Shown: positions 1-64,000 of the stretch, piece by piece | Position numbering within the stretch: the stretch's first letter is position 1 | Layout: each line of letters begins with the position of its first letter | NCBI GenBank assembly: GCA_964603595.1 | Contig: CAZRVN010000004.1 | Location: forward strand, 148,678 to 212,677 | From: an uncultured Actinomycetota bacterium | GTDB lineage: Bacteria > Actinomycetota > Humimicrobiia > Humimicrobiales > Humimicrobiaceae | Direction: 5' to 3' | Length of the DNA: 64,000 nucleotides | Program-made: the position numbers and the translations under genes | The notes under the pieces: model-generated | Database searches by the model: none | Seen by the model: the letters and a program-made list of their open reading frames with translations, nothing else | Told to the model about the DNA's origin: nothing

Positions 1-813
<813 letters not shown>

Positions 814-979
814 TATCTTTCCTCCTTTTTAAATTAGTATATTTACACATATGTGCCGATTATAACAAGCACTCTCTTATATAGACTGCTGACCTTTAGC
901 AATAATATTATAACGAAATTAAAAAATCAAGAAAAAATTCAATGAAATTTTGTTCTTAAAATACAACTAAAAATCTTAG

Positions 980-1996
980 CTACATATCGCTCCTGGAGTA
1001 AACATCAACCTTAAAATTGTCAAACTCTTTTTCTAAAAACCTGTAATACCCGACACAGGCAACCATTGCTGCATTATCGGTACACAGGTAAAGAGGCGGG
1101 ATATGCACCTTTATATCATTCTCACCAGCTTTTTTTAAAAATTCCTTTCTGAGCTCGCTGTTAGCAGCAACGCCACCGCTGATAAGTATTTTTTCCACAC
1201 CAAACTTCTTTGCAGCTCTTATGGTTTTTTCAGTTAAAACTTCAACTACTGAACGCTGGAAGCTGGCAACAAGATTGGGAATATTTTCTTTTGAAATAAT
1301 CTCCTTAGATTTTTTTGTCCTGTAAATAAGGGCAGTCTTAAGCCCGCTGAAACTAAAATTAAAATCACCGCTGTCAATCATTGGCCTCGGTAAATCTATA
1401 TAATAAGGATTGCCTTCCTGCGACAGTTTATCTATAACAGGCCCTCCCGGGTAACCAAGATTTAAGTACCTGGCAATTTTATCATATGCTTCCCCTGCAG
1501 CATCGTCCACAGTATGGCCTATCTCTTTAATATTCCAGTCATCATCAACATGATACAGGCTGGAATGCCCCCCGGAAACAATAAGCCCTATAAAATTGCC
1601 TCCTATATCAGGATTTACCAGTATGTTGGAATAAATATGAGCTTCAAGATGATTAACAGCAATTAGCGGAATATTTTTTGAGTAACTAATGGCTTTGGCC
1701 GCTCCCATTCCCACCAGAAGTGACCCTATAAGGCCGGGCCTGTTCGTAACACTCACTGCATCAATCCGCCCAAAATCCACGCCGGCCTTCTCTATTGCTT
1801 CTTTTATGACTATATCTATTACTTCTATGTGTTTTCTTGACGCTACCTCGGGAACAATACCACCGTATTTACTATGAATCCCCTCCTGGGATGAAACTAC
1901 ATTGGAAAGCACAGTAGAGCCGTTTTTAACCACCGCGGCACAAGTATCGTCGCAAGAAGTTTCAATCCCAAGTATATGTATATCCTCTTTTACCAT
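980..1996 (-). CDS. tsaD: tRNA N6-adenosine threonylcarbamoyltransferase TsaD (Kae1/Gcp family)
   Basis: The 338-aa product carries the N-terminal LGIETSCDDT motif. The ASKHA-fold and metal-binding regions are conserved. It sits in an operon with tsaE and tsaB. Confidence 0.9.
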   Translation of the reverse strand: MVKEDIHILGIETSCDDTCAAVVKNGSTVLSNVVSSQEGIHSKYGGIVPEVASRKHIEVIDIVIKEAIEKAGVDFGRIDAVSVTNRPGLIGSLLVGMGAAKAISYSKNIPLIAVNHLEAHIYSNILVNPDIGGNFIGLIVSGGHSSLYHVDDDWNIKEIGHTVDDAAGEAYDKIARYLNLGYPGGPVIDKLSQEGNPYYIDLPRPMIDSGDFNFSFSGLKTALIYRTKKSKEIISKENIPNLVASFQRSVVEVLTEKTIRAAKKFGVEKILISGGVAANSELRKEFLKKAGENDIKVHIPPLYLCTDNAAMVACVGYYRFLEKEFDNFKVDVYSRSDM

Positions 1997-2225
1997 ATTA
2001 TTCTTTGCTGCCTTCTCTTATATTCATATCACAGCTTTCTATCAATACTTTGTTATGCTGCCTTAGATTTACTTATGTTTTTAATCCTTTTGCTTTTTTA
2101 TTTTCTTTCTTACTTTATTCTTTACAATTTTCCTGTTTATTCCATTAGTTTGCCTTCTGTATTTGCCTGTTATTTATATGCTATCTTATAGGCCCTCTTC
2201 CCGGGGCTGCCTTATGCCCTCTCCC

Positions 2226-3056
2226 TTATTTCGCACCTCCAAAAGGTATAAATTCCCTGACATACACAGGAATAAGATTTTTTGTTGCTACCTTCCTTAC
2301 CGCATTGTAATATGCACAAACATTTAAGTACCCTGCCCGGGGGTAAAATGTTTTTCTATCAAGAATAAATGTTTTGCTACTGCTGGCTATACCAGAGAGC
2401 ACTTTCCCGTAACTTAAGTAACAGTTCCCCCCTATAAGTATTTTTAAATCTCCGCTTCCGGCAGAGTCCGCCTGATTTTTTAAAATTTCATCTTCAACCA
2501 CTCTGCTTAAAAGACTTTTAAGGTCATCATACCGGGCCAAGAAACTTTTACCCCACTTTTTTATAAAAAAATGCCCCCTTTTTAATCTAACTTCAGCAAG
2601 ATATTTATTATTATTGCTACCGATTTCCTGCGTAAGTTCGTAGAAAGAAAAATAAACTTCCTCTTTCCTTACATCAAGGCAGGACATCACCATAAAAGGT
2701 TTATTCTTCTTAAGACAATTTATAATATAACCGCTATTTACCAGGCACATGCCCAGGGCATGCGAATCAAGCGAATTTATGCAGTAAGCCGGCTTTGATT
2801 CCAGCCAGGACAGCATCTTTATCACGCTAACCCCTATCCTTGTTCCCGTAAAATCCCCGGGGCCTGCATTCACCCCGAAAACATCTATTTCCTTTAAGGT
2901 AAGTTTTGCTCTGGATAGAGCGCCGTCAACCATCCCTATTATATTTACCATATGTCTTGATTTGCTCTTATCATTTACCTCCGAAAGCAATTTATTATCA
3001 CAGCTAACCGCCGCGCTTAAAAATTTGGTGCTGCTGTCAATGCTTAAAATATTCAT
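2226..3056 (-). CDS. tsaB: tRNA threonylcarbamoyladenosine biosynthesis protein TsaB (YeaZ-like)
   Basis: The 276-aa product starts MNILSIDSST...DVFGVNAGPGDFTGTRIGVSV, the inactive Kae1 paralog fold. It lies between tsaE and tsaD. It is somewhat longer than the typical TsaB. Confidence 0.75.
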   Translation of the reverse strand: MNILSIDSSTKFLSAAVSCDNKLLSEVNDKSKSRHMVNIIGMVDGALSRAKLTLKEIDVFGVNAGPGDFTGTRIGVSVIKMLSWLESKPAYCINSLDSHALGMCLVNSGYIINCLKKNKPFMVMSCLDVRKEEVYFSFYELTQEIGSNNNKYLAEVRLKRGHFFIKKWGKSFLARYDDLKSLLSRVVEDEILKNQADSAGSGDLKILIGGNCYLSYGKVLSGIASSSKTFILDRKTFYPRAGYLNVCAYYNAVRKVATKNLIPVYVREFIPFGGAK

Positions 3057-3104
3057 AACGCTACCTTTAAAGATTAACCCATAATAACAGAGATAATATT
3101 ATTT

Positions 3105-3599
3105 CTACTTATTTAGTATACTTTTAAATTCTTCCAGTTTCCCATCCCAGTACTTCCCCGAGCTTTTAAAAATAATCTTTCTTTTATTTCCTGAATTTTC
3201 ATCATCCATAATATAGCTCAGGTCCACTTCCAGAAATTCTTTTTTTATATATTCCTTTATCTTATCTCCCCATTCCACACAGATAATCGAAGTATCTTTA
3301 TAGAAGTAATCGTCAAGGCCAATCCCTTCTATCTCATCAATATTTTCCAACCTGTACAAGTCAACATGCACAAGCTCTCTGCGGCTGCTAATCACATACT
3401 CGTTAAGTATGGTAAAACTGGGACTGGAAACCTTTCCCACAAGGCCTAAACCCTCCGCAATCCCGGTTATAAAGGTTGTTTTGCCGCCACCAAGTTCACC
3501 GGTAAAAAGGATAATATCCCCTCTTGAAATAACCCTGGAGAAGGTCTTGCCTAAACCATTTGTGAAGAAAGGAGAATTTGAAATAACCTTAATTTGCAT
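3105..3599 (-). CDS. tsaE: tRNA t6A biosynthesis ATPase TsaE (YjeE)
   Basis: The 164-aa product has a P-loop GELGGGKTTF, and the tsaE-tsaB-tsaD gene order is preserved. Confidence 0.85.
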   Translation of the reverse strand: MQIKVISNSPFFTNGLGKTFSRVISRGDIILFTGELGGGKTTFITGIAEGLGLVGKVSSPSFTILNEYVISSRRELVHVDLYRLENIDEIEGIGLDDYFYKDTSIICVEWGDKIKEYIKKEFLEVDLSYIMDDENSGNKRKIIFKSSGKYWDGKLEEFKSILNK

Positions 3600-3600
3600 A

Positions 3601-4254
3601 TTAAAAGAGCCCTAACTGTTCGCCACTATTCTCTTTGCCCCCAGCTTCAATATTTAATAAATCTTCCTGGAAGCTTTCTATATTTCCATTAGAGTCAACC
3701 AGCTTTTTTACTTTCTGAAAGTCCTGTTTTAAAATTTCCATCCTTGAAGGAGCATATAACGCAGCTGCAGGGTGGTTTATAGGCATAATAAGACGGTTAT
3801 TAACTTTAAATATCTTCCCCCTGAGGCCCGTAATCCCCTTACTTGTATTAAGCAGTACCTGTGTGGAAAATTTACCCATAGTACATATTATTTTAGGGTC
3901 AATTATTTCTATCTGCTGGAGCAGATACTCTTTGCAGCTTTCAATTTCTTCTGCCCTCGGGTCCCTGTTTCCAGGAGGCCTGCATTTCAATACATTTGCT
4001 ATAAAGACTTCATTTCTGCTGGATCCAATAGAATCAAGAAGTTCATCAAGTATCTTTCCTGCCTGGCCAACGAAAGGCAGCCCCTGCAGGTCTTCGTTTT
4101 TGCCAGGAGCTTCTCCTACAAGCATAATTTCGGCATAGGCACTTCCGCCCCCAAAAACAAATTTTGTCCTGGTTTTTGAAAGCTCACACCTGGTACAATC
4201 TTTAATCTTTAAGTAAAAATCTTTAAGTTTCTCTCTCTTATTATATTCTTCCAT
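3601..4254 (-). CDS. Uracil-DNA glycosylase, family 4 (4Fe-4S type)
   Basis: The 217-aa product contains CTRCELS...GEAPG...FVGQAGKILD...HP motifs. These are typical of family-4 UDG and SPO1-polymerase-related proteins. Confidence 0.8.
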   Translation of the reverse strand: MEEYNKREKLKDFYLKIKDCTRCELSKTRTKFVFGGGSAYAEIMLVGEAPGKNEDLQGLPFVGQAGKILDELLDSIGSSRNEVFIANVLKCRPPGNRDPRAEEIESCKEYLLQQIEIIDPKIICTMGKFSTQVLLNTSKGITGLRGKIFKVNNRLIMPINHPAAALYAPSRMEILKQDFQKVKKLVDSNGNIESFQEDLLNIEAGGKENSGEQLGLF

Positions 4255-4409
4255 ATTTTTTAATACCGCCTAAATTACTTAATATTTATTTATAACTCAT
4301 AATATTACATACTTCAATATTTATACATCCTCATTTACAAAATCTTAAAATTCTTCTATTATTAATTTAATAATTAGACAAGGCACTAACTATATAGAAA
4401 AGGACACAT

Positions 4410-4820
4410 ATGAAAACTAAAGTAACAATTTTTTCCCTAATTATAGCACTCAGCTTTGCATTGTTTACAGCAGGTTGCACTCCCAGTCCTTTTGAGATTG
4501 AAGAAGTAGTTACTTGCAAAAATGTAGATAGTGAATACAAGCCCTTAGGGCCCACAACTGTCTTCCCGTCAGGAACTGATATTATATGGGCATCAGTTAA
4601 AATCAAAAATATGACCACCGAAGATAAAATAACCACCAAGTGGAATTATCTGGAAACAAAGGATTTAATTAATTCAACTGATTTTACCACAGATAAAGCT
4701 GGTTCGGGTTATGTCGGTTTCAGTCTGACCATGGAAAGCGGTTTTCCTGAAGGAAGATACAATGTAGTAATTTTCCTTAACGATGAACAAACAGAGACCG
4801 TAGAATTTTCTATAGAGTAA
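4410..4820 (+). CDS. Small lipoprotein of unknown function
   Basis: It has a signal peptide with an LFTAGC lipobox, and a hydrophilic mature domain follows. Confidence 0.5.
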   Translation: MKTKVTIFSLIIALSFALFTAGCTPSPFEIEEVVTCKNVDSEYKPLGPTTVFPSGTDIIWASVKIKNMTTEDKITTKWNYLETKDLINSTDFTTDKAGSGYVGFSLTMESGFPEGRYNVVIFLNDEQTETVEFSIE

Positions 4821-4938
4821 GTGACTTAGTCAATATTTAGAGTTTTTATTTTATCGCCCTCAACCTGCCACTTGCCCTGGTATGGATAGTTATATTATTC
4901 TTTTAACTTTTTATTTTTTAAAATTCTTTACAATTATA

Positions 4939-6315
4939 CTATATTCCCGCAAATTTTTTTGCTATCGCCTCCGCAATGAATGCTACAGCAAACAGCGCGC
5001 TCACTATAATCATCAGCGGATGAAGGTCTTTAAATTTACCCCTGAATAATTTTATCAAAGTATAACTAATAAAACCAAACCCAATTCCATAAGATATACT
5101 GTATGTGAACGGCATTATAATTATGGTTAAAAATGCTGGTATTCCTACTTCGTAGTCCTTAAAATCAATTTTATTCATAACTGACATCATTAAGAAACCA
5201 ACTACAATCAACGCCGATGAGGTAACAGGATATTTAAAAACCCCATCCGCTATTTCTATTCCTCCACCAATAACAGCAATCAGGGGAGAGAAAAATATAG
5301 AAATAATAAAAAGGAAGCCAGTCACAGTAGGCATTATTCCTGTCCTTCCGCCGTCGGATACTCCTGATGCACTCTCAATATAGGTTGTTATCGAGCTGGC
5401 ACCAAATAAGCCACCGGCTACTGCTGCAAGGGAGTCTACTAAAAGAACACTCTTTAAATTAGGAAGGCTTCCTTTTTTATCAAGCAGTCCTGCTTCTCCG
5501 CCTACGCCTATGACTGTACCCATAGTGTCAAAAAAGTCAGTCATAAACAATGCAAAGATCATTACCAATGCAGCTATATTCAGCATTCCTTTGCTCCATA
5601 CCGCACCAACCACATCTGCTTTAAAAAAGGTGCTAAAATTTTCAATCGCAGGGATCTTTATAATTTCTTTAGGAATGGATATTATCCTGAATATCATACC
5701 TGCGGCCGCTGTCCCAATTATTCCCAGCAAAATCCCGCCTCTTATCCTGAAAGCAACAAGAATTGATGTAAGCACCAGCCCAAAAGCTGCCAGCTGGGTA
5801 TAACTTGCAGTAAAATCACCAAGAGTTACCACGGTGGAAGAACTAGCGACAACAAAACCTGCCTCCTGGGCTCCAATAAATGCAATGAAAAGCCCTATTC
5901 CAACTCCAATCGCATACTTTAGACCCATTGGTATCGCCCTCATTATCATGCTGCGCAGGCCTGTCAGCACCATAACCGTAACAACAAGCCCTTCAATAAC
6001 CACTACCCCCATCGCCTGCTGCCAGCTAAGACCAAGCCCATAAATAATAGTTAAGACAACTACTGCGTTTATGCCCATTCCTGAAGCAAGCGCAAAAGGA
6101 GTATTTGTTATGACGCCCATTAATACACTCATAAGCCCCGCACCAATACACGTTGCATAAACTGCAGCCTCAAAAGGAATTCCCGTTTCGCCACCCTGTG
6201 ATAGTATTGCCGGATTTACGAATATAATATAAGCCATGGTCATAAAAGTTGTAATCCCAGCAACAACTTCTGTCCTGATATTCGTATTCCTCTCTTTTAA
6301 TTTGAAATAGTCCAA
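4939..6315 (-). CDS. NCS2/AzgA-family purine (guanine/hypoxanthine/adenine) permease
   Basis: The 458-aa polytopic membrane protein has an N-terminus (...RTEVVAGITTFMTMAYIIFVNPAILS...) and overall architecture typical of the PbuG/AzgA family. Confidence 0.8.
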   Translation of the reverse strand: MDYFKLKERNTNIRTEVVAGITTFMTMAYIIFVNPAILSQGGETGIPFEAAVYATCIGAGLMSVLMGVITNTPFALASGMGINAVVVLTIIYGLGLSWQQAMGVVVIEGLVVTVMVLTGLRSMIMRAIPMGLKYAIGVGIGLFIAFIGAQEAGFVVASSSTVVTLGDFTASYTQLAAFGLVLTSILVAFRIRGGILLGIIGTAAAGMIFRIISIPKEIIKIPAIENFSTFFKADVVGAVWSKGMLNIAALVMIFALFMTDFFDTMGTVIGVGGEAGLLDKKGSLPNLKSVLLVDSLAAVAGGLFGASSITTYIESASGVSDGGRTGIMPTVTGFLFIISIFFSPLIAVIGGGIEIADGVFKYPVTSSALIVVGFLMMSVMNKIDFKDYEVGIPAFLTIIIMPFTYSISYGIGFGFISYTLIKLFRGKFKDLHPLMIIVSALFAVAFIAEAIAKKFAGI

Positions 6316-6359
6316 ACTACACCTCCCTGCCTGTCTTTATATTAATTAATAATTAAATA

Positions 6360-6746
6360 TTAGTAAAAATCCTTAAAATCAACCCACTTGCTTTTTTTAT
6401 CAAGTTTTCTTATTTTTATTTCTTTTAATATTAAATTTTCTATTTCATTTTCATTTATTGGAGAGCCTATATCTTTCCCTAAAATATAGACATTTATCTT
6501 TTTTCTTTTAGCTCTACTTACAATATCTGATAAATTAGAAATTTTTCTGCTTATAATAACCATATCAATTCTTTCATATTCCAAAATAAAATTTACAGCA
6601 AAACTGCTATTTAAATTTATAAATTTAAATTTTTTGAATAAATTTTGAACTCTCTTAAATGTTTTAGTATCCCTATCTGCTAATATGATATTAAAAGAAT
6701 TAATATATTTACTTATTTTATCATTTATATTAGTATATATATCCAA
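6360..6746 (-). CDS. Hypothetical protein in a very AT-rich patch
   Basis: 128-aa ORF with no recognisable motifs. The local composition is visibly more AT-rich than the flanking housekeeping genes. Confidence 0.35.
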   Translation of the reverse strand: MDIYTNINDKISKYINSFNIILADRDTKTFKRVQNLFKKFKFINLNSSFAVNFILEYERIDMVIISRKISNLSDIVSRAKRKKINVYILGKDIGSPINENEIENLILKEIKIRKLDKKSKWVDFKDFY

Positions 6747-6892
6747 TAGTGCTTTTGTATATATGTATAATTTAAAGAAATTTGTTTTAGTAGGATAAAA
6801 TATATTATTAACTATGTCAATACTATTTCTATACCTATTATATACTATAATATTATATAAATATATTATTTAATATTTAATCACATTTAAAT

Positions 6893-7258
6893 TTGAATTT
6901 AAATGTACGATTAAAATACCTACAGGAAATGAGCCTTATGGAACAAATAATTGGAATTACAAATGCCAGAAACAATATCAAAGAAATTGTAGATGCTATA
7001 TCTGATAAAAATGAAACTTATATCGTCACAAGAGACTGTATCCCCGAAGCTGTAATAATCTCATACAAGAAATACATGGAAAATAAGAAGCTTCTTGAAA
7101 AGATTGTAGAACTTCAATATGAAAAATCAATGAAAAAATCACAGAGCCAATTTAAAGAATGGCTACAGCAAAAAGGATTTAGTATTAATAATCTATCCGA
7201 AGAAGAAATTGATGAGATGATTAAAAACTTACATATTAATAGTATTAACAAACATTAA
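6893..7258 (+). CDS. Phd/YefM-family type II antitoxin-like protein. The true start is probably the ATG at 6938.
   Basis: The core IIGITNARNNIKEIVDAISDKNETYIVTRDCIPEAVIISYKKYMENKKLLE matches the Phd/YefM N-terminal fold. An AGGAAA RBS precedes the ATG at 6938. No toxin ORF follows it. Confidence 0.6.
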   Translation: MNLNVRLKYLQEMSLMEQIIGITNARNNIKEIVDAISDKNETYIVTRDCIPEAVIISYKKYMENKKLLEKIVELQYEKSMKKSQSQFKEWLQQKGFSINNLSEEEIDEMIKNLHINSINKH

Positions 7259-7498
7259 GATAAAACTTCAGAATTATTAATTAATAGAAATAACCTAAAA
7301 ATGATAGGGCATAAGCATTAAGCTTATGTGCCTGCCCCAGAAATGCAGTCTTAATTTAGCAATTTTTAACCTATATATCAATAACTACCAATTACACCCA
7401 ATTAACTTTAAATTATAAAATTCTATAACCTAACAATATATATTATCTATTAATATCTAAAGTAACCAAACTATATTGCTTTTACCTTAACGGGCTTT

Positions 7499-8530
7499 TT
7501 ATTTAAAAAGCTTTGATATTTCGTAAAGCTCTTTATCCAGAGGTTTTTCTTCCTTTATGGCTTTCTCCAGTGAAACAGACTTTATTACTCCATTTTCCAT
7601 AACTACCATCTCTCCGAATCTACCCTCATGGACAAGATCAACTGCCTTTACTCCCAATCTTGTAGCAACTATCCTATCAAAAGCAGTCGGCCTTCCGCCT
7701 CTCTGCAAGTGTCCCAGTATGGTTACCCTGGTACTATAGCCAGTCCTTTTCTCAATCTCCCTGGCAATAACATTACCCACACCGCCAAGTCTTACATGGC
7801 CAAAACTGTCAATCTCCTCTGAAGATGCTACCTGGCCTTCAACCTCAGCCGGCTTTGCTCCTTCCGCTACTGCAATTATACTGAAGTCCTTACCTCTCTC
7901 TCTTCTGCTCTCAATAGTATTCACTATGTCATCATAATCGAAAGGAACCTCCGGAATTAATATAACATCCGCACCCCCGGCAATACCTCCGTTTAGCGCC
8001 AGGCAGCCGGAATCTCTTCCCATAACTTCTACTATCATTATCCTGTGATGCGAAGATGCAGTGGTGTGAAGCTTGTCAATGCATCCGGTAACAACTTCCA
8101 GCGCCGTATCATAACCTATGGAATAATCAGAATGTGCAATGTCATTATCAATAGTCTGGGGTATCCCTACTCCCTTTATTCCATACTGAGTTAAACGTGT
8201 TATAACTCCATTGGTATCATCCCCGCCTATTGTTATTACCGCATCAAGCTCAAGCTTTTTTATATTTTCTTTAACCTTTTCAACTCCATTTTCTACTTTA
8301 AATGGGTTAGTCCTGGATGTTCCCAGTATAGTGCCGCCTTCAGAAAGAATTCCTGAAACTGATTCTCTACACAACTCTTCCGCACTTCCTTTAATAAGAC
8401 CTTCCCATCCGTTTTTAATTCCTATTATCTTATATCCATACTGTGATGCCCTCATAAAAATAGCCCTTATGGCTGCGTTTATTGCTGATGAATCTCCCCC
8501 ACCGGTTAGAATCCCAATATTTTTTACCAT
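7499..8530 (-). CDS. pfkA: 6-phosphofructokinase, with its start placed at the internal Met at 8530. A GGDD variant in the active site may mean it is PPi-dependent or atypical.
   Basis: The product reads MVKNIGILTGGGDSSAINAAIRA...TIGGDDTNG...GIPQTIDND...MGRDSGCLAL...GHLQRGG, the PFK_A family catalytic motifs. A GGAAAGGGA RBS precedes the Met at 8530. The track ORF extends to 8599. Confidence 0.85.
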   Translation of the reverse strand: MVKNIGILTGGGDSSAINAAIRAIFMRASQYGYKIIGIKNGWEGLIKGSAEELCRESVSGILSEGGTILGTSRTNPFKVENGVEKVKENIKKLELDAVITIGGDDTNGVITRLTQYGIKGVGIPQTIDNDIAHSDYSIGYDTALEVVTGCIDKLHTTASSHHRIMIVEVMGRDSGCLALNGGIAGGADVILIPEVPFDYDDIVNTIESRRERGKDFSIIAVAEGAKPAEVEGQVASSEEIDSFGHVRLGGVGNVIAREIEKRTGYSTRVTILGHLQRGGRPTAFDRIVATRLGVKAVDLVHEGRFGEMVVMENGVIKSVSLEKAIKEEKPLDKELYEISKLFK

Positions 8531-8699
8531 TTTAAATCCCTTTCCACCATTAATTAATTTTAAATAACTTTTTATATATAAAAAATCTATCTTTATCAAT
8601 TAAAAACAATCAAGCCAGCCTCACTCAGCATCCTGCAAACCGAACATAACTCTAGTTACAAAGATATCAAAAAACCACATAAAAACAATAAAAAATAAA

Positions 8700-9662
8700 T
8701 ACCTATCAAATTTAAAATTAGGCAATTATCCCTTGACATCACGTATATAATCTGGTATGATTATAGCATGATGAAAGATAAATTTACAATAAAAGACTTC
8801 AACAAAATGTATCCAGACGACAATGCTTGTCTTGATGAAATCTTTAACAATCGTTATGGTCATTTAAAATCATGTCCTTCCTGTAAAAAGAAAACTAATT
8901 TCTATAGAATAGAAAACCGTAAGGTCTATTCCTGTCAATACTGCGGTTATCAGATTAGCCCATTAGCCGATACCATATTTCATAAATCCTCTACTAGTTT
9001 AAAAGATTGGTTCTATTCTATCTATCTATTCTCTGTATCTAAAAATGGTGTTTCTGCTAAAGAGTTGGAACGTCAACTCGGAGTTACCTATAAATGTGCT
9101 TGGAGAATAGCCAAACAGATAAGACAACTGTTCAAACAGAATAAGGATTTATTGTCAGACATCATTGAGATTGACGAGACATATATCGGTGGTAAGCATA
9201 AAGGCAAAAGAGGTCGTGGCTCTGAAAATAAGACTCCGGTTGTGGGTTTAGCTCAACGAAAAGGGAACCTTAAAGCCAAAGTAGTTTCTAATACCAATTC
9301 CTATACCGTCCAGAATATAATGAGAGATAGTGTCCAACTTGGCTCAAATATTATGACTGATGAATATAGAAGCTATAATGTAGTAAGAAAATTAGGCTTC
9401 AATCATCAAACAGTCAGTCATTTCAAAGAACAATGGGCTAACGGTATAGCACACACCAACACAATCGAGGGCTTCTGGTCTCAACTAAAAAGGTCAATCA
9501 ATGGTACTTATCACTGTGTTTCCCCGAAGTATCTTCAGTCTTATGTTGACGAGTTTGTCTATCGCTATAATAATCGTCTTTCCCCTTTCCCGATTTTTCT
9601 AAGTCTGGTCTTATCGGCTGGGAAGCACGTTTAATTATCAATTTAAATTGCTTTTTATCTAC
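8700..9662 (+). mobile_element. IS1595-family insertion sequence with approximate boundaries. The terminal inverted repeats were not resolved.
   Basis: It is a single-transposase IS and is AT-rich. A TTGACA-N17-TATAAT promoter lies just upstream of the transposase ATG. Palindromic AATTTAAATT motifs sit near both flanks. I could not assign the ends confidently. Confidence 0.4.
8768..9634 (+). CDS. IS1595-family transposase, with an N-terminal zinc ribbon and a DDE domain
   Basis: CPSCKKK...CQYCG zinc-ribbon motifs are present. The IEIDETYIGGKHKGKRGRG...TDEYRSYN...GIAHTNTIEGFWSQLKR stretch matches the DDE_Tnp_IS1595 pattern. Confidence 0.8.
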   Translation: MMKDKFTIKDFNKMYPDDNACLDEIFNNRYGHLKSCPSCKKKTNFYRIENRKVYSCQYCGYQISPLADTIFHKSSTSLKDWFYSIYLFSVSKNGVSAKELERQLGVTYKCAWRIAKQIRQLFKQNKDLLSDIIEIDETYIGGKHKGKRGRGSENKTPVVGLAQRKGNLKAKVVSNTNSYTVQNIMRDSVQLGSNIMTDEYRSYNVVRKLGFNHQTVSHFKEQWANGIAHTNTIEGFWSQLKRSINGTYHCVSPKYLQSYVDEFVYRYNNRLSPFPIFLSLVLSAGKHV

Positions 9663-9676
9663 CATTTTTCTTATAT

Positions 9677-11938
9677 TTAAATAGAAAATTCAGAGAATTC
9701 TTCTTTAATTTTAAATTCAATACTTGTTATCTGTGAAGTATAATTTATTATTTTATGTATATTATCAGATATTTCCTTTTGGACATTCTTGTCTTTTGGT
9801 ATTGGTATAAGAATAGATTCAAAGACTTCTTTTCGGATTGATGGATAACCATTATTTAATAGCAATTTAGATGCATCAATGTTTAATAAACAAGCAAATA
9901 GATAGAGAGGTTTAATCCTATCGGCATGAGGTATTATACACGCAAAATGACTTACAACATATCCATCACAACCAAGAATCCCTCTATGATTTTTTAATAC
10001 AGTCTTTCCACTTTTCGGGAACAATATAGTCCCCTTGGGAAATTTATACAGATTCTCTATACCTCTTTCATTCAACTTATCTCTTGTTTTTATTAAATTA
10101 TAGGAAATATGTTCTCTTGCTAAATCTGATACTCTAAAGAATGGGTATACACCATCAGAAAATAACTCTGGATCCTGAGGCGCACTTTGTCCGAATTTTA
10201 TATCTGCTAATCTTGATAATGGGAAAGAATTAAAATCTTTTGACCTTAAACCCCTTTCTTCATAAATACTCTTTACCAACTGAAAACCTTTATTTTTAAT
10301 TTTATCTACCTCTAAAAAAGAAAATTCTATTCCATCAAGTAATTTGTCCAAATCATTATCCCCTTTTAAGGGTCTTCTGTAGTTATCTAGTGTAAAACCA
10401 TCATTCTTAACCTCGAAATACCATATTTTATTCTTTTTCTTGTTTTTAACTTTTATATATAGAATATTTGTCTTTTGTGGTGTATATGGTAGAAATACAC
10501 CATCGGGCAATGAGACTATTGTATGTAAGTCAAAATCCCTTATTATAAATTCTCTTTCTTTCCTATAAGTAGAATCGAAAAGAAAGCCTTCTGGAACAAT
10601 AATTCCGCACCTACTATTGTGATTAGCTTTATTTAGGGCTTTTAAACAATGTTGTATACAAATACTATCTCCGTTATCGGTTGGAAGATTATAAAAAGAA
10701 CCATGTGGCGTTTTGGTGGAAAAGGGTATATTAGTTATTACAATATCATATTTATTATCAATTGGGTTAACGAGACTATTAACTTTTTCTATATTGGAAT
10801 GACCATCCCCTATAAGTATCATATTCATTTTTGCAATTCTGGCAATGCTTGTTATTTCCCTTCCATATAATGATGATCTCTTCAAAACATTGATGGAATT
10901 TTCATTCTGTGGCATTGTACTTCTAATTTGCTTAAAAGATTCTGTGAGCATGCCGCCCGTTCCGCAAAATGGGTCGTATATAGTTTCACCAAACATTGGT
11001 CTCAGTAATTTAACCAAAGTCTTAATAATATGTCTTGGCGTAAAATATTGACCCAAATCATTATTATTACCACTACTATATGATTTTAAGAAATATTCAA
11101 AAGCATCTCCCTTTATATCGGTATTTGTATCGGTTAAATATAGAGGATCAATCATATCTATCAGATTTTTAAACGTATCAGGGTTTGTTATTTTAATATC
11201 CTCAAAAATACTCTTATCGTCAAACCTTTCCTTAAATTCCTTTAATACGACTTTTCCAACATAACTCAATAATTCTACAGGTCTTTTATCTCTAAAATAG
11301 TTCCACCTGTACTCAAGAGGAATATAATCTTTTTTACCACTATTTTCTTTTATTTCCTCTCTTTCGCTTATTAATTTCAAAAATAAAATATTGGCAAATT
11401 CGCTAAATCTTTCAACCCCAGCTTGTAGTCCTTCATCTCTAAGTAAGTCATTAGCTCTATCAAAAATTGAAATTAATTCTTTTCGAGAATTTATAACTTT
11501 TTTATCTAATGAAATATACTCATTATCATAAAGATAGTTTAATGCGAGTACTTCACTAATAAACTCTTCTACCTCCTCACCGTTTAAAAAGAGTGGTTTC
11601 TGTTTTTTTAAATGATATGTTTTTGTAAATACACCGTCAGTCGCATAAACTATCGGAGCGTCTATTTTTTGAGCATATAATACACCCTGTTTAATTGCTT
11701 TATCGATGTTTTCCTTAGGCTTTTTAGCTTCTATTATTATTAACGGCTCGTCTGATAATTTTCTATATAGAATATAGTCAGGCTTTAATCCACCTAATTT
11801 ATCATACTGCGTAGTAGTTTTGGGTTTTTGTTTGAAAACATTTCTTTGTGGACTTTGCGGATTATCATCCCAATTAAGATTTTTGAGTTGATTATCAACT
11901 AGAGTTTCTGTATCTCTTTCGTTTAATAAATTGCTCAT
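9677..11938 (-). CDS. Single-chain restriction-modification enzyme. It fuses a PD-(D/E)xK (HsdR_N/Mrr-like) nuclease domain, an N6-adenine DNA methyltransferase and an HsdS-like target-recognition domain (Type IIG-like).
   Basis: The N-terminus reads PDYILYRK...PLIIIEAKKP, a D...ExK nuclease motif. The middle carries methyltransferase motif I, YDPFCGTGGM, and a motif IV variant, DIVITNIPFS. The C-terminal roughly 180 aa resemble HsdS target-recognition domains. The total is 753 aa. Confidence 0.7.
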   Translation of the reverse strand: MSNLLNERDTETLVDNQLKNLNWDDNPQSPQRNVFKQKPKTTTQYDKLGGLKPDYILYRKLSDEPLIIIEAKKPKENIDKAIKQGVLYAQKIDAPIVYATDGVFTKTYHLKKQKPLFLNGEEVEEFISEVLALNYLYDNEYISLDKKVINSRKELISIFDRANDLLRDEGLQAGVERFSEFANILFLKLISEREEIKENSGKKDYIPLEYRWNYFRDKRPVELLSYVGKVVLKEFKERFDDKSIFEDIKITNPDTFKNLIDMIDPLYLTDTNTDIKGDAFEYFLKSYSSGNNNDLGQYFTPRHIIKTLVKLLRPMFGETIYDPFCGTGGMLTESFKQIRSTMPQNENSINVLKRSSLYGREITSIARIAKMNMILIGDGHSNIEKVNSLVNPIDNKYDIVITNIPFSTKTPHGSFYNLPTDNGDSICIQHCLKALNKANHNSRCGIIVPEGFLFDSTYRKEREFIIRDFDLHTIVSLPDGVFLPYTPQKTNILYIKVKNKKKNKIWYFEVKNDGFTLDNYRRPLKGDNDLDKLLDGIEFSFLEVDKIKNKGFQLVKSIYEERGLRSKDFNSFPLSRLADIKFGQSAPQDPELFSDGVYPFFRVSDLAREHISYNLIKTRDKLNERGIENLYKFPKGTILFPKSGKTVLKNHRGILGCDGYVVSHFACIIPHADRIKPLYLFACLLNIDASKLLLNNGYPSIRKEVFESILIPIPKDKNVQKEISDNIHKIINYTSQITSIEFKIKEEFSEFSI

Positions 11939-12082
11939 TTCTTAATCACCCTATAATTTTACCAAAGAATTTCTTGATATCATATTAAAACTTTCATAAT
12001 ATTTTTATGTATCAAAAAGACGGCAAGTGTACCTGTTATAAGGGGATACTCACCTAAAATTATATTAATTTCTGTTAGATAA

Positions 12083-13543
12083 TCAACCTATTTTTTTTCT
12101 TATAATCTCAACTGCCAGCTGCGGATTTGCTTTCCCCTTTGTTTTTGCCATTACTTTACCAACTAAAAAACTCAGCGCCTTTTCTTTCCCCCCGCGTAAC
12201 TGCTCTACCGGCCCTGGGTTTTCACCTATCACCTCATCAATAACCGACTCAAGAAGACCCTTATCACTTATCTGCTCCAGGCCCCTGCTTTCAATAATAT
12301 TTTCAGGGTCTTTACCTGTTGTAAACATCTCTTCAAATACTGACTTTGCCATCTTGGAACTGATTTGGCCCTTATCCACTATCTTAAGCATCTTGCAAAG
12401 ATTCTCAGGGGTTACCCTGCTCTCCTTTATTGTCGTTATCTTATCTTTATTCATAAGCGCGCTGAAATCACCCATTATCCAGTTTGCAATGTTCTTGGCA
12501 TCATCATAATACCTGCAGCTCTCCTCAAAATAACCAGCCATCTCTTTACTATTGGCAAGGAATATGCAATCGCCCCTGGGCAAACCGTACTCCTCCTCAA
12601 ACCTCCTGGCTTTTTCGGACGGCAGCTCAGGGATCGTTTTTCTAATCTCTTCTATCATTTTTTCTTCAACACAAATAGGAACCAGGTCGGGTTCAGGGAA
12701 ATATCTATAATCATGGGCCTCTTCCTTGGACCTGAGGGTTTTTGTAGTCCCGGTTTTACTGTCATAATGCCTTGTCTGCTGGATAACCCTGCCCTTTGAT
12801 TCAAGTATCTCAACCTGCCTTTTTACCTCATATTCCAGCCCTCTCTGTAAAAACTTGAAAGAGTTTAAATTCTTAATCTCCGTCTTTGTCCCTATCTTTT
12901 TGGCTCCTTTTACATTTACCGAAACATTTGCATCACAGCGGAGGCTGCCCTCCTCCATGCTGCAATCACTTACTTCCAGGAATAATATCAAATTCCTTAA
13001 GACTATCATGTATTCCCTTGCTTCTTCAGGCGACCTCATATCCGGCTCGCTTACAACTTCTATCAGGGGAGTGCCTGCCCTGTTAAAATCAACTATGCTT
13101 GCTTCAGATTCACTTATCCTGCCGGTTGACCCCGTGTGAAGAAGTTTTCCGGTATCTTCCTCCATGTGCACCCTGGTTATCCCTACTCTCCTGGTGTAGC
13201 TCCCCATGTCAATATCAAGATGACCTTTTACCCCAAGCGGAATGTCATATTGTGAAATCTGGTAGTTTTTAGGCATGTCAGGATAAAAATAGTTCTTCCT
13301 GTGAAAAATCGTATATTTATTAATTCTGCAGTTCAATGCCAGGGCAATCTTTGCCGCATACTCAACTGCTTTTTTATTGGTAACCGGAAGCGAGCCGGGA
13401 TGGCCAAGACAAACCGGGCAGGTATGTGTGTTTTTCTCATCACCAAAAGAAAGCTTACACCCGCAAAACATCTTTGTTTCCGTGTCAAGCTCCACATGTG
13501 TTTCAAGCCCTATTACCGACTGATATTTACTCTCTTTTCCCAT
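12083..13543 (-). CDS. gatB: Asp/Glu-tRNA amidotransferase subunit B
   Basis: The product starts MGKESKYQSVIGLETHVELDTETKMFCGCK, the canonical GatB N-terminus. The gatCAB gene order is preserved. Confidence 0.93.
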   Translation of the reverse strand: MGKESKYQSVIGLETHVELDTETKMFCGCKLSFGDEKNTHTCPVCLGHPGSLPVTNKKAVEYAAKIALALNCRINKYTIFHRKNYFYPDMPKNYQISQYDIPLGVKGHLDIDMGSYTRRVGITRVHMEEDTGKLLHTGSTGRISESEASIVDFNRAGTPLIEVVSEPDMRSPEEAREYMIVLRNLILFLEVSDCSMEEGSLRCDANVSVNVKGAKKIGTKTEIKNLNSFKFLQRGLEYEVKRQVEILESKGRVIQQTRHYDSKTGTTKTLRSKEEAHDYRYFPEPDLVPICVEEKMIEEIRKTIPELPSEKARRFEEEYGLPRGDCIFLANSKEMAGYFEESCRYYDDAKNIANWIMGDFSALMNKDKITTIKESRVTPENLCKMLKIVDKGQISSKMAKSVFEEMFTTGKDPENIIESRGLEQISDKGLLESVIDEVIGENPGPVEQLRGGKEKALSFLVGKVMAKTKGKANPQLAVEIIRKKIG

Positions 13544-13612
13544 GATCTCCCGTAATCAAACTTTTTAAAAAATATAAACTTAAAAATATCATATTAGCCC
13601 TGCCGCACTCCA

Positions 13613-15070
13613 CTACAGCCCTGGCCTATCATTAAAACCTATTGCTTTTTCAAGACTGTAGGCCACTCTTAAAATATTATCTTCCCTTAATACATTACCG
13701 ATAACCTGAACACCTATTGGAAGCCCGTCCTTCGAAAGTCCTGCCGGAATTGAAATCGCGGGAAGCCCTGCCAGGTTAACCGGTATTGTACAGATATCTG
13801 AAAGATACATGGTCAGGGGGTCCTCTGTTTTCTCCCCAATCTTAAAAGCAGTAGTAGGCGATGTGGGAGAAAGCAGAACATCAAATTTGCTGAATGCTTT
13901 CTTAAAATCATTTATAATCAATGTCCTTACTCTCCGCGCCTTCTCATAATATTCATCATAATAACCTGCTGACAGGCAGTAAGTCCCAATCATTATTCTT
14001 CTTTTAACCTCATCTCCAAAGCCCTCTGCCCTGCTCTTCCTGTACATCTTCCTTAAAGTTCTTGCTTCCGTGTTTCTGTATCCGTATCTCACACCGTCAA
14101 ACCTTGACAGGTTGGAGCTTGCCTCAGAAGGCGCTATTATATAATACACGCTTAAAGCATGCTTTAAGCTGGGAATTGAAATTTCTTCAACCTCTGCCCC
14201 CATATCTTCAGCCATACTGATTACTTTAAGTATTTTTTCCTTTACCTCCCCGTCAATGCCTTCTACCATAAGCTCTGAAGGAACCCCTATCTTCAAATCC
14301 TTAATATCAGGTTTTAAGAAACTCCTGTAATCCGGGATTTCCTTATTTATGGATGTGGAATCATTTTCGTCATGGCCGCAGATTACATTAAGCATTAGGG
14401 CACAATCTTCAACATCCCTTGCAAGCGGCCCTATCTGGTCAAGAGAAGATGCAAAGGCCACCAGCCCGTATCTTGATACCATTCCGTAAGTCGGCTTCAG
14501 CCCCACAATACCGCAAAGGGACGCCGGCTGCCTGATAGAGCCCCCTGTATCAGAACCCAGGGCACATATTGCCTCACCTGCCGCCACTGCCGCAGCAGGT
14601 CCGCCGCTTGAACCTCCCGGTACCCTGTTTACATCCCAGGGGTTCCTTACAGGCCCAAAATGAGAGTTCTCACTTGACGAGCCCATCGCAAACTCATCCA
14701 TATTTGACTTTCCCAGCAGGATATAATTACGGCTTTCAAGCTTTTCAATTACAGATGCATTGTATACCGGAACATAATTTTTAAGAATTTTTGAAGCACA
14801 TGTAGTTGTAATATTCTTAGTGCATATATTATCCTTTACCGCTACTGGAATTCCGGTAAGGTCTTCAACGCTGCCTCCGGATGCTATAAGGGCATCGACC
14901 TCTTTTGCCTTTAAAAGCGCACTTTCTTTTTCCAGTCTTATAAAGGAGTTTACCTTATCTTCAACTTCTTCAATCCGCCTGTAGGAACTCTTTGTTATTT
15001 CGCTACAGCTTATTTCTTTTTTCTTAAGCTTATCCCTTAACTGATGGGCTGTAAGGTAATATGTTTCCAA
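13613..15070 (-). CDS. gatA: Glutamyl-tRNA(Gln) amidotransferase subunit A
   Basis: It carries the amidase signature [15 protein letters not shown] and is 485 aa. Confidence 0.93.
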
Positions 15071-15102
15071 AACCTCTCCCGCTAACCTATTTTTATTATT
15101 TT

Positions 15103-15390
15103 TTAATCTATCTTGGGAACCTTAAAGCCGGAATCTACTTCATCCGGTGCATTCTCAAGCGCAGATTCCTGGGTTATTGATTTTTTAGGCACATCTTCCC
15201 TCAGGACATTTTTTATATCCAGTATGTGCGATATAGGGGTTATTCCTTCTGTATCCACCTTGCTTACTTCTGCCACATAATCCAGGATTTTATCCAGCTG
15301 GGATGTAATCTTCTCTATCTCTTTCTGTCCAATTTCAAGCTCTGCAAGCTTTGCCACATGCTTAACATCATCTTTAGAAATTCTTCCCAT
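15103..15390 (-). CDS. gatC: Asp/Glu-tRNA amidotransferase subunit C
   Basis: The 95-aa product starts [20 protein letters not shown] and lies upstream of gatA. Confidence 0.88.
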
Positions 15391-15533
15391 TGCTTTACCC
15401 TTTCTTAATATGCAAACTGCCTATTTATATCTACCTTATAAAGTTACAAAATGCTAATATAGCCCTAAATATTAAAACTTACGATAATTAAAGGCAGATT
15501 TAGATATAACATTTTAACAAATATTCTGTTCTA

Positions 15534-16307
15534 TTAATACAGCTTTATAATTTCCAGCTCTCCCAGTAAAATCATTATTAGTGCCAGATTGTAAACTCCA
15601 TGCAGAAAAATTGCGGGCATGAGTGATTTTGTCTTCTCAAAAACATACGCAAGCAGCCACCCTATAATCATAATGGGTATGAAGCTGTATATTTCCAGGT
15701 GAACTGCAGCAAAAAGGAAGGAGGATAGAAATAGCCCCGCATTAACCCCCCAGCTTTTTTTAAATGCCTGGTATAAAAAACCCCTGAAAAAAATCTCCTC
15801 GCTCAAAGGTGCAATTAACGTCACTATTACCAGAAGGGTATTGCTTGATATGCTTCCATTTCTTACGAGAACTTCAATTTTACTGGAAGGCGCCTCTATC
15901 CCGAACAGCGAATTCAATAAAAAAACATATAAAAAACTTACAATAAAAATAGCCACAAGTGAGATAAAAGAATACCATATTGTCTTAAGGATACTGTAAT
16001 AACGCAGTCCCAGGTCCCTTAAGCCAGACTTTCTTCTAAATAGGGCAAAAAACCAGACTACCCCCAGCATTAGAACAACCTGGATCGCATACAGGACCAC
16101 AAAACTTGAATTGCTTATATTGGATGAATTAAAAAATTCTTTGTCCCCAAAAACTTTAAATAGCCAGGCAGAGCCAAAATAAACGCCGATAAGGACCGCT
16201 GCTAAAAAAACCAGTGAAATTATCGCATCACGGGCATTCCACTTTATATTCAGGACATGTCCCTGGCTTTCCGGGTGATTTTTATCCTTAAAACTTCTGT
16301 TAGACAT
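15534..16307 (-). CDS. CPBP-family (CAAX/Abi) intramembrane metalloprotease
   Basis: EEIFFRGF...FAAVHL...FLHGVYN motifs are present, and the protein has multiple transmembrane segments. Confidence 0.75.
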   Translation of the reverse strand: MSNRSFKDKNHPESQGHVLNIKWNARDAIISLVFLAAVLIGVYFGSAWLFKVFGDKEFFNSSNISNSSFVVLYAIQVVLMLGVVWFFALFRRKSGLRDLGLRYYSILKTIWYSFISLVAIFIVSFLYVFLLNSLFGIEAPSSKIEVLVRNGSISSNTLLVIVTLIAPLSEEIFFRGFLYQAFKKSWGVNAGLFLSSFLFAAVHLEIYSFIPIMIIGWLLAYVFEKTKSLMPAIFLHGVYNLALIMILLGELEIIKLY

Positions 16308-16417
16308 ATAAAAAACAACTGTTAAAATTTTATAAATCTTTTATTATATTTTCCTTAATCCAAAGGATTTTTAAAGCCTGTATATTACCAGGCAATACAT
16401 TCAAATAAAATATATAA

Positions 16418-16440
16418 ATAAAGAGCTCAAGCCCTGCGCA
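16418..16440 (-). terminator. Putative intrinsic terminator just 3' of ligA
   Basis: A GC-rich palindrome AGCCCTGCGCAGGGCT is followed on the minus strand by a T-rich run. Confidence 0.35.
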
Positions 16441-16443
16441 GGG

Positions 16444-18561
<2,118 letters not shown>

Positions 18562-18749
18562 TTATGACCGGTTACAAGGATTAAAAATAATTTTATCTCA
18601 TTATAGCATATATTTGCAGCGAACTTTTTTAAAAAAGATACCTCTAAAAAGCATCGGGTCATCTGCATAAATATTTTTTGGTGAAGGTAAAAACACCAAA
18701 AATATTTCATGCTGTAAAATTTCCTGCCAATAATTTCAATAAAATGCTT

Positions 18750-19346
18750 TTACTCAGCACCTTCCAGAATATATACCAGCCCATAATTTTCAAACACCCT
18801 TTTCATCTCCTTTTCCGCCTCTATAAAGAGTGCTTCCGTATCAAGATAGAGCTTTTCTATTTTTGGCTCATCAAATGTGGAATAATTTCCGCTTTCATAA
18901 TATGACAGCACAAGATTTATGGTTTCAATGTCACTATCAATAAATTCCAGTTCATAATTATAAAAAGTCTCAAGCGGGGCCGGGATATTCTCAATAAGGA
19001 GTAATTTTTCCCTGTAACCGGTTACCGCATCACGCCTTTTAGATGCAAGCTCTTTTAGCTGGCCTACGTTTATAAACTCGCTGTCAAGTTCTTCTGATAA
19101 TTCAACTGTCTTTTCAATAAATTCATCCTTAAGCGGCCTGAACTTTTGGTAATACTCTGCAATCTCCCTCGCTTCTTCTGACTTTATCTCTTCAAGCATC
19201 TCAATTTCCCGCCTTGCCTCTTCTTCCAACTCTCTGCGGTTTTCTATTTTCTGCATCTCCATGGAAAATACATTGTATATTACAAGTGCTATAATAATTA
19301 TAACCAGTATCAATGCAGCTAATTTTTCTTTATTTAACTTACTCAT
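18750..19346 (-). CDS. Sortase-associated membrane-anchored coiled-coil protein (copy 1). Function unknown.
   Basis: It has an N-terminal transmembrane segment and an E/R-rich heptad region (EEEARREIEMLEEIKSEEAREIAEYY). It lies directly downstream of sortase 1. It is clearly paralogous to the ORF at 23936-24514. Confidence 0.6.
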   Translation of the reverse strand: MSKLNKEKLAALILVIIIIALVIYNVFSMEMQKIENRRELEEEARREIEMLEEIKSEEAREIAEYYQKFRPLKDEFIEKTVELSEELDSEFINVGQLKELASKRRDAVTGYREKLLLIENIPAPLETFYNYELEFIDSDIETINLVLSYYESGNYSTFDEPKIEKLYLDTEALFIEAEKEMKRVFENYGLVYILEGAE

Positions 19347-19354
19347 TTAATCCA

Positions 19355-20170
19355 TTATTTAACCTCGATAGATGCTATTTTGAGGGGATATATATTTATA
19401 AGTTCTGATATTAATACAATCCTCTCAGCTGCAGAATATTCCGGGTGGCATGAAGTAAGCAAAAGCTCTTTTTTACCAGTACCTTCCAGAATATATACAT
19501 CCTCTGGACCGACTATTTCCAATTCACTGACAGCATAGATAAAAGTCCCGCTTTCTGTCGTTTCAAGATAAATCAGGTCACCTTCAAGAAGTTCATCTAT
19601 CCTATTAAAGGGTGAGCCGTAAGTAGTCCTGTGACCGGAAATAGTGCACCTTCCGGTATCACCCGGAAGCGGGGTTCCCTCAATATGCCCCGGCCCACTT
19701 GTTAAAGTCAGTATGTCAGCCCCCTCGTTTACTATCCGCTCCAGCTTAATTCTGGGGATCTTAATCTTCAACGGGAAAAAGTCTTCCGCAGTTAGATTAC
19801 TGTAGTCTAATATTTCCCTACCAATATCAAAGCCAATTTCAATATCCCCGTAATCTGCAGTGTCCCGGCTGACGGACCCTTCCAGGGTTTTACCATCTTT
19901 AACGCTATCCTCTGAGGCAGTATTTTCTGAAGTGGTTCCAGAATCCCCTGCCAGCCCGGTTGTAGTGGCCCCCTCCTCTGATAGAGCCGCTTCCTGTGAT
20001 CCCCACTTTGATAAAATATCTTCCTGTCTCAATGTTGTTATGATATTTATATACAAGGGATATAATAAAAATAATATTACCGCGAAAGCTGCTAGAAACA
20101 ACGTTACCTTAATTATTCTTGACACTTTGACTTTTGAAAACTTTACTTTTTTCATATCATCAGGACGCAA
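19355..20170 (-). CDS. Sortase (copy 1)
   Basis: It has an N-terminal transmembrane anchor. The catalytic triad context is conserved, with His in GHRTTYG, Cys in LLLTSCHP (the TLxTC motif) and the following Arg. Confidence 0.8.
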   Translation of the reverse strand: MRPDDMKKVKFSKVKVSRIIKVTLFLAAFAVILFLLYPLYINIITTLRQEDILSKWGSQEAALSEEGATTTGLAGDSGTTSENTASEDSVKDGKTLEGSVSRDTADYGDIEIGFDIGREILDYSNLTAEDFFPLKIKIPRIKLERIVNEGADILTLTSGPGHIEGTPLPGDTGRCTISGHRTTYGSPFNRIDELLEGDLIYLETTESGTFIYAVSELEIVGPEDVYILEGTGKKELLLTSCHPEYSAAERIVLISELINIYPLKIASIEVK

Positions 20171-20213
20171 GATTTATACAGAATTGTCTATCATGCTCTG
20201 GAACAATTTAGTT

Positions 20214-22100
20214 TTATTTATAAAAAATATTTGATACCCTGCTTAATGCATCTATGGCATGCTGCGTGGTATCAATCCGTATCCTGTTATCATCAACCCT
20301 GAATCTAATCGCCCCTTCTACTCTCTCAGGGTGTGAGAGATAGTACATATCCGTACCGTCAAACTGAAGATTGATTAGATTATGAACACCGAGAAGAATT
20401 GATTTTTCATATCTATACATCCTCCCGTAATCTTTATCAAGCTCAGCCAATTCATAAGCGTAGGTCAATCCTTCCACATAAACTCCAGTGCTGCCTGAAA
20501 AGGGCACGCCGTATTCGGGATTGTCCGGGTCATAAAATCTCCCCAGATAATCAATATATGGTTTCCCGTCCTGGTCCTGCATTTGGATAATCTTATCATT
20601 TAACTTAAAGATTGCATCCTTGTATTTACTGGAACCAGTAATTAAATACAGCTTATAAAGAGACATCGTATGCCAGGGAACATAAGCCGGAAAATAATTA
20701 GCATCCATAAGGTCAACATATTTATTGACATAGTAATCCTGGGATTTTATCGCTGCATCAAGATACTTTTCATCTCCTGTTTTTTCATACAGTTCTACCA
20801 TGCTCAATATAGCTTCGCCGCTGTAATAAGTCAGCAGTTCTTCTTCATCATAGGAGTAGCCGGGTTCAATATACCACGCCCCAAGGGAGCCATCTTCATT
20901 CTGGAGGTACTGTAATGTATTGGCAAGCTTTGTAGCTTCATCCCTGTACTGCTCAAAATATGGGCTGAAAACCAGGACTCTCAGAGCTATGCCAATTGCA
21001 CCGATTTTTGATTTATTTTTAAAATATATATACCCCATCTTGCCGTCTTCCTGGTACCAGTTTTTAAAAATATAATCCAGGTTTTCCTCATGCATCCGGA
21101 GTAGCTCATTATTTTCACTGCTTTTTTCAGCCAGCCATCTTGATGACATAAGCTGTCTTATCATATTATTGCCATCATAATATTCGCCTTTTGAAGGTTC
21201 GTACTGGTAATTAAAATAACCCTTGCTATTCAGGTTGGAAAGCATCCACGCTTCGGCAAGGTCAAGGGAGCTTTCTATTTTTTCGCTATCTATATCAGGC
21301 CTAAAATCAATTTCGTTACACCTGTAGAAAGTAGTAATCTCATCTGAAAACCTGGTGGTCGCAAAATGTATGGTGGGAAAATAATATATATTTGTTGAAC
21401 TATCACTGTAGCAATCCTCATCTAAGTCCGCCTTTTTACATAACTTTAGAAGCAATGTATCCAGACTATGATTTCCTTCAACGGCAACCGTATTATAATA
21501 AGTTGCTCCGCTTTCCCCTTTTTCTATCCTTAACCCATGAATTCCTTTTTCATAACCCCCGTCTAACTTTTTTTCATCTCCAAGGATAATTATCTCTATT
21601 TTCAGATCATCTATATCATCTTCGGTTATTCCTCCGAATCTAGCGTCCTCTATGGTCCTTAAAGCCGCGACATAGACACTTTCCGCCAGGTTATTTTTTC
21701 TTGCAGAATATGACCCCTTTTTGCATCCCTCTAAACCGAACCCGATAAATACCTTCCTATCTACATCATCATATTTTTCTAAAAATAAAGACTCCTCATC
21801 AACATCCGAACCCGAGAAATAGTCATCTATCGCCTTATACGCGACTTCCATCAAGTATTCTTTATCTTCGTAAGATAAATCAATGAATTCGCCCGAATCC
21901 ACTTCAATAGAGTTAACATATTTAGAAAATTCTTTTTCAAACCAGCTTTCGTAGTCGTCACCGACCACGCTTATGTCTATTTCGCCCTCCTTTTCCTCCC
22001 TGCACCCGGAGCACAGGTAAGCGAAAGGTAAAAATAAAAAAATCATAGAGATAAAAAGCAAGATAATCCTTACTGTAATTTTTTTTCCATACCCGGGCAT
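20214..22100 (-). CDS. Lipoprotein with a C-terminal alpha/alpha-toroid-like repeat domain. Function unknown. The start is reassigned to the Met at 22100.
   Basis: The Met at 22100 is preceded by a GGAGGG RBS and begins a signal peptide with lipobox LCSGC. The C-terminal half carries repeated aromatic D-G motifs (NEDGSLGAWY, QDQDGKPY) reminiscent of prenyltransferase or terpene-cyclase-type toroids. The track ORF starts at 22178. Confidence 0.5.
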   Translation of the reverse strand: MPGYGKKITVRIILLFISMIFLFLPFAYLCSGCREEKEGEIDISVVGDDYESWFEKEFSKYVNSIEVDSGEFIDLSYEDKEYLMEVAYKAIDDYFSGSDVDEESLFLEKYDDVDRKVFIGFGLEGCKKGSYSARKNNLAESVYVAALRTIEDARFGGITEDDIDDLKIEIIILGDEKKLDGGYEKGIHGLRIEKGESGATYYNTVAVEGNHSLDTLLLKLCKKADLDEDCYSDSSTNIYYFPTIHFATTRFSDEITTFYRCNEIDFRPDIDSEKIESSLDLAEAWMLSNLNSKGYFNYQYEPSKGEYYDGNNMIRQLMSSRWLAEKSSENNELLRMHEENLDYIFKNWYQEDGKMGYIYFKNKSKIGAIGIALRVLVFSPYFEQYRDEATKLANTLQYLQNEDGSLGAWYIEPGYSYDEEELLTYYSGEAILSMVELYEKTGDEKYLDAAIKSQDYYVNKYVDLMDANYFPAYVPWHTMSLYKLYLITGSSKYKDAIFKLNDKIIQMQDQDGKPYIDYLGRFYDPDNPEYGVPFSGSTGVYVEGLTYAYELAELDKDYGRMYRYEKSILLGVHNLINLQFDGTDMYYLSHPERVEGAIRFRVDDNRIRIDTTQHAIDALSRVSNIFYK

Positions 22101-22195
22101 TATATTCCCTCCTATTACCTTATGATACATAAACCCTTCCCGTATCATTTTTAAATTGTGCAACAAATTATACAACAATACTGGTTAAAATATAA

Positions 22196-22226
22196 AATAG
22201 CCCGGACAATATGCCCGTGCTATTTT
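22196..22226 (-). terminator. Bidirectional-looking intrinsic terminator hairpin (copy 1, slightly decayed)
   Basis: AAATAGCCCGGACAATATGCCCGTGCTATTTT forms a 9-10 bp stem flanked by an A-tract and a T-tract. It is a near-identical copy of the hairpin at 25288-25320 with one stem mismatch. Confidence 0.55.
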
Positions 22227-22248
22227 ATTTCATTTTATATAATACCTG

Positions 22249-22287
22249 TTACTTCCTCCTGAACTTCTTCCTAAGTGAAGCTATAAA
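22249..22287 (-). pseudogene. 3'-terminal remnant of an LPxTG surface-protein gene. Only the last 12 codons and the stop are conserved.
   Basis: The minus-strand translation ...FIASLRKKFRRK* matches the C-terminal tail FIASLKKKFRRK* of the 1453-aa LPFTG protein. It is followed by the same terminator hairpin, and the upstream reading frame is not conserved. Confidence 0.55.
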
Positions 22288-22307
22288 AAAACAGGAAAAG
22301 AGGCTGA

Positions 22308-22335
22308 TTGACTTATTTCACAATTAGTATATAAT
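22308..22335 (+). promoter_or_regulatory. Putative sigma-70 promoter for abiEi with an overlapping dyad
   Basis: TTGACT-16 nt-TATAAT lies 11 nt before the ATG. An AGTA...TACT dyad overlaps the -10 element and could be an autoregulatory operator. Confidence 0.4.
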
Positions 22336-22346
22336 ATGTACTAATT

Positions 22347-22979
22347 ATGAATCAAGTTAAAAAAATTAAAAAACTGGAAAATCTCAGCTATTTTAATAAA
22401 GATACCATATCGCAGTTTGTTGATATAAATAAAAACGCTCTTTCGCAAGACGTTAAGAGATGGATTCAAAATGGTACTTTAATACAGCTAAAAAAGGGGT
22501 TTTATGTTACCTCAAATTATTTTGAAAGACTGGGAAACAAAACTCCATACCTTGAATTTATATCAAACAAACTGAGGGAGCCGTCATATCTAAGTCTGGA
22601 ATATATTTTACAAAAATACGGAGTATTAACGGAATCAATCTATTCTATTAATTCCATAACCATCAAATCAAGTAGAATATATAGAAACAATCTTGGTCTT
22701 TTTATATACAGGAATATAAAAGATGAGCTTTTTACAGGTTTTAATATCACGGAAAAAAATGGCTTTATAGTTAAGGAATCTACAAAAGCCAAGGCCCTTT
22801 TTGACTGGCTCTATTTAAGAATGTTAAGATTTAAAAAAATAGACCTTGCTGTGATGGAATCATTCAGATTGAATCTTGAAAACTTTAAGAAAAAAGATTT
22901 TAAGGAATTTAAAATATATTGTGAGCTTGCAGGTATAAAAAAATATTTAAAACTTGCAGAGATAATTAAAAAAATATAA
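22347..22979 (+). CDS. abiEi: AbiEi-like antitoxin/transcriptional regulator (type IV TA / abortive infection)
   Basis: 210 aa. It lies directly upstream of a DUF1814/AbiEii-family nucleotidyltransferase gene with a 10-nt gap. Its size and position fit AbiEi. Confidence 0.6.
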   Translation: MNQVKKIKKLENLSYFNKDTISQFVDINKNALSQDVKRWIQNGTLIQLKKGFYVTSNYFERLGNKTPYLEFISNKLREPSYLSLEYILQKYGVLTESIYSINSITIKSSRIYRNNLGLFIYRNIKDELFTGFNITEKNGFIVKESTKAKALFDWLYLRMLRFKKIDLAVMESFRLNLENFKKKDFKEFKIYCELAGIKKYLKLAEIIKKI

Positions 22980-22989
22980 CTGCTATAAA

Positions 22990-23841
22990 ATGATTTATAG
23001 AGAACTAGAAAAAATATTAATCGAAGAAAGAGACAGAGGCTCGCATGATGCTTATATCCTTAACTTATTAAAGGAGTATCTTCAGGTATATGTACTCTAC
23101 TTTATCTATACAAATTCTAAATATAATAAAAATCTTATTTTTACCGGCGGCACCTGCCTAAGACATTTTTATAATCTGCCGAGACTTTCAGAAGACATAG
23201 ATTTTGATTTTAAGGAGAATTTTGACCGTAAGATTTTGCTTGATGACCTTGAAGAATATTATAAAAAAAGATATAAGTATAATGAAATAAAGCTGGCTTT
23301 AAAGCAGCGCGGAGAACAGATATTGCTAAAGTTTCCAGTTTTACATAAACTGGGTCTGGCAGAAGAAGATAAAAGCAATCTGCTATTTGTAAAGCTCGAT
23401 TTTTCAGTAAACCCATCAAAATACTTTAACCTCGAGACTACTTCAAAATCCATTTATGGTTTTAATTTTGCGGCAGTTCATTATGACCTGTCTTCCCTTA
23501 TGTCCGGCAAAATACACGCTATTTTGGTAAGAAAAATATTTAAGGGTATCAATAATACCGAAGTGATTAGAGGCAGGGATTATTTTGACCTCCTATGGTT
23601 CTTAAAAAAATCTATCAGACCCAATCTAAAAAGACTTTCAGAAATGCTTGGCACCAGCATTAGCATGAATTTTCTTGTAAAACAACTGGATTTAAAAGTT
23701 AAGGAGCTTGCCAGGAAACATAAGTCATTTTTAAAATCTGACATTGCCCCACTTATAAGCAGCCCTGATTTTATAAAAATCTATGTGGATAATTATTACG
23801 AGGAATACATGAGAAATAAAAAGAATCTCTTCCAGGAATAA
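22990..23841 (+). CDS. abiEii: AbiEii/AbiGii-family nucleotidyltransferase toxin
   Basis: It carries LIFTGGTCLRHFYNLPRLSEDIDFDF, the GG[ST]xL and [DE]x[DE] nucleotidyltransferase motifs typical of AbiEii (DUF1814). The product is 283 aa. Confidence 0.7.
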   Translation: MIYRELEKILIEERDRGSHDAYILNLLKEYLQVYVLYFIYTNSKYNKNLIFTGGTCLRHFYNLPRLSEDIDFDFKENFDRKILLDDLEEYYKKRYKYNEIKLALKQRGEQILLKFPVLHKLGLAEEDKSNLLFVKLDFSVNPSKYFNLETTSKSIYGFNFAAVHYDLSSLMSGKIHAILVRKIFKGINNTEVIRGRDYFDLLWFLKKSIRPNLKRLSEMLGTSISMNFLVKQLDLKVKELARKHKSFLKSDIAPLISSPDFIKIYVDNYYEEYMRNKKNLFQE

Positions 23842-23935
23842 AATAAATATAAAGTCTTATTTTAATTCCTTAATAGCTTTGCATATATCTCATTCAATCA
23901 TTATGATTCTACTTTTTCCATTAATAATGATTAAT

Positions 23936-24514
23936 TTACTCAAAAAGATATCTCATCTCATATTGTCTGCATACATTATATAACTCTTCCTCAGCCCTCT
24001 GGTAAAGCAAACCGGTTTTCAGGTAAAGCTCATTTAAGATACTGCTATTATATGTTGAGTAGCTTTCACTGTCATAATATGAAAGCACAAGCCCGATGGT
24101 TTCAATATCGCTTTTTATAAATTCAAGCTCATAGTCATGGAAAGTTTCAAGCGGGGAAGGGACGCTCTCAATCATAAGAAATTTATCCCTGAATGCAATT
24201 GCAGCATCAAGCCGGCGAGATACAAGCTCTTTTATCCGGTCTATATTTACAAACTCGCTTTCCATCTCTTCTGATAATTCAATCGTTTCTTTGATAAATT
24301 CATCCCTGGCAGGCTCAAACTCAAGATAATATTCTACAACCTCTCTCGCTTCTTCTAACTTTATCTCCTCAAGCATCTCCCTTTTGAGCCGTTCTTCTTC
24401 TCTGGCTTCTCTCTCTGCTGCTATCTTCCCGTGTTCAACAAGGATAACATTAAGACCGACCAGAATAACTGCTGCTAAAAGAATTACAAGGGCTATTTTA
24501 CTTTTTCCTTTCAT
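23936..24514 (-). CDS. Sortase-associated membrane-anchored coiled-coil protein (copy 2)
   Basis: It is paralogous to the ORF at 18750-19346 (AEREAREEERLKREMLEEIKLEEAREVVEYY). Its start overlaps the sortase 2 stop by 4 nt (ATGA). Confidence 0.6.
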   Translation of the reverse strand: MKGKSKIALVILLAAVILVGLNVILVEHGKIAAEREAREEERLKREMLEEIKLEEAREVVEYYLEFEPARDEFIKETIELSEEMESEFVNIDRIKELVSRRLDAAIAFRDKFLMIESVPSPLETFHDYELEFIKSDIETIGLVLSYYDSESYSTYNSSILNELYLKTGLLYQRAEEELYNVCRQYEMRYLFE

Positions 24515-25230
24515 TTCACCCCTCCATAAATATCCAGACCCATCGGATAGAGATTCAGGAGCTCAGAGATTACAACCAGTCTTTTCGCACCGGAATATTT
24601 CGGATGGCAGGTTGTAAGCAAAAGTTCCTTCTTATATGAGCCCTCAAGTATATATACATCTTCGGGGCTAACGATATCCATACCTGTAACAGCATACACG
24701 AATAATTCCTCCTTAATAGTTTCCAGATAAATAAGGTCTCCTTCTTCAAGCTCATCAATCCTGTTAAAAGGCGAGCCGTAAGTCGTTCTGTGGCCGGATA
24801 TCGTACACCTCCCGGTATCTCCGGGAAGCGGCGTTTCAGAGATATGGCCGGGCCCCTGCTCTAGGGATTGGGGTTCCGCCCCCTCCCAGGAAACAAGCTC
24901 AAGGCCTATCCGCGGGATAGTCAGTTTCGCAGGAAAAAAATCCCCCGATGTTAATGCACTATAATCCAGGCCGCCATTAATCTCATATTGTGCACCACCG
25001 CCGGAAGTGTTAAAAGTCTCCATGTCTGCTTCCGCACCACTGCTATCTTCGTCTGCTTTTTCTTCTTCAAGTAAAGCTTCTTTACCTTCCTCCCACTGTG
25101 ATAAATAAGACGCCCTTTCCTTTTCGGTTAAAATATTTGAATAAATAAGGTAAAAAAGAAATGACACAGTCAGTACAGCAAAAATACAAAGCAGAATAAT
25201 CTTTATTTTTTGTTTCCTGGTTTTATCCAT
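24511..25230 (-). CDS. Sortase (copy 2)
   Basis: It has a transmembrane anchor and the motifs GHRTTYGSPFNRIDEL and LLLTTCHP. It is about 75 percent identical to sortase 1 across the catalytic domain. Confidence 0.8.
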   Translation of the reverse strand: MDKTRKQKIKIILLCIFAVLTVSFLFYLIYSNILTEKERASYLSQWEEGKEALLEEEKADEDSSGAEADMETFNTSGGGAQYEINGGLDYSALTSGDFFPAKLTIPRIGLELVSWEGAEPQSLEQGPGHISETPLPGDTGRCTISGHRTTYGSPFNRIDELEEGDLIYLETIKEELFVYAVTGMDIVSPEDVYILEGSYKKELLLTTCHPKYSGAKRLVVISELLNLYPMGLDIYGGVK

Positions 25231-25287
25231 CTGCCACTCAGTTAAATTTTAGAGAAAATTATATCCCAATAGAGTTAAAGTTAAAAT

Positions 25288-25320
25288 AAAATAGCCCGGA
25301 CAATATGCCCGGGCTATTTT
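25288..25320 (-). terminator. Intrinsic terminator downstream of the LPFTG protein gene
   Basis: AAATAGCCCGGACAATATGCCCGGGCTATTT forms a perfect stem flanked by an A-tract and a T-tract. It lies 23 nt after the stop codon. Confidence 0.7.
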
Positions 25321-25342
25321 TCTATATATTATATTATATTTA

Positions 25343-28300
25343 TTACTTCCTTCTGAACTTCTTTTTCAGTGAAGCTATGAACATTGCCAGTCCACCCAGT
25401 ATTATGGAAACACCGGATATTGGAATAGCAGGATTCATTCCAGTGAATGGAAGTTCCGTAATACCCAATACCTCTATCCCACCATCAGGAGGTGTCTTGG
25501 AGTTAGTTCTGCTGAAACTATGGTTTCTCTTAGCCGAATTAACTTCTATTCCAGTAATATCACTCATTTTTGAATAACCTGACGGCACGGTAGTTTCTAC
25601 AATTCTGTAGGTACCGAATGGGAGATTTCCCCAGCTTACAGTACCATTTCCGGTTATCTTCTTTTCTCCGCCAACTGCAGCACCATTTGAATCATACAGG
25701 GTAAATCCTGCAACATCGGTAGAGTCAAGCCCGCTCTTTGTAAGGGTTACCGAACCACGATAGCTAACCTTTTTCGTGTTTTCTCTGTCAAAGGTGTAGC
25801 TCTGCTGGCCTTCATTTCTGGAATCAATAACTATTCCGGTAATATCTGCTATAGTATTATATCCGGAAGGAGTGGTTGTTTCCTTTATTGAGTATGTATC
25901 CCACTCAAGATCCGTCCAGACAACCGAACCGTTACCTGTTACCGTCTTTTCTCCTCCTACAGGATTATTACTTGAATCATACAGTGTAAATCCTGCAGTA
26001 TCATCATAATCAAGACCGCTCTTATTAAGTGTTATATCTCCAGGTATCCTCGGGTCAGCTATTTCCTGCGTAAGGATAACATTCGGAGTTTCGCTATTCA
26101 AACCAAATACAAACTCACCGATAGGCGGATTCCCGAAAAGCAGATATCCCGCTGGAGCACTTGCTTCTACCACTTTATAAGTTCCATATGGCAAGTCTAT
26201 CCATTTGTAGTGGCCATCAGGACCAAGGATCTGTGTATCAACCAGAATCCATGAACCCTCTCTATACAATTCAAATGTTGATCCGCCAAGAGGCAGCCCT
26301 GTAACAGCATCAGTCTTGAATATTTCAATGGAGCCCTTCTCGGCACAGTTCTCTATAACTACGGGAACTTCTGCACCTATATCACCTTCAATTGTTCCTG
26401 ACCATACCGGATTAGAAACTGTGTAGGTATATAAATTGGTTATTCCATTAAAGTCTTCAAGTATGTAGTAATCACCATAAGGAAGGTCTATCCAGCTTGC
26501 AGTTCCGCCGTTTGATACTGTCTGCGGTGAAGTAGCGATCAGGTTATCACTAGAATCATACAGTGACAGATTTGCCTCATCGTCTCCTTCAAGCCCTATC
26601 TTTGTAACTGTAATGGAGCCCTTCTCTGCAGTGTTTACCACTTCGACCGTAGGATTTTCGTTATCCGGACCGATAACTACCGGGTCGGATGATAGGTCTG
26701 TTGTGTAAGTAAATACGTTACCTGAAGGATAACTCTCTGTTAGGGTATAAGAGCCAAATGGAAGGTCAATCCATCCACCTGTTCCACCTTCACTCAGAGT
26801 GATATCAGTATAAGGGCCACCAGGGCCAGAAAGTGAGAATATTGCCTGGTCGCTCTCTTCCAGTCCAGTCTTGTGAACCGAAATGGAACCCTTCTCGGCA
26901 GTATTAGTTATAGTATCAGTTTCATCACCATCAACAGTGATATTAGCTACCGGATTAGAAACCGTATAGGTATATACGTTGGTTATTCCATTAAAGTCTT
27001 CAAGTATGTAGTAATCACCATAAGGAAGATCTATCCAGCTTGCAGTTCCGCCGTTTGATACTATCTGCGGTGAAGTGGCAATCAGGTTATCACTAGAATC
27101 ATACAGCGAAAGGTTTGCCTGATCATTACCTTCAAGACCTGTCTTTGTAACTGTAATTGAACCCTTCTCGGCAGTGTTGACTACCTCAATCGTCGGCCAT
27201 GTATTATCCGGGCCAATTATTATAGGATCGGACGAGAGGTCTGTTGTGTAAGTATATACGTTACCAGACGGATATGTTTCGGTTAAAGTGTAGCTACCAT
27301 ATGGCAGTTGTTGCCAGTGAATACTTCCATGATTCCATATCGACGCACCACCATAAGATACTCCGCCTGGGCCTGTAAGTGTAAAGGTCGCCCTATCGCT
27401 TCCCTCAAGACCTGTCTTGTGGACCGTAAGGTCGCCCATCTCGGCAGTGTTAGTTATGGTGTCAGTCTCATCACCATCAACGGTAATGTTTGCAACAGGA
27501 TTAGAAACCGTATAGGTATAGACGTTGGTTATTCCATTAAAGTCTTCGACTATATAGTAGCCGCCGTAAGGAAGGTCTATCCAGCTTGCCAATCCACCAT
27601 TTGATACTGTCTGCGGTGAAGTGGCAATCAGGTTATCACTAGAATCATACAGTGAAAGGTTTGCCTGATCATTACCTTTAAGACCCATCTTTGTAACCGT
27701 AATGGAGCCCATCTCGGCAGTGTTAGTTATGGTATCAGTTTCATCACCATTAACGGTAATATCAGCAACAGGATTAGAAACCGTATAGGTATATACGTTG
27801 GTTATTCCATTAAAGTCTTCGACTATATAGTAGCCGCCATAAGGAAGATCTATCCAGCTTGCCAATCCACCATTTGATACTGTCTGTGGTGAAGTGGCGA
27901 TCAGGTTATCACTAGAATCATACAGCGAGAGGTTTGCCTCATCGTCTCCTTCAAGACCTGTCTTTGTAACTGTAATGGAGCCCAAAGGACAATCTACGAT
28001 ATCTTCAACTGCATTTAATGCGCCACCTGTCATGAATAATGCGGTTCCTCCGATATAAACAGTATAAGTAGCCGTATCAACGGCGTATCCCGGAGGAGCA
28101 CTTTCTTCAGTTAACGAATATGTACCCCATGGCAGTCCATCTATAAATGCATTGCCATCCACATCTGTGGTTAAAGTATATTCCGTTACATCAGGTGTGA
28201 AAGTCTGGCCGCCGATATAGGTCAGCTTGTATACCGCACCTTCAACCGGACCCTGGGTCTCGGAATCAGTCTTGTTAAGCTCAAAGCTTCCCCATGCAGT

Positions 28301-29704
28301 ATAAGTGCCGGAATCGTCATCACACGGCTCACTGTAGCTTTCTATAACGAATCTCTGGTCGTATGCTTCGGGGTATGTGATTTCCTCATCATGCCATTCC
28401 CTATCTTCAAAGTAGTAGCCAGCAGGTTTGGTAACCGAAGGGGCACCATTTTCCCAATGACTCCATACTATACCAGTCTCTTGTGTCCAGTATGTACCTA
28501 TCCAAACATCTTCATACGTCCCATAAATTCCGTCCTGTCCCTGTTTTTCAGTAACTACCATCTTACCGGCATTGAAATAGTCAATATCCACATTATCCGG
28601 ATTTTCAGTAATTACATCTCCATTTACGTCAGTTGCAACTATATGCGGGGAATTATAAGATCCCGGATCCTCTGTATCATCATAATCAGGATTTTCAATA
28701 GTCTGTATAACATTCATATTTGAATTGAACTCATCAAGGTCTTCTCCCTGTTCCTTGTCAATCTCTCCATCCTCATCAATATCAAGACATGCGCCTATGT
28801 TAACAGACATTTCCTCAAATTCGGAATAACCTTCTCCCCACCAGTAGAAATAGTATGGGATGCTTGCAAAACCGTAATTATCATCGGTTATCGCGCCATC
28901 GCCATCGGTATCCTCGGCATTACTGCCGTCATTATCATCCTCGTAATCATACATAGTGGAAGTAGTTTCAAGTACAAGGTCCGTCTGTGAAAAACTGACA
29001 TTATATGAACCCAAGAGCACATACCAGGAAACAGTTTTACCTTCATCGGTAATACCCGGAACCAGAGGATTTTCCATTGTAGCAGTAGCTTCAAATTCAT
29101 TATAATCGCCATTTTCATCTACCAGAGTATCCGCATCAAGGGCCACTTCTACTTCATTTACATTTTCATCATCCAGATATTCCTGCAACGACACGTCATT
29201 ACTAGGATCAGTATCATTGTTTTCAGGCAGTGCGACAAAACCATCTGCCATGGTCATAACTGCAAGTACTACTTCTTCCACATCATCATTAGGAGTGTAG
29301 TCCACATTATTATCTATTATATCCCACACAGCATCCTGATTTTGACCATCGGTAGCACCTGTAGCAGTTGTTGCCATGATCTCGGCTGCCTCAGCATTTA
29401 CTTCATCAACACCATTTGCCTGAAGCTCATCCGATACATCCGTACCTGTTTCGCTGTAAGCATCCGTAGCGTCGGTCAAGGTTACATCTTCATCCACACA
29501 ATAAACATCCATCTCTTCACCTGCAGGCGCCTCCTCAGGTTCATCGGAATAATCAGCATCATTAGGATCCATTTCATATTGGCCATTATCCGGTCCTTCT
29601 GCAGTTGAATTATCACCGGGTTCACCAAATAGGAAAGATGGTGCTGTGAAGAATACGATAAGAACAATCCCCAGGCATAACGCCATAAGTCTTTTTAATT
29701 TCAT
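25343..29704 (-). CDS. Giant sortase-anchored surface protein. It has a signal peptide, an acidic region, tandem Cna-B/SpaA-like domains and an LPFTG sorting signal.
   Basis: 1453 aa. The signal peptide reads MKLKRLMALCLGIVLIVFFTAPSFLFG. The N-terminal 300 aa are D/E-rich. SpaA-type motifs TYxxxExxAPxGY occur (TYKVVEASAPAGY, TYRIVETTVPSGY). The C-terminus reads ELPFTGMNPAIPISGVSIILGGLAMFIASLKKKFRRK, which is a sorting motif, a transmembrane segment and a basic tail. Confidence 0.85.
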   Translation of the reverse strand: MKLKRLMALCLGIVLIVFFTAPSFLFGEPGDNSTAEGPDNGQYEMDPNDADYSDEPEEAPAGEEMDVYCVDEDVTLTDATDAYSETGTDVSDELQANGVDEVNAEAAEIMATTATGATDGQNQDAVWDIIDNNVDYTPNDDVEEVVLAVMTMADGFVALPENNDTDPSNDVSLQEYLDDENVNEVEVALDADTLVDENGDYNEFEATATMENPLVPGITDEGKTVSWYVLLGSYNVSFSQTDLVLETTSTMYDYEDDNDGSNAEDTDGDGAITDDNYGFASIPYYFYWWGEGYSEFEEMSVNIGACLDIDEDGEIDKEQGEDLDEFNSNMNVIQTIENPDYDDTEDPGSYNSPHIVATDVNGDVITENPDNVDIDYFNAGKMVVTEKQGQDGIYGTYEDVWIGTYWTQETGIVWSHWENGAPSVTKPAGYYFEDREWHDEEITYPEAYDQRFVIESYSEPCDDDSGTYTAWGSFELNKTDSETQGPVEGAVYKLTYIGGQTFTPDVTEYTLTTDVDGNAFIDGLPWGTYSLTEESAPPGYAVDTATYTVYIGGTALFMTGGALNAVEDIVDCPLGSITVTKTGLEGDDEANLSLYDSSDNLIATSPQTVSNGGLASWIDLPYGGYYIVEDFNGITNVYTYTVSNPVADITVNGDETDTITNTAEMGSITVTKMGLKGNDQANLSLYDSSDNLIATSPQTVSNGGLASWIDLPYGGYYIVEDFNGITNVYTYTVSNPVANITVDGDETDTITNTAEMGDLTVHKTGLEGSDRATFTLTGPGGVSYGGASIWNHGSIHWQQLPYGSYTLTETYPSGNVYTYTTDLSSDPIIIGPDNTWPTIEVVNTAEKGSITVTKTGLEGNDQANLSLYDSSDNLIATSPQIVSNGGTASWIDLPYGDYYILEDFNGITNVYTYTVSNPVANITVDGDETDTITNTAEKGSISVHKTGLEESDQAIFSLSGPGGPYTDITLSEGGTGGWIDLPFGSYTLTESYPSGNVFTYTTDLSSDPVVIGPDNENPTVEVVNTAEKGSITVTKIGLEGDDEANLSLYDSSDNLIATSPQTVSNGGTASWIDLPYGDYYILEDFNGITNLYTYTVSNPVWSGTIEGDIGAEVPVVIENCAEKGSIEIFKTDAVTGLPLGGSTFELYREGSWILVDTQILGPDGHYKWIDLPYGTYKVVEASAPAGYLLFGNPPIGEFVFGLNSETPNVILTQEIADPRIPGDITLNKSGLDYDDTAGFTLYDSSNNPVGGEKTVTGNGSVVWTDLEWDTYSIKETTTPSGYNTIADITGIVIDSRNEGQQSYTFDRENTKKVSYRGSVTLTKSGLDSTDVAGFTLYDSNGAAVGGEKKITGNGTVSWGNLPFGTYRIVETTVPSGYSKMSDITGIEVNSAKRNHSFSRTNSKTPPDGGIEVLGITELPFTGMNPAIPISGVSIILGGLAMFIASLKKKFRRK
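26317..27982 (-). repeat. Tandem near-identical repeats of about 280 bp inside the surface-protein gene
   Basis: Protein-level units of about 92 aa (GSITVTKTGLEG.D.ANLSLYDSSDNLIATSPQTVSNGG.ASWIDLPYG.YYI.EDFNGITNVYTYTVSNPVA.ITV.GDETDTITNTAE) recur four times. They are interleaved with two copies of a related B unit. Long stretches are visibly identical at the nucleotide level. Confidence 0.8.
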
Positions 29705-29754
29705 ATCCTTTCACCTCCCAATAATAAACACATATTGATTATTTTATTTTTCAT
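29701..29754 (-). other. Possible 17-codon upstream ORF (MKNKIINMCLLLGGERI) translationally coupled to the surface-protein gene
   Basis: A GGGGG RBS sits 8 nt upstream of its ATG. Its TGA stop overlaps the main ATG in an ATGA arrangement. Confidence 0.25.
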
Positions 29755-30060
29755 TATTTTTTCCCCCTCTTTATTTTAGGTTAATTTATTATTTAAAACC
29801 GACCCCCATAGCCAGTTGAGTTATTTTTAAAAATCCCTATATAAATACAAAAACCGACTACATTTAGTCGGTTTCGCTATTTGCTCCTCTTTTCTCAAGC
29901 GTCCAAATTAGAGAAAAGCATCAAAGCTACTAAATCAAAAATTAAGCTATTTCTTCCTTTGCTCTCTATTCAATAAAAGTATTTTATAAATTTTATATAA
30001 CTATAATATTTAAGTGATGAAATTATACTACATCTTTAAGAAAAATACCAAACTTTTTTT
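29705..30060 (-). promoter_or_regulatory. Promoter plus structured 5' leader (copy 1 of a duplicated ~200-bp element) upstream of the LPFTG protein gene
   Basis: On the minus strand there is a -35/-10-like pair near 30040-30010. Hairpin B (CTTTTCTC...GAGAAAAG, 29888-29918) comes next. Hairpin A (CCGACT-N6-AGTCGG, 29854-29871) follows and is trailed by UUUUU. Confidence 0.5.
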
Positions 30061-30177
30061 ATAAAACTGTTATTTTAATAAAACTATAGTCAGACATTTT
30101 TTATATATCTATAATACAATATTCTAATTATAAAATGCCCTTATATTAAAATCACCTTATAATTTATTACTTATATC

Positions 30178-31248
30178 CTAAAAATCCACTTCAACTCCCG
30201 CATCCCTTAATTCATCTACCTGGCTTTCATCTGCAACAGGATTGCCTTTAATATAAAGCTTCTGTAAATTCGGAAGTTCCTTTAAAGCTGAGATGTCTGT
30301 TATTTCATTATCTTCCAGCCAGAGTGATTCAAGGCTTTTAATCTTTGAAAGTGATGAAATATCAGATATCTTATTCTTTGAAAGAGCCAGCTGCTTTAGA
30401 TTTTCCAACTCTGCCAGCGGTGATATATCTTCTATCTCACACTCGCTGAGACTTACAATCTCTAATTTTTCCATTTCACCCAGCGCTGATATATCTGATA
30501 ACGGGTTATTGCCCAGCATAATTAATACAAGATTAGATAAGCTTGATAACGGGCTGATATCTGATACATTATTGTTAGCCAGGGAAAGGTTCTTTAGATT
30601 TTTTAATTCAGATATAGCGCCAACATCTGCTATCTGGTTCCTGTTTAAACCCAGAACCTCTAAATTAGTAAGTTCTAATAAAGAGGGGATATCTACAATC
30701 AGATTATTATCCAGAACAGCCACCTTTAATTTATCAAGACCTATTAATGGAGAGATGTCTAATATTTCATTTTTGCCCAGACTGACACTTTCTAAATTTA
30801 CTAAATCCTCAAGCGGTCCTATATCTGTTATTTTATTATCATTCAGCCCGAGATTTGCAAGACTGTTAATATTAGAAAGAGGTGATATGTTACTGATTAG
30901 ATTACCATTTAGATTTAATATACGTAGTTTTGTAAGTTTTGACAGGGGTGATATATCAGTTATTTCATTATTGTTTAAACTTAGATTTTCTAAGTTTACA
31001 GCATCTTCAACGCCTGAGATAGTTTTTATCTCCATATTGTCTGCAAATAATTTATCCATTGACTCCATATCTTCAGCGCTTATTTCTTCACCGGTTATGC
31101 CCAGCTCTTCCTTCTCAGCTTTTAAAAGGTTCGGGTCGCTTGCTCTCTTAAATAAACTGCATCCCGGAATACTAACTGATATAATTAACGCTAAAATAAA
31201 TACCGGTGCTGCATAAATAAATTTTTTCATATATATCTTATGTTCCAT
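30178..31248 (-). CDS. Leucine-rich-repeat (internalin-like, 22-residue LRR) lipoprotein
   Basis: About 12 tandem LRRs of the form NLxxLxLxxNxIxDISPLxxLxxL are present. The N-terminus MEHKIYMKKFIYAAPVFILALIISVSIPGC is a signal peptide with a lipobox Cys. The track ORF start at 31341 would read through a terminator hairpin and is rejected. Confidence 0.75.
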   Translation of the reverse strand: MEHKIYMKKFIYAAPVFILALIISVSIPGCSLFKRASDPNLLKAEKEELGITGEEISAEDMESMDKLFADNMEIKTISGVEDAVNLENLSLNNNEITDISPLSKLTKLRILNLNGNLISNISPLSNINSLANLGLNDNKITDIGPLEDLVNLESVSLGKNEILDISPLIGLDKLKVAVLDNNLIVDIPSLLELTNLEVLGLNRNQIADVGAISELKNLKNLSLANNNVSDISPLSSLSNLVLIMLGNNPLSDISALGEMEKLEIVSLSECEIEDISPLAELENLKQLALSKNKISDISSLSKIKSLESLWLEDNEITDISALKELPNLQKLYIKGNPVADESQVDELRDAGVEVDF

Positions 31249-31429
31249 TTGAAATTTAAATAAAAAAAACCGACTGCATTTAGTCGGTTTCGCTACTTGC
31301 TCCTCTTTTCTCAAAGCGTCCAAATTAGAGAAAAGTATCAAAGCACCTAAATTAAAATAAATATTTTAATATCTAAATTATTATATTTTTATAACGGGAT
31401 TATATTACATTTTTTACTAAAATGTCAAA
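31231..31429 (-). promoter_or_regulatory. Promoter plus structured 5' leader (copy 2 of the duplicated element) upstream of the LRR lipoprotein gene
   Basis: The minus strand carries TTGACA (31429-31424) and a TATAAT-like -10 (31404-31399). Hairpin B is next. Hairpin A (31270-31287) comes next, followed by eight U residues that end about 14-30 nt before the start codon. Confidence 0.55.
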
Positions 31430-31548
31430 CTTTTCTTATAAAATAATTTTTTTTAAGCTTTTACTGCAGCAACCGTTGAATTAAGAAACTATAATCCAGT
31501 ATCAATCCTTATTTTATTATTAACAATAATAATGATAATATTTCCCCT

Positions 31549-32181
31549 ATGAAAATAAAAAAATTCTATAAAAAACATAAAATAAAAATTATAAGATACA
31601 CCGGAATAGCCCTGATAATAATGGGGCTTTCGGTTATAATATGGCCCTTCTACACCAGCTTTATCATGGCAAGAAGAGAACTGGATATACTCTCCTCATG
31701 GGAAGAAGAAACGGAATTAACCGGCGGTGAAAAAGGTGATGGAATAAATGGAAAGCTTGAAAAAGAAAATATTCCCGTTGATACAGAGAAAAAAGTCCCT
31801 TTCAGGATTACAATCCCCGATATTGAGCTGGACTGGATTGTCAATAAAGGAACCGACTACGCAACTTTAAGAAAAGGACCGGGCTATTACATATCCTCTG
31901 CTCTCCCGGGCGAAGAAGGCACCTGCCTTGTGGCCGGTCACAGGACTACCTACGGTGCTCCCTTTAATAGACTGGGTGAGCTTGAAGAAGGTGACGAAAT
32001 AATAATAGAGACAGAAGGTAACGAAAAATTCACCTATATAGTTACGGGTATGGAAGCTGTACTCCCCACTGACATGTCTGTCCTTGAAAATACTGATTAC
32101 CCTTCCCTGGTGCTGTCAACCTGTACACCAAAATATTATGCCACGAGAAGACTTATAATATATGCAAGGATTGCAGAATAA
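31549..32181 (+). CDS. Sortase (copy 3)
   Basis: It has a transmembrane anchor and the motifs AGHRTTYGAPFNRLGEL and LVLSTCTP, followed by the conserved Arg. The product is 210 aa. Confidence 0.8.
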   Translation: MKIKKFYKKHKIKIIRYTGIALIIMGLSVIIWPFYTSFIMARRELDILSSWEEETELTGGEKGDGINGKLEKENIPVDTEKKVPFRITIPDIELDWIVNKGTDYATLRKGPGYYISSALPGEEGTCLVAGHRTTYGAPFNRLGELEEGDEIIIETEGNEKFTYIVTGMEAVLPTDMSVLENTDYPSLVLSTCTPKYYATRRLIIYARIAE

Positions 32182-32496
32182 TCGGAATTTAAGAAGAATA
32201 ATTTAAGAATAATAGTTATTCCGGTTACCAGTGTTACCGGCAATTTTTGATTGGCTTAAATAATTATATATAACCTCTTTTACAGCAGCTATCTTTAGAC
32301 AGGTACATTCTAAATGCCATTTAAAAAAAATTAACCTTGTTTTATCCTGTTTTTATTAATCCGGGTTAATAATAAACTTTTTTAAAAATGCTAAACCCAT
32401 TTACTAAAGTTTAGTTAACTTCAACAAGCAGCTCATCGGCAGTGTATTGATATTGTATTTAAAAAAGTGAGTATTTAAGTAAAAGTTTAGTAAAAA

Positions 32497-32545
32497 AAGG
32501 GGGGTAAGTTCTCAAACTCTTGGACGCCTGAATTAACTTACCCGA
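32497..32545 (+). terminator. Hairpin with a T-tract in the 666-bp non-coding gap
   Basis: GGGTAAGTT-24 nt-AACTTACCC is followed by GATTTTT. It is about 320 nt downstream of sortase 3. Confidence 0.3.
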
Positions 32546-32847
32546 TTTTTAATTCTATCACGATTGTTTTTTAATTCAATATAATAATGATAAAATTCTA
32601 ATTATTTTGTTGTAATTTTATAATAGCCATATAATAAATTCGGCAAATTTAATAAATATTTAGTAAATGGATAAAAAAACATAAATATTTTCTGGGCGGG
32701 TTAATACAAAGTTAATACAGATTAAATCATTAACTTTAATCTACTACTTACTGCCTGCCTATAAACTCCCTGTAATCCAGCTCCTGCCGCCGGATATTTA
32801 TCTACTTTTTTTATTTATTATCATCTTTCATGCAGCCAGCATAAATA

Positions 32848-33660
32848 TTAATCAAGATATGAATGTGCATACAATGTTTTATTGGTCAGTATCTCAAAAG
32901 TTCTGACAGCATTCATTAATTCCCTGTCAAGCGGATTAACTATAGCGCTATCAAGACCGTTGCTTAAAAGTATTACAAGATATATCCTGTTAATAAGACT
33001 CTTAAGTTTGTGAGGAGAAGACTGGGAAACATTGCTTAGCCCCACTATAGTTTTTGGCTCGTCATCAAGTCCCATTACTTCCTTAAGTTCCTTAAATGCC
33101 TTCAGTGCGTTAATACAATTTAATACCTGCTCCTGAAGGACAGATACCGGCAGGATTAAAGGATCCAGATACAAATCCCCTGCAGGCACTCCATATTCCA
33201 GCGCAGAATTAACTATATCTATAGCTATTTCTAACCTGCTGTCAACATCGGGGGGCACCCCTTTTTTGGTTAAAGCAATTCCCACGATTTTACTGTTATA
33301 CTTCTTCGCCATGGGCATAAGAATATCAAGCTTATCCCTATCACCTGTAACAGAATTAATCATGGCAACGCCCTTATGTACTTTCAGACCTGCTTCAATA
33401 GCACTTATATTTTTAGTATCAAGAGAAAGATTTACATCTACCTCAGATTGAATGCTTGTAACCATCCACTTCATTAGTTCTTCGCCATTTTTTGTTGCCG
33501 GGCCTATGTTTACATCTATATAGTTCGCGCCTGCTTCTTTCTGCTCTTTTGCTATCTTAATAATGGGCTCTGCATTTCTTTCCTTAACCGCACTGCCTAT
33601 AACCTCTGAAGTTACAGTTATATTTTCCCCTACTATTAACATATTTCTCCCCAGACTCAT
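32848..33660 (-). CDS. acsE: Methyltetrahydrofolate:corrinoid/iron-sulfur protein methyltransferase (pterin-binding, AcsE/MtrH-like)
   Basis: 270 aa. LDTKNISAIEAGLKVHKGVAMINS, DLYLDPLILP and GLSNVSQ are close to Moorella AcsE motifs as I recall them. It lies near the acs cluster. Confidence 0.7.
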   Translation of the reverse strand: MSLGRNMLIVGENITVTSEVIGSAVKERNAEPIIKIAKEQKEAGANYIDVNIGPATKNGEELMKWMVTSIQSEVDVNLSLDTKNISAIEAGLKVHKGVAMINSVTGDRDKLDILMPMAKKYNSKIVGIALTKKGVPPDVDSRLEIAIDIVNSALEYGVPAGDLYLDPLILPVSVLQEQVLNCINALKAFKELKEVMGLDDEPKTIVGLSNVSQSSPHKLKSLINRIYLVILLSNGLDSAIVNPLDRELMNAVRTFEILTNKTLYAHSYLD

Positions 33661-33765
33661 GAATTTATAATATTAAAACACGAAAGACTGCGAAAAATAA
33701 TTACAACATTAAAACTAATTTAAAAGTTAATCCGCTCGCCTAAAAACACCCCATCAATCATATCA

Positions 33766-34569
33766 TTAAGATTCGTAATCAAACCACTTACTGTAAATTT
33801 CATCATAGGTTCCATCTTCCTTAATCTCTTCAAGGATGCTGTCGACTTCCTCTTTTAATGTGCTCCCTTCACTAAAGACAATTCCAAATTCTTTGCTTGA
33901 TTTTACTACTTCCAGCACACTATAAATCCCGGTATTTCCAGTGATAAGATTAACCCCCACGGGAAGGGAAAGAAACATTCCGCCAATATCCTTATTCTTC
34001 AGGGCATCAATCATAATAACTACATCATTATATCTTTCAACTTCAAAATTAAGCAGATAATCCTCATCAATGTATTTTTCTTCGCTACTCAATATCCCTA
34101 AGGGTCCCCCCTCCATATTTTCCTTAATCTTGATATCGGCCTCATCTAAGACAATTAACATATACTCCATAGTAAAATAAGGAATTGAAAAATCAACTAT
34201 ATCGTCTTTATCAGGTAATATTGGAATAGCTGATATAACCATATCAAGTTTTATATCCCCGGGAATCTGGTAGCTGCTCTCCCAGTCTATTTGCACTATT
34301 TCTAAATCCTTCTCCATCCTGCTGGCAATTTCTGTTGCAATATCAATATCAAAACCCTCAACATTACCATCTTCCATAAACTCAAAAGCTGGATATGTAG
34401 GGTCGCAGCCCACCATAAGGTTTGACCCTATATTATTTATATCTCCGGCATTATCCCTGGTCCTGCAACCACCTGAATTCAGAAGCAAAAAAATAATTAT
34501 GCCGGCAATAATCACATATATAAAAAATAAAGAAGTATTCTTATTTTTTTGTATAAAATTTAAAAACAT
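33766..34569 (-). CDS. Family-3 periplasmic solute-binding lipoprotein (amino-acid type). It is orphaned, with no adjacent permease or ATPase.
   Basis: It has a signal peptide with an LLNSGGC lipobox and an SBP_bac_3-like fold pattern. Confidence 0.55.
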   Translation of the reverse strand: MFLNFIQKNKNTSLFFIYVIIAGIIIFLLLNSGGCRTRDNAGDINNIGSNLMVGCDPTYPAFEFMEDGNVEGFDIDIATEIASRMEKDLEIVQIDWESSYQIPGDIKLDMVISAIPILPDKDDIVDFSIPYFTMEYMLIVLDEADIKIKENMEGGPLGILSSEEKYIDEDYLLNFEVERYNDVVIMIDALKNKDIGGMFLSLPVGVNLITGNTGIYSVLEVVKSSKEFGIVFSEGSTLKEEVDSILEEIKEDGTYDEIYSKWFDYES

Positions 34570-35026
34570 TTAAAAAATTTACTTTTCATTTAAGTTATAT
34601 GCTCATAATTAATTTACCATAGGTTAAATTTTATTAGAATTAAATTATTTTTCAAGCAATATTTTGGCTTTACCACGCCATAGTTTTAGAAGCATATAAA
34701 TGATAAATATATGATTTTAAAATATAAATATAAAACTCTATTAAATGATTATAAAAAACTCTAATTAATTCATGTATAAAAGTATTTTATATCCTACTCA
34801 TTATATGTTAAAATTAATAGTGTAGAGTACTAATATTATTTAATAATATCAGTATTTTTAATATTTTAAGTAAAAATAGATAGAGGAAGTGCTCAAATAC
34901 GGGTTCTAAATATAAGTTTACAGGTTGATTTGATTTTTACTTAAAAATAGTATAAAGTATTTCAAGTTTTATTTTGGAAATGTTTTGACGGACTGAAAAA
35001 ATTATTAAAAAGGTTGGTGAATAAAA

Positions 35027-35464
35027 ATGGCTAAGAGTGATGATGTCAAGAAAAAATCAGAAGAGATAGGAATAAATGGTCTCAACAGCATAAGCAATTT
35101 AGAAGCTGAAATAATGAAGATTATCTGGAAGAGCGGCAAAGTAACAGTAAGGGAAGTGCATGAGGACATGCTGAGAAAAGAAATTGAAAGTAAAGAGCAT
35201 GGTTTCATACCATATACCACTGTGATGTCAACAATGACTACCCTGGCTGAAAAAGGCCTTCTAAAGCAGAATAAGACTTCCAAAACATACCTGTATTCTG
35301 CTGCTGTTGACAAAAAGGAACTTTCAAAGAGAATAATAAAATCAGTTTCTGACAAATTGCTTGAGGATAGTACCAGAGGAATGGTCTCAAGATTTTTATC
35401 TGACAGCAAGAATATCTCAAAAGAAGGGATAAATAAGCTATTAAAAGAGATAGACAAGCACTAA
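35027..35464 (+). CDS. BlaI/MecI/CopY-family winged-helix transcriptional repressor
   Basis: LEAEIMKIIWKSGKVTVREVHEDM...TVMSTMTTLAEKGLL aligns with the BlaI N-terminal DNA-binding domain. It lies upstream of an M56 peptidase gene. Confidence 0.8.
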   Translation: MAKSDDVKKKSEEIGINGLNSISNLEAEIMKIIWKSGKVTVREVHEDMLRKEIESKEHGFIPYTTVMSTMTTLAEKGLLKQNKTSKTYLYSAAVDKKELSKRIIKSVSDKLLEDSTRGMVSRFLSDSKNISKEGINKLLKEIDKH

Positions 35465-35667
35465 AACTGATTACCTGTAATAAATATATTTTTACATTGC
35501 TAGTCCGGAAAGCTGGTTAGAGGAAAAATATAAGAAAATTTTAAAATTATTTTCGGCTGAGATTTATGTTAGTGTAATCATATTAAAAAAATTTTTCCCT
35601 CGTGTATTTGTCAGGATTAAATTATGCAATAGTATTTATATAATTAATACATAATACATATATCTTT

Positions 35668-36729
35668 ATGTTTTTTTTAGAAATATTAATAAATTACATT
35701 CTGCCGATTATCTATACAAGTGCTATAAGTCTTGTACTGGTACTATTATTCCTTTTTATCTTCAGGATTAAAGACTCAAATATAAGAATTTTATTTTTCT
35801 TTATACCGCTGATAAAGCCATTTATAGCAATTGCGGAAAAATTTGATACTAGCAAACAGCACTTTAACGTAAACACCACTATCGGAGCAATCAGGTTTCC
35901 CGACCCTGCCAATATCATTAAAAGTTTTGAAATTTTTGACAAAGGTCCCCTGGTCATTTCCGACATCAACTACCTGATTCTATTTCTTGTATCTATAATT
36001 ATAATCATGGTACTGGTGGCAAGATGGATTAACCTTCTTTTTTTCTACAGGAGACTGGCATATGAAGAAAGGGTCAGCCGTAAGGATGTGCCTGATCTCT
36101 ATAAAATTATGGACCGCTACACCAGTAAAATAAAATTAAATACACCTGCTGTAAGTCTTACCCACAGGGATTTCTTCTCACCTTTTGTCGCCGGCATTAA
36201 AAACTACACCATGGTCCTGTCGCCAACTCTAATAGAAAAGCTTGATTTAAACGAAAAAGAAACCCTGATCCAGCATGAACTTTCACATATAAAAAGAAAG
36301 GATAATTTTATAGGATGGATGGCTCTGATATTAAGAGACCTCTTTTTCTTTAACCCTGTTTCCTACATTGCTTACGGCCTGATAAGGGCTGAACAGGAAA
36401 AAGACAGCGATAAGCTCATGGTAAAATACTCCGGCAAGTCCAAAAAAGAGATATCCAGAAGCATCCTGGGAATTATCCTGAAGCTAAACTCAATCACAAC
36501 AAGAAGAATGAATCCGGATACTCCCTATACTTCTACCTTCTCCCCCTTCACTCTGCTCAACCACATAAAGATAAAAAACAGGATAAAATCCATTTCAAGA
36601 ACCGACCCGGGAAAAATTTACAGCCGCCTGCTTCCCAGGGTTTTAATGTATTTAATGTTCGCTCTCCTGTTACTGCTCCAGATTGTTTTTATTTTTAAAA
36701 TAGGTAACTGGTTTATTTTCCTTAGATAA
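35668..36729 (+). CDS. M56-family (BlaR1/MecR1-like) membrane metallopeptidase lacking the C-terminal penicillin-binding sensor domain
   Basis: It has multiple transmembrane segments and the M56 zinc motif LIQHELSHIKRKD. It is 353 aa, against about 585 aa for sensor-bearing BlaR1. Confidence 0.75.
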   Translation: MFFLEILINYILPIIYTSAISLVLVLLFLFIFRIKDSNIRILFFFIPLIKPFIAIAEKFDTSKQHFNVNTTIGAIRFPDPANIIKSFEIFDKGPLVISDINYLILFLVSIIIIMVLVARWINLLFFYRRLAYEERVSRKDVPDLYKIMDRYTSKIKLNTPAVSLTHRDFFSPFVAGIKNYTMVLSPTLIEKLDLNEKETLIQHELSHIKRKDNFIGWMALILRDLFFFNPVSYIAYGLIRAEQEKDSDKLMVKYSGKSKKEISRSILGIILKLNSITTRRMNPDTPYTSTFSPFTLLNHIKIKNRIKSISRTDPGKIYSRLLPRVLMYLMFALLLLLQIVFIFKIGNWFIFLR

Positions 36730-36903
36730 ATTTTAGAAATATAACATAACCTTCCTAAAATTTTGGATACCAGAAATTAATCTTTTTTTACCTGCCGCAT
36801 TACCATACCAGTTTGATATAACAGCTTTATAGTAGTAACATATATAACTATATAATAATTATATAGCTGTAACATAAAAATTACTTCAGGAAGGGAGTAA
36901 TAT

Positions 36904-37026
36904 TTGAAGTCCATCAACAAAACCAAAGACCTCTGGAATAATGACCTGAAGATGGAAGGGTTAAAAGGTTATATGAGCCCCATGTGCTGCTGGATATGGT
37001 GTTTCTGGTGGATTGACCACCCATGA
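36904..37026 (+). CDS. Putative RiPP precursor peptide, 40 aa, with a TTG start. It is not in the supplied ORF track.
   Basis: AGGAAGGGAG sits 6 nt upstream of TTG. The translation is (M)KSINKTKDLWNNDLKMEGLKGYMSPMCCWIWCFWWIDHP, with a Cys/Trp-dense C-terminal core. The stop lies 20 nt before the radical-SAM/SPASM gene. Confidence 0.5.
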   Translation: MKSINKTKDLWNNDLKMEGLKGYMSPMCCWIWCFWWIDHP

Positions 37027-37046
37027 TAGTGTAGATATTACTAATA

Positions 37047-38423
37047 ATGGAATTATTCCAGAGTAGTTACAACTACTCAAAAAAAATAAATTCAAAGTAT
37101 ACCCTGATAAATAATACCCTGACCGGTGCACTGGATATAATAGAAAATTATATCTGGCAACTGATAGAAAAGAAAAGTTTTGATAAAGTAGAATCCGGTA
37201 TTTTATCACGGCTTATGGATAGGGGGTATTTCTATACCGATTCAAAAAAAGAAGACCAGATATTTAAAGAGCTTTTTTCTAACTATACAAAAAAAATATT
37301 TTCAAAACCCGTTAGATTTGTATTCTGCCCATCTTTCCATTGCAACCTTGATTGTATTTACTGCTTCCAGAAAGACCTTCCCGGCAATCCAAATAAATTC
37401 ATGAGCAAAAAAGTACTTAATGACTCCATTAAAGCTGCCAGGAAAATATCAGAAAAGAAATCAGGCAATATTGACTCTATTGAACTTTTTGGAGGAGAGC
37501 CCCTTCTCCCAAAGAGTAAAAACTATGTAGAGAAAATTCTCAAATTTGCAGCAGAGGAAGATGCAACCATAACCATAGTTACAAATGGGGTACTGGTAAA
37601 AGATTTTCTGGACATACTTAAACCGGTAAAAAATAGAATCAACATGCTCCAGATAACCATTGACGGGCCACCTGAAATCCATGACAGCAGGAGAAAATTC
37701 CATTCCGGCAGAGGCAGTTTTGACAAAATAGAAGAGGGCATAGACCTCCTCTTAGAAAATAATATTAATACCCACATGAGGATAAATATTGACAATACCA
37801 ATATTGACTATCTACCGGAGCTTTACAAATATGTCAGTAAAAAAAACTGGCTTGGCCACCCTGATTTTAAAATATTACCTGCACTGGTTACGGACCACAG
37901 CACCCTTGATTATGACGATATCATAATACCCGAAGAGAAATTACTGGAAAAATTAATTATATTGTATGACAACCATCCGGAATTGGAAGACGTGCTTAGT
38001 TTTTATGCTTTCAAGCCCGTAAGGCATATACTGGAACTCTTAGAAGGATCGCCCAATGTTTCCCCAAAATTCTACAACTGCGAGAGCAATATACTGGAAA
38101 TGAATATTTTTGGCCCTGACGGATATATTTATGCCTGCGGGGAATCCATAGGCAAGCCCGAATATGCTATAGGAAGATTCAGCCCCGGACTTGAATTTTA
38201 CCCGGACAGAGAGAAACTATGGACCTCAAGAAACATAATGAGTATGAAAAAATGCAAAGAGTGTAAATTCGCTCCCCTCTGCGGCGGCGGCTGCGCCTTT
38301 TCCTCAATGCTTATATATGATAATAACAGCACCCCGGTATGTGAAAGATACCAGGAAGTACTTGATACATTCATTGAGCTAAGAGGAGAAAAGATATTTA
38401 AAAAATATATGGAAGACCGGTAA
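37047..38423 (+). CDS. Radical SAM enzyme with a C-terminal SPASM domain (peptide-modifying maturase type)
   Basis: The CNLDCIYC element gives the CxxxCxxC radical-SAM cluster motif. The C-terminus has seven Cys including CKECKFAPLCGGGC, which matches Cx2Cx5Cx3C. About 90 aa N-terminal to the core could be a precursor-recognition domain. Confidence 0.8.
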   Translation: MELFQSSYNYSKKINSKYTLINNTLTGALDIIENYIWQLIEKKSFDKVESGILSRLMDRGYFYTDSKKEDQIFKELFSNYTKKIFSKPVRFVFCPSFHCNLDCIYCFQKDLPGNPNKFMSKKVLNDSIKAARKISEKKSGNIDSIELFGGEPLLPKSKNYVEKILKFAAEEDATITIVTNGVLVKDFLDILKPVKNRINMLQITIDGPPEIHDSRRKFHSGRGSFDKIEEGIDLLLENNINTHMRINIDNTNIDYLPELYKYVSKKNWLGHPDFKILPALVTDHSTLDYDDIIIPEEKLLEKLIILYDNHPELEDVLSFYAFKPVRHILELLEGSPNVSPKFYNCESNILEMNIFGPDGYIYACGESIGKPEYAIGRFSPGLEFYPDREKLWTSRNIMSMKKCKECKFAPLCGGGCAFSSMLIYDNNSTPVCERYQEVLDTFIELRGEKIFKKYMEDR

Positions 38424-38432
38424 AGCCCTTTT

Positions 38433-39347
38433 TTAAAGCTGCATTTTTGCTGCTTTTAAAGTATTTTTAAGAAGCATCGCAATTGTCATCGGGCCAACTC
38501 CACCGGGAACAGGTGAAATATAGCCAGCTTTGGGCTCCACTTTTAGAAAATCCACATCTCCTATAAGAGTAGAACCCTTTTTCTCAAAGTCTTCCTTTCT
38601 CCATTCAAGAAGTTCCTTACTTGCTTTATCTTTTGTTATCCTGTTAATTCCCACATCTATAACCACTGCGCCTTCCTTAACCATATCTTCTTTAATTAAG
38701 TAAGGAACACCGGCAGCAACAATAAGGATATCAGCTCCTGAAGTACTGAACTTCAGGTCCCTGGTTTCAATATGACATATTGTAACAGTAGCCCATTCAT
38801 TCAAAAGGAGCAGCGATGTCGGTTTGCCCACTATTTCACTGTGCCCCACCATGGTAGCATTCTTTCCCTTTATGGTTATGTTTTCTCTCTTCAGCATTTC
38901 TATAATGCCGGATGGAGTAGCGGGAACCAGGCAATCCTGCTGCGCTATCAGTCTTCCCGTATTTATGGGATGAAATCCATCCACATCCTTTTCCGGGTAT
39001 ATAGCTTCCAGGACCTCTGCCTTATTTACCTGTGGCGGCAACGGAAGCTGGACAAGGATGCCATGGATATCATCCCTCTGGTTAAGCTTCTTGATTTCAT
39101 CCAGAATATCCCTGTTAGATATACTTTTATCCATCCTTATTGTCTCAGAATAGAATCCAACCTCATCACAGCCCTTCTTTTTATTTCTTATATACACTTC
39201 CGAAGCAGGGTTATCCCCTACCAGTATCACTGCCAGACCCGGTGCAACTCCCCTGGTTTTTTTTAGTTCTTTTACTTCTTCTGTTATTTCTTTTTTTATA
39301 TCCTGTGATATCTTCCTGCCGTCAATTAATTTAGCTATTTTAATCAC
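38433..39347 (-). CDS. folD: Bifunctional methylene-THF dehydrogenase / methenyl-THF cyclohydrolase
   Basis: 304 aa with GLAVILVGDNPAS, YIRNKKK and PGGVGPMTIAML motifs. Confidence 0.88.
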   Translation of the reverse strand: MIKIAKLIDGRKISQDIKKEITEEVKELKKTRGVAPGLAVILVGDNPASEVYIRNKKKGCDEVGFYSETIRMDKSISNRDILDEIKKLNQRDDIHGILVQLPLPPQVNKAEVLEAIYPEKDVDGFHPINTGRLIAQQDCLVPATPSGIIEMLKRENITIKGKNATMVGHSEIVGKPTSLLLLNEWATVTICHIETRDLKFSTSGADILIVAAGVPYLIKEDMVKEGAVVIDVGINRITKDKASKELLEWRKEDFEKKGSTLIGDVDFLKVEPKAGYISPVPGGVGPMTIAMLLKNTLKAAKMQL

Positions 39348-39481
39348 CCCTGTTATCTAAAAAATATAATGAACCTACAAAAAAAATTACCTTAAAATGA
39401 GTTCTTAATAAACCAACCCATTGGCGCCAGAAAATAAAATCATATTAAAAAACAAAAAATATTAAAATGCACTGCCTGCTC

Positions 39482-40831
39482 CTATGCAGTGTACTCCTTC
39501 AAAAATTTGGGGACTTCTGCTCCCTCACGGGGACCAACAATAACTTTCCATCCTTCTCCCAGCTCTTCCTCAAGCTCACCCTGCATCTGGGCTACGTATC
39601 CCGGTATCACTATCTCCCTTTTCTTTACCTTCTCGACAATACCGCTTTTCTTTATATATTGGGCAATCAATTCGGGAACAAACTTACCAGCAGCCCACGC
39701 AGTAAGAACCGACTGCCCTTCTACATCCATAACTAAAAGCCAGGTTGGAACCTTGCTGTTTTCCACTTCACCAGAAATTATAAAATAAGTAAGTGAAAAA
39801 TTAGTTGTAATAAGTATCGGCGACTTATCATCCGGTTTTCCTATTTCATATACTTTCTGCTCTACCTGCATCGGCCTCCTCGGGTCTGTATATATGTTCT
39901 GCCTGTAAATAAGGAGCGGAAAAATATTCTGGTAATCAACATTAGAGAGAACAATAATTGAGCTATACTTGGATACAAAAGCAGATGCTATTAAAGTTTC
40001 CTTTAAGGAATCTCCTGTCATTTCATTGGGAAAAACTATAGTCGGGTAGCCATAAAGCCGGTTTTTCTGTTTTATGGCAGACATCCTTAACAGAACCTGG
40101 CTACGGAAATCTTCTTTAAAATTCCTTGAGCCAATATCTATCACCAGATTCTTAATTCCCCCATTACGCATCTTTCCGGTAATATCCGCTATATCTTCAA
40201 ATGTCCTGCCCCTAACTACTATCGGGCAACCGGTTTCTTTACCAACATTAACAAAAAAATCTATACTATCTGCAGTAGCTGCGTGGAGCAGGGGTTTCTT
40301 CTCTTTATAAGCTTCTGCCGCACTTTTTAATGTCTCTTTATCTTCTGAAATTAATATCAAAGGTTTCTTTGTAAGTGAATTAACTTTCTTTATTACCTCC
40401 ATAAACTTATCTTTATTCCTGGATTTATTTTTGATGCAGACAGCATTAACTTTTAAAACCTGGTCTACCCTCTCATAGGCAATTGAATTTACTTTTTCAA
40501 GCAACTCTTCAATCTTGCTTATGCCAAGTTCATCATCAATTGACAATGCAAATGCGTTCTGGTTTACAAATGTCCTTTCATGTCTGTGCAGCACCATTTC
40601 TTCACCAACCACAAAAGAATCTTCGCCTGTTCCCACTTCCACTTTTAATATAGGGGGCTGGGAAGCTTCTGCAAGTTCTTTTTTTACTTCATCAGAAAGA
40701 TGCGGACATCTGTCCAGCTCAACTTTTCCGGCTGCAATCTGCATAGCGAAAGCCAGGCATGTTGGAAACCCGCAATCCTTGCAGTTTGTCTTTGGCAGTT
40801 TCTTAAATATTTCAAGACCGCTCAAGCCCAT
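39482..40831 (-). CDS. acsC: Corrinoid iron-sulfur protein large subunit (CFeSP gamma, AcsC/CdhE)
   Basis: 449 aa. The N-terminal [4Fe-4S] motif TNCKDCGFPTCLAFAMQIAAGKVELDRC is present. It sits in the acs gene context. Confidence 0.8.
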   Translation of the reverse strand: MGLSGLEIFKKLPKTNCKDCGFPTCLAFAMQIAAGKVELDRCPHLSDEVKKELAEASQPPILKVEVGTGEDSFVVGEEMVLHRHERTFVNQNAFALSIDDELGISKIEELLEKVNSIAYERVDQVLKVNAVCIKNKSRNKDKFMEVIKKVNSLTKKPLILISEDKETLKSAAEAYKEKKPLLHAATADSIDFFVNVGKETGCPIVVRGRTFEDIADITGKMRNGGIKNLVIDIGSRNFKEDFRSQVLLRMSAIKQKNRLYGYPTIVFPNEMTGDSLKETLIASAFVSKYSSIIVLSNVDYQNIFPLLIYRQNIYTDPRRPMQVEQKVYEIGKPDDKSPILITTNFSLTYFIISGEVENSKVPTWLLVMDVEGQSVLTAWAAGKFVPELIAQYIKKSGIVEKVKKREIVIPGYVAQMQGELEEELGEGWKVIVGPREGAEVPKFLKEYTA

Positions 40832-40886
40832 TCCATACTCTCCTTACCTTAATTTTGTGCATACATGCACTTTCACAATTTATTAT

Positions 40887-43067
40887 CTAAAGCATTGATT
40901 CCATTTCCAGAACCGGATGTTTTACTTTCTGTATCCATTCCAGTACTTCTTCTTCAGTTTCTGCCTCTTTTTCAGTAGCAACCTTTTCAAGAAAATCTTC
41001 TATTCCCATTCCCTTAGCCCTCTCCTCCAGCAAATCCCTTATTTCTTCTTTTAACCCTCCGGGCATCCATACCAGTCTTTTCAATCCGCCATCTGCCTTT
41101 ATAAATTTCTTTGAGCCGATAAAAAATTTGCTGATGCCTATAAAACCAGGGGTCTGGATCCCCCCACCAACCATACCGGCCATAGTTGAAAACTTCATAC
41201 CGCTTGGCGTCATTCCGGGATATTCCCTGTTTACCGCCATTACTCCATTAGTGGAAGGCAGGATGGTAACTATCACTTCAAAACAACCACAGGAAGTCAT
41301 GGGATTTATCATCATTGAATACGCCGAAAAAGATTCCAGGGTTTGATTGGAAGCTTTATAAACAAATTCGTTTACTCCTTTCCATACCCCCAGTTTTTCA
41401 TCAAGTACCTCACCTTTCTTTATGGGCTGGTTAGGTCCGGTTGGATTAATCTCGTAAGACGCTTTACAATCAAGCCAGTTGTATGCACCGCAAAGGCCCG
41501 GTCTCTCAGGTGAAACCGCACATACATGATTCGGAGCAAATGACTGGCACAGCGTACAGGAATAAAAAGTATCCACACTTTCATCAGTCAGGCTGCTCAG
41601 TCTCTCATCCCTTTCCCTGAAAACTTCCTTTGCTCTTTTTTTCAGCTTTGAAACATCATCAGGTTTTGTATAAATATTTATCTGGATTTTATCCATTATA
41701 TTGCCGAAATCCGAGTGCATCCTGGCATGCAGGATATTCCCCAGATGCCTGATTTTAAAACCGGCTTTTACCGCATCTTTGCTGAACCTGAGCCAGGTAA
41801 TATCTCTCTGGCCCATATGGAATATACCGGTAGCATAATTGATAAAATAATGTATCTGCCTTTCCATAACCGGCTCAAAATCTTCTTGCATCTTTCTTCC
41901 GTAAACCAGAACTTCAATTCCTAAAGGAAGCACCCCTCCTTCTTCTACATCATCTACCTCCGGGCCGATTACCTCAATCTTTCCATCCTCCACTTTTAAA
42001 GAAGGGGCAGCATGAAGAAATTCCACCGCCTCGCTTCTATTTCCGCCAAATTCAATATAAGTGTTCGCTCTTCTCACTCTTTCACCTTCAAAAGCAGGTC
42101 CAAAAGCTACAGGAATATCAACCTTCTCTACGGTAATCTTTAAGCCCCTTATCTCTATCGCTTTTGAAACAACCTCCTCATCGGGAATATTAGAAACTAC
42201 ATGTTCGTAGGTGCATATTCCCCTGGGTAATATTTCAGGAATATTTGTATTGGCAATTGTGGGGAACCCATAATTTATGGCACCTGCGGCATTAGCTACC
42301 TTTTCTTCATCTACTTCACCAAGAGCCAGGACAAATGCGAAAACCCTGTTTTTATTATATAAAAGCATTCTTTTGTAATCTCCCGGCTGAATTCCGCCGA
42401 AGCTAAGGGCAACCCTGGTTGCAAATCCAAGTGAATAAATAGTAGCACTTACATCCTTTCCAAAGGGTACCAGCCTGGTATCCCATCCCAGTTCTACCCC
42501 TTCTTCCTGAAGCTGCTCGGCCATTGATATACCATTGGTAGAAGCTGACATAAAAACATAAATATTTTTTTCCTGAAGTTCCCTTGCAATCTTGACTGCA
42601 GTCTTGCTGTCCCTGCAGGCCCCTACACAGGCAGCAAACCCCGGCGCCGTCCCATCTACAAACTCAATTCCTCTTTCCCTTATAATTGCATCTACAGCAG
42701 AACCCAGCCATATACCGCTAACAGGTGACGAGCCATCTATATATTTTATAGCTTCTATTATCTCCTCTGCCCAGAGTGTTGCTACTCCTGCATCCAGTGT
42801 ATTCCCAAGATAGGGGAGCCATAATTTTTCACCGGGGACAGGTGGGAGTAGTTCCTTTGCCTTATTTATAACTTTCTCTCCATCCCCTAATTTTTCTACT
42901 TTTTTTCCAGTCATGCCGTATATAATAGGAAGAAAGTAACCGGTATCGGGAAACTCCAGCTTCTGGTCTCTTCCATACTTACCAATGCAATCATTAAGCT
43001 CTTTTTCTGCACGTTCAACAATTTTATATGCACCTTTAACAGCAATAGATGCAACTATTTTAGACAT
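40887..43067 (-). CDS. acsB: Acetyl-CoA synthase (ACS, A-cluster subunit; AcsB/CdhC)
   Basis: 726 aa. The A-cluster motif SCGCFE is present. It overlaps cooS by 8 nt. Confidence 0.85.
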   Translation of the reverse strand: MSKIVASIAVKGAYKIVERAEKELNDCIGKYGRDQKLEFPDTGYFLPIIYGMTGKKVEKLGDGEKVINKAKELLPPVPGEKLWLPYLGNTLDAGVATLWAEEIIEAIKYIDGSSPVSGIWLGSAVDAIIRERGIEFVDGTAPGFAACVGACRDSKTAVKIARELQEKNIYVFMSASTNGISMAEQLQEEGVELGWDTRLVPFGKDVSATIYSLGFATRVALSFGGIQPGDYKRMLLYNKNRVFAFVLALGEVDEEKVANAAGAINYGFPTIANTNIPEILPRGICTYEHVVSNIPDEEVVSKAIEIRGLKITVEKVDIPVAFGPAFEGERVRRANTYIEFGGNRSEAVEFLHAAPSLKVEDGKIEVIGPEVDDVEEGGVLPLGIEVLVYGRKMQEDFEPVMERQIHYFINYATGIFHMGQRDITWLRFSKDAVKAGFKIRHLGNILHARMHSDFGNIMDKIQINIYTKPDDVSKLKKRAKEVFRERDERLSSLTDESVDTFYSCTLCQSFAPNHVCAVSPERPGLCGAYNWLDCKASYEINPTGPNQPIKKGEVLDEKLGVWKGVNEFVYKASNQTLESFSAYSMMINPMTSCGCFEVIVTILPSTNGVMAVNREYPGMTPSGMKFSTMAGMVGGGIQTPGFIGISKFFIGSKKFIKADGGLKRLVWMPGGLKEEIRDLLEERAKGMGIEDFLEKVATEKEAETEEEVLEWIQKVKHPVLEMESML

Positions 43068-45009
43068 CTCTTAATGCCCTCCTTGCTTCCATATCCAGTA
43101 AAACCCTTTCTTTTTTGGCATCAATCTTAAGAGCTTTTCTCTTTTCGACAATCACATTTAAAATTTTACCCAGCGCTTCTTCTGCATCTGAAATATATAC
43201 CAGCTGCCCTTTATATTTTTTCTGCCACCCTGTTGTCATTATCTCTTTCACTTCACCGCTTGATTCAACAGGAATTGGCTCACCGCTAAAAATTGTATAT
43301 ACACCCGATGCGGCTGTACATGTTCCCATTGAAATTTCCTTTTCGCTCATCCACTCAGGTGCGACAGCAGCTACCGGAAGGTCGCTGATATCCTCACCCA
43401 GCCCACCTTCTTTTACCAACGCTGATAAAACAGCCAGTATCCTTGAACTATCCGCGTATGAACCTATATGTAATACCGGGGGCATGCCCACTGCCTCACA
43501 AATAGACCTTAATCCATCTCCAGCATATTTTATTGCCTCCGGATCCATAAGGCCGCTCTTTGCTATCGCAATAGCCGCACATCCCGTTGAAATAACCAGG
43601 TAATCCTTCTTAATTAATTCCCTTGCCAGGTAATTATGATATTTATCATGGCATTGCATTACATTATTGCAACCTATTATAGCCACAATACCCTGTATCC
43701 TGCCGTCAATAATAGCATCATTTAATGGCCTTAAAGACTCCCTGAATCTCCCCCCAAGCATATATTTTATATATTCAGGTGAAAATCCTGCTATAAAATC
43801 AGATGACACATCCGGTATAAACGGCTTATTCTTCCTGTTAGGGAAATTTTCTATTGCCATTTTTATAATTTTTTTCGCAAGCTCTATACCATTGCTGCCA
43901 TTGAATTCCAGATGCATGGCTCCCGTGATTTTAGCCCCGGAACTGGTGGTAACCAGTTTTGTATGATAACTCTCCGCCAGCTCGCCAAGCGCCTGTATCG
44001 CACACTGGATATCAACTACCATTAATTCTATTGCACCAGTCATTAACGCAGCTTCCTGCGACAGAAAATTTCCAATCACAGGTATTCCCTCTCTCATTGA
44101 TACTTCATTTGCGCTACAGCACAACCCGACCACATTAATACCTTTAGCACCTTTACTCTTCGCATATTCTATAAGTTCGCTTTCTGCCGAAAGTTTAATG
44201 ATAATTTCAGACAATGCCGGTTCATATCCATTAATTACCAGATTGACTTCATCTTCTTTCAGCATTCCAAGGTTTGCTTTTGACCTGACTGCCGCCGGGG
44301 TTTTGAATAATATATCCTTAATAGCAGTGGCTATCAAAGACCCGCCCCAGCCGTCAGATATGGCACACCTTATTGCCTGGTCCATAATGTGCTCCGGGTC
44401 CTGGTCAGCTCCCACATGGGTCCCGCGCATAACTTTAACTATCTCGCTGTCTATCCCCTCCGGTACTATATTTTTTTCCCTCCATAACTCCTGCCTTTTC
44501 TCCGGCGCCACCTTTATTAAATTTAATTCTCCAGACTGCTGGCCGATACAGGATAGAGCTTTCTTTGACACTTCCCCTGCAATCTCTCTTACGTTCTTAC
44601 CTTCAGACTCAATTCCCAGACTATTTGCAAAATCTATTAATTTTGATTCATCTCTGATTTCCAGACCAGGGGCTTTATCTTCTGCCACCAAACCAAGCAG
44701 GCGGGCCATTTCCCTTCCATGGCCAGAATTTACGGCGGTGCCAGCTGCAACATGACGGGCAAAATTCCTGGCGGTAACAGTCGCCATCGTTGCCCCGCAA
44801 ATTCCAGTTGTTTCTTCGGTCACAATACACGGTCCCATTGAACAGATCCTGCAGCAATTCCCGGAAATACTTTTACCGGTAGGGCATCCCTTAACTGATT
44901 CAGCCCGGTCAAATATAGTGGCTGCTTTATTACCCAGCTTATCTAAAATCCTTGCAACCGCCTCATCATCGCTTATATTACTGCGTATTTCGTCATAATT
45001 TTTTTTCAT
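43060..45009 (-). CDS. cooS: Ni,Fe carbon-monoxide dehydrogenase catalytic subunit
   Basis: 649 aa. The N-terminal cysteine clusters (GCPTGKSISGNCCRICSMGPC) and overall CODH fold pattern are present. Confidence 0.85.
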   Translation of the reverse strand: MKKNYDEIRSNISDDEAVARILDKLGNKAATIFDRAESVKGCPTGKSISGNCCRICSMGPCIVTEETTGICGATMATVTARNFARHVAAGTAVNSGHGREMARLLGLVAEDKAPGLEIRDESKLIDFANSLGIESEGKNVREIAGEVSKKALSCIGQQSGELNLIKVAPEKRQELWREKNIVPEGIDSEIVKVMRGTHVGADQDPEHIMDQAIRCAISDGWGGSLIATAIKDILFKTPAAVRSKANLGMLKEDEVNLVINGYEPALSEIIIKLSAESELIEYAKSKGAKGINVVGLCCSANEVSMREGIPVIGNFLSQEAALMTGAIELMVVDIQCAIQALGELAESYHTKLVTTSSGAKITGAMHLEFNGSNGIELAKKIIKMAIENFPNRKNKPFIPDVSSDFIAGFSPEYIKYMLGGRFRESLRPLNDAIIDGRIQGIVAIIGCNNVMQCHDKYHNYLARELIKKDYLVISTGCAAIAIAKSGLMDPEAIKYAGDGLRSICEAVGMPPVLHIGSYADSSRILAVLSALVKEGGLGEDISDLPVAAVAPEWMSEKEISMGTCTAASGVYTIFSGEPIPVESSGEVKEIMTTGWQKKYKGQLVYISDAEEALGKILNVIVEKRKALKIDAKKERVLLDMEARRALRDV

Positions 45010-45045
45010 TCTATTTGCGACACCATCTCTTTAATAGCCAATAAA

Positions 45046-45987
45046 TTATACTAATCCCTGCATAAACTCCTTAATCAAACTTACCGCCCTGGGATGCCTC
45101 ATTATCAGAATATCCGCACCGGCAAGCAACATACTCATACTTGTAATGGCCTCCCAGTTTATTCCTCTTTCCTCCTGGTTGCCCCACTGGGGGTAATGTT
45201 CCTCACTTTCCTTAACTTCTTTTAATTTCCATACCTCAGGCGCGACATCGGTTATAATAGGCATCTGAGTCATTTTATCATCCTGCATAAGTGCAGCTAT
45301 TTTTAATCTCTCCATAGCAGAGTAACAATATTCTATTCCGTAACCCAATCCGGAGGTTGAAGGGTCCATCGCTATATAATTATTCGGCAGGCCCAGCTGG
45401 GTAAGCAGTATATTCAGCTGTTTTGCAATGTTTACATCAAGCGGATTTAATGCTACGACATTATTTTTATATCCTATTGCCGAAGCCGCCATAGTTTTAT
45501 AATTATCTTCCTCAACCCAGCCCATTAAAATCTTTTCATCCTTATTTTTTTCAGAAATCTTCTTCATTACTTCAGCAATTTTTTCAAGAGGTCCTGTTCC
45601 ATACACTATCAGGGGCCGGGTTATAGATTCCCTTAAGGTTTTGACTATCTCTGCTGCCTCTTCCGGAGACAGGTCCTCATTTTCCGGATTTATCCTTGTA
45701 AGTCTGAGGCATATGGCATCAGCTCCATACCGGTTAATACTTTTTTTTGCCCATTTTACAGGGTCATCAGAAACATCACTGTAATACTGGCTTACTACTT
45801 CAGGCCAGTCTTCAGGTTTTTTATCATAAACTTCCATAGCAATAATTGGCCTGTTTGGTATTTCACCTTCAAAGCTGTAAAAAGGAAGGGCGGATTCTCC
45901 GCCCACCAGGATTTTATTATCACCTTTACCCAGTTCCAGCACATTAACCTTTCCTGAATAAATATTTTTTGGAATCTTGAAGCTCAA
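45046..45987 (-). CDS. acsD: Corrinoid iron-sulfur protein small subunit (CFeSP delta, AcsD/CdhD)
   Basis: 313 aa with a TIM-barrel pterin-binding-like fold pattern. It lies between the RACo gene and cooS. Confidence 0.7.
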   Translation of the reverse strand: MSFKIPKNIYSGKVNVLELGKGDNKILVGGESALPFYSFEGEIPNRPIIAMEVYDKKPEDWPEVVSQYYSDVSDDPVKWAKKSINRYGADAICLRLTRINPENEDLSPEEAAEIVKTLRESITRPLIVYGTGPLEKIAEVMKKISEKNKDEKILMGWVEEDNYKTMAASAIGYKNNVVALNPLDVNIAKQLNILLTQLGLPNNYIAMDPSTSGLGYGIEYCYSAMERLKIAALMQDDKMTQMPIITDVAPEVWKLKEVKESEEHYPQWGNQEERGINWEAITSMSMLLAGADILIMRHPRAVSLIKEFMQGLV

Positions 45988-46361
45988 GTCTATCTCATCT
46001 CCTCTGATTAGTATTGGCTATCATTAAAAAATTCTCTTCCTTGAAAAAGCACAATTATGACATTTTATCATTTTTAAAATAAAACTTCAGTTTGTTTTTA
46101 TAACTAATTCAGTATAAAACATAAAATCTTTAAGGAAAGCTATTTATTAAAAAAACCATAACCATAATCCAGGCTTCCCAATTGAATTTCTTTCTCTCAA
46201 TTAATGGTTGCCGGAAACTCATATACACAGGCCAGCTACCGGGATATATCTTGTAAGGATGACACTTATTCCTTAAAATCTTCTAAATAATACCATTAGA
46301 ACCGGCATTTTAATCCCTTACTTATTTATATACTCCCAGCTTTATTTAAAAATCCTTTTTT

Positions 46362-48296
46362 TCATTCTTTATTAAATGAGTCAGGACCCTTTTCTACAGA
46401 TGGAAAATCCTTCATATCAGTATAAGGAAGGAATAAACCTGCCACATACCTGTCCATAAATTTCATGTTGACGCTCAGCTCAACATAGGTAATTTTTCCT
46501 GCAATCTCCGAACTTTGCTTATATTTATTATCTGAAAGTAAGCTCAGATATGCCCCTGTAACCGATGTATTCCCGAGGAAGAAATATTTCCCGGTATCAA
46601 TATCCGGCAACATGCCTATTACTATGGCATTTCTGACATAGATATGCTTTCCGAGCCCGCCTGCTATATATATCTTTTCAATATCATATATACTCAAGCC
46701 AACTTCTTCCAGCAGTGTTTTTATACCCGCATAAACAGCTGCTTTTGCCCTTATTAAATTATCAATATCAACTTCAGTTATATATATATCTTTTCCATCT
46801 GCGCTATTCTCGCCATCTACCAAAATGTAACGGCATGTATCTCCATCAAGCTTTATGTATTTATTCCCTGTATCCTTATTAAATTTACCCTTCCTATCAA
46901 TAACTCCCTTAAGGTACATTTCTCCAATTACATCAATAAGCCCCGACCCACAGATACCCTTAGGCCTTTCCCCGCCGATTACCTCAATGCTGCATTTATA
47001 TGAATGCTTGTCAATTGCTACTTTTTCAATTGCTCCATCCACTGCCCTTATGCCGCATTTTACTCCTCCGCCCTCAAAAGCAGGGCCTGCGGAACACGAA
47101 GCACCCATCATCCATTCAGAATTGCCTACCACCAGCTCGCCATTAGTACCTAAATCCAGTAAAAGAGCCAGCTCTTTTTTCTTATGCATATTCGTTGCCA
47201 GAACACCTGATGTTATATCACCACCCAGGTAACTTGCCACTCCCTGCATGCTATAAACGCGAGCGTTTTTAATATTCTTTATACCTATCTCTCCTGCAGT
47301 GGCAACCGGGAATTTGTTAGCTGCCGTAACATACGGTTCTTCCCTTATATATTTTGGGGTAACTCCATAGAAAAGATGCATCATCGTAGAATTACCGGCA
47401 ACCATCATTGAAATAATTTTATTTGCTTTCACGTGCTCGTTAAAGAGTAACTTCCATATAATATTATTAATCGAATCTATAACCACTTCCCTTAATTTTT
47501 CCAGCCCATCTTTTTTCCCTGCATAAACTATTCGGCTTATTATATCCTCGCCAAACCTTATCTGGGGATTGTATTCTGACCAGGAAGCTAATATTTTTCC
47601 GCTCTCGAGATCTACAAGATAAAGAACCAGGGATGTAGTTCCAATATCCAGCGCCAGCCCGCAGCATTTATTACTTACTTTGCCTGCCTCTATGTCAATA
47701 AGTATCCTGTTTTTCTTATTAACAGTTACCGTAACTTCCCAGTCTTTCTTCCTAAGGACAGCAGGCAATTTCTTAATCAGTTGAATTGGCACTATGCAGT
47801 CTTTTACACCTAAATTTTCCCTTATACTTTTTTTTAAACGGAATAAATCGCTGGTTCCGTAACTGAGAGACGGCTTCTCTACGGTTATCGCCGCTTTTTC
47901 CATCCAGGGTTTGATTTCAATTGAAGAAATCTCGCTCCTGTTAATATCTGAATATTCCTTGGATTCCATTTCCGTAAATATGCCCTTTTCTATCTTTGCA
48001 CTGACCTCATTCTCTGAAAAAGTTTCTACAACCAGGTCACTTTCAACTTTAGAAAGGCATGAAAGGACATATCCGCTTTTCTTTTCCTCTGCTGATATAA
48101 ACCTGGTTTTCTTTGTGCTGACTTTACCTTCCTTAATTCTAACCAGGCACCTGCCGCAGGTTCCCACTCCTCCGCAGGGTGATTCGATGTCAACTCCGCA
48201 ATCTCTCATTGCCTGCAATAAATTGTAACCGTGAGGAATTTTTATGGATTTTTTACCGGGGATGAATTTTATTAAATGCTTTTTTTTATTTTCCAT
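46362..48296 (-). CDS. Reductive activator of corrinoid/Fe-S protein (RACo). It has a 2Fe-2S ferredoxin domain and an ASKHA ATPase domain.
   Basis: The N-terminal plant-type ferredoxin motif reads CGGVGTCGRC...C. The protein is 644 aa. It lies next to the CFeSP genes. Confidence 0.7.
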   Translation of the reverse strand: MENKKKHLIKFIPGKKSIKIPHGYNLLQAMRDCGVDIESPCGGVGTCGRCLVRIKEGKVSTKKTRFISAEEKKSGYVLSCLSKVESDLVVETFSENEVSAKIEKGIFTEMESKEYSDINRSEISSIEIKPWMEKAAITVEKPSLSYGTSDLFRLKKSIRENLGVKDCIVPIQLIKKLPAVLRKKDWEVTVTVNKKNRILIDIEAGKVSNKCCGLALDIGTTSLVLYLVDLESGKILASWSEYNPQIRFGEDIISRIVYAGKKDGLEKLREVVIDSINNIIWKLLFNEHVKANKIISMMVAGNSTMMHLFYGVTPKYIREEPYVTAANKFPVATAGEIGIKNIKNARVYSMQGVASYLGGDITSGVLATNMHKKKELALLLDLGTNGELVVGNSEWMMGASCSAGPAFEGGGVKCGIRAVDGAIEKVAIDKHSYKCSIEVIGGERPKGICGSGLIDVIGEMYLKGVIDRKGKFNKDTGNKYIKLDGDTCRYILVDGENSADGKDIYITEVDIDNLIRAKAAVYAGIKTLLEEVGLSIYDIEKIYIAGGLGKHIYVRNAIVIGMLPDIDTGKYFFLGNTSVTGAYLSLLSDNKYKQSSEIAGKITYVELSVNMKFMDRYVAGLFLPYTDMKDFPSVEKGPDSFNKE

Positions 48297-48604
48297 TACT
48301 AAAATCTAACTTTCTAAAATCACCCGGGATATTATGAAAAATACCTTTGAATGAAATTAAAAGTTGAAACAACGATTACCAGTCCCTGAAATTATATTAT
48401 ATACATAACTAAAAATCAAAATAGAAAGGCAACCTTCTTAACGGTTACCTTCCCATTTCTTATTATCTCATCCGACACTAATATCAAACTTATATTCAAC
48501 CACTTATTGGTCTTTTCCTTTGTTATGCCCGGGCTACTTTTTTGCCCGGTTTGCCTTTTTCTAAACAATTATTCTATTTTTAATTCAATTTCATATGATA
48601 TCTT

Positions 48605-49144
48605 TTACTCTAAATCCAAACCCAGTGTTATATGGGTTAATCCGTTTTGGTCCTCCGCGCAGAATAACGTTAGATTATAATTATCTTTGCTGGCACTAAT
48701 CATTGATGTCTTTCCTTCTGCACTATCCGAAGCAAACTCACTATCAATATTCCAGCCACCAAGCTGGCCTTTATACCAGTCAACTATTTTATCACTTGTA
48801 TCTTCGCTTTCAGCTATAATTGAAAAGCTATCCTTCCCGTCATGAGTAAATTTAGATGAAGTTACAATTTCCATATCAGGATATATGGGAACTTCACCCT
48901 CGGGAAAGCCCTCCGGAATATCGGCTCCGCTGCCTATGGTTGTCTCTCCTTCATCCGTTTTCATAGTTACTGACCCTTCAGATATATTAACATCTGCTCC
49001 GGTTTCATCTTCAATTGCTTTCTCTATAGCTCCCTCTGTAATTTTTTCTGCAAGTTTTTCTCCGGCATTAAAACAACCGCCGGCTAACAGCAGAGAAACT
49101 GCCAGGCTTATTATTAGAGCTAAGGTGACTATTTTCCTAATCAT
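48605..49144 (-). CDS. Lipoprotein of unknown function
   Basis: It has a signal peptide with an LLLAGGC lipobox and an acidic mature domain. Confidence 0.45.
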   Translation of the reverse strand: MIRKIVTLALIISLAVSLLLAGGCFNAGEKLAEKITEGAIEKAIEDETGADVNISEGSVTMKTDEGETTIGSGADIPEGFPEGEVPIYPDMEIVTSSKFTHDGKDSFSIIAESEDTSDKIVDWYKGQLGGWNIDSEFASDSAEGKTSMISASKDNYNLTLFCAEDQNGLTHITLGLDLE

Positions 49145-49332
49145 TCATTCTCCTTTTTAATTTTTATATTAAAACACATATTTCAGTTCTTTCATTTTAC
49201 TAAAATAAAGTTCTTTTATAAAATATTAATTTTTAAATCTTTATGTATTATAATTTCCAAGGCACAGGATAAGTCATTTAAAAACCCTGATTAACTGCAT
49301 ACTTCCTGCAATCAACATCCTGTATGAAAATC

Positions 49333-51144
49333 TTACTTCTTGATATCCAGCTTGTAAAAACTCATAAAAGCTTCTTCCGGGATCTCAACCCTGCCAACTT
49401 TTTTCATTTTTTTCTTGCCCTTCTTTTGCTTTTCAAGGACTTTTCTTTTCCTGGTTATATCCCCGCCATAAAGCCCGGCAGTAACATCCTTCCTGTATGG
49501 GGCTATTCTTTCTTTTGCAATTATCTTCTTTCCAATAGCTGCCTGAATTGAAACTTCAAAATTCTGCCTTGGTATTAATTTCCTTAAATTTTCTGCCATT
49601 TCTCTACCAATATAATATGCCTTCTCGCTGTGGGTTATTATTGAAAGGTCTTCAACCTTTTCTCCTGCAACCAGGATGTCCAGCTTAACCAAATCGGAAG
49701 TTCTATACTCAAGAAACTCATAATCAAGTGAGGCGAACCCGGAACTTACCGATTTAAGAATATTAAAAAAGTCAACTATTATCTCCGAAAGCGGCAGTGC
49801 ATATTTAATTTCAACCCTTTCCCGGGAAAGATACTTCATGTCCTTAAAATCTCCCCTCTTCCGGTTTGCCAGTTTCATAACATCACCTATGTAGTCTTTT
49901 GGAGTTATTATAGTTGCCTCCACATACGGCTCTTCTATTTTTATCAATTTCTCCTGCTCCGGAAAATCAGAAGGCCTTTTTACCTCAATTACAGAATTAT
50001 CACTTTTTGTAATCCTGTAAGCTACGTTGGGCGAGGACGTAATCAGCTTTAATTTATACTCCCTTTCAAGCCTTTCCTTTATAATCTCCATATGGAGAAG
50101 CCCCAGAAAGCCGCACCTGAAACCAAAACCAAGTGCACCTGAAGATTCAGGGGCAAAATCCAGGGAAGAATCATTAAGTGAAAGCTTTCCCAGTGCATTC
50201 CTTAAATTCTCGTAGTCTCCGCCTTCCATTGGAAACAAACCGCAGTAAACCATTGGCCTTGGTTTTTTATATCCGGGAAGATTCTTTGCTGCAGGATTTT
50301 CAAGGCCGGTTATGGTATCCCCAACCATTATATTGCTCACTTCCTTAATCCCGGTAATGATATAGCCAACCTCACCTGCAACCAGCAAATCTTTCTTTAT
50401 CATGCCGGGACCGAATATGCCTGCTTCTTCAACCTCGCTGGTAATATTTTCACCCATAAATTTTATTCTATCTCCTCTTCTTATACAGCCATTTACCACC
50501 CTTATAAGAGCCACAACTCCCCTGTATGAATCATACTGGGAGTCAAATACCAGTACTTGAAGGGGACTGCCGGCATCACCTGCCGGAGGTGGAATATCGC
50601 TTACCACTCTTTCCAGTATTTTTTCAATTCCATAACCGGTTTTAGCACTTACTTTCAATATATCTTCTTCTCTTACACCCAGTATCCTGCCCAGCCCCAT
50701 TGCAACTTCATCAATTACCGCACTTTTAAGATCAATCTTGTTTATAACCGGAATTATTTTAAGATTATTACCGGCAGCAAGATAAACATTTGCAAGGGTC
50801 TGGGCCTGTATTCCCTGAGCGGCATCAACAACCAGAATCGCTCCTTCACATGCAGCCAGGCTCCTGGAAACTTCATAGCTGAAATCAACATGCCCCGGCG
50901 TGTCAATTAAATTAAATATATACTGCCTGCCGTCAAGAGGGCTATTATAAAGAACTCTTACCGAATGTGCTTTTATGGTAATTCCGCGCTCTCTCTCAAG
51001 TTCCATATCATCCAGGAATTGGTCTAGCATTTCTCTCCGGCTAACGGTCTCCGTTATTTCCAGAATTCTGTCAGCCAGGGTTGATTTACCGTGGTCAATA
51101 TGGGCAATTATTGAAAAGTTCCTGATTAATTTACTGTCTGTCAT
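49333..51144 (-). CDS. lepA: Elongation factor 4 (LepA)
   Basis: NFSIIAHIDHGKSTLADR is the G1 motif. The product is 603 aa and carries the LepA-specific C-terminal domain. Confidence 0.93.
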   Translation of the reverse strand: MTDSKLIRNFSIIAHIDHGKSTLADRILEITETVSRREMLDQFLDDMELERERGITIKAHSVRVLYNSPLDGRQYIFNLIDTPGHVDFSYEVSRSLAACEGAILVVDAAQGIQAQTLANVYLAAGNNLKIIPVINKIDLKSAVIDEVAMGLGRILGVREEDILKVSAKTGYGIEKILERVVSDIPPPAGDAGSPLQVLVFDSQYDSYRGVVALIRVVNGCIRRGDRIKFMGENITSEVEEAGIFGPGMIKKDLLVAGEVGYIITGIKEVSNIMVGDTITGLENPAAKNLPGYKKPRPMVYCGLFPMEGGDYENLRNALGKLSLNDSSLDFAPESSGALGFGFRCGFLGLLHMEIIKERLEREYKLKLITSSPNVAYRITKSDNSVIEVKRPSDFPEQEKLIKIEEPYVEATIITPKDYIGDVMKLANRKRGDFKDMKYLSRERVEIKYALPLSEIIVDFFNILKSVSSGFASLDYEFLEYRTSDLVKLDILVAGEKVEDLSIITHSEKAYYIGREMAENLRKLIPRQNFEVSIQAAIGKKIIAKERIAPYRKDVTAGLYGGDITRKRKVLEKQKKGKKKMKKVGRVEIPEEAFMSFYKLDIKK

Positions 51145-51178
51145 AGTTTAATAAAAATCCCATTAGTATATTGAATAA

Positions 51179-52753
51179 TTAAGCACTCCTTTTAAATTTC
51201 TTAAACAATCCAAATATAAATTTTACCTCTTCCATCCTTAACAGTATAGTGCAGCCCACATATATGCCGATACCTGTAGAAATGGTCAGAAATAAAAATA
51301 ATATAAGAGGCCATAAACCTTCGTAAGCATATTTTTCTACATAATTCCATAAAAAGAAAATTGTCACACCCATCACAGCCGTGGAAGCAAAAATTTTTCC
51401 AAATGATACAAAAATCCTTCTTCCTCCAAAATTACCTACTTTTTTCCTCAGTATCACAATCAAAATCACCACATTGCACAGGGCAACCAGAGATGTTGAA
51501 AGGGCAAGACCTCCTACATCCATGAATTTTATTAAAATCCAGTCAAGAAAAAGGTTTACAATAATAGATATACTAGCAACTTTTAGCGGCGTTCTAACAT
51601 TCTTGAACGCATAAAACGTTCTGTTAAGAATCATAAGAAGCCCGAAAAACACCAGCCCCAGACTGTGAAAGATAAGTATATATGCTACTTTTTCTGTATC
51701 CGCGGCCCCAAAAGAAAAACGCTCAAATAAAACTTTTATTACAGGATAACTTAGAATCACAAGCCCTGCAGTTGCCGGCAGCATCATGTATCCGATTTCC
51801 CTTACTCCCAGGGAAAAACTTTCCTTAATGCCCTTTATATCATTTACAACCGCCTGCCGGGATATCAAAGGATAAAGAACGGTTACTATTGCCACCGAAA
51901 ATACTCCCAGGGGCAGGTTGGCAACCCTCCATGATAGATTTAGAGCAGTAGTATTACCCCCGCCCAGATTTAATGCAAAGAAGTAATCAATGCTGTTATT
52001 AAGCTGAACCGCACCCAGACTTAAAAGAATGGGCACCGTGAGTGCAAATATCTCCCTTACGCCATGATGCCTGAAATCAATTTTAAACCGGTATCTGAAC
52101 GGAGATAATTTGAGCTGTGGGAGCTGTATAAGAAGATGCATAATGGAGCCTGCCATCACTCCAACAGCCATGCTGCATATATCAATCCGCCCGGCAAATA
52201 AAATAACAGAAATAATGGTGACTATATTCATAACGAATGGAGCCAGTGAGGGGGTAGTAAAAACATTATGGGAATTCAGTATGCCTGTGGCCAGGCTTGA
52301 CAGGGACATCGATACCAGTGAAAAAATCATAATCCTGCTCATCACCGTAAATTTATATATGTCAAACTGTCTGCTGGCTATTTTTGAAAGCAGCACACCT
52401 ATTTCGGGAGAAAAAATAAATATGATTACAGAAGCTGCCAGAAAAACAAGAATAATAATATTGATAACCGAATTTACAAAAACTTTCAGGTCATCTCTCT
52501 TACCTTTTTTTAAATACGCGGAATAAATGGGTATGAAAGCAGCAATAATCAGGCTTTCTGCAAAAAGTATCCTGAAAAGATTCGGTATATAATCTGCCCA
52601 TATGAAAGCATCTGTATCATAAGTTACACCAAAATAACCGGTCATCATCTGGTCCCTTACCAGACCCGAAACTTTTGACAGTAAAATCGCTATTAACACA
52701 AATACAGTGGCACTGAATATTCTTTTCCTGGATAATAAATAATCTTCATCCAT
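51179..52753 (-). CDS. murJ: Lipid II flippase MurJ (MviN)
   Basis: 524 aa, 14-TM MOP-superfamily pattern, N-terminal VSGLVRD motif. Confidence 0.8.
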   Translation of the reverse strand: MDEDYLLSRKRIFSATVFVLIAILLSKVSGLVRDQMMTGYFGVTYDTDAFIWADYIPNLFRILFAESLIIAAFIPIYSAYLKKGKRDDLKVFVNSVINIIILVFLAASVIIFIFSPEIGVLLSKIASRQFDIYKFTVMSRIMIFSLVSMSLSSLATGILNSHNVFTTPSLAPFVMNIVTIISVILFAGRIDICSMAVGVMAGSIMHLLIQLPQLKLSPFRYRFKIDFRHHGVREIFALTVPILLSLGAVQLNNSIDYFFALNLGGGNTTALNLSWRVANLPLGVFSVAIVTVLYPLISRQAVVNDIKGIKESFSLGVREIGYMMLPATAGLVILSYPVIKVLFERFSFGAADTEKVAYILIFHSLGLVFFGLLMILNRTFYAFKNVRTPLKVASISIIVNLFLDWILIKFMDVGGLALSTSLVALCNVVILIVILRKKVGNFGGRRIFVSFGKIFASTAVMGVTIFFLWNYVEKYAYEGLWPLILFLFLTISTGIGIYVGCTILLRMEEVKFIFGLFKKFKRSA

Positions 52754-52895
52754 ATATACATTATATTATAGATATTATTAAAGAATTTATTATATCATTT
52801 ATATCGGCCCGGCAATAAATATTTTTATTTATTTAAAAAAATGCTAAAATGTAAAATCGTTTAAAATTGAAGTTTACAGGAGAGGAAATAATTAA

Positions 52896-53165
52896 ATGCC
52901 AAACATAAAGTCACAGGAAAAAAGAGCCAGACAGAATATTAAAAGAAGGGCCAAAAACAAACTTTTAAAAGCCAGGATAAAAACTGACGAGAAGAAATTA
53001 ATTAAGGCAGTAAAAAATAAAAATAAAAAAGAAGCCAAAAGTAATCTGGACATCCTTTTTAAAAACCTTGACGATGCCGCCAAGAAAGGCGCAGTTCATA
53101 AAAACTTTTCTTCAAATAAAAAATCTAAAGCAGCAAAGCTTGTAAATTCCATTAAAAAATCCTAA
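52896..53165 (+). CDS. rpsT: 30S ribosomal protein S20
   Basis: The product starts MPNIKSQEKRARQNIKRRAKNK, typical of S20. Confidence 0.9.
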   Translation: MPNIKSQEKRARQNIKRRAKNKLLKARIKTDEKKLIKAVKNKNKKEAKSNLDILFKNLDDAAKKGAVHKNFSSNKKSKAAKLVNSIKKS

Positions 53166-53178
53166 AAAAAATTTTAAG

Positions 53179-54216
53179 CTAAACACTGACATCTATAATT
53201 TCCGGAATTAGTTTCTTAACAAGGTTTTTGCTTTCAATCATACCTGTCCTGAAACTTATATCATACCTGTTTAATATATCAAATACTTTTAATATCTCAG
53301 CTTCCGTATAATTATCACTATACCGGATATATTTATTTACCAGCTTTCCAACAAAATAAGGAGGAACTTTTAAATTTTTTTCGATATAATCCGTAACTGA
53401 TGAATGGCTGTTTCCTGATTTAATATATATAAAGCATCTGAACATCCTGTAGAGCAATGTGACCACTCCAATCCAATTCTGACCTTCCTCAAGTATTGCT
53501 TTTAAAGCTTTAAGACTGTTACATCTATCCCTCTGGCCAACATAGTCCACCAGGTCAAAAACTTTTAATGAATAAACCCTGTTTACCAGGGAGCTGACTG
53601 CATCTTCTCCAATTATTTTTTCCTTTTCCGAACTTATATAATCATAAAGTTTTTCATATTCTTTCTTCAGTAAATTTAAATCCAAATTCACATTTTCAAT
53701 CAGGAGGTCCCGGGCTTCACCTGTAAATTTTATTCCGTCTGATTCCGACTTTTCTTCAAGCCATTTTTTCAAACTTCCGATTACAGGCGTTTTCAGTTGC
53801 GTTATCTTGCCTTCCTTCCTTGCTGCATCCATAAGGGCAGGGCTCAGTTTCTTCTTAAGAGCAGTAATGATAAAAACCATGTTCCCTTGACTGGAGCTGC
53901 TTTTTAATATAGAATCCGCCAATTTCTGCTGTAATGCCAGGCTAGTGTTATCAATGTTTTTTATTGCCACCACTTTCTTCGGGGAAAATAATGAAGGAGT
54001 ATTTATATAATTAAAAAACTCCTCTTCGTCGATTTCTTCAGTCCCATTAAAATTCTTAAAATCTGTATCAAAGTTGATTTTCCCTTTAAGATATTTTTTT
54101 ATACTGCCAATTGTATCTTCAAGCAGCGAAGAGCTGGGGCTAATATATAAATAGCACGGTAGAAGCTTATCCAACCCTGGAGATTCCTTTTTTGTATTAT
54201 TTCTGTTCGCAGCCAA
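53179..54216 (-). CDS. holA: DNA polymerase III delta subunit (probable)
   Basis: It is 345 aa and sits in the conserved Firmicutes position between comEC and rpsT. The similarity is weak. Confidence 0.5.
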   Translation of the reverse strand: MAANRNNTKKESPGLDKLLPCYLYISPSSSLLEDTIGSIKKYLKGKINFDTDFKNFNGTEEIDEEEFFNYINTPSLFSPKKVVAIKNIDNTSLALQQKLADSILKSSSSQGNMVFIITALKKKLSPALMDAARKEGKITQLKTPVIGSLKKWLEEKSESDGIKFTGEARDLLIENVNLDLNLLKKEYEKLYDYISSEKEKIIGEDAVSSLVNRVYSLKVFDLVDYVGQRDRCNSLKALKAILEEGQNWIGVVTLLYRMFRCFIYIKSGNSHSSVTDYIEKNLKVPPYFVGKLVNKYIRYSDNYTEAEILKVFDILNRYDISFRTGMIESKNLVKKLIPEIIDVSV

Positions 54217-54237
54217 TCTTAGTCTCCAGTATAATTA

Positions 54238-55464
54238 TTATGTTACGTTTATGTTTCTGCTTAAATATCTGAGCTCCCTTTTATTCATAATAGCTATAAC
54301 TATTATAAGAAGCAATAGGAGTGTTAGATCTATGTATAAAACACTGTTCTTTGAAAAATTCTCCGACAGGTAACCACTTAAGTATTGAAAAAGTACCACT
54401 CCCAGATAGGAAGACGCATGCAGTAAACTGGAAACAATGTTGGTAAACCGCGAACCAATATTTAAGCCCATTGAAAAAGTCAGAGAGAAATTGCCTGCTA
54501 CATTTACCCCGAATAAAAATATAAAAATTATTTTAGCCGTAATGTTAGGGATAAGAAATGCCGAAAGTAAAAAAACGAATGATAGTGATATACTTGCAAG
54601 CAGCAACTCTTTTTCCTTCATATATTTAACCATGTAATTCTTAACTAACATTCCTACAACAGTAGCGGTAGTATAAATAGCAAGAATCAGAGAGCTTGTA
54701 TCCAGACTGACATCCATAGCCGAGAAATATGAAGTGAACCAGGTGTAAAATGTCTGCATTGTAGAAACGTAAAGAAAAGTTATAAAACAGCACAGGGCAA
54801 TATAGGGGTGGGTAGCAATAATCCTATTAGCGTTAAGAAGATTCTTTAAGCTTCTCGCGCTAATGTCTTTCCTACCCCTGGGAACCCTTAAAAATAACAA
54901 TAATATTATTAAAAAAATCTGTGGCACGGCAAGATAGAAAAATAGAAACTGCCAGCCCATATTGATATAAACACTAAGACTTACAAGCAACGGGGCAATA
55001 ACTGCTCCAATAGTCAGCCCTATATTAGATATCAATATACTCTTTGATTTATTCTTAAAATAATGATTACCCACCAGTGACATGGTAGCTACAGTTATTA
55101 CACCTATACCCAGTTGTAAAACTGTATAAGCTATTATAAATATGATATTGGAATAAGAAAATACCAGTCCAAGGCAACCGGAAAGGATTAATACCGCTCC
55201 GGCAAAGATAACTCTCTTAAATCCGAATATCTCCAGCAGAAAGCCGGCACCAATTACTGAAATTAATAACGCAAGAGTGCCGAAAGATATTATCCTGCCC
55301 ATATATTCCAGGCCAATATCCAGATCACTGGTAATAAGGGGGATAACCGGCCCGATAACATTCATGCTTATGCTCATAAACAGGCGCTGGGTAAAAGAAA
55401 AAATTAAAATGCTCCTGTGCGATTTTATTCTTTTATTCCTGGCAAAATGTATAATATTTCTCAT
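54238..55464 (-). CDS. MFS transporter
   Basis: 12-TM pattern, 408 aa. Confidence 0.6.
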   Translation of the reverse strand: MRNIIHFARNKRIKSHRSILIFSFTQRLFMSISMNVIGPVIPLITSDLDIGLEYMGRIISFGTLALLISVIGAGFLLEIFGFKRVIFAGAVLILSGCLGLVFSYSNIIFIIAYTVLQLGIGVITVATMSLVGNHYFKNKSKSILISNIGLTIGAVIAPLLVSLSVYINMGWQFLFFYLAVPQIFLIILLLFLRVPRGRKDISARSLKNLLNANRIIATHPYIALCCFITFLYVSTMQTFYTWFTSYFSAMDVSLDTSSLILAIYTTATVVGMLVKNYMVKYMKEKELLLASISLSFVFLLSAFLIPNITAKIIFIFLFGVNVAGNFSLTFSMGLNIGSRFTNIVSSLLHASSYLGVVLFQYLSGYLSENFSKNSVLYIDLTLLLLLIIVIAIMNKRELRYLSRNINVT

Positions 55465-55579
55465 TGTATTTTTAAAATCCTGACTTTAAAATATAAATTA
55501 TATTACCATATCCCTGTTTAATTTATCCCTGATTAAAATTTTTTCAAATCATAACAGTATAGCACATAGCTTAAAATTC

Positions 55580-57208
55580 TCACTTCCCGTTATCAGCCCT
55601 TCTCAGCGCCGTGCGTATTAGTATTAATATAATTATAAATACCAGATAGTATTTTATGGCACTTGCTTTATTAAAATTATCAAAATTTATAATAAAATAG
55701 TCAAATCTGCTTAGGATTCTAACCGTTTTTAATATATATCCAGAAAAAATACTGGCTGACCTTAATATAAAACCGCCTAAAGGGGGCCAGATTATTATAA
55801 TAATTGAAGAAACTATTAAAATAAAAAGAAAAGGATAAAATGCTGATATCACAAAAACATTAGCAAACACAGGAATCAGGGAAACCTCCCTGAAAAAGTA
55901 AGCAAGTACCGGAAATAAAGCCGCCTGCACCGAAATGGTAACAAGGATTATTTTTATTACAAAGAAACCGGCCTTACCGCCACGAAATACAGGAACATTA
56001 CCGGCCAGGCTGCGCATAACCGGATAAACAAAGACTAAAGCTGCCATGGAAACGAAAGTCATCCAGAACCCCAGATCATAAAGAAAAAGCGGGTTATAAA
56101 TAATCAATATGATGTAAGAAATATAGAGAATAATCCTGTAGCTGAATTCCCTTCCCATCATCCCCGCTAAAAGAATAAAAACAGCCATAACTGAAGCTCT
56201 TAACGTGCTGGCCTTCTCACCGATTAAAAAATTATAGGCAGCCAGAAAAATAATCACAGCCCAGAATAAAAAAATTGATTTCCTTATCCTTCTAAAAATT
56301 AGATATATAAGTGACACAAAAAAAGATAAATGAAGACCTGAAATAGCAAATAAATGATACAGCCCGCACTTCTTAAAAGAATCCATAACACAGTCCGGAA
56401 TATTATTCCTGTTTCCCAGTATTACTGCTTCAGCAACGCAGGCATTTTCACTTTTAAGGTATCTATAAAAAGCATTTTTCAGGCATTCATATATCCTGCT
56501 CCTTAAGGTGAACAGCTTGTTCAATGGACCCAGGCACTCAATTTTACGAAGATTTTTATATTCAGTTTCAAAAATAATATCATAGCTGTTTAAGCCGTAC
56601 CCGGAATTTTTTGAATGAATTTTTTTAAAACTGCCATTTAAAATTATACAGTCATCCCTGTTTATAAAGCTTCCCTCCGGGTCAGTAAGCTTTACATTTA
56701 TAAGCTCCCCTGCTTTTAAAAAGCTCTCCGGGGCACCACCCGGGCCGCCCTTATATATCTTATCCACCGCCAGTAGAAAGTTTAGATTACCATAGCTTAC
56801 CTGTGGATGGTTTGATACCCTGCCTTCTATTATTATATTTTTAACAACACTGCTGCCTTCTTTTTCATAATCAAAGATATTTAAAAATATACTGCTACCC
56901 TCTTTAGATTCATACACTCCTGTAACCAGGTTCCCCATAAGAAATAATATTAAAAACGGGATTATTACAAAAATAAAAAGTTTCTCATTACAACAGCAAG
57001 AATTCCTTTGACCGGATGAAATCCCCGCAGCTATTAACATTTCAGCAGTAAAAAGGAATATAATAATCAAAATCAAGATTAAATCCGGGAAGATATCACA
57101 TAAAACATTCCTGCTCCCGGCATATATCCCGGCAGTCAGGCCCAGAGCCCAGAAAAGAAGATACTCATTAGATATAAGTGATAATATATTTTTTTTTATG
57201 CATTTCAA
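55580..57208 (-). CDS. comEC: ComEC/Rec2-family DNA-uptake channel protein (membrane core only)
   Basis: It has a polytopic competence domain and lies downstream of comEA with a 4-nt overlap. At 542 aa there is no room for the usual C-terminal metallo-beta-lactamase domain. Confidence 0.6.
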   Translation of the reverse strand: MKCIKKNILSLISNEYLLFWALGLTAGIYAGSRNVLCDIFPDLILILIIIFLFTAEMLIAAGISSGQRNSCCCNEKLFIFVIIPFLILFLMGNLVTGVYESKEGSSIFLNIFDYEKEGSSVVKNIIIEGRVSNHPQVSYGNLNFLLAVDKIYKGGPGGAPESFLKAGELINVKLTDPEGSFINRDDCIILNGSFKKIHSKNSGYGLNSYDIIFETEYKNLRKIECLGPLNKLFTLRSRIYECLKNAFYRYLKSENACVAEAVILGNRNNIPDCVMDSFKKCGLYHLFAISGLHLSFFVSLIYLIFRRIRKSIFLFWAVIIFLAAYNFLIGEKASTLRASVMAVFILLAGMMGREFSYRIILYISYIILIIYNPLFLYDLGFWMTFVSMAALVFVYPVMRSLAGNVPVFRGGKAGFFVIKIILVTISVQAALFPVLAYFFREVSLIPVFANVFVISAFYPFLFILIVSSIIIIIWPPLGGFILRSASIFSGYILKTVRILSRFDYFIINFDNFNKASAIKYYLVFIIILILIRTALRRADNGK

Positions 57209-58068
57209 ATTGATATAAACTCAATTATTTCCTCATATTTCTTTTCTCCAATACCGGTAACTTTTTTTAGTTCCTCTTTTTTCTCAAATAAACCGTTTCT
57301 TTCCCTGTATTTAATAATATTGCCTGCAATCACAGGACCTATCCCCGGCAGTGATTCCAACTCATTTAAATTTGCCGTATTTATGTTTATATTTAGATTC
57401 TCAGCAGCGTTGTAATCATCTGAATAATTTCCTGTAAAAAATAGGGAATTTCCATTCGCCACTTCCTCCATAGAGGGGATATAAACTCTCTGACCATCAA
57501 CAAGGATACGGGCCAGATTAATAATTTCAAGGCAGGCATTTTCGCCCTGCCCTCCTGCAACCTCTATTAAATCTATTATTCTTGAACCCTGCTTTAGCTC
57601 ATAAACACCGGAATTCTCTACCTCTCCGCAGATATATACTTTTATAGTGACTTCCGGCTGCTGCAGGTTATAATCACCATCATTATCAATACTTTCGAAA
57701 TAATTACCGTTGCCGGCAGGTAAATTTTTATTGCTGCCCTCCGATCCTGCCACTTCCCCATTTTCGCCCCCGGCTGCCCCTTCCGGTTCAATGCTTGCCG
57801 TATTATCCCCGGAATAATAGCTTTTCAGTATATTTTCTTTTCTTTTTATTTCTATCTGAAGGTTTATATAAATTACAGAAAAAACAGTTATTATAAGAAT
57901 AAGCAGCACTACTACTGTTATATAGAAGTTTTTCCCTCTCCCATATTTAATTTTATCTATAAAGAATCTTACTTTATCTATTATTTCTCTCATAACTAAA
58001 AACTTTTTAAACCAGTAGAGTTTTATATAATATATTTTTTTGATATTTATATAAATATACAATAGCAT
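57205..58068 (-). CDS. comEA: ComEA DNA receptor (tandem helix-hairpin-helix)
   Basis: It has a transmembrane anchor and C-terminal HhH motifs (ESLPGIGPVIAGNIIKYR, KVTGIGEKKYEEI). Confidence 0.8.
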   Translation of the reverse strand: MLLYIYINIKKIYYIKLYWFKKFLVMREIIDKVRFFIDKIKYGRGKNFYITVVVLLILIITVFSVIYINLQIEIKRKENILKSYYSGDNTASIEPEGAAGGENGEVAGSEGSNKNLPAGNGNYFESIDNDGDYNLQQPEVTIKVYICGEVENSGVYELKQGSRIIDLIEVAGGQGENACLEIINLARILVDGQRVYIPSMEEVANGNSLFFTGNYSDDYNAAENLNININTANLNELESLPGIGPVIAGNIIKYRERNGLFEKKEELKKVTGIGEKKYEEIIEFISI

Positions 58069-58178
58069 AAAGGCATAAAAAATTAAAGAAAAAAATCAGC
58101 AGAACAGCCGTGAATATAATAAAAAATCCTGTTAAAATAATTATAGTTTCAAATATATAAAATACAGGAGAGCATTCT

Positions 58179-58685
58179 ATGGCAAAATTAGTACTTATAA
58201 TGATTGAAAATGAATACAGAGACGAAGAAGCTATTTATCCTTACTACAGGTTCAAGGAAGCCGGTTACGATGTAAAAGTTGTTGGTCCGGAAAAAAATAA
58301 AGAATATCGCGGAAAATATGGGACAACACTTAAATCCGAGCTTTTACCTTCTGAAGTTGAGCTTGATAATGTTGCTGCAGTGATTATCCCCGGGGGGAAC
58401 GCGCCTGATAAAATGAGAATTAAAAAGGATATGGTCGAACTTGTAAAAAAATCTTACCTTCAGCAAAAGGTTATCGGGGCAATCTGCCATGGCGGCTGGA
58501 TGCTTGCCGAAGCCGATATTATAAAAGGCAAGAAAGTCACCGGCTACATCGCAGTAGCTACCGATTTAAGAAATGCCGGAGGGGAGTACCTTGACAGGGA
58601 AGTAGTAGCTGACGGGAACATAGTAACATCCAGAATTCCTGATGACCTTCCTGCATTCTGCAGCACCATTCTAAAACTCATCTAA
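58179..58685 (+). CDS. DJ-1/PfpI-family protein (intracellular protease / deglycase-like)
   Basis: The nucleophile elbow AICHGGWML is present, and the product is 168 aa. Confidence 0.8.
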   Translation: MAKLVLIMIENEYRDEEAIYPYYRFKEAGYDVKVVGPEKNKEYRGKYGTTLKSELLPSEVELDNVAAVIIPGGNAPDKMRIKKDMVELVKKSYLQQKVIGAICHGGWMLAEADIIKGKKVTGYIAVATDLRNAGGEYLDREVVADGNIVTSRIPDDLPAFCSTILKLI

Positions 58686-58753
58686 AAAACCAAAGAAAAA
58701 AAATATTTAAAAATATTTACTTAAACTGCATTAATTATTTTTTATGCTTAAGC

Positions 58754-61327
58754 TTACTTTACAACAATATTAACAAGTTTACCGGGCACAACTATTTCTT
58801 TAACTACTTTCCTGCCGTCCGTATATTTTTTTATTTTTTCTAGTGAAAGAGCAAACTCCTTCAACTGGTCTTCAGGGGTATCCACAGCCAGTTCTGCTTT
58901 ATCCCTTAGTTTCCCGTTTACCTGAAATACTATAGTAGCCAGCTCTTCTTTTGCAATCTCACAATTATAATCCGGCCACTTAATTTTATGAATGCTCCCA
59001 CCGTTACCTGACATAAGCCACAATTCTTCAGTTATAAATGGCGTAATAGGTGAAAGGAGCATTAATAATTTTTTGGTTACCTCCCTTACCAGCAAAATAT
59101 TTTTTCTGTTATCGGATACATCCTCCTGATATTTATAAAAAAGGTTAACCAGCTCCATAGTAGCACTTATCGCAGTATTAAAATTAAACCTGTCAAGTAT
59201 ATCATCTGTTACCTTCTTTATTGTCTGGTGTAACTTTTTATATAATTCCTTTTCCAGTCCGCTTAACTTCCCACTATTATATTGATCTTTAACCTTAAAA
59301 CCTAAAGTATCCTCACCGGGGCCATGCCCGCTAACATTACTGCTGCTTAATTTCTCATCCTTTTCATTTTTTATGAGCTTAATATTTCCAACTGCCAGTC
59401 TCCAGACCCTCTTTAAGAACCTGTTTGCCCCTTCCACACCGCTGCTGTTCCAGTCAACCGGGCTGTCAGCCGGTCCCATAAAGAGTATGTATAACCTTAA
59501 TGTATCTGCTCCAAACTTATTATAAATCTCGGATGGGTTTACAATATTACCCCTGGACTTGGACATTTTCTGGCCACTTAAATTTACAATACCATGAGGG
59601 AAATATTTAATAAAAGGCTCCTTGAATTTTACCAGCCCGGAATCGTAAAGTACCTTGGTAAAAAATCTGGAGTATATAAGATGCATGCTGGCATGTTCTA
59701 TTCCGCCTATATACTGGTCTACAGGCATCCAGTAATCAACTTCCCTGCTGTCAAAAGCACTCTTATTATTATGAGGGCTGCAATACCTCAGGAAATACCA
59801 TGATGAGCAGACAAAAGTATCCATTGTATCTGTTTCCCTCTTTGCCTTACCGCCGCATATGGGACAGGTGGTATTTACAAACCGGTCAGAATAAGTCAGG
59901 GGTGAAAGACCCTTCGGTTTAAAATCCACATCGTAAGGAAGAAGGACAGGCAAATCTTCTTCAGGCACCGGAACCGTACCGCACTTATCGCAATAGATAA
60001 TAGGGATTGGTGCTCCCCAGTATCTCTGCCTTGAGATCAGCCAGTCTCTTAGCTTATAATTCACGCTGAATTTGCCAATTTTATTTTTTTCAAGATAAGA
60101 AGTTATTTCTTTCTTACCTTTTTCTGAAGGGACGCTGCTAAATTTCCCTGAATTTACCATTACTCCTTCCCCGGTATAAGCAGTATCCAGCCGGTGATGG
60201 CTTTCCCCATCAGGTGAAATTACTTCCCTTATAGAGATTCCGTATTTAGATGCGAATTCAAAATCCCTCTGATCATGGGCAGGAACTGCCATAATAGCGC
60301 CTGTACCATATTCCAGAAGAACATAGTTTGCAATCCAGACCGGAACCTTCTCACCATTCAGCGGGTTTATTACATTCCTTCCAGTAAAACATCCTATTTT
60401 TTTAACCTCAGCCGAGCCCCTTTCAATATCACTCTGCCTGGAAATTATATCCCTGGCTTTCTTAATTTCCTTTCTGTATTTTTCACCTTCTACAATTTTA
60501 TCCACCAGGGGATGTTCGGGAGCAAGAATAAAAAAGGTAACACCAAATAATGTATCAGGCCTTGTAGTAAATACCGGGATTTCAATAGCACTATCTCCGT
60601 CAAGTTTAAAATTAACTGTAGCGCCCTCACTTCTCCCAATCCAGTTCCTCTGAATATTAAGTGCCCTTTCCGGCCATCCTTCTTCTAAAAGCTCCATATC
60701 ATCAAGCAATCTCTGGGCATAATCAGTTATTTTAAAAAACCATTGAGATAAAACCTTTTTTTCAACCGAACTGCCGCATCTTTCGCACTTTCCCGAAATT
60801 ACCTGCTCATTTGCCAGAACAGTCTGGCAGGAATTACACCAGTTAACAGCCGCTTCCTTTTTTTCTGCCAGGCCCATCTTGTAAAGCAATAAAAAAAGCC
60901 ACTGGGTCCACTTATAGTAGTCAGGCTCAGAAGTTATAACCTCATCACTGAAGTCATAACTTATACCCATTCTTTTAAGAGCTGCTCTCATCTTTTCAAT
61001 ATTAGACATGGTGCTTTCTTTAGGATGCATGCCACTTTTTATAGCTGCATTTTCCGCAGGCAGTCCAAAAGCGTCAAACCCGATAGGATGAAGGACATTA
61101 TGACCTTTCCTTGAAAGGACCTTTGCAACAACATCCCCGATTGTATAATTCCTTGCATGCCCCATGTGCGGCTCTCCCGAAGGGTAAGGGAACATCTCAA
61201 GTAAATAATATTTAGGGTCATCTTTTGAAGATTTAAGAGAAAATATTTTTTCCTTTTCCCACTTCTTAATTAATCTTTTCTCTATTTCCTCCGGCTTATA
61301 AAGTTTTTTTAGTTTTACTTCTCCCAA
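58754..61327 (-). CDS. leuS: Leucyl-tRNA synthetase
   Basis: The HMGH (PHMGHARNYTIGD) and KMSKS motifs are present, and the product is 857 aa. Confidence 0.93.
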   Translation of the reverse strand: MGEVKLKKLYKPEEIEKRLIKKWEKEKIFSLKSSKDDPKYYLLEMFPYPSGEPHMGHARNYTIGDVVAKVLSRKGHNVLHPIGFDAFGLPAENAAIKSGMHPKESTMSNIEKMRAALKRMGISYDFSDEVITSEPDYYKWTQWLFLLLYKMGLAEKKEAAVNWCNSCQTVLANEQVISGKCERCGSSVEKKVLSQWFFKITDYAQRLLDDMELLEEGWPERALNIQRNWIGRSEGATVNFKLDGDSAIEIPVFTTRPDTLFGVTFFILAPEHPLVDKIVEGEKYRKEIKKARDIISRQSDIERGSAEVKKIGCFTGRNVINPLNGEKVPVWIANYVLLEYGTGAIMAVPAHDQRDFEFASKYGISIREVISPDGESHHRLDTAYTGEGVMVNSGKFSSVPSEKGKKEITSYLEKNKIGKFSVNYKLRDWLISRQRYWGAPIPIIYCDKCGTVPVPEEDLPVLLPYDVDFKPKGLSPLTYSDRFVNTTCPICGGKAKRETDTMDTFVCSSWYFLRYCSPHNNKSAFDSREVDYWMPVDQYIGGIEHASMHLIYSRFFTKVLYDSGLVKFKEPFIKYFPHGIVNLSGQKMSKSRGNIVNPSEIYNKFGADTLRLYILFMGPADSPVDWNSSGVEGANRFLKRVWRLAVGNIKLIKNEKDEKLSSSNVSGHGPGEDTLGFKVKDQYNSGKLSGLEKELYKKLHQTIKKVTDDILDRFNFNTAISATMELVNLFYKYQEDVSDNRKNILLVREVTKKLLMLLSPITPFITEELWLMSGNGGSIHKIKWPDYNCEIAKEELATIVFQVNGKLRDKAELAVDTPEDQLKEFALSLEKIKKYTDGRKVVKEIVVPGKLVNIVVK

Positions 61328-61352
61328 TTATCTATCCCTTCCAGAATAATAA

Positions 61353-61745
61353 TTATTTTTTGGCCCATTTTACTTCTTCTGAATCCATCCACAACCTTTC
61401 AAGCTCATAATATTCTCTCAGTTCATTTGTAAAAATATGAACTATAAAATGGTTATAATCAATTAAAATCCATCTCCCTTCAGACAGCCCGCTGATATTA
61501 ATAGTAAAAAGATTTTTTTTCTTAAGATAGGTACGGATCTCTTCTTCTATTCCCCTGGTCAACCTGGTATTTTTAGCGCTGATTATAATGAAATAATCAG
61601 TGATAATAAGTCTTGACCTCATATCCAGGATTTTTATATAATCTGCCTTTTTCTCATCCGCTATCCTGGCAACTTCTTTAACTATTTTAGTAGTATTGGT
61701 TAATTTATTTTTTATATCAATAGCTCTTTCTTTCCTTTTTATCAC
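61353..61745 (-). CDS. rsfS: Ribosomal silencing factor RsfS (Iojap)
   Basis: 130 aa. The DYFIIISAKNTRLTRGI motif is present, and the gene lies in yqeK-rsfS synteny. Confidence 0.85.
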   Translation of the reverse strand: MIKRKERAIDIKNKLTNTTKIVKEVARIADEKKADYIKILDMRSRLIITDYFIIISAKNTRLTRGIEEEIRTYLKKKNLFTINISGLSEGRWILIDYNHFIVHIFTNELREYYELERLWMDSEEVKWAKK

Positions 61746-63571
61746 TGACTTGTGTAATCACTTCCCAGCGTTACGCTAATATCCACATTGTCAACATTAT
61801 TGTCAGAATATTCTATCGTACCAACACCCAGCCGTTCCTGTATGCTCTGTGCTACCTCATCCACTACATCCCCGGAATTAAAAATAGTTATTTCAGTCTC
61901 GGTATAATTAAAGTTATCAGCACTTCTTGGCTCAAGCATTACCGCTCTTTCTTCATCAGCATTAAAATAATTATTAAGTATATCAGTAACTGTAGCAGCC
62001 AGTTTGCCTGTGCCTTCCCCGTTTATAACAATTATTTTCACAATCATGGTTTCTGCTCCGTCTTCCTCTGTCGAGCCGGTAGCTAAAGCCAGGTAGTCTT
62101 TCCCCAGTATTATTATAATATCCGAGTTTATTGCCTCATTCTCCCTCATATTTATGCTCCCGGTACCAAGCACCTGTATAATTTCATCAGCAGCAGCCAG
62201 CTTGTTTGCATCAGGGGAATATACCAGAATCTGGGTATTATCATATATATTATCAGAATTTCCTATATCGGTTACATCATATTTATTCCTGCCGTCATCA
62301 AATTTTAAATTCCTAAAAATTTCAGATGTATCTGTTGCCAGCCCAAAAGCTTCAGGAGAATCATATGCCCCATTTAGCACTGTAATTTTTACCGTTTCAT
62401 TAAAATCACCGGTCTCCTCTGTGGGCTTTCCCACTCCTTCTTTGCTGAATATTTCGCTTAGCTCCGATATATCCTGCGGAATATAAAATATGCTCTCACC
62501 TTCCGGGTCCGGAGTAGATGATACTTCCAGAGAATAAACCTGATTACTGGCCTGTTCTATGCTGGAAAATGTAGAAAATATTTTTAAGCTCTCCTCCATG
62601 CTTAGATTAGTGTCCATATAATCCTTTATTAAATTCAGATTAGTTGACAGGTCTTCATCACTCTCACCCACAGCTTTTTTAATAATTGCATCTATGACCA
62701 GCTTCTGATTCGTGATATTTTCTACAGGCACATCCTCTTCCAGACCGCTAAAATATTTCAGGAAACTTAATGCTTCTGCCCCGTCTATAAGATTCTCTCC
62801 TTTCTCAAGGTTAAAATTGGAACCATCATCATAATTCTTTACTGTTACGCTATCTTCCAGCTCCAGGACTATACCGCCCAATTTATTAACCGTATTATAC
62901 ACATCAAAAAGAATATGGTAGTCCACTTCCATGTCCATACCAAGATTATTTTCTAAAGAAAGGTCCAGCAGGTCCATGCCTCCTTCATTTACTGACCTGC
63001 CTATCAATTCCACGCCAATAGTAGGTATATCCATAAGTGTTTTTGGAGGGATGCACAACGAAATTAATTTATTCTCACTGCTGTAGTAACTTGAAAATAT
63101 TATTGTGCTGACATCAGGCTCCAGCAAATTCTCACCGGCACAGGTAAAAACTATATTTATATTTTTACCCAGCGCCAGGGATTCCGGAACATCTATTCTA
63201 TCCTCATCATCAGTTACTACCTCTTTACTGAAAAACTTATTTTTAGCCCATGGAACAACCCAGAAAACTATTCCTGCGGCAACTATAACAAGCGCAAGAA
63301 CTGCAGCTATTATTATAAAGATACCTTTTCTTCTTTTTTTTCTCTGTCTTGTCCTTCTGCTCCTAACACCTTCTACTTCCCTGGATCCTTCTTCCTCTTT
63401 ACTTTCTTCCTTATATCCTTCAAATTCAAAGTCTTCATCTTTTAAGAAGTCGTCCATAGAACCATTGCTTTTCTCATTTCCATTATCAAGGTCATAGAAC
63501 TCATCTTCGTCAGAGTTATTTTTTTTAGACCTTTTATCTTCTTCATCAAAAGACATATTAAATACCTCCAC
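61742..63571 (-). CDS. LytR-CpsA-Psr (LCP) family cell-envelope protein with a long acidic N-terminal region
   Basis: It has a transmembrane anchor, and the LCP core pattern is ...LIDGAEALSFLKY... The product is 609 aa. Confidence 0.5.
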   Translation of the reverse strand: MEVFNMSFDEEDKRSKKNNSDEDEFYDLDNGNEKSNGSMDDFLKDEDFEFEGYKEESKEEEGSREVEGVRSRRTRQRKKRRKGIFIIIAAVLALVIVAAGIVFWVVPWAKNKFFSKEVVTDDEDRIDVPESLALGKNINIVFTCAGENLLEPDVSTIIFSSYYSSENKLISLCIPPKTLMDIPTIGVELIGRSVNEGGMDLLDLSLENNLGMDMEVDYHILFDVYNTVNKLGGIVLELEDSVTVKNYDDGSNFNLEKGENLIDGAEALSFLKYFSGLEEDVPVENITNQKLVIDAIIKKAVGESDEDLSTNLNLIKDYMDTNLSMEESLKIFSTFSSIEQASNQVYSLEVSSTPDPEGESIFYIPQDISELSEIFSKEGVGKPTEETGDFNETVKITVLNGAYDSPEAFGLATDTSEIFRNLKFDDGRNKYDVTDIGNSDNIYDNTQILVYSPDANKLAAADEIIQVLGTGSINMRENEAINSDIIIILGKDYLALATGSTEEDGAETMIVKIIVINGEGTGKLAATVTDILNNYFNADEERAVMLEPRSADNFNYTETEITIFNSGDVVDEVAQSIQERLGVGTIEYSDNNVDNVDISVTLGSDYTSQ

Positions 63572-64000
63572 AAATATTATTCCAAATCTTAGATGTATCA
63601 GGATGCAATAGCTTATTTCCTTTTACTATATATATTATAGTATTTTTATAGATCTCTAATAAGCATAAATTTAAATTTTTTAAAGCAAGCGCTCTGAGAT
63701 CCTCCGCCCCCTCGTAATTCCTGCCTTTCTCAACCTTATCAGCAATAAATAAAATCTTATCTTCAATACTCATATCACAATAACCAATAGTATGAAACTT
63801 TATTGCTTTAAGTATTTTATTTTCAGAAATATTGAAATCCCTCGAAACCAGGTAATCTCCAATAAAACTATGCAGTAGCTCCGGAGTATTCAATTCAAAA
63901 TCACTTATTTCAAGCTTATTCTTTTTTACTATCCTAACCAGCTCTTTATAGCTGAATATTTTACCATAATCATGCAAAATACATGCCACGCTCAGGCAGA
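63558..64000 (-). CDS. yqeK: HD-domain hydrolase YqeK (partial). The N-terminus lies beyond the window edge.
   Basis: ILHDYGK matches the YqeK HD-family motif. The rsfS neighbourhood matches the conserved nadD-yqeK-rsfS arrangement. Confidence 0.65.
   Translation of the reverse strand, partial: CLSVACILHDYGKIFSYKELVRIVKKNKLEISDFELNTPELLHSFIGDYLVSRDFNISENKILKAIKFHTIGYCDMSIEDKILFIADKVEKGRNYEGAEDLRALALKNLNLCLLEIYKNTIIYIVKGNKLLHPDTSKIWNNICGGI

Follow-up and report, generated by a model that had tools for sequence, protein, structure and literature searches.

Positions 8721-12054 of the window (the whole stretch of 64,000 nucleotides that was analysed) very probably form an IS1595-family transporter IS with a single-chain restriction-modification enzyme as its passenger, and the enzyme is predicted to work in a HaeIV-like manner. 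This one transposable unit of 3334 bp holds both the transposase gene and the gene of the 753-aa enzyme (Table 1). The two open reading frames and their convergent arrangement are as given in the original prediction, which had been made from the sequence alone. The gap between them is 42 bp and not 43 bp, and the feature, previously ended at 11938, reaches 12062. The enzyme gene had also been described as abutting an IS1595-family element. An IS1595 transposase gene is present; the enzyme gene, however, does not abut an IS but lies inside an IS-type element, the two genes having shared ends and one target duplication.

Table 1. Features of the element and of its passenger gene, in window coordinates.
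Feature	Position	Strand	Basis
Target-site duplication, left copy, TAAAATTA (8 bp)	8713..8720	.	Direct reading; identical to 12055-12062
Left terminal inverted repeat (IRL), GGCAATTATCCCTTGACATCACGTAT	8721..8746	+	Matches conserved left end GGTAAYTATCCCTTGACATCAAGTA of related elements
Promoter-like site, transposase gene (TTGACA, 17 nt, TATGAT, upstream TG)	8733..8761	+	Consensus match, 11/12
IS1595-family transposase gene, 288 aa, Zn ribbon and DDE domain	8768..9634	+	Pfam/NCBIfam above cut-offs, full domain length
42-bp spacer between convergent genes	9635..9676	.	Homologous to 3' end of sister passenger gene
Passenger gene, single-chain nuclease-methyltransferase-specificity protein, 753 aa	9677..11938	-	ORF and domain profiles
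HsdS-type target-recognition domain (aa 567-715), then single long helix (aa 717-752)	9683..10240	-	Pfam Methylase_S, structure model
HsdM-like helical region (aa 146-265) and gamma-class N6-adenine methyltransferase core (aa 273-535)	10334..11503	-	Profiles, motifs
PD-(D/E)xK nuclease domain, N-terminal (aa 1-140)	11519..11938	-	Conserved E7, P53-D54, E70-x-K72, Q84-xxx-Y88
Promoter-like site, passenger gene, extended -10 (TGGTAAAAT), within element	11956..11983	-	Consensus match
Right terminal inverted repeat (IRR), inward on minus strand, GGTGAGTATCCCCTTATAACAGGTAC	12029..12054	-	Matches right ends of sister elements
Target-site duplication, right copy, TAAAATTA (8 bp)	12055..12062	.	Exact repeat of 8713-8720

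Domains and Family of the Passenger Enzyme

The passenger protein combines a nuclease, a gamma-class methyltransferase and an HsdS-type recognition domain in a single polypeptide, as had been predicted from the motifs PDYILYRK...IIIEAKK, DPFCGTGGM and NIPF, all of which are present. The profile check proposed with that prediction returned Pfam N6_Mtase at aa 273-535 (148.8 bits), Methylase_S at aa 567-738 (44.9 bits, one recognition domain) and HSDR_N at aa 30-109 (26.6 bits, just over the cut-off of 25.1). Motif I (D322-PFCGTGG, aa 322-329) stands ahead of motif IV (N403-I-P-F, aa 403-406), both are invariant among homologues, and the recognition domain is C-terminal. The methyltransferase region matched the Type I M subunits 5ybb (1e-40) and 3ufb with phmmer, and its Foldseek match was at 4e-23. 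The full structure model (pLDDT 83) contains one recognition domain and one terminal helix of 36 residues. Among homologues whose other domains stay 50-60% identical, recognition domains are of two sorts, related (41-73% identity) or unrelated (~15%).

The public annotation of the enzyme family is "N-6 DNA methylase," and together with the marginal HSDR_N match it lends some weight to the view that the protein is a methyltransferase-specificity fusion only, that is, an orphan methylase, an epigenetic methylase or the element's own "vaccination" gene against restriction, with an N-terminal domain that is non-catalytic and serves DNA binding or regulation. This view is unlikely to be correct, because the full catalytic set of the nuclease (E7, PD54, E70xK72, and Q84xxxY88) is invariant or nearly so in homologues of 43-75% identity, and such conservation would be unexpected for a dead domain. 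The set also aligns with the catalytic residues of HsdR, and the N-terminal profile and predicted fold match the active nucleases of HsdR and BpuSI, so that the alignment of this region with nuclease domains, on which the first reading had depended, is borne out by sequence, conservation and predicted fold. We infer that the 753-aa protein is a self-contained single-polypeptide restriction-modification enzyme with predicted activity; the predicted nuclease could be inactive, or could be used only in some hosts.

Homologues of the enzyme number in the thousands and are mostly either 750-800 aa long, with one recognition domain, or ~950 aa long, with two. The C-terminal part comprises 194 aa in the window protein and ~190-230 aa in the one-domain type, versus ~375-387 aa in the two-domain relatives. 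The commonest length in this large family is 750-800 aa, and the terms "unusually compact" and "novel" that had been applied to the enzyme are therefore withdrawn. Close homologues are solitary genes in unrelated contexts, with neither an HsdR nor an HsdS neighbour.

Several other assignments were considered and rejected. Truncation of the gene by the IS was ruled out, as homologues align over 97-100% of the length and are of the same size. Assignment to MADS (as the MAD2 methyltransferase) was rejected with NF047738 at 99 bits against a cut-off of 720 and with the partner mad genes absent, and assignments to BREX and Type I systems from weak HMM matches fell below cut-offs and lacked partners. 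Membership of the MmeI/BpuSI family was likewise rejected, MmeI_Mtase scoring 17.3 bits against a cut-off of 27 and the recognition domain being of the Methylase_S type.

Ends of the Element and its Empty Site

The transposase matched Pfam DDE_Tnp_IS1595 (4e-46, 157 bits, cut-off 27), Pfam Zn_ribbon_IS1595 (35 bits, cut-off 25.4) and NCBIfam transpos_IS1595 (210 bits, cut-off 75). It is 76-89% identical to the full-length transposases of related elements, and its gene is apparently intact. The promoter-like site of the gene is kept in related elements and is overlapped by the IRL.

The ends of the element were recognised only through comparison with sister elements, and generic repeat finding in the region returned AT-rich noise only. 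Similarity to related elements begins at the IRL (8721). The terminal repeats have the consensus GGYRAnTATCCC..., and each end is adjoined by TAAAATTA; for any one element, the chance that 8 bases at a fixed place agree exactly is ~2e-4. Within the window copy the IRL and IRR are imperfect repeats of each other, identical at 13 of the first 20 positions, each being recognised mainly by the family consensus. The IRR agrees with the right ends of sister elements, for example GGCAAGTATCCCCTTATATCAGGTAT in L093, at about 22 of 26 positions by manual count. Further IS copies were sought across the window and none was found, and a tRNA scan of the window also found none.

The host belongs to a lineage of uncultured low-GC Actinomycetota that is known from metagenomes only. 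The element is inserted in the AT-rich spacer between two housekeeping genes, gatB and pfk. In the two closest relatives, L006 and L009, gatB is followed by a spacer of ~310 bp and pfk, and the transposase and enzyme genes are both absent. At the homologous point L006 has a single unbroken ...ATATAATTTTAAA..., and the window sequence minus the element and one copy of the duplication aligns colinearly and seamlessly with the gatB-pfk spacer of L006, whose proteins share 79% (GatB) and 80% (PFK) identity with those of the window. The L008 locus, with no PFK match beside gatB, was left out of this empty-site comparison. The proposal of a mobile islet, for which a presence/absence comparison had been suggested, is strengthened by the absence of the segment from the two nearest relatives.

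Both genes had been called clearly more AT-rich than the genes beside them. The enzyme gene (29.9% GC) is clearly AT-rich, and the transposase gene (36.2%) is only slightly under the window as a whole (37.4%); the flanking pfk and gatB genes have 40.4 and 43.2% GC. The window contains ~16 other AT-rich patches. A simple IS of ~1 kb that landed beside a separately acquired restriction-modification gene, leaving two neighbours and not one unit, would be in keeping with the GC difference between the two genes, with their convergent orientation, and with the closest homologues of the enzyme gene, which are not beside IS1595 transposases. A search for IS-borne close homologues found that P0002, P0008, and P0010 are not IS-borne, and DNA similarity to these three is limited to the coding region. 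Such an adjacency is nevertheless very improbable and is largely refuted by the anatomy of the locus. The 42 bp that separate the stop codons of the two genes were searched for a right-end repeat, and none was present; the sole right-end repeat, at 12054, lies beyond the enzyme gene, and the 8-bp duplication flanks the entire 3.3-kb unit. The two genes are missing jointly from the relatives, reconstruction of the empty site leaves no seam, and the sister elements all have passengers in the same slot.

When the exact transposase protein was looked up in public assemblies only the same locus was returned, and metagenome contigs with an identical transposase all have it at the same insertion site. 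Current mobility is unproven, given the single copy in the window and the one insertion site in all these contigs; the presence of sister elements at different sites suggests that the element is mobile.

Sister Elements and their Cargo

The clade of sister elements was assembled from metagenome contigs. The repeat consensus and exact 8-bp duplications bound five close sister elements (L090, L093, L094, L096, and L098), and the same ends also bound at least 12 more distant elements; the 8-bp rule holds in at least 17 sister elements, and the related elements that share these ends and duplications number at least 18. Related elements are each 1.6-3.8 kb long and the transposase gene takes up only ~0.85 kb, so that every one of them carries cargo besides the transposase gene. 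The commonest passenger is a proteasome-like protein. ClpP-like proteases and nucleases of the PBECR3 or NYN type also occur, as do a Dam-type methyltransferase accompanied by a nuclease and a further, unrelated restriction-modification gene of the single-chain type. The same ends, the 8-bp duplications and the passengers in all related elements point to the window element as an IS1595-family transporter IS with defence cargo.

The 42-bp spacer is homologous to the stretch in which the usual proteasome-like passenger gene of the sister elements ends, with its final codons and its stop, and DNA similarity to these elements extends to 9665-9679 and ends at the stop codon of the enzyme gene. The spacer is probably the scar of a cargo replacement, a reading that is suggestive only, as the spacer is short and AT-rich. 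It is possible, though for now doubtful, that this clade of IS1595 transposons is specialised as a small vehicle for defence or toxin modules of one or two genes, with a slot that is exchangeable at a fixed junction by the transposase stop codon. If this were true, the proteasome-like gene that recurs as a passenger would have a defence or addiction function not yet characterised, and new compact defence systems could in practice be found by following these elements.

Comparison with Known Systems

The original description of the IS1595 family is said to be that of Siguier et al. (2009). Elements of this family are described as producing AT-rich 8-bp direct repeats (PMC12561309), and the transporter IS, an IS with a passenger gene, is described for the family in the TnCentral preprint (bioRxiv 10.1101/2021.05.26.445724). 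Like these, the window element has a DDE transposase with a Zn ribbon, GG-starting repeats at both ends, an AT-rich 8-bp duplication and a passenger between the ends; its clade is set apart by recurrent passengers of the proteasome-like or ClpP-like protease, small nuclease and restriction-modification types. Furuta, Abe and Kobayashi (2010) have reported restriction-modification genes that are enclosed by inverted repeats and a duplication of 8 bp and whose insertion site is cleanly empty in a relative, and their Neisseria gonorrhoeae unit comprises a Type IIG gene, an S gene and a transposase-like gene (COG3677) (PMC2853133). The Type IIG gene of that unit is truncated and its transposase-like gene probably inactive, whereas both genes of the window element appear intact. 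Unlike the units of Furuta et al., the window element has ends that are defined by a whole family of sister elements.

Among single-chain enzymes, AloI, PpiI, TstI, and CjeI (Type IIB) share with the window protein the order nuclease, methyltransferase and HsdS-like specificity in one chain. They differ from it in being ~1250 aa long, with two recognition domains and asymmetric sites; TstI forms a tetramer. A double-length C-terminal part is likewise found in the ~950-aa relatives of the window protein. BpuSI had been named as an example of the architecture. The recognition domains of BpuSI and of the MmeI-type monomeric Type IIG enzymes are not HsdS-type, unlike that of the window protein, and these enzymes have contiguous asymmetric sites with cutting on one side; the published layout of HaeIV fits better. 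Piekarowicz et al. (1999) is reportedly the source work on HaeIV, a Type IIG/IIB enzyme of Haemophilus aegyptius. HaeIV is given as R~gammaM~[GAY] in dimeric form, with cuts to either side of its symmetric site GAY N5 RTC, at 7/13 GAY N5 RTC 14/9 (Table 4 of PMC3874165; PMC4027205). Judged by the published layout of HaeIV, the window protein resembles it: in both, a single chain has a nuclease at its N terminus, a gamma-class methyltransferase and, at its C terminus, one recognition domain, with no motor domain or partner genes.

It is hardly credible that the 753-aa protein represents the M~S portion of a Type I-like system with a separate motor/nuclease subunit elsewhere and the N-terminal domain as a docking module, for although the closest similarities of its methyltransferase and recognition domains are to Type I HsdM and HsdS, profiles found no helicase/translocase domain (HsdR motor) in the protein, no HsdR gene occurs within the element and no HsdR-like gene beside homologues in the four different contexts looked up, and a passenger dependent on a chromosomal partner would fail after transposition to a new host.

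Proposed Mechanism

For a transporter IS with a self-contained enzyme as passenger, the following course of events may be envisaged. The element's own DDE transposase would have recognised both imperfect terminal repeats, and the whole 3334-bp unit would have been inserted into the AT-rich gatB-pfk spacer with duplication of the 8 bp TAAAATTA. The enzyme gene probably took the place of a proteasome-like passenger, a cargo swap that is suggested by the point at which similarity to the sister elements stops, the stop codon of the enzyme gene.

The enzyme chains would pair through their C-terminal helices, as half-size S subunits do, a proposal drawn from architecture alone. The resulting homodimer would place two identical recognition domains in inverted orientation, and the target should for this reason be a symmetric bipartite sequence. 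Host sites would be methylated on both strands, and incoming DNA that lacks methylation would be cleaved at fixed distances from the site, probably to either side of it, with no translocation driven by ATP; HaeIV behaves in this way. The enzyme most likely works as a homodimer whose target is symmetric and bipartite and is cleaved to either side.

Significance

The element is a clean example of a known route by which bacterial defence genes spread; the enzyme is not of a new kind, and current concepts are unchanged. A complete restriction-modification enzyme is seen here moving as the passenger of a minimal transposon at base-pair resolution, with its ends, its target duplication and its empty site, which supports the view that restriction-modification genes are mobile in their own right. 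The enzyme itself is a candidate compact Type IIB-like nuclease, and the sister elements provide a ready set of small, possibly defence-related cargo genes.

Insertion and ends of the element

Two convergent ORFs, 42 bp apart, were found where the original prediction had placed them (Table). The 288-aa product matched Pfam DDE_Tnp_IS1595 at 4e-46 over the entire domain, as well as the IS1595 zinc ribbon, and scored 210 bits against NCBIfam IS1595 (cut-off 75). By sequence, it is the predicted IS1595-family transposase. The GC content is 29.9% in the fusion (nuclease-methyltransferase-specificity) gene, 36.2% in the transposase gene, 40.4% in pfk, 43.2% in gatB and 37.4% in the window, so that the AT-richness ascribed to both ORFs is clear for the fusion gene but marginal for the transposase gene. 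Because about 16 further AT-rich patches exist elsewhere in the window, composition by itself is a weak signal here.

A GatB scan with one genome per species shows that the host belongs to an uncultured low-GC Actinomycetota lineage. In its two nearest relatives, L006 (GatB 79% and PFK 80% identical to the window) and L009 (68 and 72%), just an AT-rich spacer of about 310 bp separates gatB from pfk, and both the enzyme gene and the transposase gene are absent from this spacer. The gatB-pfk segment with both genes is an insertion in the window organism, which supports its supposed mobility. After removal of the element and one duplication copy, the window aligned continuously with the L006 spacer, in which the sequence ...ATATAATTTTAAA... 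spans the junction point.

Related transposase loci were gathered from metagenomes and their flanks compared. DNA similarity to these sister loci begins at window position ~8705-8727, with the conserved end GGTAAYTATCCCTTGACATCAAG, and extends to 9635-9679, reaching the enzyme gene's stop codon or ending short of it. Nearly all sister loci hold a convergent gene after the transposase gene, in the same slot as the enzyme gene. When the end motif was searched on both strands of each locus, the partner repeat was located past the passenger gene in every case; the window copy ends at 12054 and reads GGTGAGTATCCCCTTATAACAGG inward on the minus strand. Exact 8-bp direct repeats flank the element of the window and those of five sister loci (L090, L093, L094, L096 and L098); an exact 8-mer match at a given position has a chance probability of ~2e-4 per element. 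A blind scan for an exact 8-bp duplication with matching ends added no fewer than 12 more distant elements, whose ends read GGYRACTAT..., all of 1.6-3.8 kb and therefore all carrying cargo. In agreement with this, AT-rich 8-bp duplications are attributed to IS1595-family elements (PMC12561309), and ISs with passenger genes, known as transporter ISs, are described as occurring only in the IS1595 and IS66 families (bioRxiv 10.1101/2021.05.26.445724). Shared ends, exact duplications, sister elements and the seamless empty site of L006 identify the feature as a 3334-bp IS1595-family transporter IS, which carries the enzyme gene as passenger. The IS does not abut the gene as a neighbour, the arrangement first proposed.

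Positions of the features, in window coordinates unless a locus is named
Feature	Position	Strand	Size	Sequence
Transporter IS	8721-12054		3334 bp	
Transposase ORF	8768..9634	+	288 aa	
Fusion enzyme ORF	9677..11938	-	753 aa	
Target duplication, window	8713-8720 and 12055-12062		8 bp	TAAAATTA
Target duplication, L093			8 bp	AAAAATTA
Target duplication, L090			8 bp	TAATATTA
Target duplication, L094			8 bp	TATTAGAA
Target duplication, L096			8 bp	ATACTTTA
Target duplication, L098			8 bp	TTTATTTA
Proteasome-like passenger	L094:1058-1885			
Proteasome-like passenger	L091:3895-4923			
Proteasome-like passenger	L092:3909-4628			
Element with second fusion gene	L112:1100-4797			
Element with two-gene system	L129:2870-5286			ATTATTTT (duplication)
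ORF at left flank of transposon	L089:280-660			...GILTDGYEWRFYNNKR (ORF end)
Contig of closest enzyme homologue	L168:1-10724			
Very AT-rich region	6360-7258			
Unannotated ORF	6360-6746		128 aa	
Phd/YefM-type antitoxin-like ORF	6893-7258			
Second AT-rich patch	22347-23841			
AbiEii-type toxin gene	22990-23841			
Pilin and repressor-sensor region	25343-36729			
SpaA-domain pilin-like protein	25343-29704		1453 aa	
Sortase gene	31549-32181			
BlaI/BlaR1-like pair	35027-36729			

The passenger enzyme

Pfam searches of the 753-aa protein returned the predicted three-part layout: HSDR_N at aa 30-109 (26.6 bits, barely over the cut-off of 25.1), N6_Mtase at aa 273-535 (148.8 bits) and a single Methylase_S match at aa 567-738 (44.9 bits). 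In PADLOC and PDB sequence searches the central part grouped with Type I M subunits (e.g., 5ybb, 1e-40). Scoring of 8000 candidates from a large protein collection gave 3678 significant matches, the best 120 of which have a common architecture. Most homologues are 750-800 aa long, with a C-terminal part of ~190-230 aa and one recognition domain; others, of ~880 aa or ~945-975 aa, have a C-terminal part of ~375-387 aa and two. The protein, described earlier as unusually compact, is typical of the commonest class.

In an alignment of 47 homologues (43-75% identity), E7, P53-D54, E70, K72 and Y88 of the nuclease domain are invariant and Q84 nearly so; methyltransferase motifs I (D322-P-x-C-G-T-G-G) and IV (N403-x-P405) are also invariant. 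The E7/PD54/E70xK72/Q84/Y88 set matches the PD...ExK plus QxxxY signature of Type I HsdR nucleases. Comparisons of the N-terminal domain gave 13.7 with the HsdR fragment 3h1t, 10.2 with BpuSI, 7.1 with DrdV and 7.0 with EcoR124I HsdR. The PD-(D/E)xK region thus aligns with nucleases and keeps its catalytic residues invariant. The failure to align that would have refuted the nuclease assignment did not occur; the N-terminus has the pattern of a nuclease domain kept by purifying selection. The same invariance makes the main competing reading, in which the N-terminus of a methylase is non-catalytic, less likely.

The full-length predicted model (pLDDT 83, pTM 0.75) has one recognition domain and after it a single helix of 36 residues, an arrangement that, as modelled, is the same as in half-size S subunits, which pair into a two-domain reader. 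HaeIV of Haemophilus aegyptius is a published enzyme sharing this layout; it is listed in PMC3874165 as a dimer of R~gammaM~[GAY], cutting 7/13 GAY N5 RTC 14/9, and is reported in PMC4027205 to form homodimers. By analogy, the enzyme would dimerise via its C-terminal helix, the dimer would read a symmetric bipartite site and methylate one adenine per half-site, and unmodified DNA would be cut on both sides at fixed distances without ATP. All steps taken jointly, this mechanism is somewhat favoured. The enzyme has no helicase or motor domain, and no HsdR gene accompanies it or the homologues looked at.

Identity within the family is 50-60% in the nuclease and methyltransferase parts; recognition domains are either related (41-73%) or unrelated (~15%), a pattern that commonly marks specificity shuffling. 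The close homologues stand alone, in gene contexts that are unrelated to one another; more distant ones, 42-48% identical over the nuclease-methyltransferase part, occur on plasmids and in temperate Acinetobacter phages. The closest homologue (75%) lies on a plasmid-like contig, L168, from one of the metagenomes that contain the window organism. The contig also has ParA-like, HTH and RPA replication genes and one further restriction-modification pair, N6_N4_Mtase plus RE_CfrBI.

Passengers of the sister elements

In most close relatives (loci L088-L103) the passenger is a PF00227 proteasome-like protein of 240-340 aa, convergent with the transposase gene and often with a Ser/Pro/Glu-rich tail. 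The 42 bp past the transposase stop codon of the window, a short stretch, resemble the final codons of this gene. The similarity suggests cargo replacement, in which the enzyme gene would have taken the place of an earlier proteasome-like passenger. L093, inserted between rdgB and rph, carries a ClpP/SDH-like protease; L096 and L098 have extra PBECR3 or NYN nuclease genes; and L131, L135 and L150 carry KilA-N, P63C and Bro-N proteins. L129 carries a D12 Dam-type methyltransferase together with a PDDEXK_11 nuclease, a two-gene Type II-like system bounded by perfect 20-bp ends. In L112, a more distant element of the clade, the passenger is a second nuclease-methyltransferase-specificity gene; it contains a frameshift and the transposase gene an in-frame stop, so that both are disrupted. 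This element is a decayed second capture of restriction-modification cargo. Since the window and L112 enzymes are merely 26% identical, such cargo was captured more than once by the transposon clade. The left flank of the L089 transposon is an ORF whose end resembles that of an HSDR_N-type nuclease domain, and the transposon may here have landed in, or next to, a further restriction gene.

Other features of the window

The AbiEii-type nucleotidyltransferase toxin gene is preceded by a 210-aa ORF without a Pfam match, and the two are probably an AbiE-type toxin-antitoxin or abortive-infection pair. The region around the Phd/YefM-like ORF has a GC content of 19-28%, and no toxin gene is visible downstream of that ORF. 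A Phd-like gene (56% identity) also follows pfk in L009, which places this gene outside the insertion. The BlaI/BlaR1-like repressor-sensor pair lies in another AT-rich region.

Known and new aspects

Both components are of known kinds, namely single-chain Type IIG/IIB enzymes (HaeIV, AloI, TstI) and IS1595 transporter ISs, and the enzyme is not a new kind. Furuta et al. (2010; PMC2853133) have reported restriction-modification units with inverted repeats, 8-bp duplications and empty sites, including one from Neisseria in which a Type IIG gene is accompanied by an S gene and a transposase-like gene; the Type IIG gene is truncated there, whereas the window example is apparently intact. The newness is limited to an apparently intact restriction-modification transporter IS in an uncultured actinomycete, base-precise ends backed by a family of sister elements, and a transposon clade that repeatedly carries small defence-like passengers.

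Follow-up and report, generated by a model that had tools for sequence, protein, structure and literature searches.

Two gene pairs of sortase and partner

The window, by which we mean the whole 64-kb stretch of DNA analysed, carries two gene pairs in which a sortase gene is followed by a gene for a small membrane protein, here called the partner (Table 1). The original prediction had placed four open reading frames here, and all four were found at those positions on the minus strand. For sortase 1 the ATG at 20155 is a more probable start than the TTG further upstream, because the public gene call (P0204) is 266 aa long. The short junctions that had been described, a gap or overlap of 4-8 nt, were also found: partner 1 begins 8 nt past the stop codon of sortase 1 and the genes of pair 2 share a 4-nt ATGA. 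A Shine-Dalgarno sequence, GGAGGGG, lies within the sortase 2 gene 7 nt 5' of the partner 2 ATG. Co-translation, as had been proposed, is plausible given the ATGA overlap, and translation of sortase 2 and partner 2 is probably coupled, as read from this junction.

Table 1. Genes and features of the two pairs and their surroundings
Feature	Coordinates	Strand	Description
Partner 1	18750..19346	minus	198 aa; ORF; 254.7 bits to the family HMM
Sortase 1	19355..20155	minus	266 aa from ATG at 20155; TTG at 20170 would give 271 aa
AMMECR1/GH127-like protein	20214..22178	minus	654 aa; membrane or lipoprotein-type; AMMECR1 and GH127-like (alpha/alpha)6 domains
Fossil 3' end of LPXTG gene and terminator	22189..22287	minus	'IASLRKKFRRK*'; 99-nt repeat of 25283-25381
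Partner 2	23936..24514	minus	192 aa; ORF; start overlaps sortase 2 stop (ATGA)
Sortase 2	24511..25230	minus	239 aa; Pfam Sortase 3.3e-29
Terminator-like hairpin	25288..25320	minus	15-bp stem then T run; between surface-protein gene and sortase 2
Surface protein	25343..29704	minus	1453 aa; SpaA (prealbumin-like) repeats; C-terminal ELPFTG sorting signal

Each of the four proteins has one N-terminal hydrophobic segment (19-residue Kyte-Doolittle mean above 2.5) preceded by Lys/Arg, and sortases and partners alike are predicted to be type II proteins that cross the membrane once, their N-terminus inside and most of the chain outside. The partners thereby agree with the earlier description of a protein of about 195 aa with one transmembrane segment. 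The two sortases are 51% identical overall (E 4e-80), 68% identical in a C-terminal region of 150 aa and 71% identical over the Pfam domain (87 of 122 positions), so that the figure of about 75 percent previously given for the catalytic domain was a little too high, though fair. Between the partners, identity is 53% across 191 aa (E 1e-60), far beyond chance. In other genomes each pair has an orthologous pair that is closer to it than the second window pair is, which rules out a recent tandem duplication; by sequence comparison the two pairs are old, diverged paralogues, as had been thought.

The pairs are not the simple two-gene operons that had been supposed. The AMMECR1/GH127-like gene (Pfam AMMECR1 1.6e-16, GH127 catalytic domain 1e-07) lies directly upstream of sortase 1, at a distance of 43 nt, and ligA comes after partner 1, while pair 2 comes after an LPFTG surface-protein gene and its terminator. 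This surface protein matches Pfam SpaA (1.2e-66) over six stretches, has a hydrophobic tail ending in KKKFRRK and is the probable substrate of the adjacent sortase 2. Pair 1 has no intact substrate gene adjacent to it in the window. The fossil 3' end and its counterpart near sortase 2 form a direct repeat of 84% identity, and relatives carry an intact LPFTG gene upstream of the AMMECR1 gene, at the position of the fossil.

The genes found around such pairs are those for a sortase, LPXTG proteins, a rhodanese, the AMMECR1 protein and ligA; none is a division gene. The AMMECR1/GH127-like gene also adjoins the pair at loci L001, L011 and L110-L112. No rhodanese gene is present within the 64-kb window, so a rhodanese, although relatives have one, need not adjoin the pair. 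LPxTG substrate genes are a constant part of the neighbourhood, and the context of their sorting signal, 'EVLGIQELPFTG', is well conserved. The motif beside the paired sortase is mostly ELPFTG, with LAFTG, LALTG or LPRTG at some loci (ELPFTG, LAFTG or LPRTG proteins at the orthologous loci), and the substrate families vary (SpaA, CLIPPER/DUF11, Flg_new).

Sortase class and predicted fold of the partner

Both sortases score above the cutoffs of the general sortase models. With Pfam Sortase (PF04203, cutoff 26.6), sortase 1 reaches 92.1 bits (3e-26) and sortase 2 101.6 bits (3.3e-29); with TIGR01076 (cutoff 39.35) the scores are 68.3 and 76.8 bits. The catalytic role of His, Cys and Arg in sortases is well established, and His147, Cys208 (in a TxC motif) and Arg217, in the numbering of sortase 2, are invariant in alignments of 16 and 68 sequences. 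In sortase 2, a membrane anchor at the N-terminus is followed by an acidic linker and then by a class-E-like catalytic domain; sortase 1 has the same architecture with a longer linker. Among the paired sortases this linker between anchor and catalytic domain measures 48-86 residues. The best NCBIfam model is that of class E (NF033747), with 95.4 and 106.9 bits, both well below its cutoff of 160, and the models of classes C and D come close to these scores. Likewise, the nearest solved structures by sequence are class E, C and D sortases (5uus, 5utt, 5go5 and 5cuw are among the best PDB matches), and one orthologue is named 'class E sortase' by NCBI. The paired sortases belong to a distinct clade of predicted class-E-like LPxTG/LAxTG transpeptidases. 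The AlphaFold model of sortase 2, made with 68 homologues, was poor (pLDDT 51.5).

The partner family, of 190-215 aa, has 36 representatives in 1.84 billion proteins. Its hosts are uncultured Humimicrobiia-type Actinomycetota, and a genome scan with the close partner subgroup reached six species only. The original prediction had recognised no motif in the partner, and the searches bear it out: neither window partner matches Pfam or NCBIfam, a Pfam scan of 65 members returned scattered sub-threshold matches only, and with the limit raised to E = 10 the partner profile still found nothing meaningful among PDB sequences. Nor was an informative N-terminal domain seen in the longer members (P0064, P0052, P0062). 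As judged from the open reading frames and the Pfam and NCBIfam scans, a catalytic motif, a cytoplasmic domain and a sorting signal are all absent, and the partner is not itself an enzyme, nor is it a substrate; the lack of a C-terminal sorting signal rules out the latter.

The AlphaFold (AF2) model of partner 2 (pLDDT 88.5) contains helices at residues 4-84, 91-113, 120-149 and 157-184. It predicts a membrane anchor at about residues 4-26, then a charged stalk helix of 31-49 residues and then an extracellular four-helix bundle, which is joined by one continuous helix and makes up most of the protein. Of the Glu/Arg-rich heptad stretch predicted earlier, the charged stretch is real, with 50-65% of its residues charged (38-66% in the stalk); a heptad coiled coil is not convincing, as strongly hydrophobic residues occupy a fraction of only 0.2-0.36 of the a/d positions of this stretch, and 0.17-0.5 (mean 0.34) of those of the stalk, in the best register. 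A canonical coiled-coil protein was rejected on this ground, and the partner is better described as a membrane anchor, a charged stalk helix and a four-helix-bundle ectodomain, the stalk being more like an ER/K single helix. Family-wide conservation is strongest in the loops of the bundle, not in the anchor. The motifs IPxPL and YYxSxxYS both lie in the bundle, the conserved residues being P119, Y146, Y147, S149 and Y152. Also conserved is the segment GYNxFSVE..K (N22, E27, K30), which covers the exoplasmic end of the membrane helix and the juxtamembrane region. In the model, the conserved parts of the partner are predicted to sit outside the cell, beside the sortase domain.

Partner and sortase are paired and co-diverge across genomes

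Wherever the DNA upstream of a partner homologue is at hand, the gene just before it encodes a sortase and lies on the same strand, with a spacing between a 4-nt overlap and about 150 nt. This adjacency is kept in members as distant as about 20% identity, and a look-up started from a sortase found the partner again. The strict pairing that had been proposed from two copies thus holds both ways over about 25 distinct loci. At L011/L012 alone the layout differs: a CAP-domain gene, running on the opposite strand, separates sortase from partner. When metagenomes were scanned with a sortase profile, the partner was present at all 9 sortases that scored 288 bits or more and had room downstream, and at none of the 69 with 205 bits or less; other class-E-like sortases in that scan have additional transmembrane segments at the C-terminus or are followed by a small transmembrane ORF. 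No family member was found away from a sortase among the loci examined, and the family did not map to a known unrelated protein, so that neither of the observations that the original prediction had named as speaking against a functional unit was made.

Pairwise identities of sortases and partners are correlated (r = 0.84), a value reached in none of 5000 permutations. Neighbouring genes would, however, also diverge together under simple vertical inheritance. The lengths of stalk and sortase linker are only weakly correlated, with a Pearson coefficient of 0.50 (p = 0.04) and a Spearman coefficient of 0.37 (p = 0.14), both calculated without phylogenetic correction.

These data bear on two rival readings. 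In the first, the partner is not functionally coupled to the sortase and has only the transcript in common with it: it would be some other protein of the envelope, for instance a sensor or a general protein of septation or stress. Helical ectodomains on single-pass proteins are widespread, and 1 of 65 members has a weak match to FtsL (E 0.005) and 2 of 65 have weak matches to HBM sensors. However, the two-way adjacency stays strict down to 20% identity while other neighbours change, no member is known away from a sortase, division genes are absent nearby, and the cytoplasmic part is shorter than about 10 residues, so the partner lacks an output domain. This reading is already disfavoured and we regard it as very improbable. 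Two specific candidates of the kind were rejected: an FtsL/DivIC-type septation protein, as the FtsL match is confined to one member and there is no division-cluster context, and a four-helix-bundle sensor (4HB_MCP, HBM or TorS-type), as no 4HB_MCP match was obtained, the HBM matches are weak and a cytoplasmic domain is lacking. None of these results speaks for the septal positioning that the original prediction had suggested among other roles.

In the second, the partner acts on the side of the substrate or the wall: its head would bind the ELPFTG proteins, the sorting signals that these carry or else a polymer of the wall, and would deliver or retain them for the sortase with no stable binding to the enzyme. 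The Tyr/Ser-rich YYxSxxYS loop, placed at the membrane-distal tip of the bundle by the order of the helices, would suit such a role, as would the constancy of LPxTG neighbours and of their sorting-signal context. However, the partner follows the sortase clade and not a substrate family, the substrates vary, and partner 1 is without an intact substrate gene next to it. A role of this type is therefore unlikely.

A candidate accessory subunit and its relation to SafA

Sortases are usually treated as stand-alone enzymes. The partner is found only beside one type of sortase, and therefore the two almost certainly work together. On balance, we consider it probable that the partner in each pair is a membrane protein that serves its sortase as a dedicated accessory subunit, and we infer that the partner physically associates with the enzyme and stabilises or positions it. 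Both proteins would be made together from one transcript and would associate through parallel transmembrane and juxtamembrane helices, through the head of the partner, or through both. With its four-helix bundle on a rigid, highly charged helix, beside a sortase domain that hangs on an acidic linker, the partner may either stabilise the sortase in the membrane or fix the position of the catalytic domain outside it. A sortase positioned in this way would anchor the neighbouring ELPFTG surface proteins. To our knowledge, sortases of other classes function without any such partner, which counts against an accessory subunit.

A stronger version, which we put forward only tentatively and hold to be rather doubtful, is that sortases of this clade work only as two-subunit enzymes in which stalk and head serve as a molecular ruler and docking platform, setting a fixed height in the envelope for the tethered catalytic domain or gating its access to substrates. 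The enzyme may then act jointly with the extracytoplasmic rhodanese and the AMMECR1/GH127-like protein of the same loci. If so, it would represent a second class of sortase-associated factor beside SafA, structurally unrelated to it. A literature search returned nothing relevant on sortases together with a rhodanese, AMMECR1, a four-helix bundle or a class E operon, or on 2AP3.

In either form, a previously unannotated family gains a name and a testable hypothesis, and the pairs are compact candidates for interaction and reconstitution tests, which matters since the Humimicrobiia are uncultured. The narrow distribution of the family limits its practical impact.

With the class E sortases (SrtE1/SrtE2 of Streptomyces, SrtF of C. 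diphtheriae, SrtA of A. oris) the window sortases share an N-terminal anchor and an actinobacterial host. They differ in their long acidic linker and in adjoining mostly LPFTG substrates instead of the LAxTG substrates typical of class E. As for the partner, its bundle resembles PDB 2ap3, a conserved S. aureus protein of unknown function, and the sensor domains of Tar/Tsr, TorS and PcaY at 6-14% identity, with no significant match by PDB profile search or by Foldseek against the PDB; the likeness is generic, because designed bundles score equally well. Unlike the Tar/Tsr, TorS and PcaY sensors, the partner has no cytoplasmic signalling module.

A precedent for an accessory subunit is SafA of Actinomyces oris and Corynebacterium, a membrane protein encoded directly downstream of actinobacterial housekeeping class E sortases (PMC9282373). 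SafA attaches to the sortase and, by preventing signal peptidase from cutting it, retains it in the membrane; it has 52 aa, PGP and FPW motifs and a single transmembrane helix, and its key part is exoplasmic (PMC9282373). In 2022 it was, according to its authors, the first trans-acting factor found to directly affect sortase-catalysed surface assembly (PMC9282373). The partner shares with SafA the gene position right after a class E-type sortase, a host in Actinomycetota, the one transmembrane helix and the genetic link to its sortase across a lineage. The partner might thus be a functional equivalent of SafA that masks a signal-peptidase site just outside the sortase anchor and prevents release of the enzyme, the bundle being a lineage-specific addition. 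Its genomic position and the conserved GYNxFSVE..K segment would fit, and in our reading of the alignment AXA-like sites follow the membrane helix in some paired sortases ('NAFAE' in L005, 'ANAK' in L013). However, neither window sortase has an obvious AXA site, the target of SafA, past its anchor, FPW and PGP are absent from both partners and from the family consensus, and the strongest conservation lies away from the anchor. At four times the length of SafA, the partner has a charged stalk and a four-helix bundle where SafA has no ectodomain, and no sequence relationship between the two was detected. We consider such equivalence quite unlikely. If the partner is instead a dedicated accessory subunit, it would be a second sortase accessory protein, unrelated in sequence to SafA, differently built and tied to its own sortase clade, and this would suggest that accessory subunits are a recurring way to control where and for how long a sortase is active.

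Organization of the two sortase-partner loci

The original prediction of two sortase/partner pairs in the window was confirmed by coordinates, identities and junctions. Sortases 1 and 2 are 51% identical overall and 71% across the Pfam domain, and the unannotated membrane proteins encoded just after them (partner 1 and partner 2, 198 and 192 aa) are 53% identical. The genes of pair 1 are separated by 8 nt. Those of pair 2 share the four bases ATGA, and a Shine-Dalgarno sequence, GGAGGGG, lies within the sortase 2 gene.

Features of the window and of loci from relatives or metagenomes (L numbers)
Feature	Position	Strand	Remark
SpaA-repeat surface protein, 1453 aa	25343-29704	-	C-terminal ELPFTG and hydrophobic tail
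Terminator hairpin	between surface-protein gene and sortase 2	-	
Sortase 2	24511-25230	-	
Partner 2	23936-24514	-	
AbiEi/AbiEii toxin-antitoxin cassette	22347-23841	+	also L007 10213-11684; L105 3674-5168; L110 4511-6012
AMMECR1 + GH127-like (alpha/alpha)6 protein, 654 aa	20214-22178	-	N-terminal hydrophobic segment; also (~630-650 aa) L001 8702-10582; L011 3564-5525; L110 1187-3070
Sortase 1	19355-20155 or 20170	-	
Partner 1	18750-19346	-	
ligA, then Rce1-like protease gene	after partner 1 in minus-strand order		
99-nt direct repeat	22189-22287 and 25283-25381		84% identity
Third sortase, 210 aa	31549-32181	+	other clade; scores 152 bits with the paired-clade model
Leucine-rich-repeat protein	30178-31341	-	
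Context genes	32848-33660, 38433-39347, 9677-11938		
Membrane-anchored rhodanese protein	L001 6619-7131; L005 5361-6248; L007 6097-6999; L009 6170-7033; L013 8633-9154; L014 372-902		
Glycosyltransferase genes	L014 2468-6675; L001 1-524; a JGI contig		PMT_2-like, GT2, GT4, STT3 oligosaccharyltransferase

In the surface protein, a long N-terminal stretch is very acidic, and there are several near-identical internal repeats of ~100 aa each ('GSITVTKTGLEG.D.ANLSLYDSSDNLIATSPQTVSNGG...'). Sortase 2, partner 2 and the AbiE cassette are flanked by the direct repeat, one copy of which consists of the last 12 codons of this LPFTG gene and the terminator; the other, just upstream of the AMMECR1 gene, is a fossil ('IASLRKKFRRK*' and the same hairpin). 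An intact LPFTG gene occupies the fossil position in L110-L112, indicating that a substrate gene was lost or displaced in the window.

The AMMECR1/GH127-like gene recurs directly beside the pair; in the window and L110 it precedes the sortase by 21-43 nt. A literature search returned no match for this combination beside a sortase. The AbiE cassette, whose 210-aa AbiEi-like protein has no Pfam match, adjoins the pair in several relatives, and HEPN/NTase, MazE/PIN or HicAB pairs are found there in others; toxin-antitoxin modules seem to insert preferentially in the stretch from the partner gene to ligA. In roughly half of the lineages the pair adjoins a rhodanese-domain gene, which is absent from the window and also lies next to a few unpaired sortases (L036, L037, L040). 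Its product, probably extracytoplasmic, has a conserved active-site Cys and, at the N-terminus, a membrane anchor or lipobox; a possible link to the sortase catalytic cysteine is pure speculation. The glycosyltransferase genes that flank the pair in distant lineages hint at a surface-glycosylation neighbourhood. Window GC content is ~38% with a strongly negative GC skew throughout. The context genes are consistent with an anaerobic actinobacterium of Humimicrobiia type; among their products are FolD, a pterin-binding methyltransferase-like protein and a fused type I restriction-modification M/S protein.

Pairing of the partner family with one sortase clade

The predicted strict pairing of the partner family with this sortase was found in both directions. 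Starting from partners, a sortase lies immediately upstream on the same strand at every locus having upstream DNA, even for members just 20-25% identical to the window proteins; the sole variant is a CAP-domain gene inserted on the opposite strand between the two. Starting from sortases, a metagenome scan gave 80 loci, in which the model of the partner-bearing (paired) clade sets apart a group of 11 sortases with scores of 270 bits or more. A partner was present in 9/9 of those with room downstream (of the two left out, one is followed by a contig end after 15 nt, and the other, with the CAP-gene arrangement, is on a contig that stops short of where a partner would lie) and absent in 69/69 sortases scoring at most 205 bits. 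A separate look-up starting at a sortase returned the order LPFTG protein, AMMECR1/GH127, sortase, partner, AbiE, LigA. Such two-way strictness argues against the partner being an unrelated envelope protein that is merely co-transcribed, and this explanation is disfavoured.

Sortase and partner identities also co-vary (r = 0.84; 0/5000 permutations as high). The nearest relatives are the L005/L007 pair for pair 1 and the L001 pair for pair 2, and the two modules of the window are therefore old paralogues; a recent duplication was rejected on these nearest pairs.

Class E is the top-scoring class for paired sortases, yet below the curated cutoff; their PDB neighbours mix class E, C and D enzymes, and NCBI names one orthologue class E. 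Their acidic linker is much longer than that of unpaired sortases, from which a C-terminal 'ELxNxYPL' tail also sets them apart, and the neighbouring substrates are mostly ELPFTG proteins. The third sortase of the window has a short linker and neither a partner nor a small transmembrane ORF downstream; the same unpaired sortase is present in L001 and L007. It is divergently oriented to the adjoining leucine-rich-repeat gene, whose product has, as read by eye, an N-terminal hydrophobic segment ending in Cys.

Predicted architecture and distribution of the partner

The AlphaFold model of the partner, built on a 65-sequence alignment, is confident (pLDDT 88.5, pTM 0.72) and predicts four helices, the long first one (4-84) including the membrane anchor and the others spanning 91-113, 120-149 and 157-184. 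The predicted parts are thus an anchor, a stalk and a bundle of four helices. From the positive charges in front of the anchor, the bundle is expected outside the cell, where the sortase domain also lies. The partner had been described as a heptad coiled coil, a description that did not survive: the stalk (31-49 residues) is up to 66% charged with poor hydrophobic occupancy of a/d positions, and more closely resembles a single helix of the ER/K type. Conservation is maximal at IPxPL (P119) and YYxSxxYS (Y146, Y147, S149, Y152), both in loops connecting bundle helices.

The two partners and 65 relatives gave no match to Pfam or NCBIfam above noise, and the family profile found nothing among PDB sequences. 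Among 1.84 billion representatives, an exhaustive HMMER scan retrieved only 36 proteins; word-indexed searches gave 37 and 49 clusters, all unnamed. At species level, the genomes carrying the family are MAGs of uncultured Actinomycetota, among them Candidatus Hydromicrobium (class Humimicrobiia).

Candidate role and comparison with SafA

Combined, these results identify a real, conserved and previously unannotated family of sortase-associated proteins, for which we infer an accessory role. The partner is likely a dedicated accessory subunit that would bind its cognate sortase and stabilise or position the enzyme; a substrate- or wall-binding adaptor is an alternative. The family extends the idea of sortase-associated factors; its distribution is narrow and its hosts are uncultured.

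The closest precedent is SafA (sortase-associated factor A), a membrane protein of 52 aa whose gene directly follows that of the housekeeping class E sortase in actinobacteria. SafA binds the sortase through an exoplasmic FPW motif and protects it from release by signal peptidase (PMC9282373). Many distant, class-E-like and mostly high-GC sortases (L036-L104) carry two extra C-terminal predicted transmembrane segments, and others a single-transmembrane ORF of 50-70 aa just downstream (L072, L073), recalling SafA and the SafA-like C-terminal fusions reported for Bifidobacterium. Strict SafA-like protection of the sortase is an alternative to a stabilising or positioning subunit. The partner gene occupies the same genomic position as safA; however, the partner lacks the defining size and FPW/PGP motifs of SafA and the window sortases lack an AXA site, and it is therefore a candidate functional analogue of SafA rather than a SafA member.

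Follow-up and report, generated by a model that had tools for sequence, protein, structure and literature searches.

A composite scar of approximately 170 bases lies on the minus strand at positions 22120–22287 of the 64,000-nucleotide stretch of DNA analysed here (the window, to which all positions refer), joined just 5′ of the ribosome-binding site of an AMMECR1/GH127-like lipoprotein gene. It holds the coding tail and stop codon of an LPFTG sortase-substrate gene, a predicted terminator, a promoter-like site and the first four codons of a rhodanese gene. The tail is a gene remnant (pseudogene fragment) rather than a functional LPXTG substrate gene. In the reading we favour, which we rate at about an even chance, the body of that gene was replaced by a foreign block carrying an AbiE module, through one homologous crossover and one illegitimate joint.

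The substrate gene relic (22249–22287, minus strand) encodes the last 12 codons and stop, FIASLRKKFRRK, and repeats 25343–25381, where the intact 1453-aa LPFTG gene (25343–29704) ends in FIASLKKKFRRK and a stop. The initial annotation had matched these codons, and the match holds up at the nucleotide level: a repeat search gave a 99-nt direct repeat with 84% identity (22189–22287 against 25283–25381), which blastn extended to 78% over 140 nt (22151–22287 against 25242–25381, E 2e-27). No further copy was found by blastn in the 64-kb window. Within the repeat lie the final 12 codons with the stop, a spacer, the hairpin of the terminator and the promoter that follows, and the intact counterpart (25242–25381, minus strand; terminator at 25288–25320) is built in the same way. 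Alignment to the LPFTG–rhodanese junction of a relative, L004, reaches 171 nt (78%, E 2e-36), through GTTTATGTAT(C/T)ATAA, and alignments of this type also hold with L007–L009 and L010. The relic further aligns with the LPFTG tail of L013 (71% over 103 nt) and with L020 and L005. Significant homology to the LPFTG 3′ end thus crosses the stop codon into the non-coding flank, and these alignments show that the relic is homologous to the 3′ end of the gene. Neither an LPFTG motif, a start codon nor an ORF was present at the tail relic in the frame translation and ORF list, and the frame upstream of the tail codons reads a stop followed by NKSISLFSCF.... The plus-strand translation (FLLNFF..IKK) was considered as the C-terminus of a membrane protein, but this is a resemblance only, judged to be a by-product of antisense K/R-rich codons because at the DNA level the LPFTG tail is a much better match. 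A search of 22050–22400 against Rfam yielded only sub-threshold noise, and the relic is not a known RNA.

The hairpin of the relic (22194–22226, minus strand) differs from the intact copy at one stem position, as first annotated, and folds at −19.6 kcal/mol (z −5.95), against −23.6 kcal/mol for the intact copy. As a stable hairpin followed by UAUUUUAUAUUUU it is a predicted intrinsic terminator, of which a consensus terminator scan picks up only the 6-bp core. Orthologous hairpins lie 3′ of LPFTG genes in L004, L005, L013 and L020; that of L010 has decayed (−7.1 kcal/mol, z +0.5), with the promoter kept. Directly behind the terminator, a promoter scan placed the promoter-like site TTTATA-18-TATAAT (22167–22196, minus strand), and TATAAT is found at the same distance behind the terminator in L004, L005, L007, L010, L013 and L020. 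This is the best-conserved part of the relic between the window and L010 (identity 0.83, versus 0.69–0.75 elsewhere in the relic). It is probably the promoter of the AMMECR1-like, srtA and ccA genes, and we infer that it is active; we propose that this part of the relic was retained because it drives the downstream operon. The lost rhodanese gene start (22120–22130, minus strand; a start codon and about four codons), recognized from alignments to L004, L007–L009 and L010, is fused in frame with the AMMECR1-like gene, whose own start lies 10 codons further downstream. The relic had at first been described as tail and terminator only; both are there, but the promoter and rhodanese start belong to it as well.

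The AMMECR1/GH127-like lipoprotein gene (20214–22100, 628 aa) is directly downstream of the relic, with srtA (19355–20170), a class E-like sortase 51% identical to srtB, and ccA (18750–19346), a membrane-anchored coiled-coil protein 53% identical to ccB. In the intact cassette, srtB (24511–25230) likewise encodes a class E-like sortase, although the sortases fall short of the NCBIfam class thresholds; all four genes are on the minus strand. The gene orders initially given, substrate gene, terminator, sortase and coiled-coil gene, are correct except that the 628-aa gene between terminator and sortase had been left out, and the lower cassette is not simply a sortase with a coiled-coil gene. Relatives show what can occupy the site: complete substrate genes stand directly upstream of the AMMECR1-like gene in L005 (857 aa, LPFTG) and L014 (581 aa, LAFTG). 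L013 has one of at least 668 aa there, a lower bound because the 5′ end lies at a contig edge with in-frame stops upstream, with the tail FIASIRKKFRRK before its stop and the same hairpin. In L015, whose contig ends here, the AMMECR1-like gene is preceded by just the C-terminal end of a substrate gene. With homology that crosses the stop codon in frame, these occupied sites bear out the original view of a remnant as opposed to a fortuitous coding tail on a terminator.

On the plus strand, abiEi (22347–22979, 210 aa, antitoxin/regulator) and abiEii (22990–23841, 283 aa, DUF1814 nucleotidyltransferase toxin) form a bicistronic pair 10 nt apart, with abiEi immediately upstream. The identities originally assigned to them stand, with PADLOC E-values of 2e-40 and 1e-33, respectively, and a PF08843 score of 70.8 bits for AbiEii (cut-off 22.5). 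AbiEi had no match to a Pfam model and matched NCBIfam NF047376 weakly (27 bits against a cut-off of 150). By sequence, the two genes would constitute an AbiE type IV toxin–antitoxin/abortive-infection system. Between abiEi and the tail lies a second relic (22285–22337, plus strand), comprising the last approximately 8 codons, stop and downstream sequence of a gene for a CNNM-like membrane protein (192 aa), with 74–77% identity over 53–65 nt to the 3′ end of that gene in L003, L006 and L007 (E 8e-8). A promoter scan places the predicted abiE promoter, TTGACT-16-TATAAT (22308–22335, plus strand), within it. The block that stands in place of the gene body consists of the 3′ end of a coiled-coil gene, abiEii, abiEi and the 8-codon membrane-protein relic. 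The initial annotation placed abiE where the gene body is missing, but the tail is adjoined by the membrane-protein relic and not by abiE itself.

The far edge of the block lies inside ccB, where the maximum chi-square test put a chimera breakpoint at 24068 (chi-square 38.4, p ≤ 0.0005). On its left, ccB shares 126 informative sites with type II and 46 with type IV; on its right, 10 agree with type II and 34 with type IV. The native 5′ part (24069–24514, minus strand) is closest to the coiled-coil genes of the type II relatives L004 and L007, whereas the 3′ 133 nt (23936–24068, minus strand) are type IV-like, came in with the abiE block and are 89.6% identical to a coiled-coil remnant in L010, a species-level relative. 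Trees of the two halves disagree in keeping with the breakpoint, the C-terminal part grouping with L016 and L020. The coiled-coil gene of L003 had been considered as the chimera, an assignment overturned by the trees and the maximum chi-square test, which place it in the ccB of the window. Compared with L010, the block (24068–22290) has 89% identity and its flanks 81%; third-codon-position identity at conserved residues is 0.80–0.83 in abiE versus 0.60–0.71 in six flanking genes, and synonymous-site divergence in the block is about half that of the flanks. Together, these comparisons show that ccB is chimeric and that the block has a separate history. Because ccB is chimeric and synonymous divergence is lower than in the flanks, they support the initial proposal of a recombined module, with the abiE block as a discrete, laterally exchanged unit. 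Identity falls sharply at 22290, and the truncated end of the tail sits exactly at this edge; the block recurs, its right end unchanged (22285–22290), in a different gene context in L016–L023.

The sequences flanking abiE showed neither target-site duplications nor inverted repeats beyond chance: the longest direct repeat is 8 nt, a length reached in 228 of 300 shuffles. The block contains no transposase or recombinase, its only genes being abiEi and abiEii. A transposon- or IS-mediated insertion was rejected on these grounds. At the joint itself (22287/22288), the only microhomology is of the TTxAT type.

Independent assemblies (L001 and L024/L025) carry the junction, with L024 100% identical across it, so it is not an assembly artefact; P0241 (>90% identity) is from the same population and has an identical junction. 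The scan of genome contigs found one locus and that of metagenome contigs three, and most contexts came from exact-protein look-ups. Among the relatives recovered in this way, we found neither a near relative without abiE nor a genome in which an intact gene still separates the two cassettes.

We envisage an ancestor with a full substrate gene upstream of the AMMECR1-like, srtA and ccA genes, as several relatives still have. A foreign segment (coiled-coil 3′ end, abiEii, abiEi and membrane-protein 3′ relic) would then have recombined in by homology-facilitated illegitimate recombination (HFIR), with one crossover in the homologous coiled-coil gene at 24068 and one illegitimate joint 39 nt before the stop codon of the substrate gene. 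The resident DNA between the two would have been lost, and the coding tail and hairpin would now be drifting. HFIR is a well-established way of linking a homologous end to an illegitimate one (PMC3240628), and the locus has one junction in homologous DNA (the chimeric ccB), another without homology and a foreign insert. We infer that a single event did both insertion and deletion. Three observations count against this: the relic is more diverged than the block, L010 has extra relics and no pre-event genome was found. In addition, the coiled-coil remnant of L010 begins at the exact nucleotide of the window breakpoint, which a simple crossover does not predict.

L010 has the same truncated relic beside abiE, but the tail and terminator are only 69–75% identical between it and the window, as diverged as neutral flank, next to a block with 89–97% identity. 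Because the relic is more diverged than the adjacent block, the present abiE allele would be younger than the junction, or has been exchanged since. The initial proposal, that the arrival of abiE deleted the substrate gene and left its tail, is supported in outline, with the tail ending at the block edge, but the deletion need not be the work of the abiE copy found there today, since the relic is shared with L010, is as diverged as neutral flank and is older than the block.

The greater age of the relic also fits the rival idea that the substrate gene was cut by an earlier or separate event and that abiE is merely nearby. Either a divergent membrane-protein/LPFTG pair was deleted, leaving the two 3′ ends back to back at 22287/22288, or the gene body was replaced by an AAA_14/DUF4143 gene that later decayed. 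The membrane-protein relic (plus strand) does abut the LPFTG relic (minus strand) at that position, and L010 keeps an 80-nt relic between block and tail that matches the start of the AAA_14 gene of L020; no membrane-protein or LPFTG coding sequence was detected by tblastn in the extra 108 nt of L010. Given this AAA_14/DUF4143 relic, the original neighbour of the tail may not have been abiE. L020 moreover has a decayed fragment of a c-di-GMP-II riboswitch, the usual leader of LPFTG genes in this clade, on the far side of AAA_14. However, the membrane-protein relic accompanies abiE in each of the four contexts (the window, L010, L016 and L020), and is therefore part of the block rather than a resident gene cut in place, and the riboswitch fragment and the tail relic never occur in one genome among the loci examined. 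On balance, we regard a separate earlier cut as possible but somewhat unlikely.

An account in which no gene was lost is improbable in our view. Here, a single LPFTG gene would have been split by an insert of approximately 3.1 kb (terminator–srtB–ccB–abiE) that brought its own gene end, by a Campbell-type or one-sided homologous insertion leaving direct repeats of 99–140 nt. Such repeats, 3094 nt apart, do flank srtB–ccB–abiE, deletion of the segment between them gives the L013-like order LPFTG–terminator–promoter–AMMECR1-like–srtA–ccA, and both sortase cassettes occur together in no other relative. Yet srtB, the 5′ part of ccB and the intact LPFTG end match type II relatives at 76–88%, as do ligA and the AMMECR1-like gene, and for this reason look vertically inherited. 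The trees do not group srtB or the 5′ part of ccB with the donors of the abiE block, and the foreign DNA begins only inside ccB at 24068. L010 has an intact rhodanese gene upstream of the block and a rhodanese start in the relic, so that two terminator–promoter–rhodanese copies must once have been present. Finally, the ATAGCCCGG...CCGGGCTAT type of hairpin recurs 3′ of several distinct LPxTG genes in the clade, and the relic could in principle be just a member of this terminator family with a chance coding tail. This is scarcely credible, and the length and E-values of the alignments refute it: homology crosses the stop for 39 nt in frame and runs through the promoter into the rhodanese start (171 nt; E 2e-36 and 2e-27).

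Replacement of the gene body by one crossover and one illegitimate joint would make the locus a base-by-base illustration, from an uncultured lineage labelled Actinomycetota and without genetics, of how a phage-defence module that enters a chromosome can lead to the loss of a surface protein and the rewiring of an adjacent operon. The scars (the chimeric coiled-coil gene, the tail relic, the rhodanese start and a half terminator in relatives) allow one proposed ancestral gene order for five present-day arrangements. A more speculative extension, which we think doubtful, is that the abiE block is a recombinase-less mobile unit with physically defined ends, for which the conserved coiled-coil gene of sortase cassettes acts as a landing pad among related species, repeatedly remodelling surface-protein loci, with the relic terminator–promoter recruited to maintain both the expression and the insulation of the downstream sortase operon. 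A scar of gene turnover is ordinary biology and no new kind of system, yet this one is unusually well documented and offers a useful worked example of defence-island turnover.

The locus resembles three known situations. As in the orphan effector/immunity remnants of Vibrio cholerae T6SS clusters (PMC5361080; for the mechanism, PMC3240628), there is one homologous and one non-homologous junction, foreign DNA has been gained and resident DNA lost, and a short 3′ remnant of the displaced gene persists. Unlike that case, the mechanism here is deduced from sequence only and the host is an uncultured lineage; furthermore, the ends of the block appear sharply defined across several genomes, something not expected from HFIR by itself. 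The abiE genes share with AbiE type IV toxin–antitoxin/abortive-infection systems (PMC3985639) the bicistronic pair and the DUF1814/PF08843 nucleotidyltransferase AbiEii, and an inverted repeat (22322–22346) lies across the −10 box of the predicted abiE promoter, in keeping with AbiEi autoregulation (PMC7319586). In contrast to the reference systems, this pair is known from sequence and its AbiEi fits PADLOC models only. The cassettes are like known sortase-substrate cassettes, in which an LPXTG gene precedes a dedicated class C/E-type sortase, in their order of substrate gene, terminator and sortase, and in a substrate with a C-terminal LPFTG, hydrophobic helix and K/R tail. They also have a c-di-GMP-II riboswitch upstream of the substrate gene, an arrangement reported for Clostridioides difficile sortase substrates (PMC6200980). 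They differ from known cassettes in having a conserved membrane-anchored coiled-coil protein and, in some variants, AMMECR1/GH127-like and rhodanese lipoproteins.

A tail relic on the minus strand (22249-22287), encoding FIASLRKKFRRK and a stop codon, is followed after a spacer by the hairpin AAAATAGCACGGGCATATTGTCCGGGCTATTTT (terminator A, 22226-22194, minus strand). The intact 1453-aa LPFTG gene (25343-29704, minus strand) has the C-terminal end FIASLKKKFRRK and carries the same hairpin without the mismatch (terminator B, 25288-25320, minus strand). The initial annotation had proposed that the shorter copy is a leftover LPFTG-gene tail and terminator, and this observation was confirmed. A repeat search of the window recovered the copies as a 99 nt direct repeat of 84% identity; blastn aligned 22151-22287 (copy A) with 25242-25381 (copy B) at 78% over 140 nt (E = 2e-27) and found no third copy in the window. 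The junction is also present in independent assemblies from JGI (L001) and Logan (L024 and L025), with L024 100% identical to the window across it. The predicted fold of the copy A hairpin reaches −19.6 kcal/mol (z = −5.95), that of copy B −23.6 kcal/mol. On sequence grounds, the fragment is very probably a real relic.

The intact cassette continues with srtB (24511-25230), encoding a class E-like sortase, and ccB (23936-24514), encoding a membrane-anchored coiled-coil (cc) protein. The lower cassette comprises an AMMECR1 + GH127-like lipoprotein gene (20214-22100; 'AMMECR1-like'), omitted from the earlier description, with srtA (19355-20170), ccA (18750-19346) and then ligA (16444-18552), all on the minus strand. 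Identity is 51% between srtA and srtB and 53% between ccA and ccB. The defence genes abiEi (22347-22979) and abiEii (22990-23841) lie on the plus strand, behind a near-consensus promoter (TTGACT-16-TATAAT, 22308-22335). An inverted repeat across its −10 box, AATTAGTA-N9-TACTAATT (22322-22346, plus strand), is a likely AbiEi operator.

Copy A aligned further with the related loci L004 and L007-L009 than with copy B, over 171 nt (78%, E = 2e-36). The alignment runs through the 12-codon tail, the terminator and a TATAAT promoter (promoter-like site, 22167-22196, minus strand) and ends at GTTTATGTAT(C/T)ATAA, where the rhodanese lipoprotein gene (Pfam) located 3' of the LPFTG gene in those relatives begins. 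Approximately four rhodanese codons are left in the window (22120-22130), fused in frame to the AMMECR1-like gene 10 codons before its start. The relic is thus a composite scar of tail, terminator, promoter, 5'UTR and the first codons of another lost gene. In the window the peptide between the two starts (22098-22130, minus strand) is MYHKVIGGNI; its counterpart is MHYKITGGQI in L010, a relative sharing the truncated relic. In L010 the stop codon of the tail has moved (…SLRKKFREKL, stop) and the hairpin has been lost (−7.1 kcal/mol, z = +0.5), while the promoter stretch TTTTATATTTTAACCnGTATTGnTGTATAATTT is kept, which suggests that selection acts on the promoter and leaves tail and hairpin to drift. 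Free-standing rhodanese lipoprotein genes recur in the sortase cassettes here; a third class E-like sortase gene (31549-32181, plus strand) lies divergent from the LRR and LPFTG genes, and its homologue in L005 (398-1690) is fused to two rhodanese domains.

Related loci fetched by the AMMECR1-like protein, with further loci fetched by AbiEii, fell with the window into five arrangements. Type I (L005, L013, L014, L015) has a sortase-substrate gene, AMMECR1-like, sortase, cc and ligA. Type II (L003, L004 + L006, L007-L009) has LPFTG, terminator, promoter, rhodanese, srtB, cc, AMMECR1-like, a membrane-protein gene on the opposite strand and ligA. Type IV (L016-L023) has LPFTG, terminator, sortase, cc, abiEii/abiEi on the opposite strand, in some cases AAA_14/DUF4143, then PfkB, the membrane-protein gene and, further on, ligA. 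The L010 type (L010-L012) has rhodanese, a 45-codon cc remnant, abiEii/abiEi, 108 nt, the tail relic, a decayed hairpin, the promoter, the rhodanese start, AMMECR1-like and ligA; the fifth is the window's own order. An intact substrate gene at this site was indeed found in relatives: it is complete in L005 (857 aa, LPFTG) and L014 (581 aa, LAFTG), while in L013, where the 5' end meets the contig edge, it ends ...ELPFTG...FIASIRKKFRRK and is followed by the same hairpin and a TATAAT promoter leading straight into the AMMECR1-like gene. Because type I loci carry one, a substrate gene directly upstream of AMMECR1-like is the widespread state, lost in the window and L010, and comparison of these sequences supports this loss well. 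The scar is old, since the window and L010 share it at approximately 81% housekeeping-gene identity.

The DNA from ccB to the tail relic (24068-22288) behaves as a discrete block. The maximum chi-square method, run with parents L007 (type II) and L016 (type IV), identified ccB as a chimera with a breakpoint at 24068 (chi-square 38.4, permutation p ≤ 0.0005). Of the informative sites to the left of the breakpoint, 126 place the window with type II and 46 with type IV; to the right, 10 favour type II and 34 type IV. The gene is type II-like over its 5' 446 nt and type IV-like over its 3' 133 nt, and separate trees built for each half give the same picture. Window-L010 identity is 89% over the block, 96-97% over its promoter and 81% over the flanks; third-codon-position identity at conserved residues is 0.83 in abiEi, 0.80 in abiEii and 0.60-0.71 in ligA, CPBP, AMMECR1-like, LRR, gatA and gatB. 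Type IV genomes have the block too, at 82-85.5% identity; its right end there corresponds to 22285-22287 and adjoins PfkB or a riboswitch fragment, not the tail relic. Its outermost approximately 50 nt (22285-22337), now the abiE promoter, are homologous (E = 8e-8) to the 3' end of a 192-aa CNNM-like membrane-protein gene of type II and IV genomes (the last approximately eight codons, stop and downstream sequence). The block holds no transposase, and the suggested check of the abiE flanks for short direct repeats found none beyond chance.

Did the arrival of abiE remove the gene? A model in which no gene was lost and an insertion came to be flanked by 99-140 nt repeats is less likely: vertical inheritance seems to apply to srtB, to the 5' part of ccB and to the intact gene's end (76-88% identity to type II relatives, as for ligA), and L010 keeps an intact rhodanese gene as well as the rhodanese start inside the relic. 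Loss of the substrate gene through the abiE-bearing recombination is plausible, with the case evenly balanced. The proposal that the abiE event deleted a sortase substrate is upheld as regards gene loss at the site and a recombined block, but causation is only partly supported. With an identity of 69-75% between the window and L010, tail and terminator have diverged as far as neutral flank, whereas the adjoining block, which is sharp-edged, has diverged much less; either the abiE allele now present postdates the junction or the block has been re-exchanged since. The L010 cc remnant begins at the nucleotide equivalent to 24068, a coincidence that a simple crossover would not predict. Of the 108 nt between block and tail in L010, 80 match the AAA_14/DUF4143 gene start and upstream region of L020 (83.75%), so the tail may originally have adjoined a larger island; beyond AAA_14 in L020 lies a decayed c-di-GMP-II riboswitch fragment, a hint that AAA_14 took the place of a gene led by such a riboswitch.

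The simplest account of the block's arrival is homology-facilitated illegitimate recombination, as defined in PMC3240628, and the suggestion that the module 'inserted or recombined in' fits such an event. A type IV-like donor fragment (cc 3' end, abiE, membrane-protein relic) would have paired with resident ccB and crossed over at 24068, the other end forming an illegitimate joint 39 nt before the resident substrate gene's stop with TTxAT-type microhomology only, and the resident DNA in between would have been lost. A further deletion, between rhodanese codon 4 and the AMMECR1-like RBS, would have produced the relic's right edge. We infer that a single ancestral order could explain every scar seen: LPFTG, T, P, rhodanese, srtB, ccB, LPFTG', T, P, rhodanese, LPFTG2, T2, AMMECR1-like, srtA, ccA, ligA (T, terminator; P, promoter). 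From it the window and L010 would retain tail', T, P and rhod'; L005 resembles a collapse between two T-P-rhodanese copies. In type II genomes the right half of T2 alone is left upstream of AMMECR1-like, sharing 23/24 nt with L005.

Several neighbouring features were observed. Two c-di-GMP-II riboswitch aptamers (29857-29940 and 31273-31357, minus strand; RF01786, 57.9 and 61.9 bits, gathering score 53.5) precede the 1453-aa LPFTG gene and an LRR lipoprotein gene, one aptamer each, and relatives' LPFTG genes also have this aptamer upstream (three in L005, one each in L007 and L010). Expression of surface proteins here is probably under c-di-GMP control, like that reported for sortase substrates of C. 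difficile (PMC6200980). Full-length OLE RNA (RF01071, 423-439 bits) adjoins the CNNM-like gene, which may be oapA-like, in L007 (12609-13200, minus), L016 (4783-5374, plus) and L020 (3536-4126, plus), relatives whose MAGs carry an Actinomycetota label. OLE RNA is absent from the 64-kb window, where the CNNM-like gene is represented only by the eight-codon relic at 22285-22337. A further TA-like pair of a different kind lies beside ligA in type IV relatives (DUF6922 and a 210-aa AbiEii-family protein; L016 3568-4498, L020 2324-3254), and the interval from sortase cassette to ligA looks like a hotspot for genes of defence or TA type. In L001 (4484-8845), a separate assembly of this population, gene calling splits the LPFTG gene into two ORFs (840 and 606 aa), which could reflect a frameshift or repeat mis-assembly in tandem SpaA-domain repeats (window 26274-28066, 273/546-nt periodicity).

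Nothing in the locus requires a new mechanism. The genes abiEi and abiEii have the sequence features of AbiE type IV TA/Abi systems (PMC3985639), and the operator-like inverted repeat over the −10 box recalls AbiE autoregulation (cf. PMC7319586). Displacement of resident genes by incoming modules leaves the same kind of scar (e.g. PMC5361080), and the relic is a further case of this known form of gene turnover.

Follow-up and report, generated by a model that had tools for sequence, protein, structure and literature searches.

A self-contained AbiE-type gene pair with a palindromic candidate operator laid over its promoter and start codon in an uncultivated actinobacterium

Two adjacent genes lie between sortase genes in a 64-kb stretch of DNA (the window) from an uncultivated actinobacterium. 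They raise a question of whether they form a toxin-antitoxin pair and how such a pair would be controlled from a promoter that almost touches the first start codon. The first-pass annotation had proposed an AbiEi/AbiEii pair behind a promoter overlapped by a short dyad. The two open reading frames are on the same strand with an intergenic gap of 10 nt:

22347..22979, + strand: abiEi, 210 aa; assigned from the PADLOC AbiEi model, an AlphaFold2 model and the Foldseek match to 6y8q
22990..23841, + strand: abiEii, 283-aa DUF1814 nucleotidyltransferase, putative toxin; assigned from Pfam PF08843, PADLOC AbiEii and motifs I-IV

Performing profile searches, we find that the 283-aa protein passes the check that had been proposed for AbiEii, matching PF08843 at E 2.2e-19 with 70.8 bits against a cutoff of 22.5. 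The PADLOC AbiEii model PDLC02293 matches it over residues 24-276 (E 1.4e-33), and its family profile finds the PDB chains 4o8s/4ok0 (E 6e-7) and 6y56 (E 8e-4). We take 4o8s/4ok0 to be JHP933, and 6y56 is presumably MenT4. The protein contains FTGGTCLRHFYNLPRLSEDIDFDF, and the nucleotidyltransferase signature that had been claimed for it is intact: motif I is G53-G54, motif II is R65-x-S67-x-D69-x-D71, motif III is K174...R181, and motif IV is R196-D197 (D197). These residues are invariant or nearly so among 34 homologues. The four motifs (I, hG[G/S]; II, R-x-[S/T]-x-D-h-D; III, K...R; IV, D) were defined by mutagenesis (Dy 2014, PMC3985639), and G49, R63, D67, D69, K173, R180, and D192 are the essential residues of S. 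agalactiae AbiEii (PMC3985639); we matched ours to them by pattern, spacing, and HMM alignments to 4o8s and 6y56, not by direct alignment. Thus, the sequence data support the assignment of the downstream gene as an AbiEii/DUF1814 nucleotidyltransferase (PF08843, COG2253).

The 210-aa upstream protein had also been called correctly, as AbiEi. The PADLOC AbiEi model PDLC02241 matches residues 9-208 of the 210 (E 2.1e-40), and 16 further AbiEi models match as well. Its AlphaFold2 model (pLDDT 91.4, pTM 0.86) has 6y8q_A as the top Foldseek match in the PDB (E 4.6e-4, probability 1.00, 208 aligned columns), followed by Rv2827c, 1zel_A (probability 0.99). The superposition on 6y8q is not a tight one (TM 0.45-0.47 at 13% sequence identity), and this moderate TM fits the inter-domain flexibility reported for AbiEi (PMC7319586). 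The Pfam check proposed for this gene did not work out, since no family matched the protein at E <= 1, the suggested AbiEi_3 and AbiEi_4 and also AbiEi_1 included. AbiEi_4 is matched weakly by 22 of 32 relatives (best E 9.4e-4), the NCBIfam model NF047376 TAA_AbiEi stays below threshold (27.3 bits, cutoff 150), and PDB sequence searches with the single sequence and with a 32-member profile gave no matches. The link to 6y8q and 1zel is thus drawn from structure comparison alone. We judge the Pfam and NCBIfam misses to be a sensitivity limit of these models and not evidence against homology. The first-pass annotation had named the lack of such a match as grounds for dropping the assignment; taken literally, that rule would wrongly reject a true AbiEi. 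Together, the PADLOC match and the structural model support an AbiEi-type antitoxin/regulator (COG5340) as the product of the upstream gene.

The putative AbiEi gene lies directly 5′ of the DUF1814 gene in a co-oriented, bicistronic arrangement. An AbiEii partner follows immediately downstream in 79 of 83 loci, and across this set AbiEi identities track AbiEii identities. Judged from sequence, ORFs 22347-22979 and 22990-23841 are an AbiEi/AbiEii pair, and the locus reads as an ordinary two-gene AbiE toxin-antitoxin module and candidate phage defence of its uncultivated host. The AbiE family itself is already known; what is new is a member invisible to Pfam. We detected 373 homologues for this AbiEi subfamily, mostly in uncultivated Actinomycetota and candidate-phyla-radiation (CPR) bacteria and usually annotated as "hypothetical". 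A large AbiEi subfamily that Pfam does not see and that falls below NCBIfam thresholds means that pipelines undercount AbiE in these two groups.

As we read the locus, "abortive infection" and "type IV" are labels given to it by homology. The founding system and origin of the "Abi" label, the plasmid-borne AbiE of L. lactis pNP40, belongs to the same two-gene family and has a demonstrated phenotype against 936-type phages, whereas the subfamily described here is known from sequence. S. agalactiae AbiE was recently reclassified as type VII (bioRxiv 10.64898/2026.01.19.700257). A genuine AbiEi/AbiEii pair could be a chromosomal toxin-antitoxin system that serves mainly to control growth or to stabilise its neighbourhood and has no phage phenotype, and we regard this as a serious though rather unlikely reading. 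It would suit a gene pair that is syntenic and apparently vertically inherited in several Humimicrobiales-like species and that sits outside any obvious defence island, among ligA, sortases, a pilin gene, and an AMMECR1/GH127-like gene. A scan of viral contigs found no relatives, S. agalactiae AbiE stabilises plasmids (PMC3985639), and the same system in E. coli gave no protection against 32 coliphages (bioRxiv 10.64898/2026.01.19.700257). Defence is favoured, however, by the L. lactis precedent, by the place of AbiE among the most abundant defence systems (bioRxiv 10.64898/2026.01.19.700257), and by the strong matches of PADLOC defence models to both proteins. Moreover, the GC content of the module (27-33%) is about 10 points lower than that of its flanks (39-47%), which together with its spread across phyla suggests the horizontal spread typical of defence genes. 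In a plasmid collection from cultured bacteria, the relatives were only about 30% identical.

Low GC could also mark a recent insertion, and the position between two sortase cassettes (sortase genes at 19355..20170 and 24511..25230, Pfam Sortase) had been taken as the sign of a recombination hot spot. The gene content left of abiE does differ among relatives, some of which lack a 654-aa gene or the second sortase cassette, and near-identical terminator hairpins stand at 22192-22228 and 25288-25320. But abiE keeps the same position in several related species (loci L004-L010), next to the 19x-aa/sortase/pilin genes or on the ligA side, at 77-91% protein identity. Between the proteins of the two cassettes, identity is just 51-53%, which points to an old duplication. 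Reading the module flanks manually, we saw no direct repeats, and the adjacent ORFs include no integrase or transposase genes. The hot-spot claim is thus improbable, and we rejected it on the synteny and the paralogue divergence.

Regarding control of the pair, the sequence around the abiEi start codon carries the following features:

22287..22307, + strand: A-rich stretch AAAAACAGGAAAAGAGGCTGA, a tentative UP-like element at the left edge of the conserved module
22308..22313, + strand: -35 hexamer TTGACT, which at the same time forms the outer end of the left half-site; the position of TTGAC is kept in relatives
22330..22335, + strand: -10 hexamer TATAAT, separated from TTGACT by a 16-nt spacer and straddling the palindrome centre at 22334
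22308..22333, no strand: left half-site of the putative operator, TTGACTTATTTCACAATTAGTATATA, 26 nt, proposed site for one AbiEi monomer
22335..22360, no strand: right half-site of the putative operator, TATGTACTAATTATGAATCAAGTTAA, 26 nt, holding the predicted transcription start, the ATG, and codons 2-5 (M-N-Q-V-K)
22322..22346, no strand: perfect core dyad AATTAGTA-N9-TACTAATT with 8-bp arms, enclosing AGTA-N9-TACT, read from the sequence

The promoter is exactly as it had been described: TTGACT-16-TATAAT, with 11 nt (22336-22346) between the -10 hexamer and the abiEi ATG. It matches the consensus at 11 of 12 positions and is one of only two this good in 2.4 kb. Promoter-like hexamers are frequent in this DNA (17 found against 11.5 ± 3.0 expected), and TAATAT at 22332-22337, 18 nt from TTGACT, is an alternative -10. 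No Shine-Dalgarno-like motif stands in the 11 nt that follow TATAAT, and such motifs are sparse in this genome as a whole, with 14 of 42 ORFs having one. Transcription is predicted to begin 3-7 nt upstream of the ATG, or even closer to it, and the first ~23 nt of the mRNA are predicted to be unstructured. An mRNA of this kind would be translated in a leaderless-like manner, and abiEii, 10 nt downstream, is presumably translationally coupled to abiEi.

The dyad noticed earlier, AGTA (22326-22329)-N9-TACT (22339-22342), is present, but it is not the whole putative operator. It is the core of a 53-bp palindrome (22308-22360) of 26-1-26 geometry, with arms 81% complementary, that spans the -35 hexamer, the -10 hexamer, the start codon, and codons 2-5. 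A 4-bp AGTA/TACT dyad in DNA of 30% GC is uninformative by itself. The 53-bp element is the best-scoring palindrome of the window, yet among random 64-kb sequences (Markov nulls) an equal score came up by chance in 2 of 30 when they had the composition of the window and in 6 of 30 when they had the local AT-rich composition, that is, in 7-20%. Taken alone, the palindrome is thus marginally unusual and not clearly beyond chance in a 64-kb search. Its significance comes from its position and from its conservation in relatives, not from the window alone. Looking for extra copies of the half-site in the window, we found 8 matches at <=3 mismatches where 5.9 were expected; of these, the promoter pair alone is real.

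We aligned 33 loci from Actinomycetota, CPR lineages, Margulisiibacteriota, Saganbacteria, and others. They align gap-free across the putative operator with identical spacing and with the palindrome centre at -13. TTGAC stands exactly at -39 from the start codon in 29 of the 33, and TATAAT or TATATAAT is kept at the palindrome centre. Across the alignment, 80.5% of the cells are paired, compared with 31-37% when one arm is slid. With strict Watson-Crick pairing, the values are 72% against 24-29%, and none of 1000 shuffles reaches the observed level. Changes on both sides numbered 53, compared with 23 ± 3.5 in shuffles, and none of 500 shuffles attained this number, although shared ancestry of the loci inflates these covariation counts. 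The arms of the core change together in relatives, as in AATTGGTA/TACCAATT and ACTGTA/TACAGT. Eight of the 26 positions switch Watson-Crick pair type yet stay complementary, and the third base of codon 2 co-varies with column 12 of the promoter spacer, 36 bp away. An AbiEi-type inverted repeat at the promoter had been postulated earlier, and its conservation and covariation in the 33 loci are as expected of an AbiEi operator. In distant loci, the DNA similarity begins exactly at the -35 hexamer (22307/22308) and vanishes ~15 nt upstream of it. The A-rich stretch is partly kept in the closest relatives only, and all similarity ends upstream of it.

The palindrome might still be something other than an AbiEi operator, either a by-product of an AT-rich promoter joined to conserved N-terminal codons or a site for a host regulator or recombinase. 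The chance scores given above would allow this, self-complementarity is inherent in promoter hexamers and in a TATATA-rich centre, and AbiEi-operator binding in this subfamily is proposed from sequence comparison. We nevertheless consider it very improbable. The symmetry reaches well beyond the hexamers, and the pair-type switches and the coupling of a spacer base to a codon third base also count against this reading. The half-site is retained in loci where TTGAC lies 12 nt farther upstream. At the corresponding position, other clades of the family carry palindromes that differ from this one but are just as long, and the element accompanies the gene pair through phyla whose host factors are very different. 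We also tried co-evolution of the winged helix-turn-helix with the operator and dropped it. Operator distance correlates equally with N-terminal and C-terminal domain distance (rho 0.59 and 0.61), which reflects phylogenetic signal only and is not recognition-helix/operator evidence.

A DNA cruciform or a start-codon-sequestering RNA hairpin is hardly credible. The single strand does fold, with -8.6 kcal/mol and a z-score of -3.2 relative to shuffles, and a minority architecture (L026, L033, and L036) places the whole palindrome downstream of the promoter, where it would be transcribed. In the window, however, the left arm holds the -35 hexamer upstream of any plausible transcription start and cannot join an RNA hairpin. 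The AT-rich stem is weak, the 5′ end of the predicted mRNA lacks structure, and an Rfam search at the locus matched no family.

We thus return to the reading of the palindrome as an AbiEi operator. In our estimate, the locus is probably a self-contained AbiE-type toxin-antitoxin cassette with an AbiEi-occluded promoter and a short-leader or leaderless bicistronic mRNA. A self-contained cassette of ~1.55 kb, running from the promoter to the abiEii stop codon, is the best explanation of the data. The 53-bp site would merge a promoter, a repressor-binding site, and a start codon, in an arrangement that is conserved across several phyla. The winged helix of AbiEi would bind this operator (22308-22360), with each 26-nt half-site taking one monomer. 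Since both hexamers, the predicted transcription start, and the start codon lie within the operator, RNA polymerase would be shut out when AbiEi is bound, and expression of the operon would stay low and self-limited. AbiEii would act as a polymerase-beta-type nucleotidyltransferase of the DUF1814 family that adds nucleotides to tRNA 3′ ends and thereby stops translation, an activity we assume from homology with the MenT toxins and S. agalactiae AbiEii. The C-terminal domain of the two-domain AbiEi would neutralise it, possibly as in the characterised system, in which AbiEi binds the toxin and induces its auto-phosphorylation. An invariant block, P79-S-Y-L-S-L-E-Y86, is a candidate counterpart of the toxin-activating loop of S. 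agalactiae (D85-E86-I87). The acceptors known from type VII systems (AbiEii T65, MenT3 S78, MenT1 T39) are Ser/Thr two residues before the first motif II aspartate. Here, the spacing suggests that Ser67, at the R-x-S-x-D-x-D position and invariant in the 34 homologues, would be the equivalent of the S. agalactiae Thr65. MenT4 also has a residue at the phospho-acceptor position, yet it is reported not to be phosphorylated (bioRxiv 10.64898/2026.01.19.700257).

Autoregulation by AbiEi through inverted repeats in its promoter had been noted in the first-pass annotation as established for the S. agalactiae system, and repeats of this kind are what is expected of an AbiEi operator (Dy 2014, PMC3985639; Beck 2020, PMC7319586). 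The S. agalactiae operator consists of IR1-N3-IR2 (23-N3-23), takes up two monomers, and overlaps the transcription start (PMC3985639; PMC7319586). Comparing this system (SAG1284/SAG1285; 6Y8Q) with ours, we find in both that the antitoxin gene leads a bicistronic unit, that AbiEi has a two-domain fold (6y8q being the top structural match of our model), and that the toxin is a DUF1814 protein with motifs I-IV. Both operators are two inverted repeats of ~23-26 bp, 1-3 bp apart, lying over the promoter and the transcription start. They share a CACAA(A/T)T-like half-site core, as the core of our left half-site, TTTCACAATTAG, resembles the IR1 core, TACCACAAATAT (PMC3985639). The systems differ in other respects. 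The two AbiEi proteins are 13% identical, and ours has no Pfam AbiEi match. The S. agalactiae genes overlap by 4 nt, in contrast to the 10-nt gap here, and the S. agalactiae mRNA leader is 26 nt long (PMC3985639), whereas our -10 hexamer ends 11 nt from the ATG. Unlike in S. agalactiae, the right half-site takes in the start codon and codons 2-5, and the host is an uncultivated, AT-rich actinobacterium.

The MenAT and Rv2827c/Rv2826c systems of M. tuberculosis (1ZEL, 6Y56) likewise pair DUF1814 toxins with COG5340-type antitoxins, and the likeness was detected by the structure search (1zel) and the profile search (6y56). The sites bound by Rv2827c are inverted repeats of 23 bp lying over its promoter (PMC7319586), much as proposed for the operator here. 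However, this protein has a larger C-terminal domain and binds four repeats with 13-bp gaps in a non-cooperative or negatively cooperative way. With one repeat pair and a 1-nt gap, our operator is like that of S. agalactiae and unlike that of Rv2827c.

The general picture of AbiE systems is unchanged by these data. They do provide an operator model (half-site, spacing, and covarying positions) with which the two-monomer paradigm of S. agalactiae could be tested in a branch far removed from it. With operator, promoter, and start codon fused, and with the apparent constraint that this puts on the N-terminal codons, regulatory and coding information would share the same bases. Going further, we propose tentatively, and with more doubt than belief, that the -35 hexamer, operator, -10 hexamer, transcription start, and start codon form a rigid 53-bp unit whose first codons (M-N/K-Q-V) are dual-coded as the right half-site, and that an effectively leaderless mRNA frees the cassette from any host-specific ribosome-binding site or external regulator. 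If so, the fusion may help the cassette to function after inter-phylum transfer, and host independence may account for the occurrence of one and the same ~1.55-kb module, its spacing identical to the base, in Actinomycetota, many CPR/Patescibacteria, Margulisiibacteriota, Saganbacteria, and MAGs labelled proteobacterial. The same tentative proposal holds that operator divergence insulates paralogues from cross-repression, and this would apply to the CPR MAG JAHIPV01, which carries three paralogous modules in one genome.

The first-pass annotation had read a pair of ORFs between two sortase genes as AbiEi and AbiEii, and what it stated on the ORFs, promoter, dyad and sortase flanks, with every coordinate it gave, proved correct when we re-read the sequence.

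22347..22979, plus strand: abiEi, ORF of 210 aa
22990..23841, plus strand: abiEii, ORF of 283 aa, 10 nt after abiEi
22308-22313, plus strand: -35 hexamer TTGACT, the first bases of a 53-bp palindromic element
22330-22335, plus strand: -10 hexamer TATAAT, 16-nt spacer from the -35 hexamer; the 53-bp element is centred on it
19355..20170, minus strand: sortase gene (Pfam Sortase) flanking abiE
24511..25230, minus strand: sortase gene (Pfam Sortase) flanking abiE on the other side

The downstream gene indeed encodes AbiEii. The protein, which includes FTGGTCLRHFYNLPRLSEDIDFDF, matches Pfam PF08843 well above the cutoff (E 2.2e-19, 70.8 bits against 22.5) and the PADLOC AbiEii model over almost its full length (E 1.4e-33). 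Mutagenesis of S. agalactiae AbiEii identified G49, R63, D67, D69, K173, R180 and D192 as essential (Dy et al. 2014, PMC3985639). These motif residues are present here as G53/G54, R65, D69, D71, K174, R181 and D197, matched by pattern and spacing, and vary little or not at all among 34 aligned homologues. The profile of this alignment matches the DUF1814 structures 4o8s/4ok0 (E 6e-7) and 6y56 (E 8e-4) over motifs I/II and IV. The PDB search labels them merely "Putative" and "Uncharacterized protein"; we take 4o8s/4ok0 to be JHP933 of H. pylori and 6y56 to be MenT4 of M. tuberculosis.

In the model for MenT toxins and S. agalactiae AbiEii, nucleotides are added to tRNA 3' ends; the antitoxin neutralises AbiEii by binding it and inducing auto-phosphorylation at Thr65, and AbiE has been reclassified as a type VII system (bioRxiv 10.64898/2026.01.19.700257). 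Judging from spacing, the invariant Ser67 would be the equivalent of Thr65. The same preprint reports that S. agalactiae AbiE gave E. coli no protection against 32 coliphages. An anti-phage role of the present module is assigned by homology only; it may act in phage defence or as a chromosomal toxin-antitoxin system.

For the upstream gene, the proposed Pfam check for AbiEi domains came out negative, while the AbiEi identity stood through PADLOC and a structure match. Searching Pfam gave zero matches for the protein, the score against NCBIfam TAA_AbiEi was 27 bits (cutoff 150), and PDB sequence searches returned no match. Pfam AbiEi_4 is matched weakly by 22 of 32 family members (best E 9e-4), the window AbiEi not being among them. 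The PADLOC model PDLC02241, in turn, covers residues 9-208 (E 2.1e-40), and 16 more PADLOC AbiEi models also match. A confident AlphaFold2 model built with 32 homologues (pLDDT 91.4, pTM 0.86) placed S. agalactiae AbiEi (6y8q) at the top of 350,542 PDB chains (E 4.6e-4, probability 1.00, 208 aligned columns). The next match was M. tuberculosis Rv2827c (1zel, probability 0.99), and the others were winged-helix regulators. The TM-score of 0.45-0.47 is moderate, which fits the roughly 65 degree difference in domain orientation among solved AbiEi-family structures (PMC7319586). We conclude that the upstream protein is a divergent AbiEi missed by current Pfam and NCBIfam models; what is new here is a Pfam-invisible member of a well-known AbiE kind.

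The protein database holds 373 AbiEi homologues at E <= 1e-3, and all 120 of these that were listed lack Pfam annotation. The closest among the matches listed come from Actinomycetota MAGs; those at 50-60% identity belong to WWE3, Beckwithbacteria, Microgenomates, other CPR lineages and Margulisiibacteriota. JGI metagenome contigs carry an identical AbiEi with the same neighbouring genes as the window, and the nearest loci in species-representative genomes are labelled Candidatus Humimicrobiales and Candidatus Hydromicrobium, so that the window is probably from an actinobacterium of the class Humimicrobiia. An AbiEii homologue lies directly downstream of AbiEi in 79 of 83 loci, with the identities of the two proteins tracking each other.

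Inspecting the promoter (11/12 in a promoter scan), we find exactly 11 nt between the -10 hexamer and the abiEi ATG. The AGTA-N9-TACT dyad described over the -10 element is present at 22326-22342, but it is far larger than noted: its 4-bp arms extend to perfect 8-bp arms, AATTAGTA-N9-TACTAATT, nested in 26-nt arms (22308-22333 and 22335-22360; 81% complementary) with the single base 22334 between them. The resulting 53-bp element starts with the -35 hexamer and ends within abiEi codon 5. It is the best-scoring palindrome of the 64-kb window; however, random 64-kb sequences reached the same score in 2 of 30 cases with window composition and in 6 of 30 with local AT-rich composition, and promoter-like hexamer pairs are common (17 against 11.5 +/- 3.0 expected). 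The palindrome by itself is not decisive, so the case for an operator must rest on comparative evidence. Action as a hairpin or cruciform is unlikely, since the stem is weak (-8.6 kcal/mol) and its left arm stays outside the transcript. Searching the window for further half-sites (single 26-nt arms) gave none above chance, and a wider regulon is not indicated.

Comparing the 90 nt upstream of homologues, we find that the composite TTGACTT-ATTTCACAATTAGTA-TATAAT-..-TACTAATT-ATG-AATCAAGT recurs where the proteins are just 45-60% identical. In 33 loci, 56 nt align with zero gaps; all 33 have the palindrome centre at -13, and 29 have TTGAC at exactly -39 from the start codon. Accepting G-T pairs, arm-to-arm complementarity across these loci is 80.5% of cells, against 31-37% with one arm slid by 1-3 nt. 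Cells changed on both sides number 53 against 23 +/- 3.5 in column shuffles (0/500 as high). Under strict Watson-Crick rules complementarity is 72.1%, falling to 24-29% with one arm slid and to 65.5 +/- 0.8% in shuffles (0/1000 as high), with two or more pair types at 8 of 26 positions. Whole-arm switches also occur: AATTAGTA/TACTAATT, AATTGGTA/TACCAATT and ACTGTA/TACAGT. All of these counts are uncorrected for shared ancestry, which inflates them. A palindrome arising by chance, or serving another factor, is contradicted by the covariation outside the hexamers, by a half-site retained when the -35 hexamer moves, and by an element that travels with the gene pair across phyla. The AbiEi/AbiEii module is real and its autoregulatory operator well supported, and we hold the explanation as a whole to be probable.

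Nearly all of 80 genome loci have a palindrome of 40-55 bp at or beside the start codon, and its placement varies.

Operator architectures among homologous abiE loci (L numbers), relative to the abiEi start codon
Centre -13: TTGAC at -39, the window's type; L004-L043
Centre -24 or -30: TTGAC about 30 nt further upstream; L025, L026, L033, L036
Centre 0 or +3, on the ATG: TTGAC at -38 or -35, CACAAT can act as -10 hexamer; L045, L050, L052, L053, L056, L069
Centre -18 or -25: perfect 17-24-bp arms of different sequence ending in ATG, Anaerolineae-type; L054, L065, L068, L077, L079

In L020, L028 and L041, TTGAC is shifted 12-13 nt upstream with the half-site unmoved, showing that conservation acts on the half-site itself and not just on a -35 region. 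ATG-centred palindromes with TTGAC at -38 or -35 are also listed for L059 and L071. The Anaerolineae-type group further includes L062, L067 and L081; its palindromes (arms e.g. ATATAGGATAATAGACA) are mostly centred at -18 or -25 and run into the ATG in several loci.

The Patescibacteria MAG JAHIPV01 (isolate KR13_S3.mb.84) has three modules of this subfamily (L020 4001-5435, L069 4001-5444, L041 4001-5445), two of them on one contig within a range of about 8 kb. Their operators are unlike each other, the AATTAGTA-type at -13 versus the GAATTACTACT-type centred on the ATG, as would be expected if diverged operators keep paralogous modules insulated from one another.

What stands out most is that promoter, operator and start codon are rigidly fused across phyla and that the first codons are apparently dual-coded. 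The right half-site takes in the start codon and the four codons after it. On the opposite strand its core TTATG reads CATAA, one mismatch away from the left-arm CACAA, and the three loci starting with GTG regain CAC. Changes at the third position of codon 2 go together with changes at a promoter-spacer base 36 bp upstream (alignment column 12), which is T in 10 of 10 sequences with AAA (Lys) and A in 11 of 20 with AAT (Asn). In L026, L033, L036, L038 and L044 the palindrome (centre -24) lies wholly upstream of the ATG, and the near-invariant Gln3-Val4 becomes R-I, R-V, K-I or A-T. This loss where the operator leaves the codons is no more than suggestive of coding bases constrained by the operator, as these loci form a clade of their own.

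The S. agalactiae operator is TGTTGCTTTTATACCACAAATAT-N3-AAAATTGTAGTGTAAAAGCAACA; two AbiEi monomers, bound cooperatively to IR1 and IR2, repress the promoter, and transcription starts 26 nt upstream of the ATG (PMC3985639; PMC7319586). The 26-1-26 element shares this geometry and a similar CACAA(A/T)T core. By this likeness, two AbiEi monomers on 22308-22360 would cover both promoter hexamers as well as the transcription start. Since TATAAT ends at 22335, the start is predicted at about 22340-22344, giving a 3-7-nt leader; an alternative -10 hexamer, TAATAT (22332-22337), would make the leader even shorter. No SD-like sequence precedes abiEi, the predicted mRNA is unstructured over its first ~23 nt, and SD-like 4-5-mers precede just 14 of 42 long ORFs in the window (crude start calls). 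A leaderless-type start is thus plausible. TATAAT-like hexamers also lie within ~10-20 nt of the called ATG, without a Shine-Dalgarno, at several other ORFs, e.g. those starting near 8768 (+), 35668 (+), 52753 (-) and 22148 (-); many transcripts of this genome may have a short leader or none.

DNA similarity to distant loci runs from 22307/22308, the first base of the -35 hexamer, to ~23810-23823, and in syntenic relatives the alignment collapses ~12-15 nt upstream of that hexamer. These edges define a conserved unit of ~1.55 kb, from promoter to stop codon. The module has a GC content of 27-33% against 39-47% in the flanks, and no intrinsic terminator is predicted after abiEii. Downstream of abiE, L004, L005, L008 and L009 share the 19x-aa protein gene, the sortase gene and genes for SpaA-type pilins; L006, L007 and L010 have abiE next to ligA. 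The variable part lies to the left: a 654-aa AMMECR1/GH127-like gene and the second sortase cassette. A recombination hot spot between the cassettes, as suggested earlier, is not supported, since abiE holds the same position in relatives and the cassettes share 51-53% protein identity; abiE is a long-standing resident there, not a recent insertion.

The duplicated cassette (18750-20170 and 23936-25230, both minus strand) comprises a sortase (271 or 239 aa) and then a protein of 198 or 192 aa that has an N-terminal membrane helix but matches no Pfam family, the paralogues being 51% and 53% identical. The sortase/19x-aa pairing recurs in the related MAGs L004, L005, L008 and L009, so the 19x-aa protein may be a conserved, uncharacterised sortase partner. 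The 654-aa protein (20214-22178, minus strand) has an AMMECR1 domain at residues 112-269 and a GH127 beta-L-arabinofuranosidase-like catalytic region at 410-530, an unusual combination; its gene adjoins abiE in the window and L006 and is missing in other relatives. The second- and third-ranked palindromes of the window are near-identical GC-cored hairpins, AAAATAGCCCGGACA-N3-TGCCCG(G/T)GCTATTTT, at 22192-22228 and 25288-25320. One comes after the pilin gene; its counterpart, placed between the 654-aa gene and the abiE promoter, resembles a terminator on the minus strand. Duplication of the cassette may have spread both from a single terminator, and the upstream hairpin would insulate the abiE promoter. 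Two c-di-GMP-II riboswitch aptamers (Rfam RF01786, gathering score 53.5) lie at 29857-29940 and 31273-31357, both on the minus strand (57.9 and 61.9 bits). One is directly upstream of a 1453-aa SpaA-type LPXTG pilin/adhesin gene (25343..29704, minus strand) and the other upstream of an ORF at 30177..31248 (minus strand), suggesting that sortase-dependent surface structures are under c-di-GMP control in this lineage of actinobacteria.
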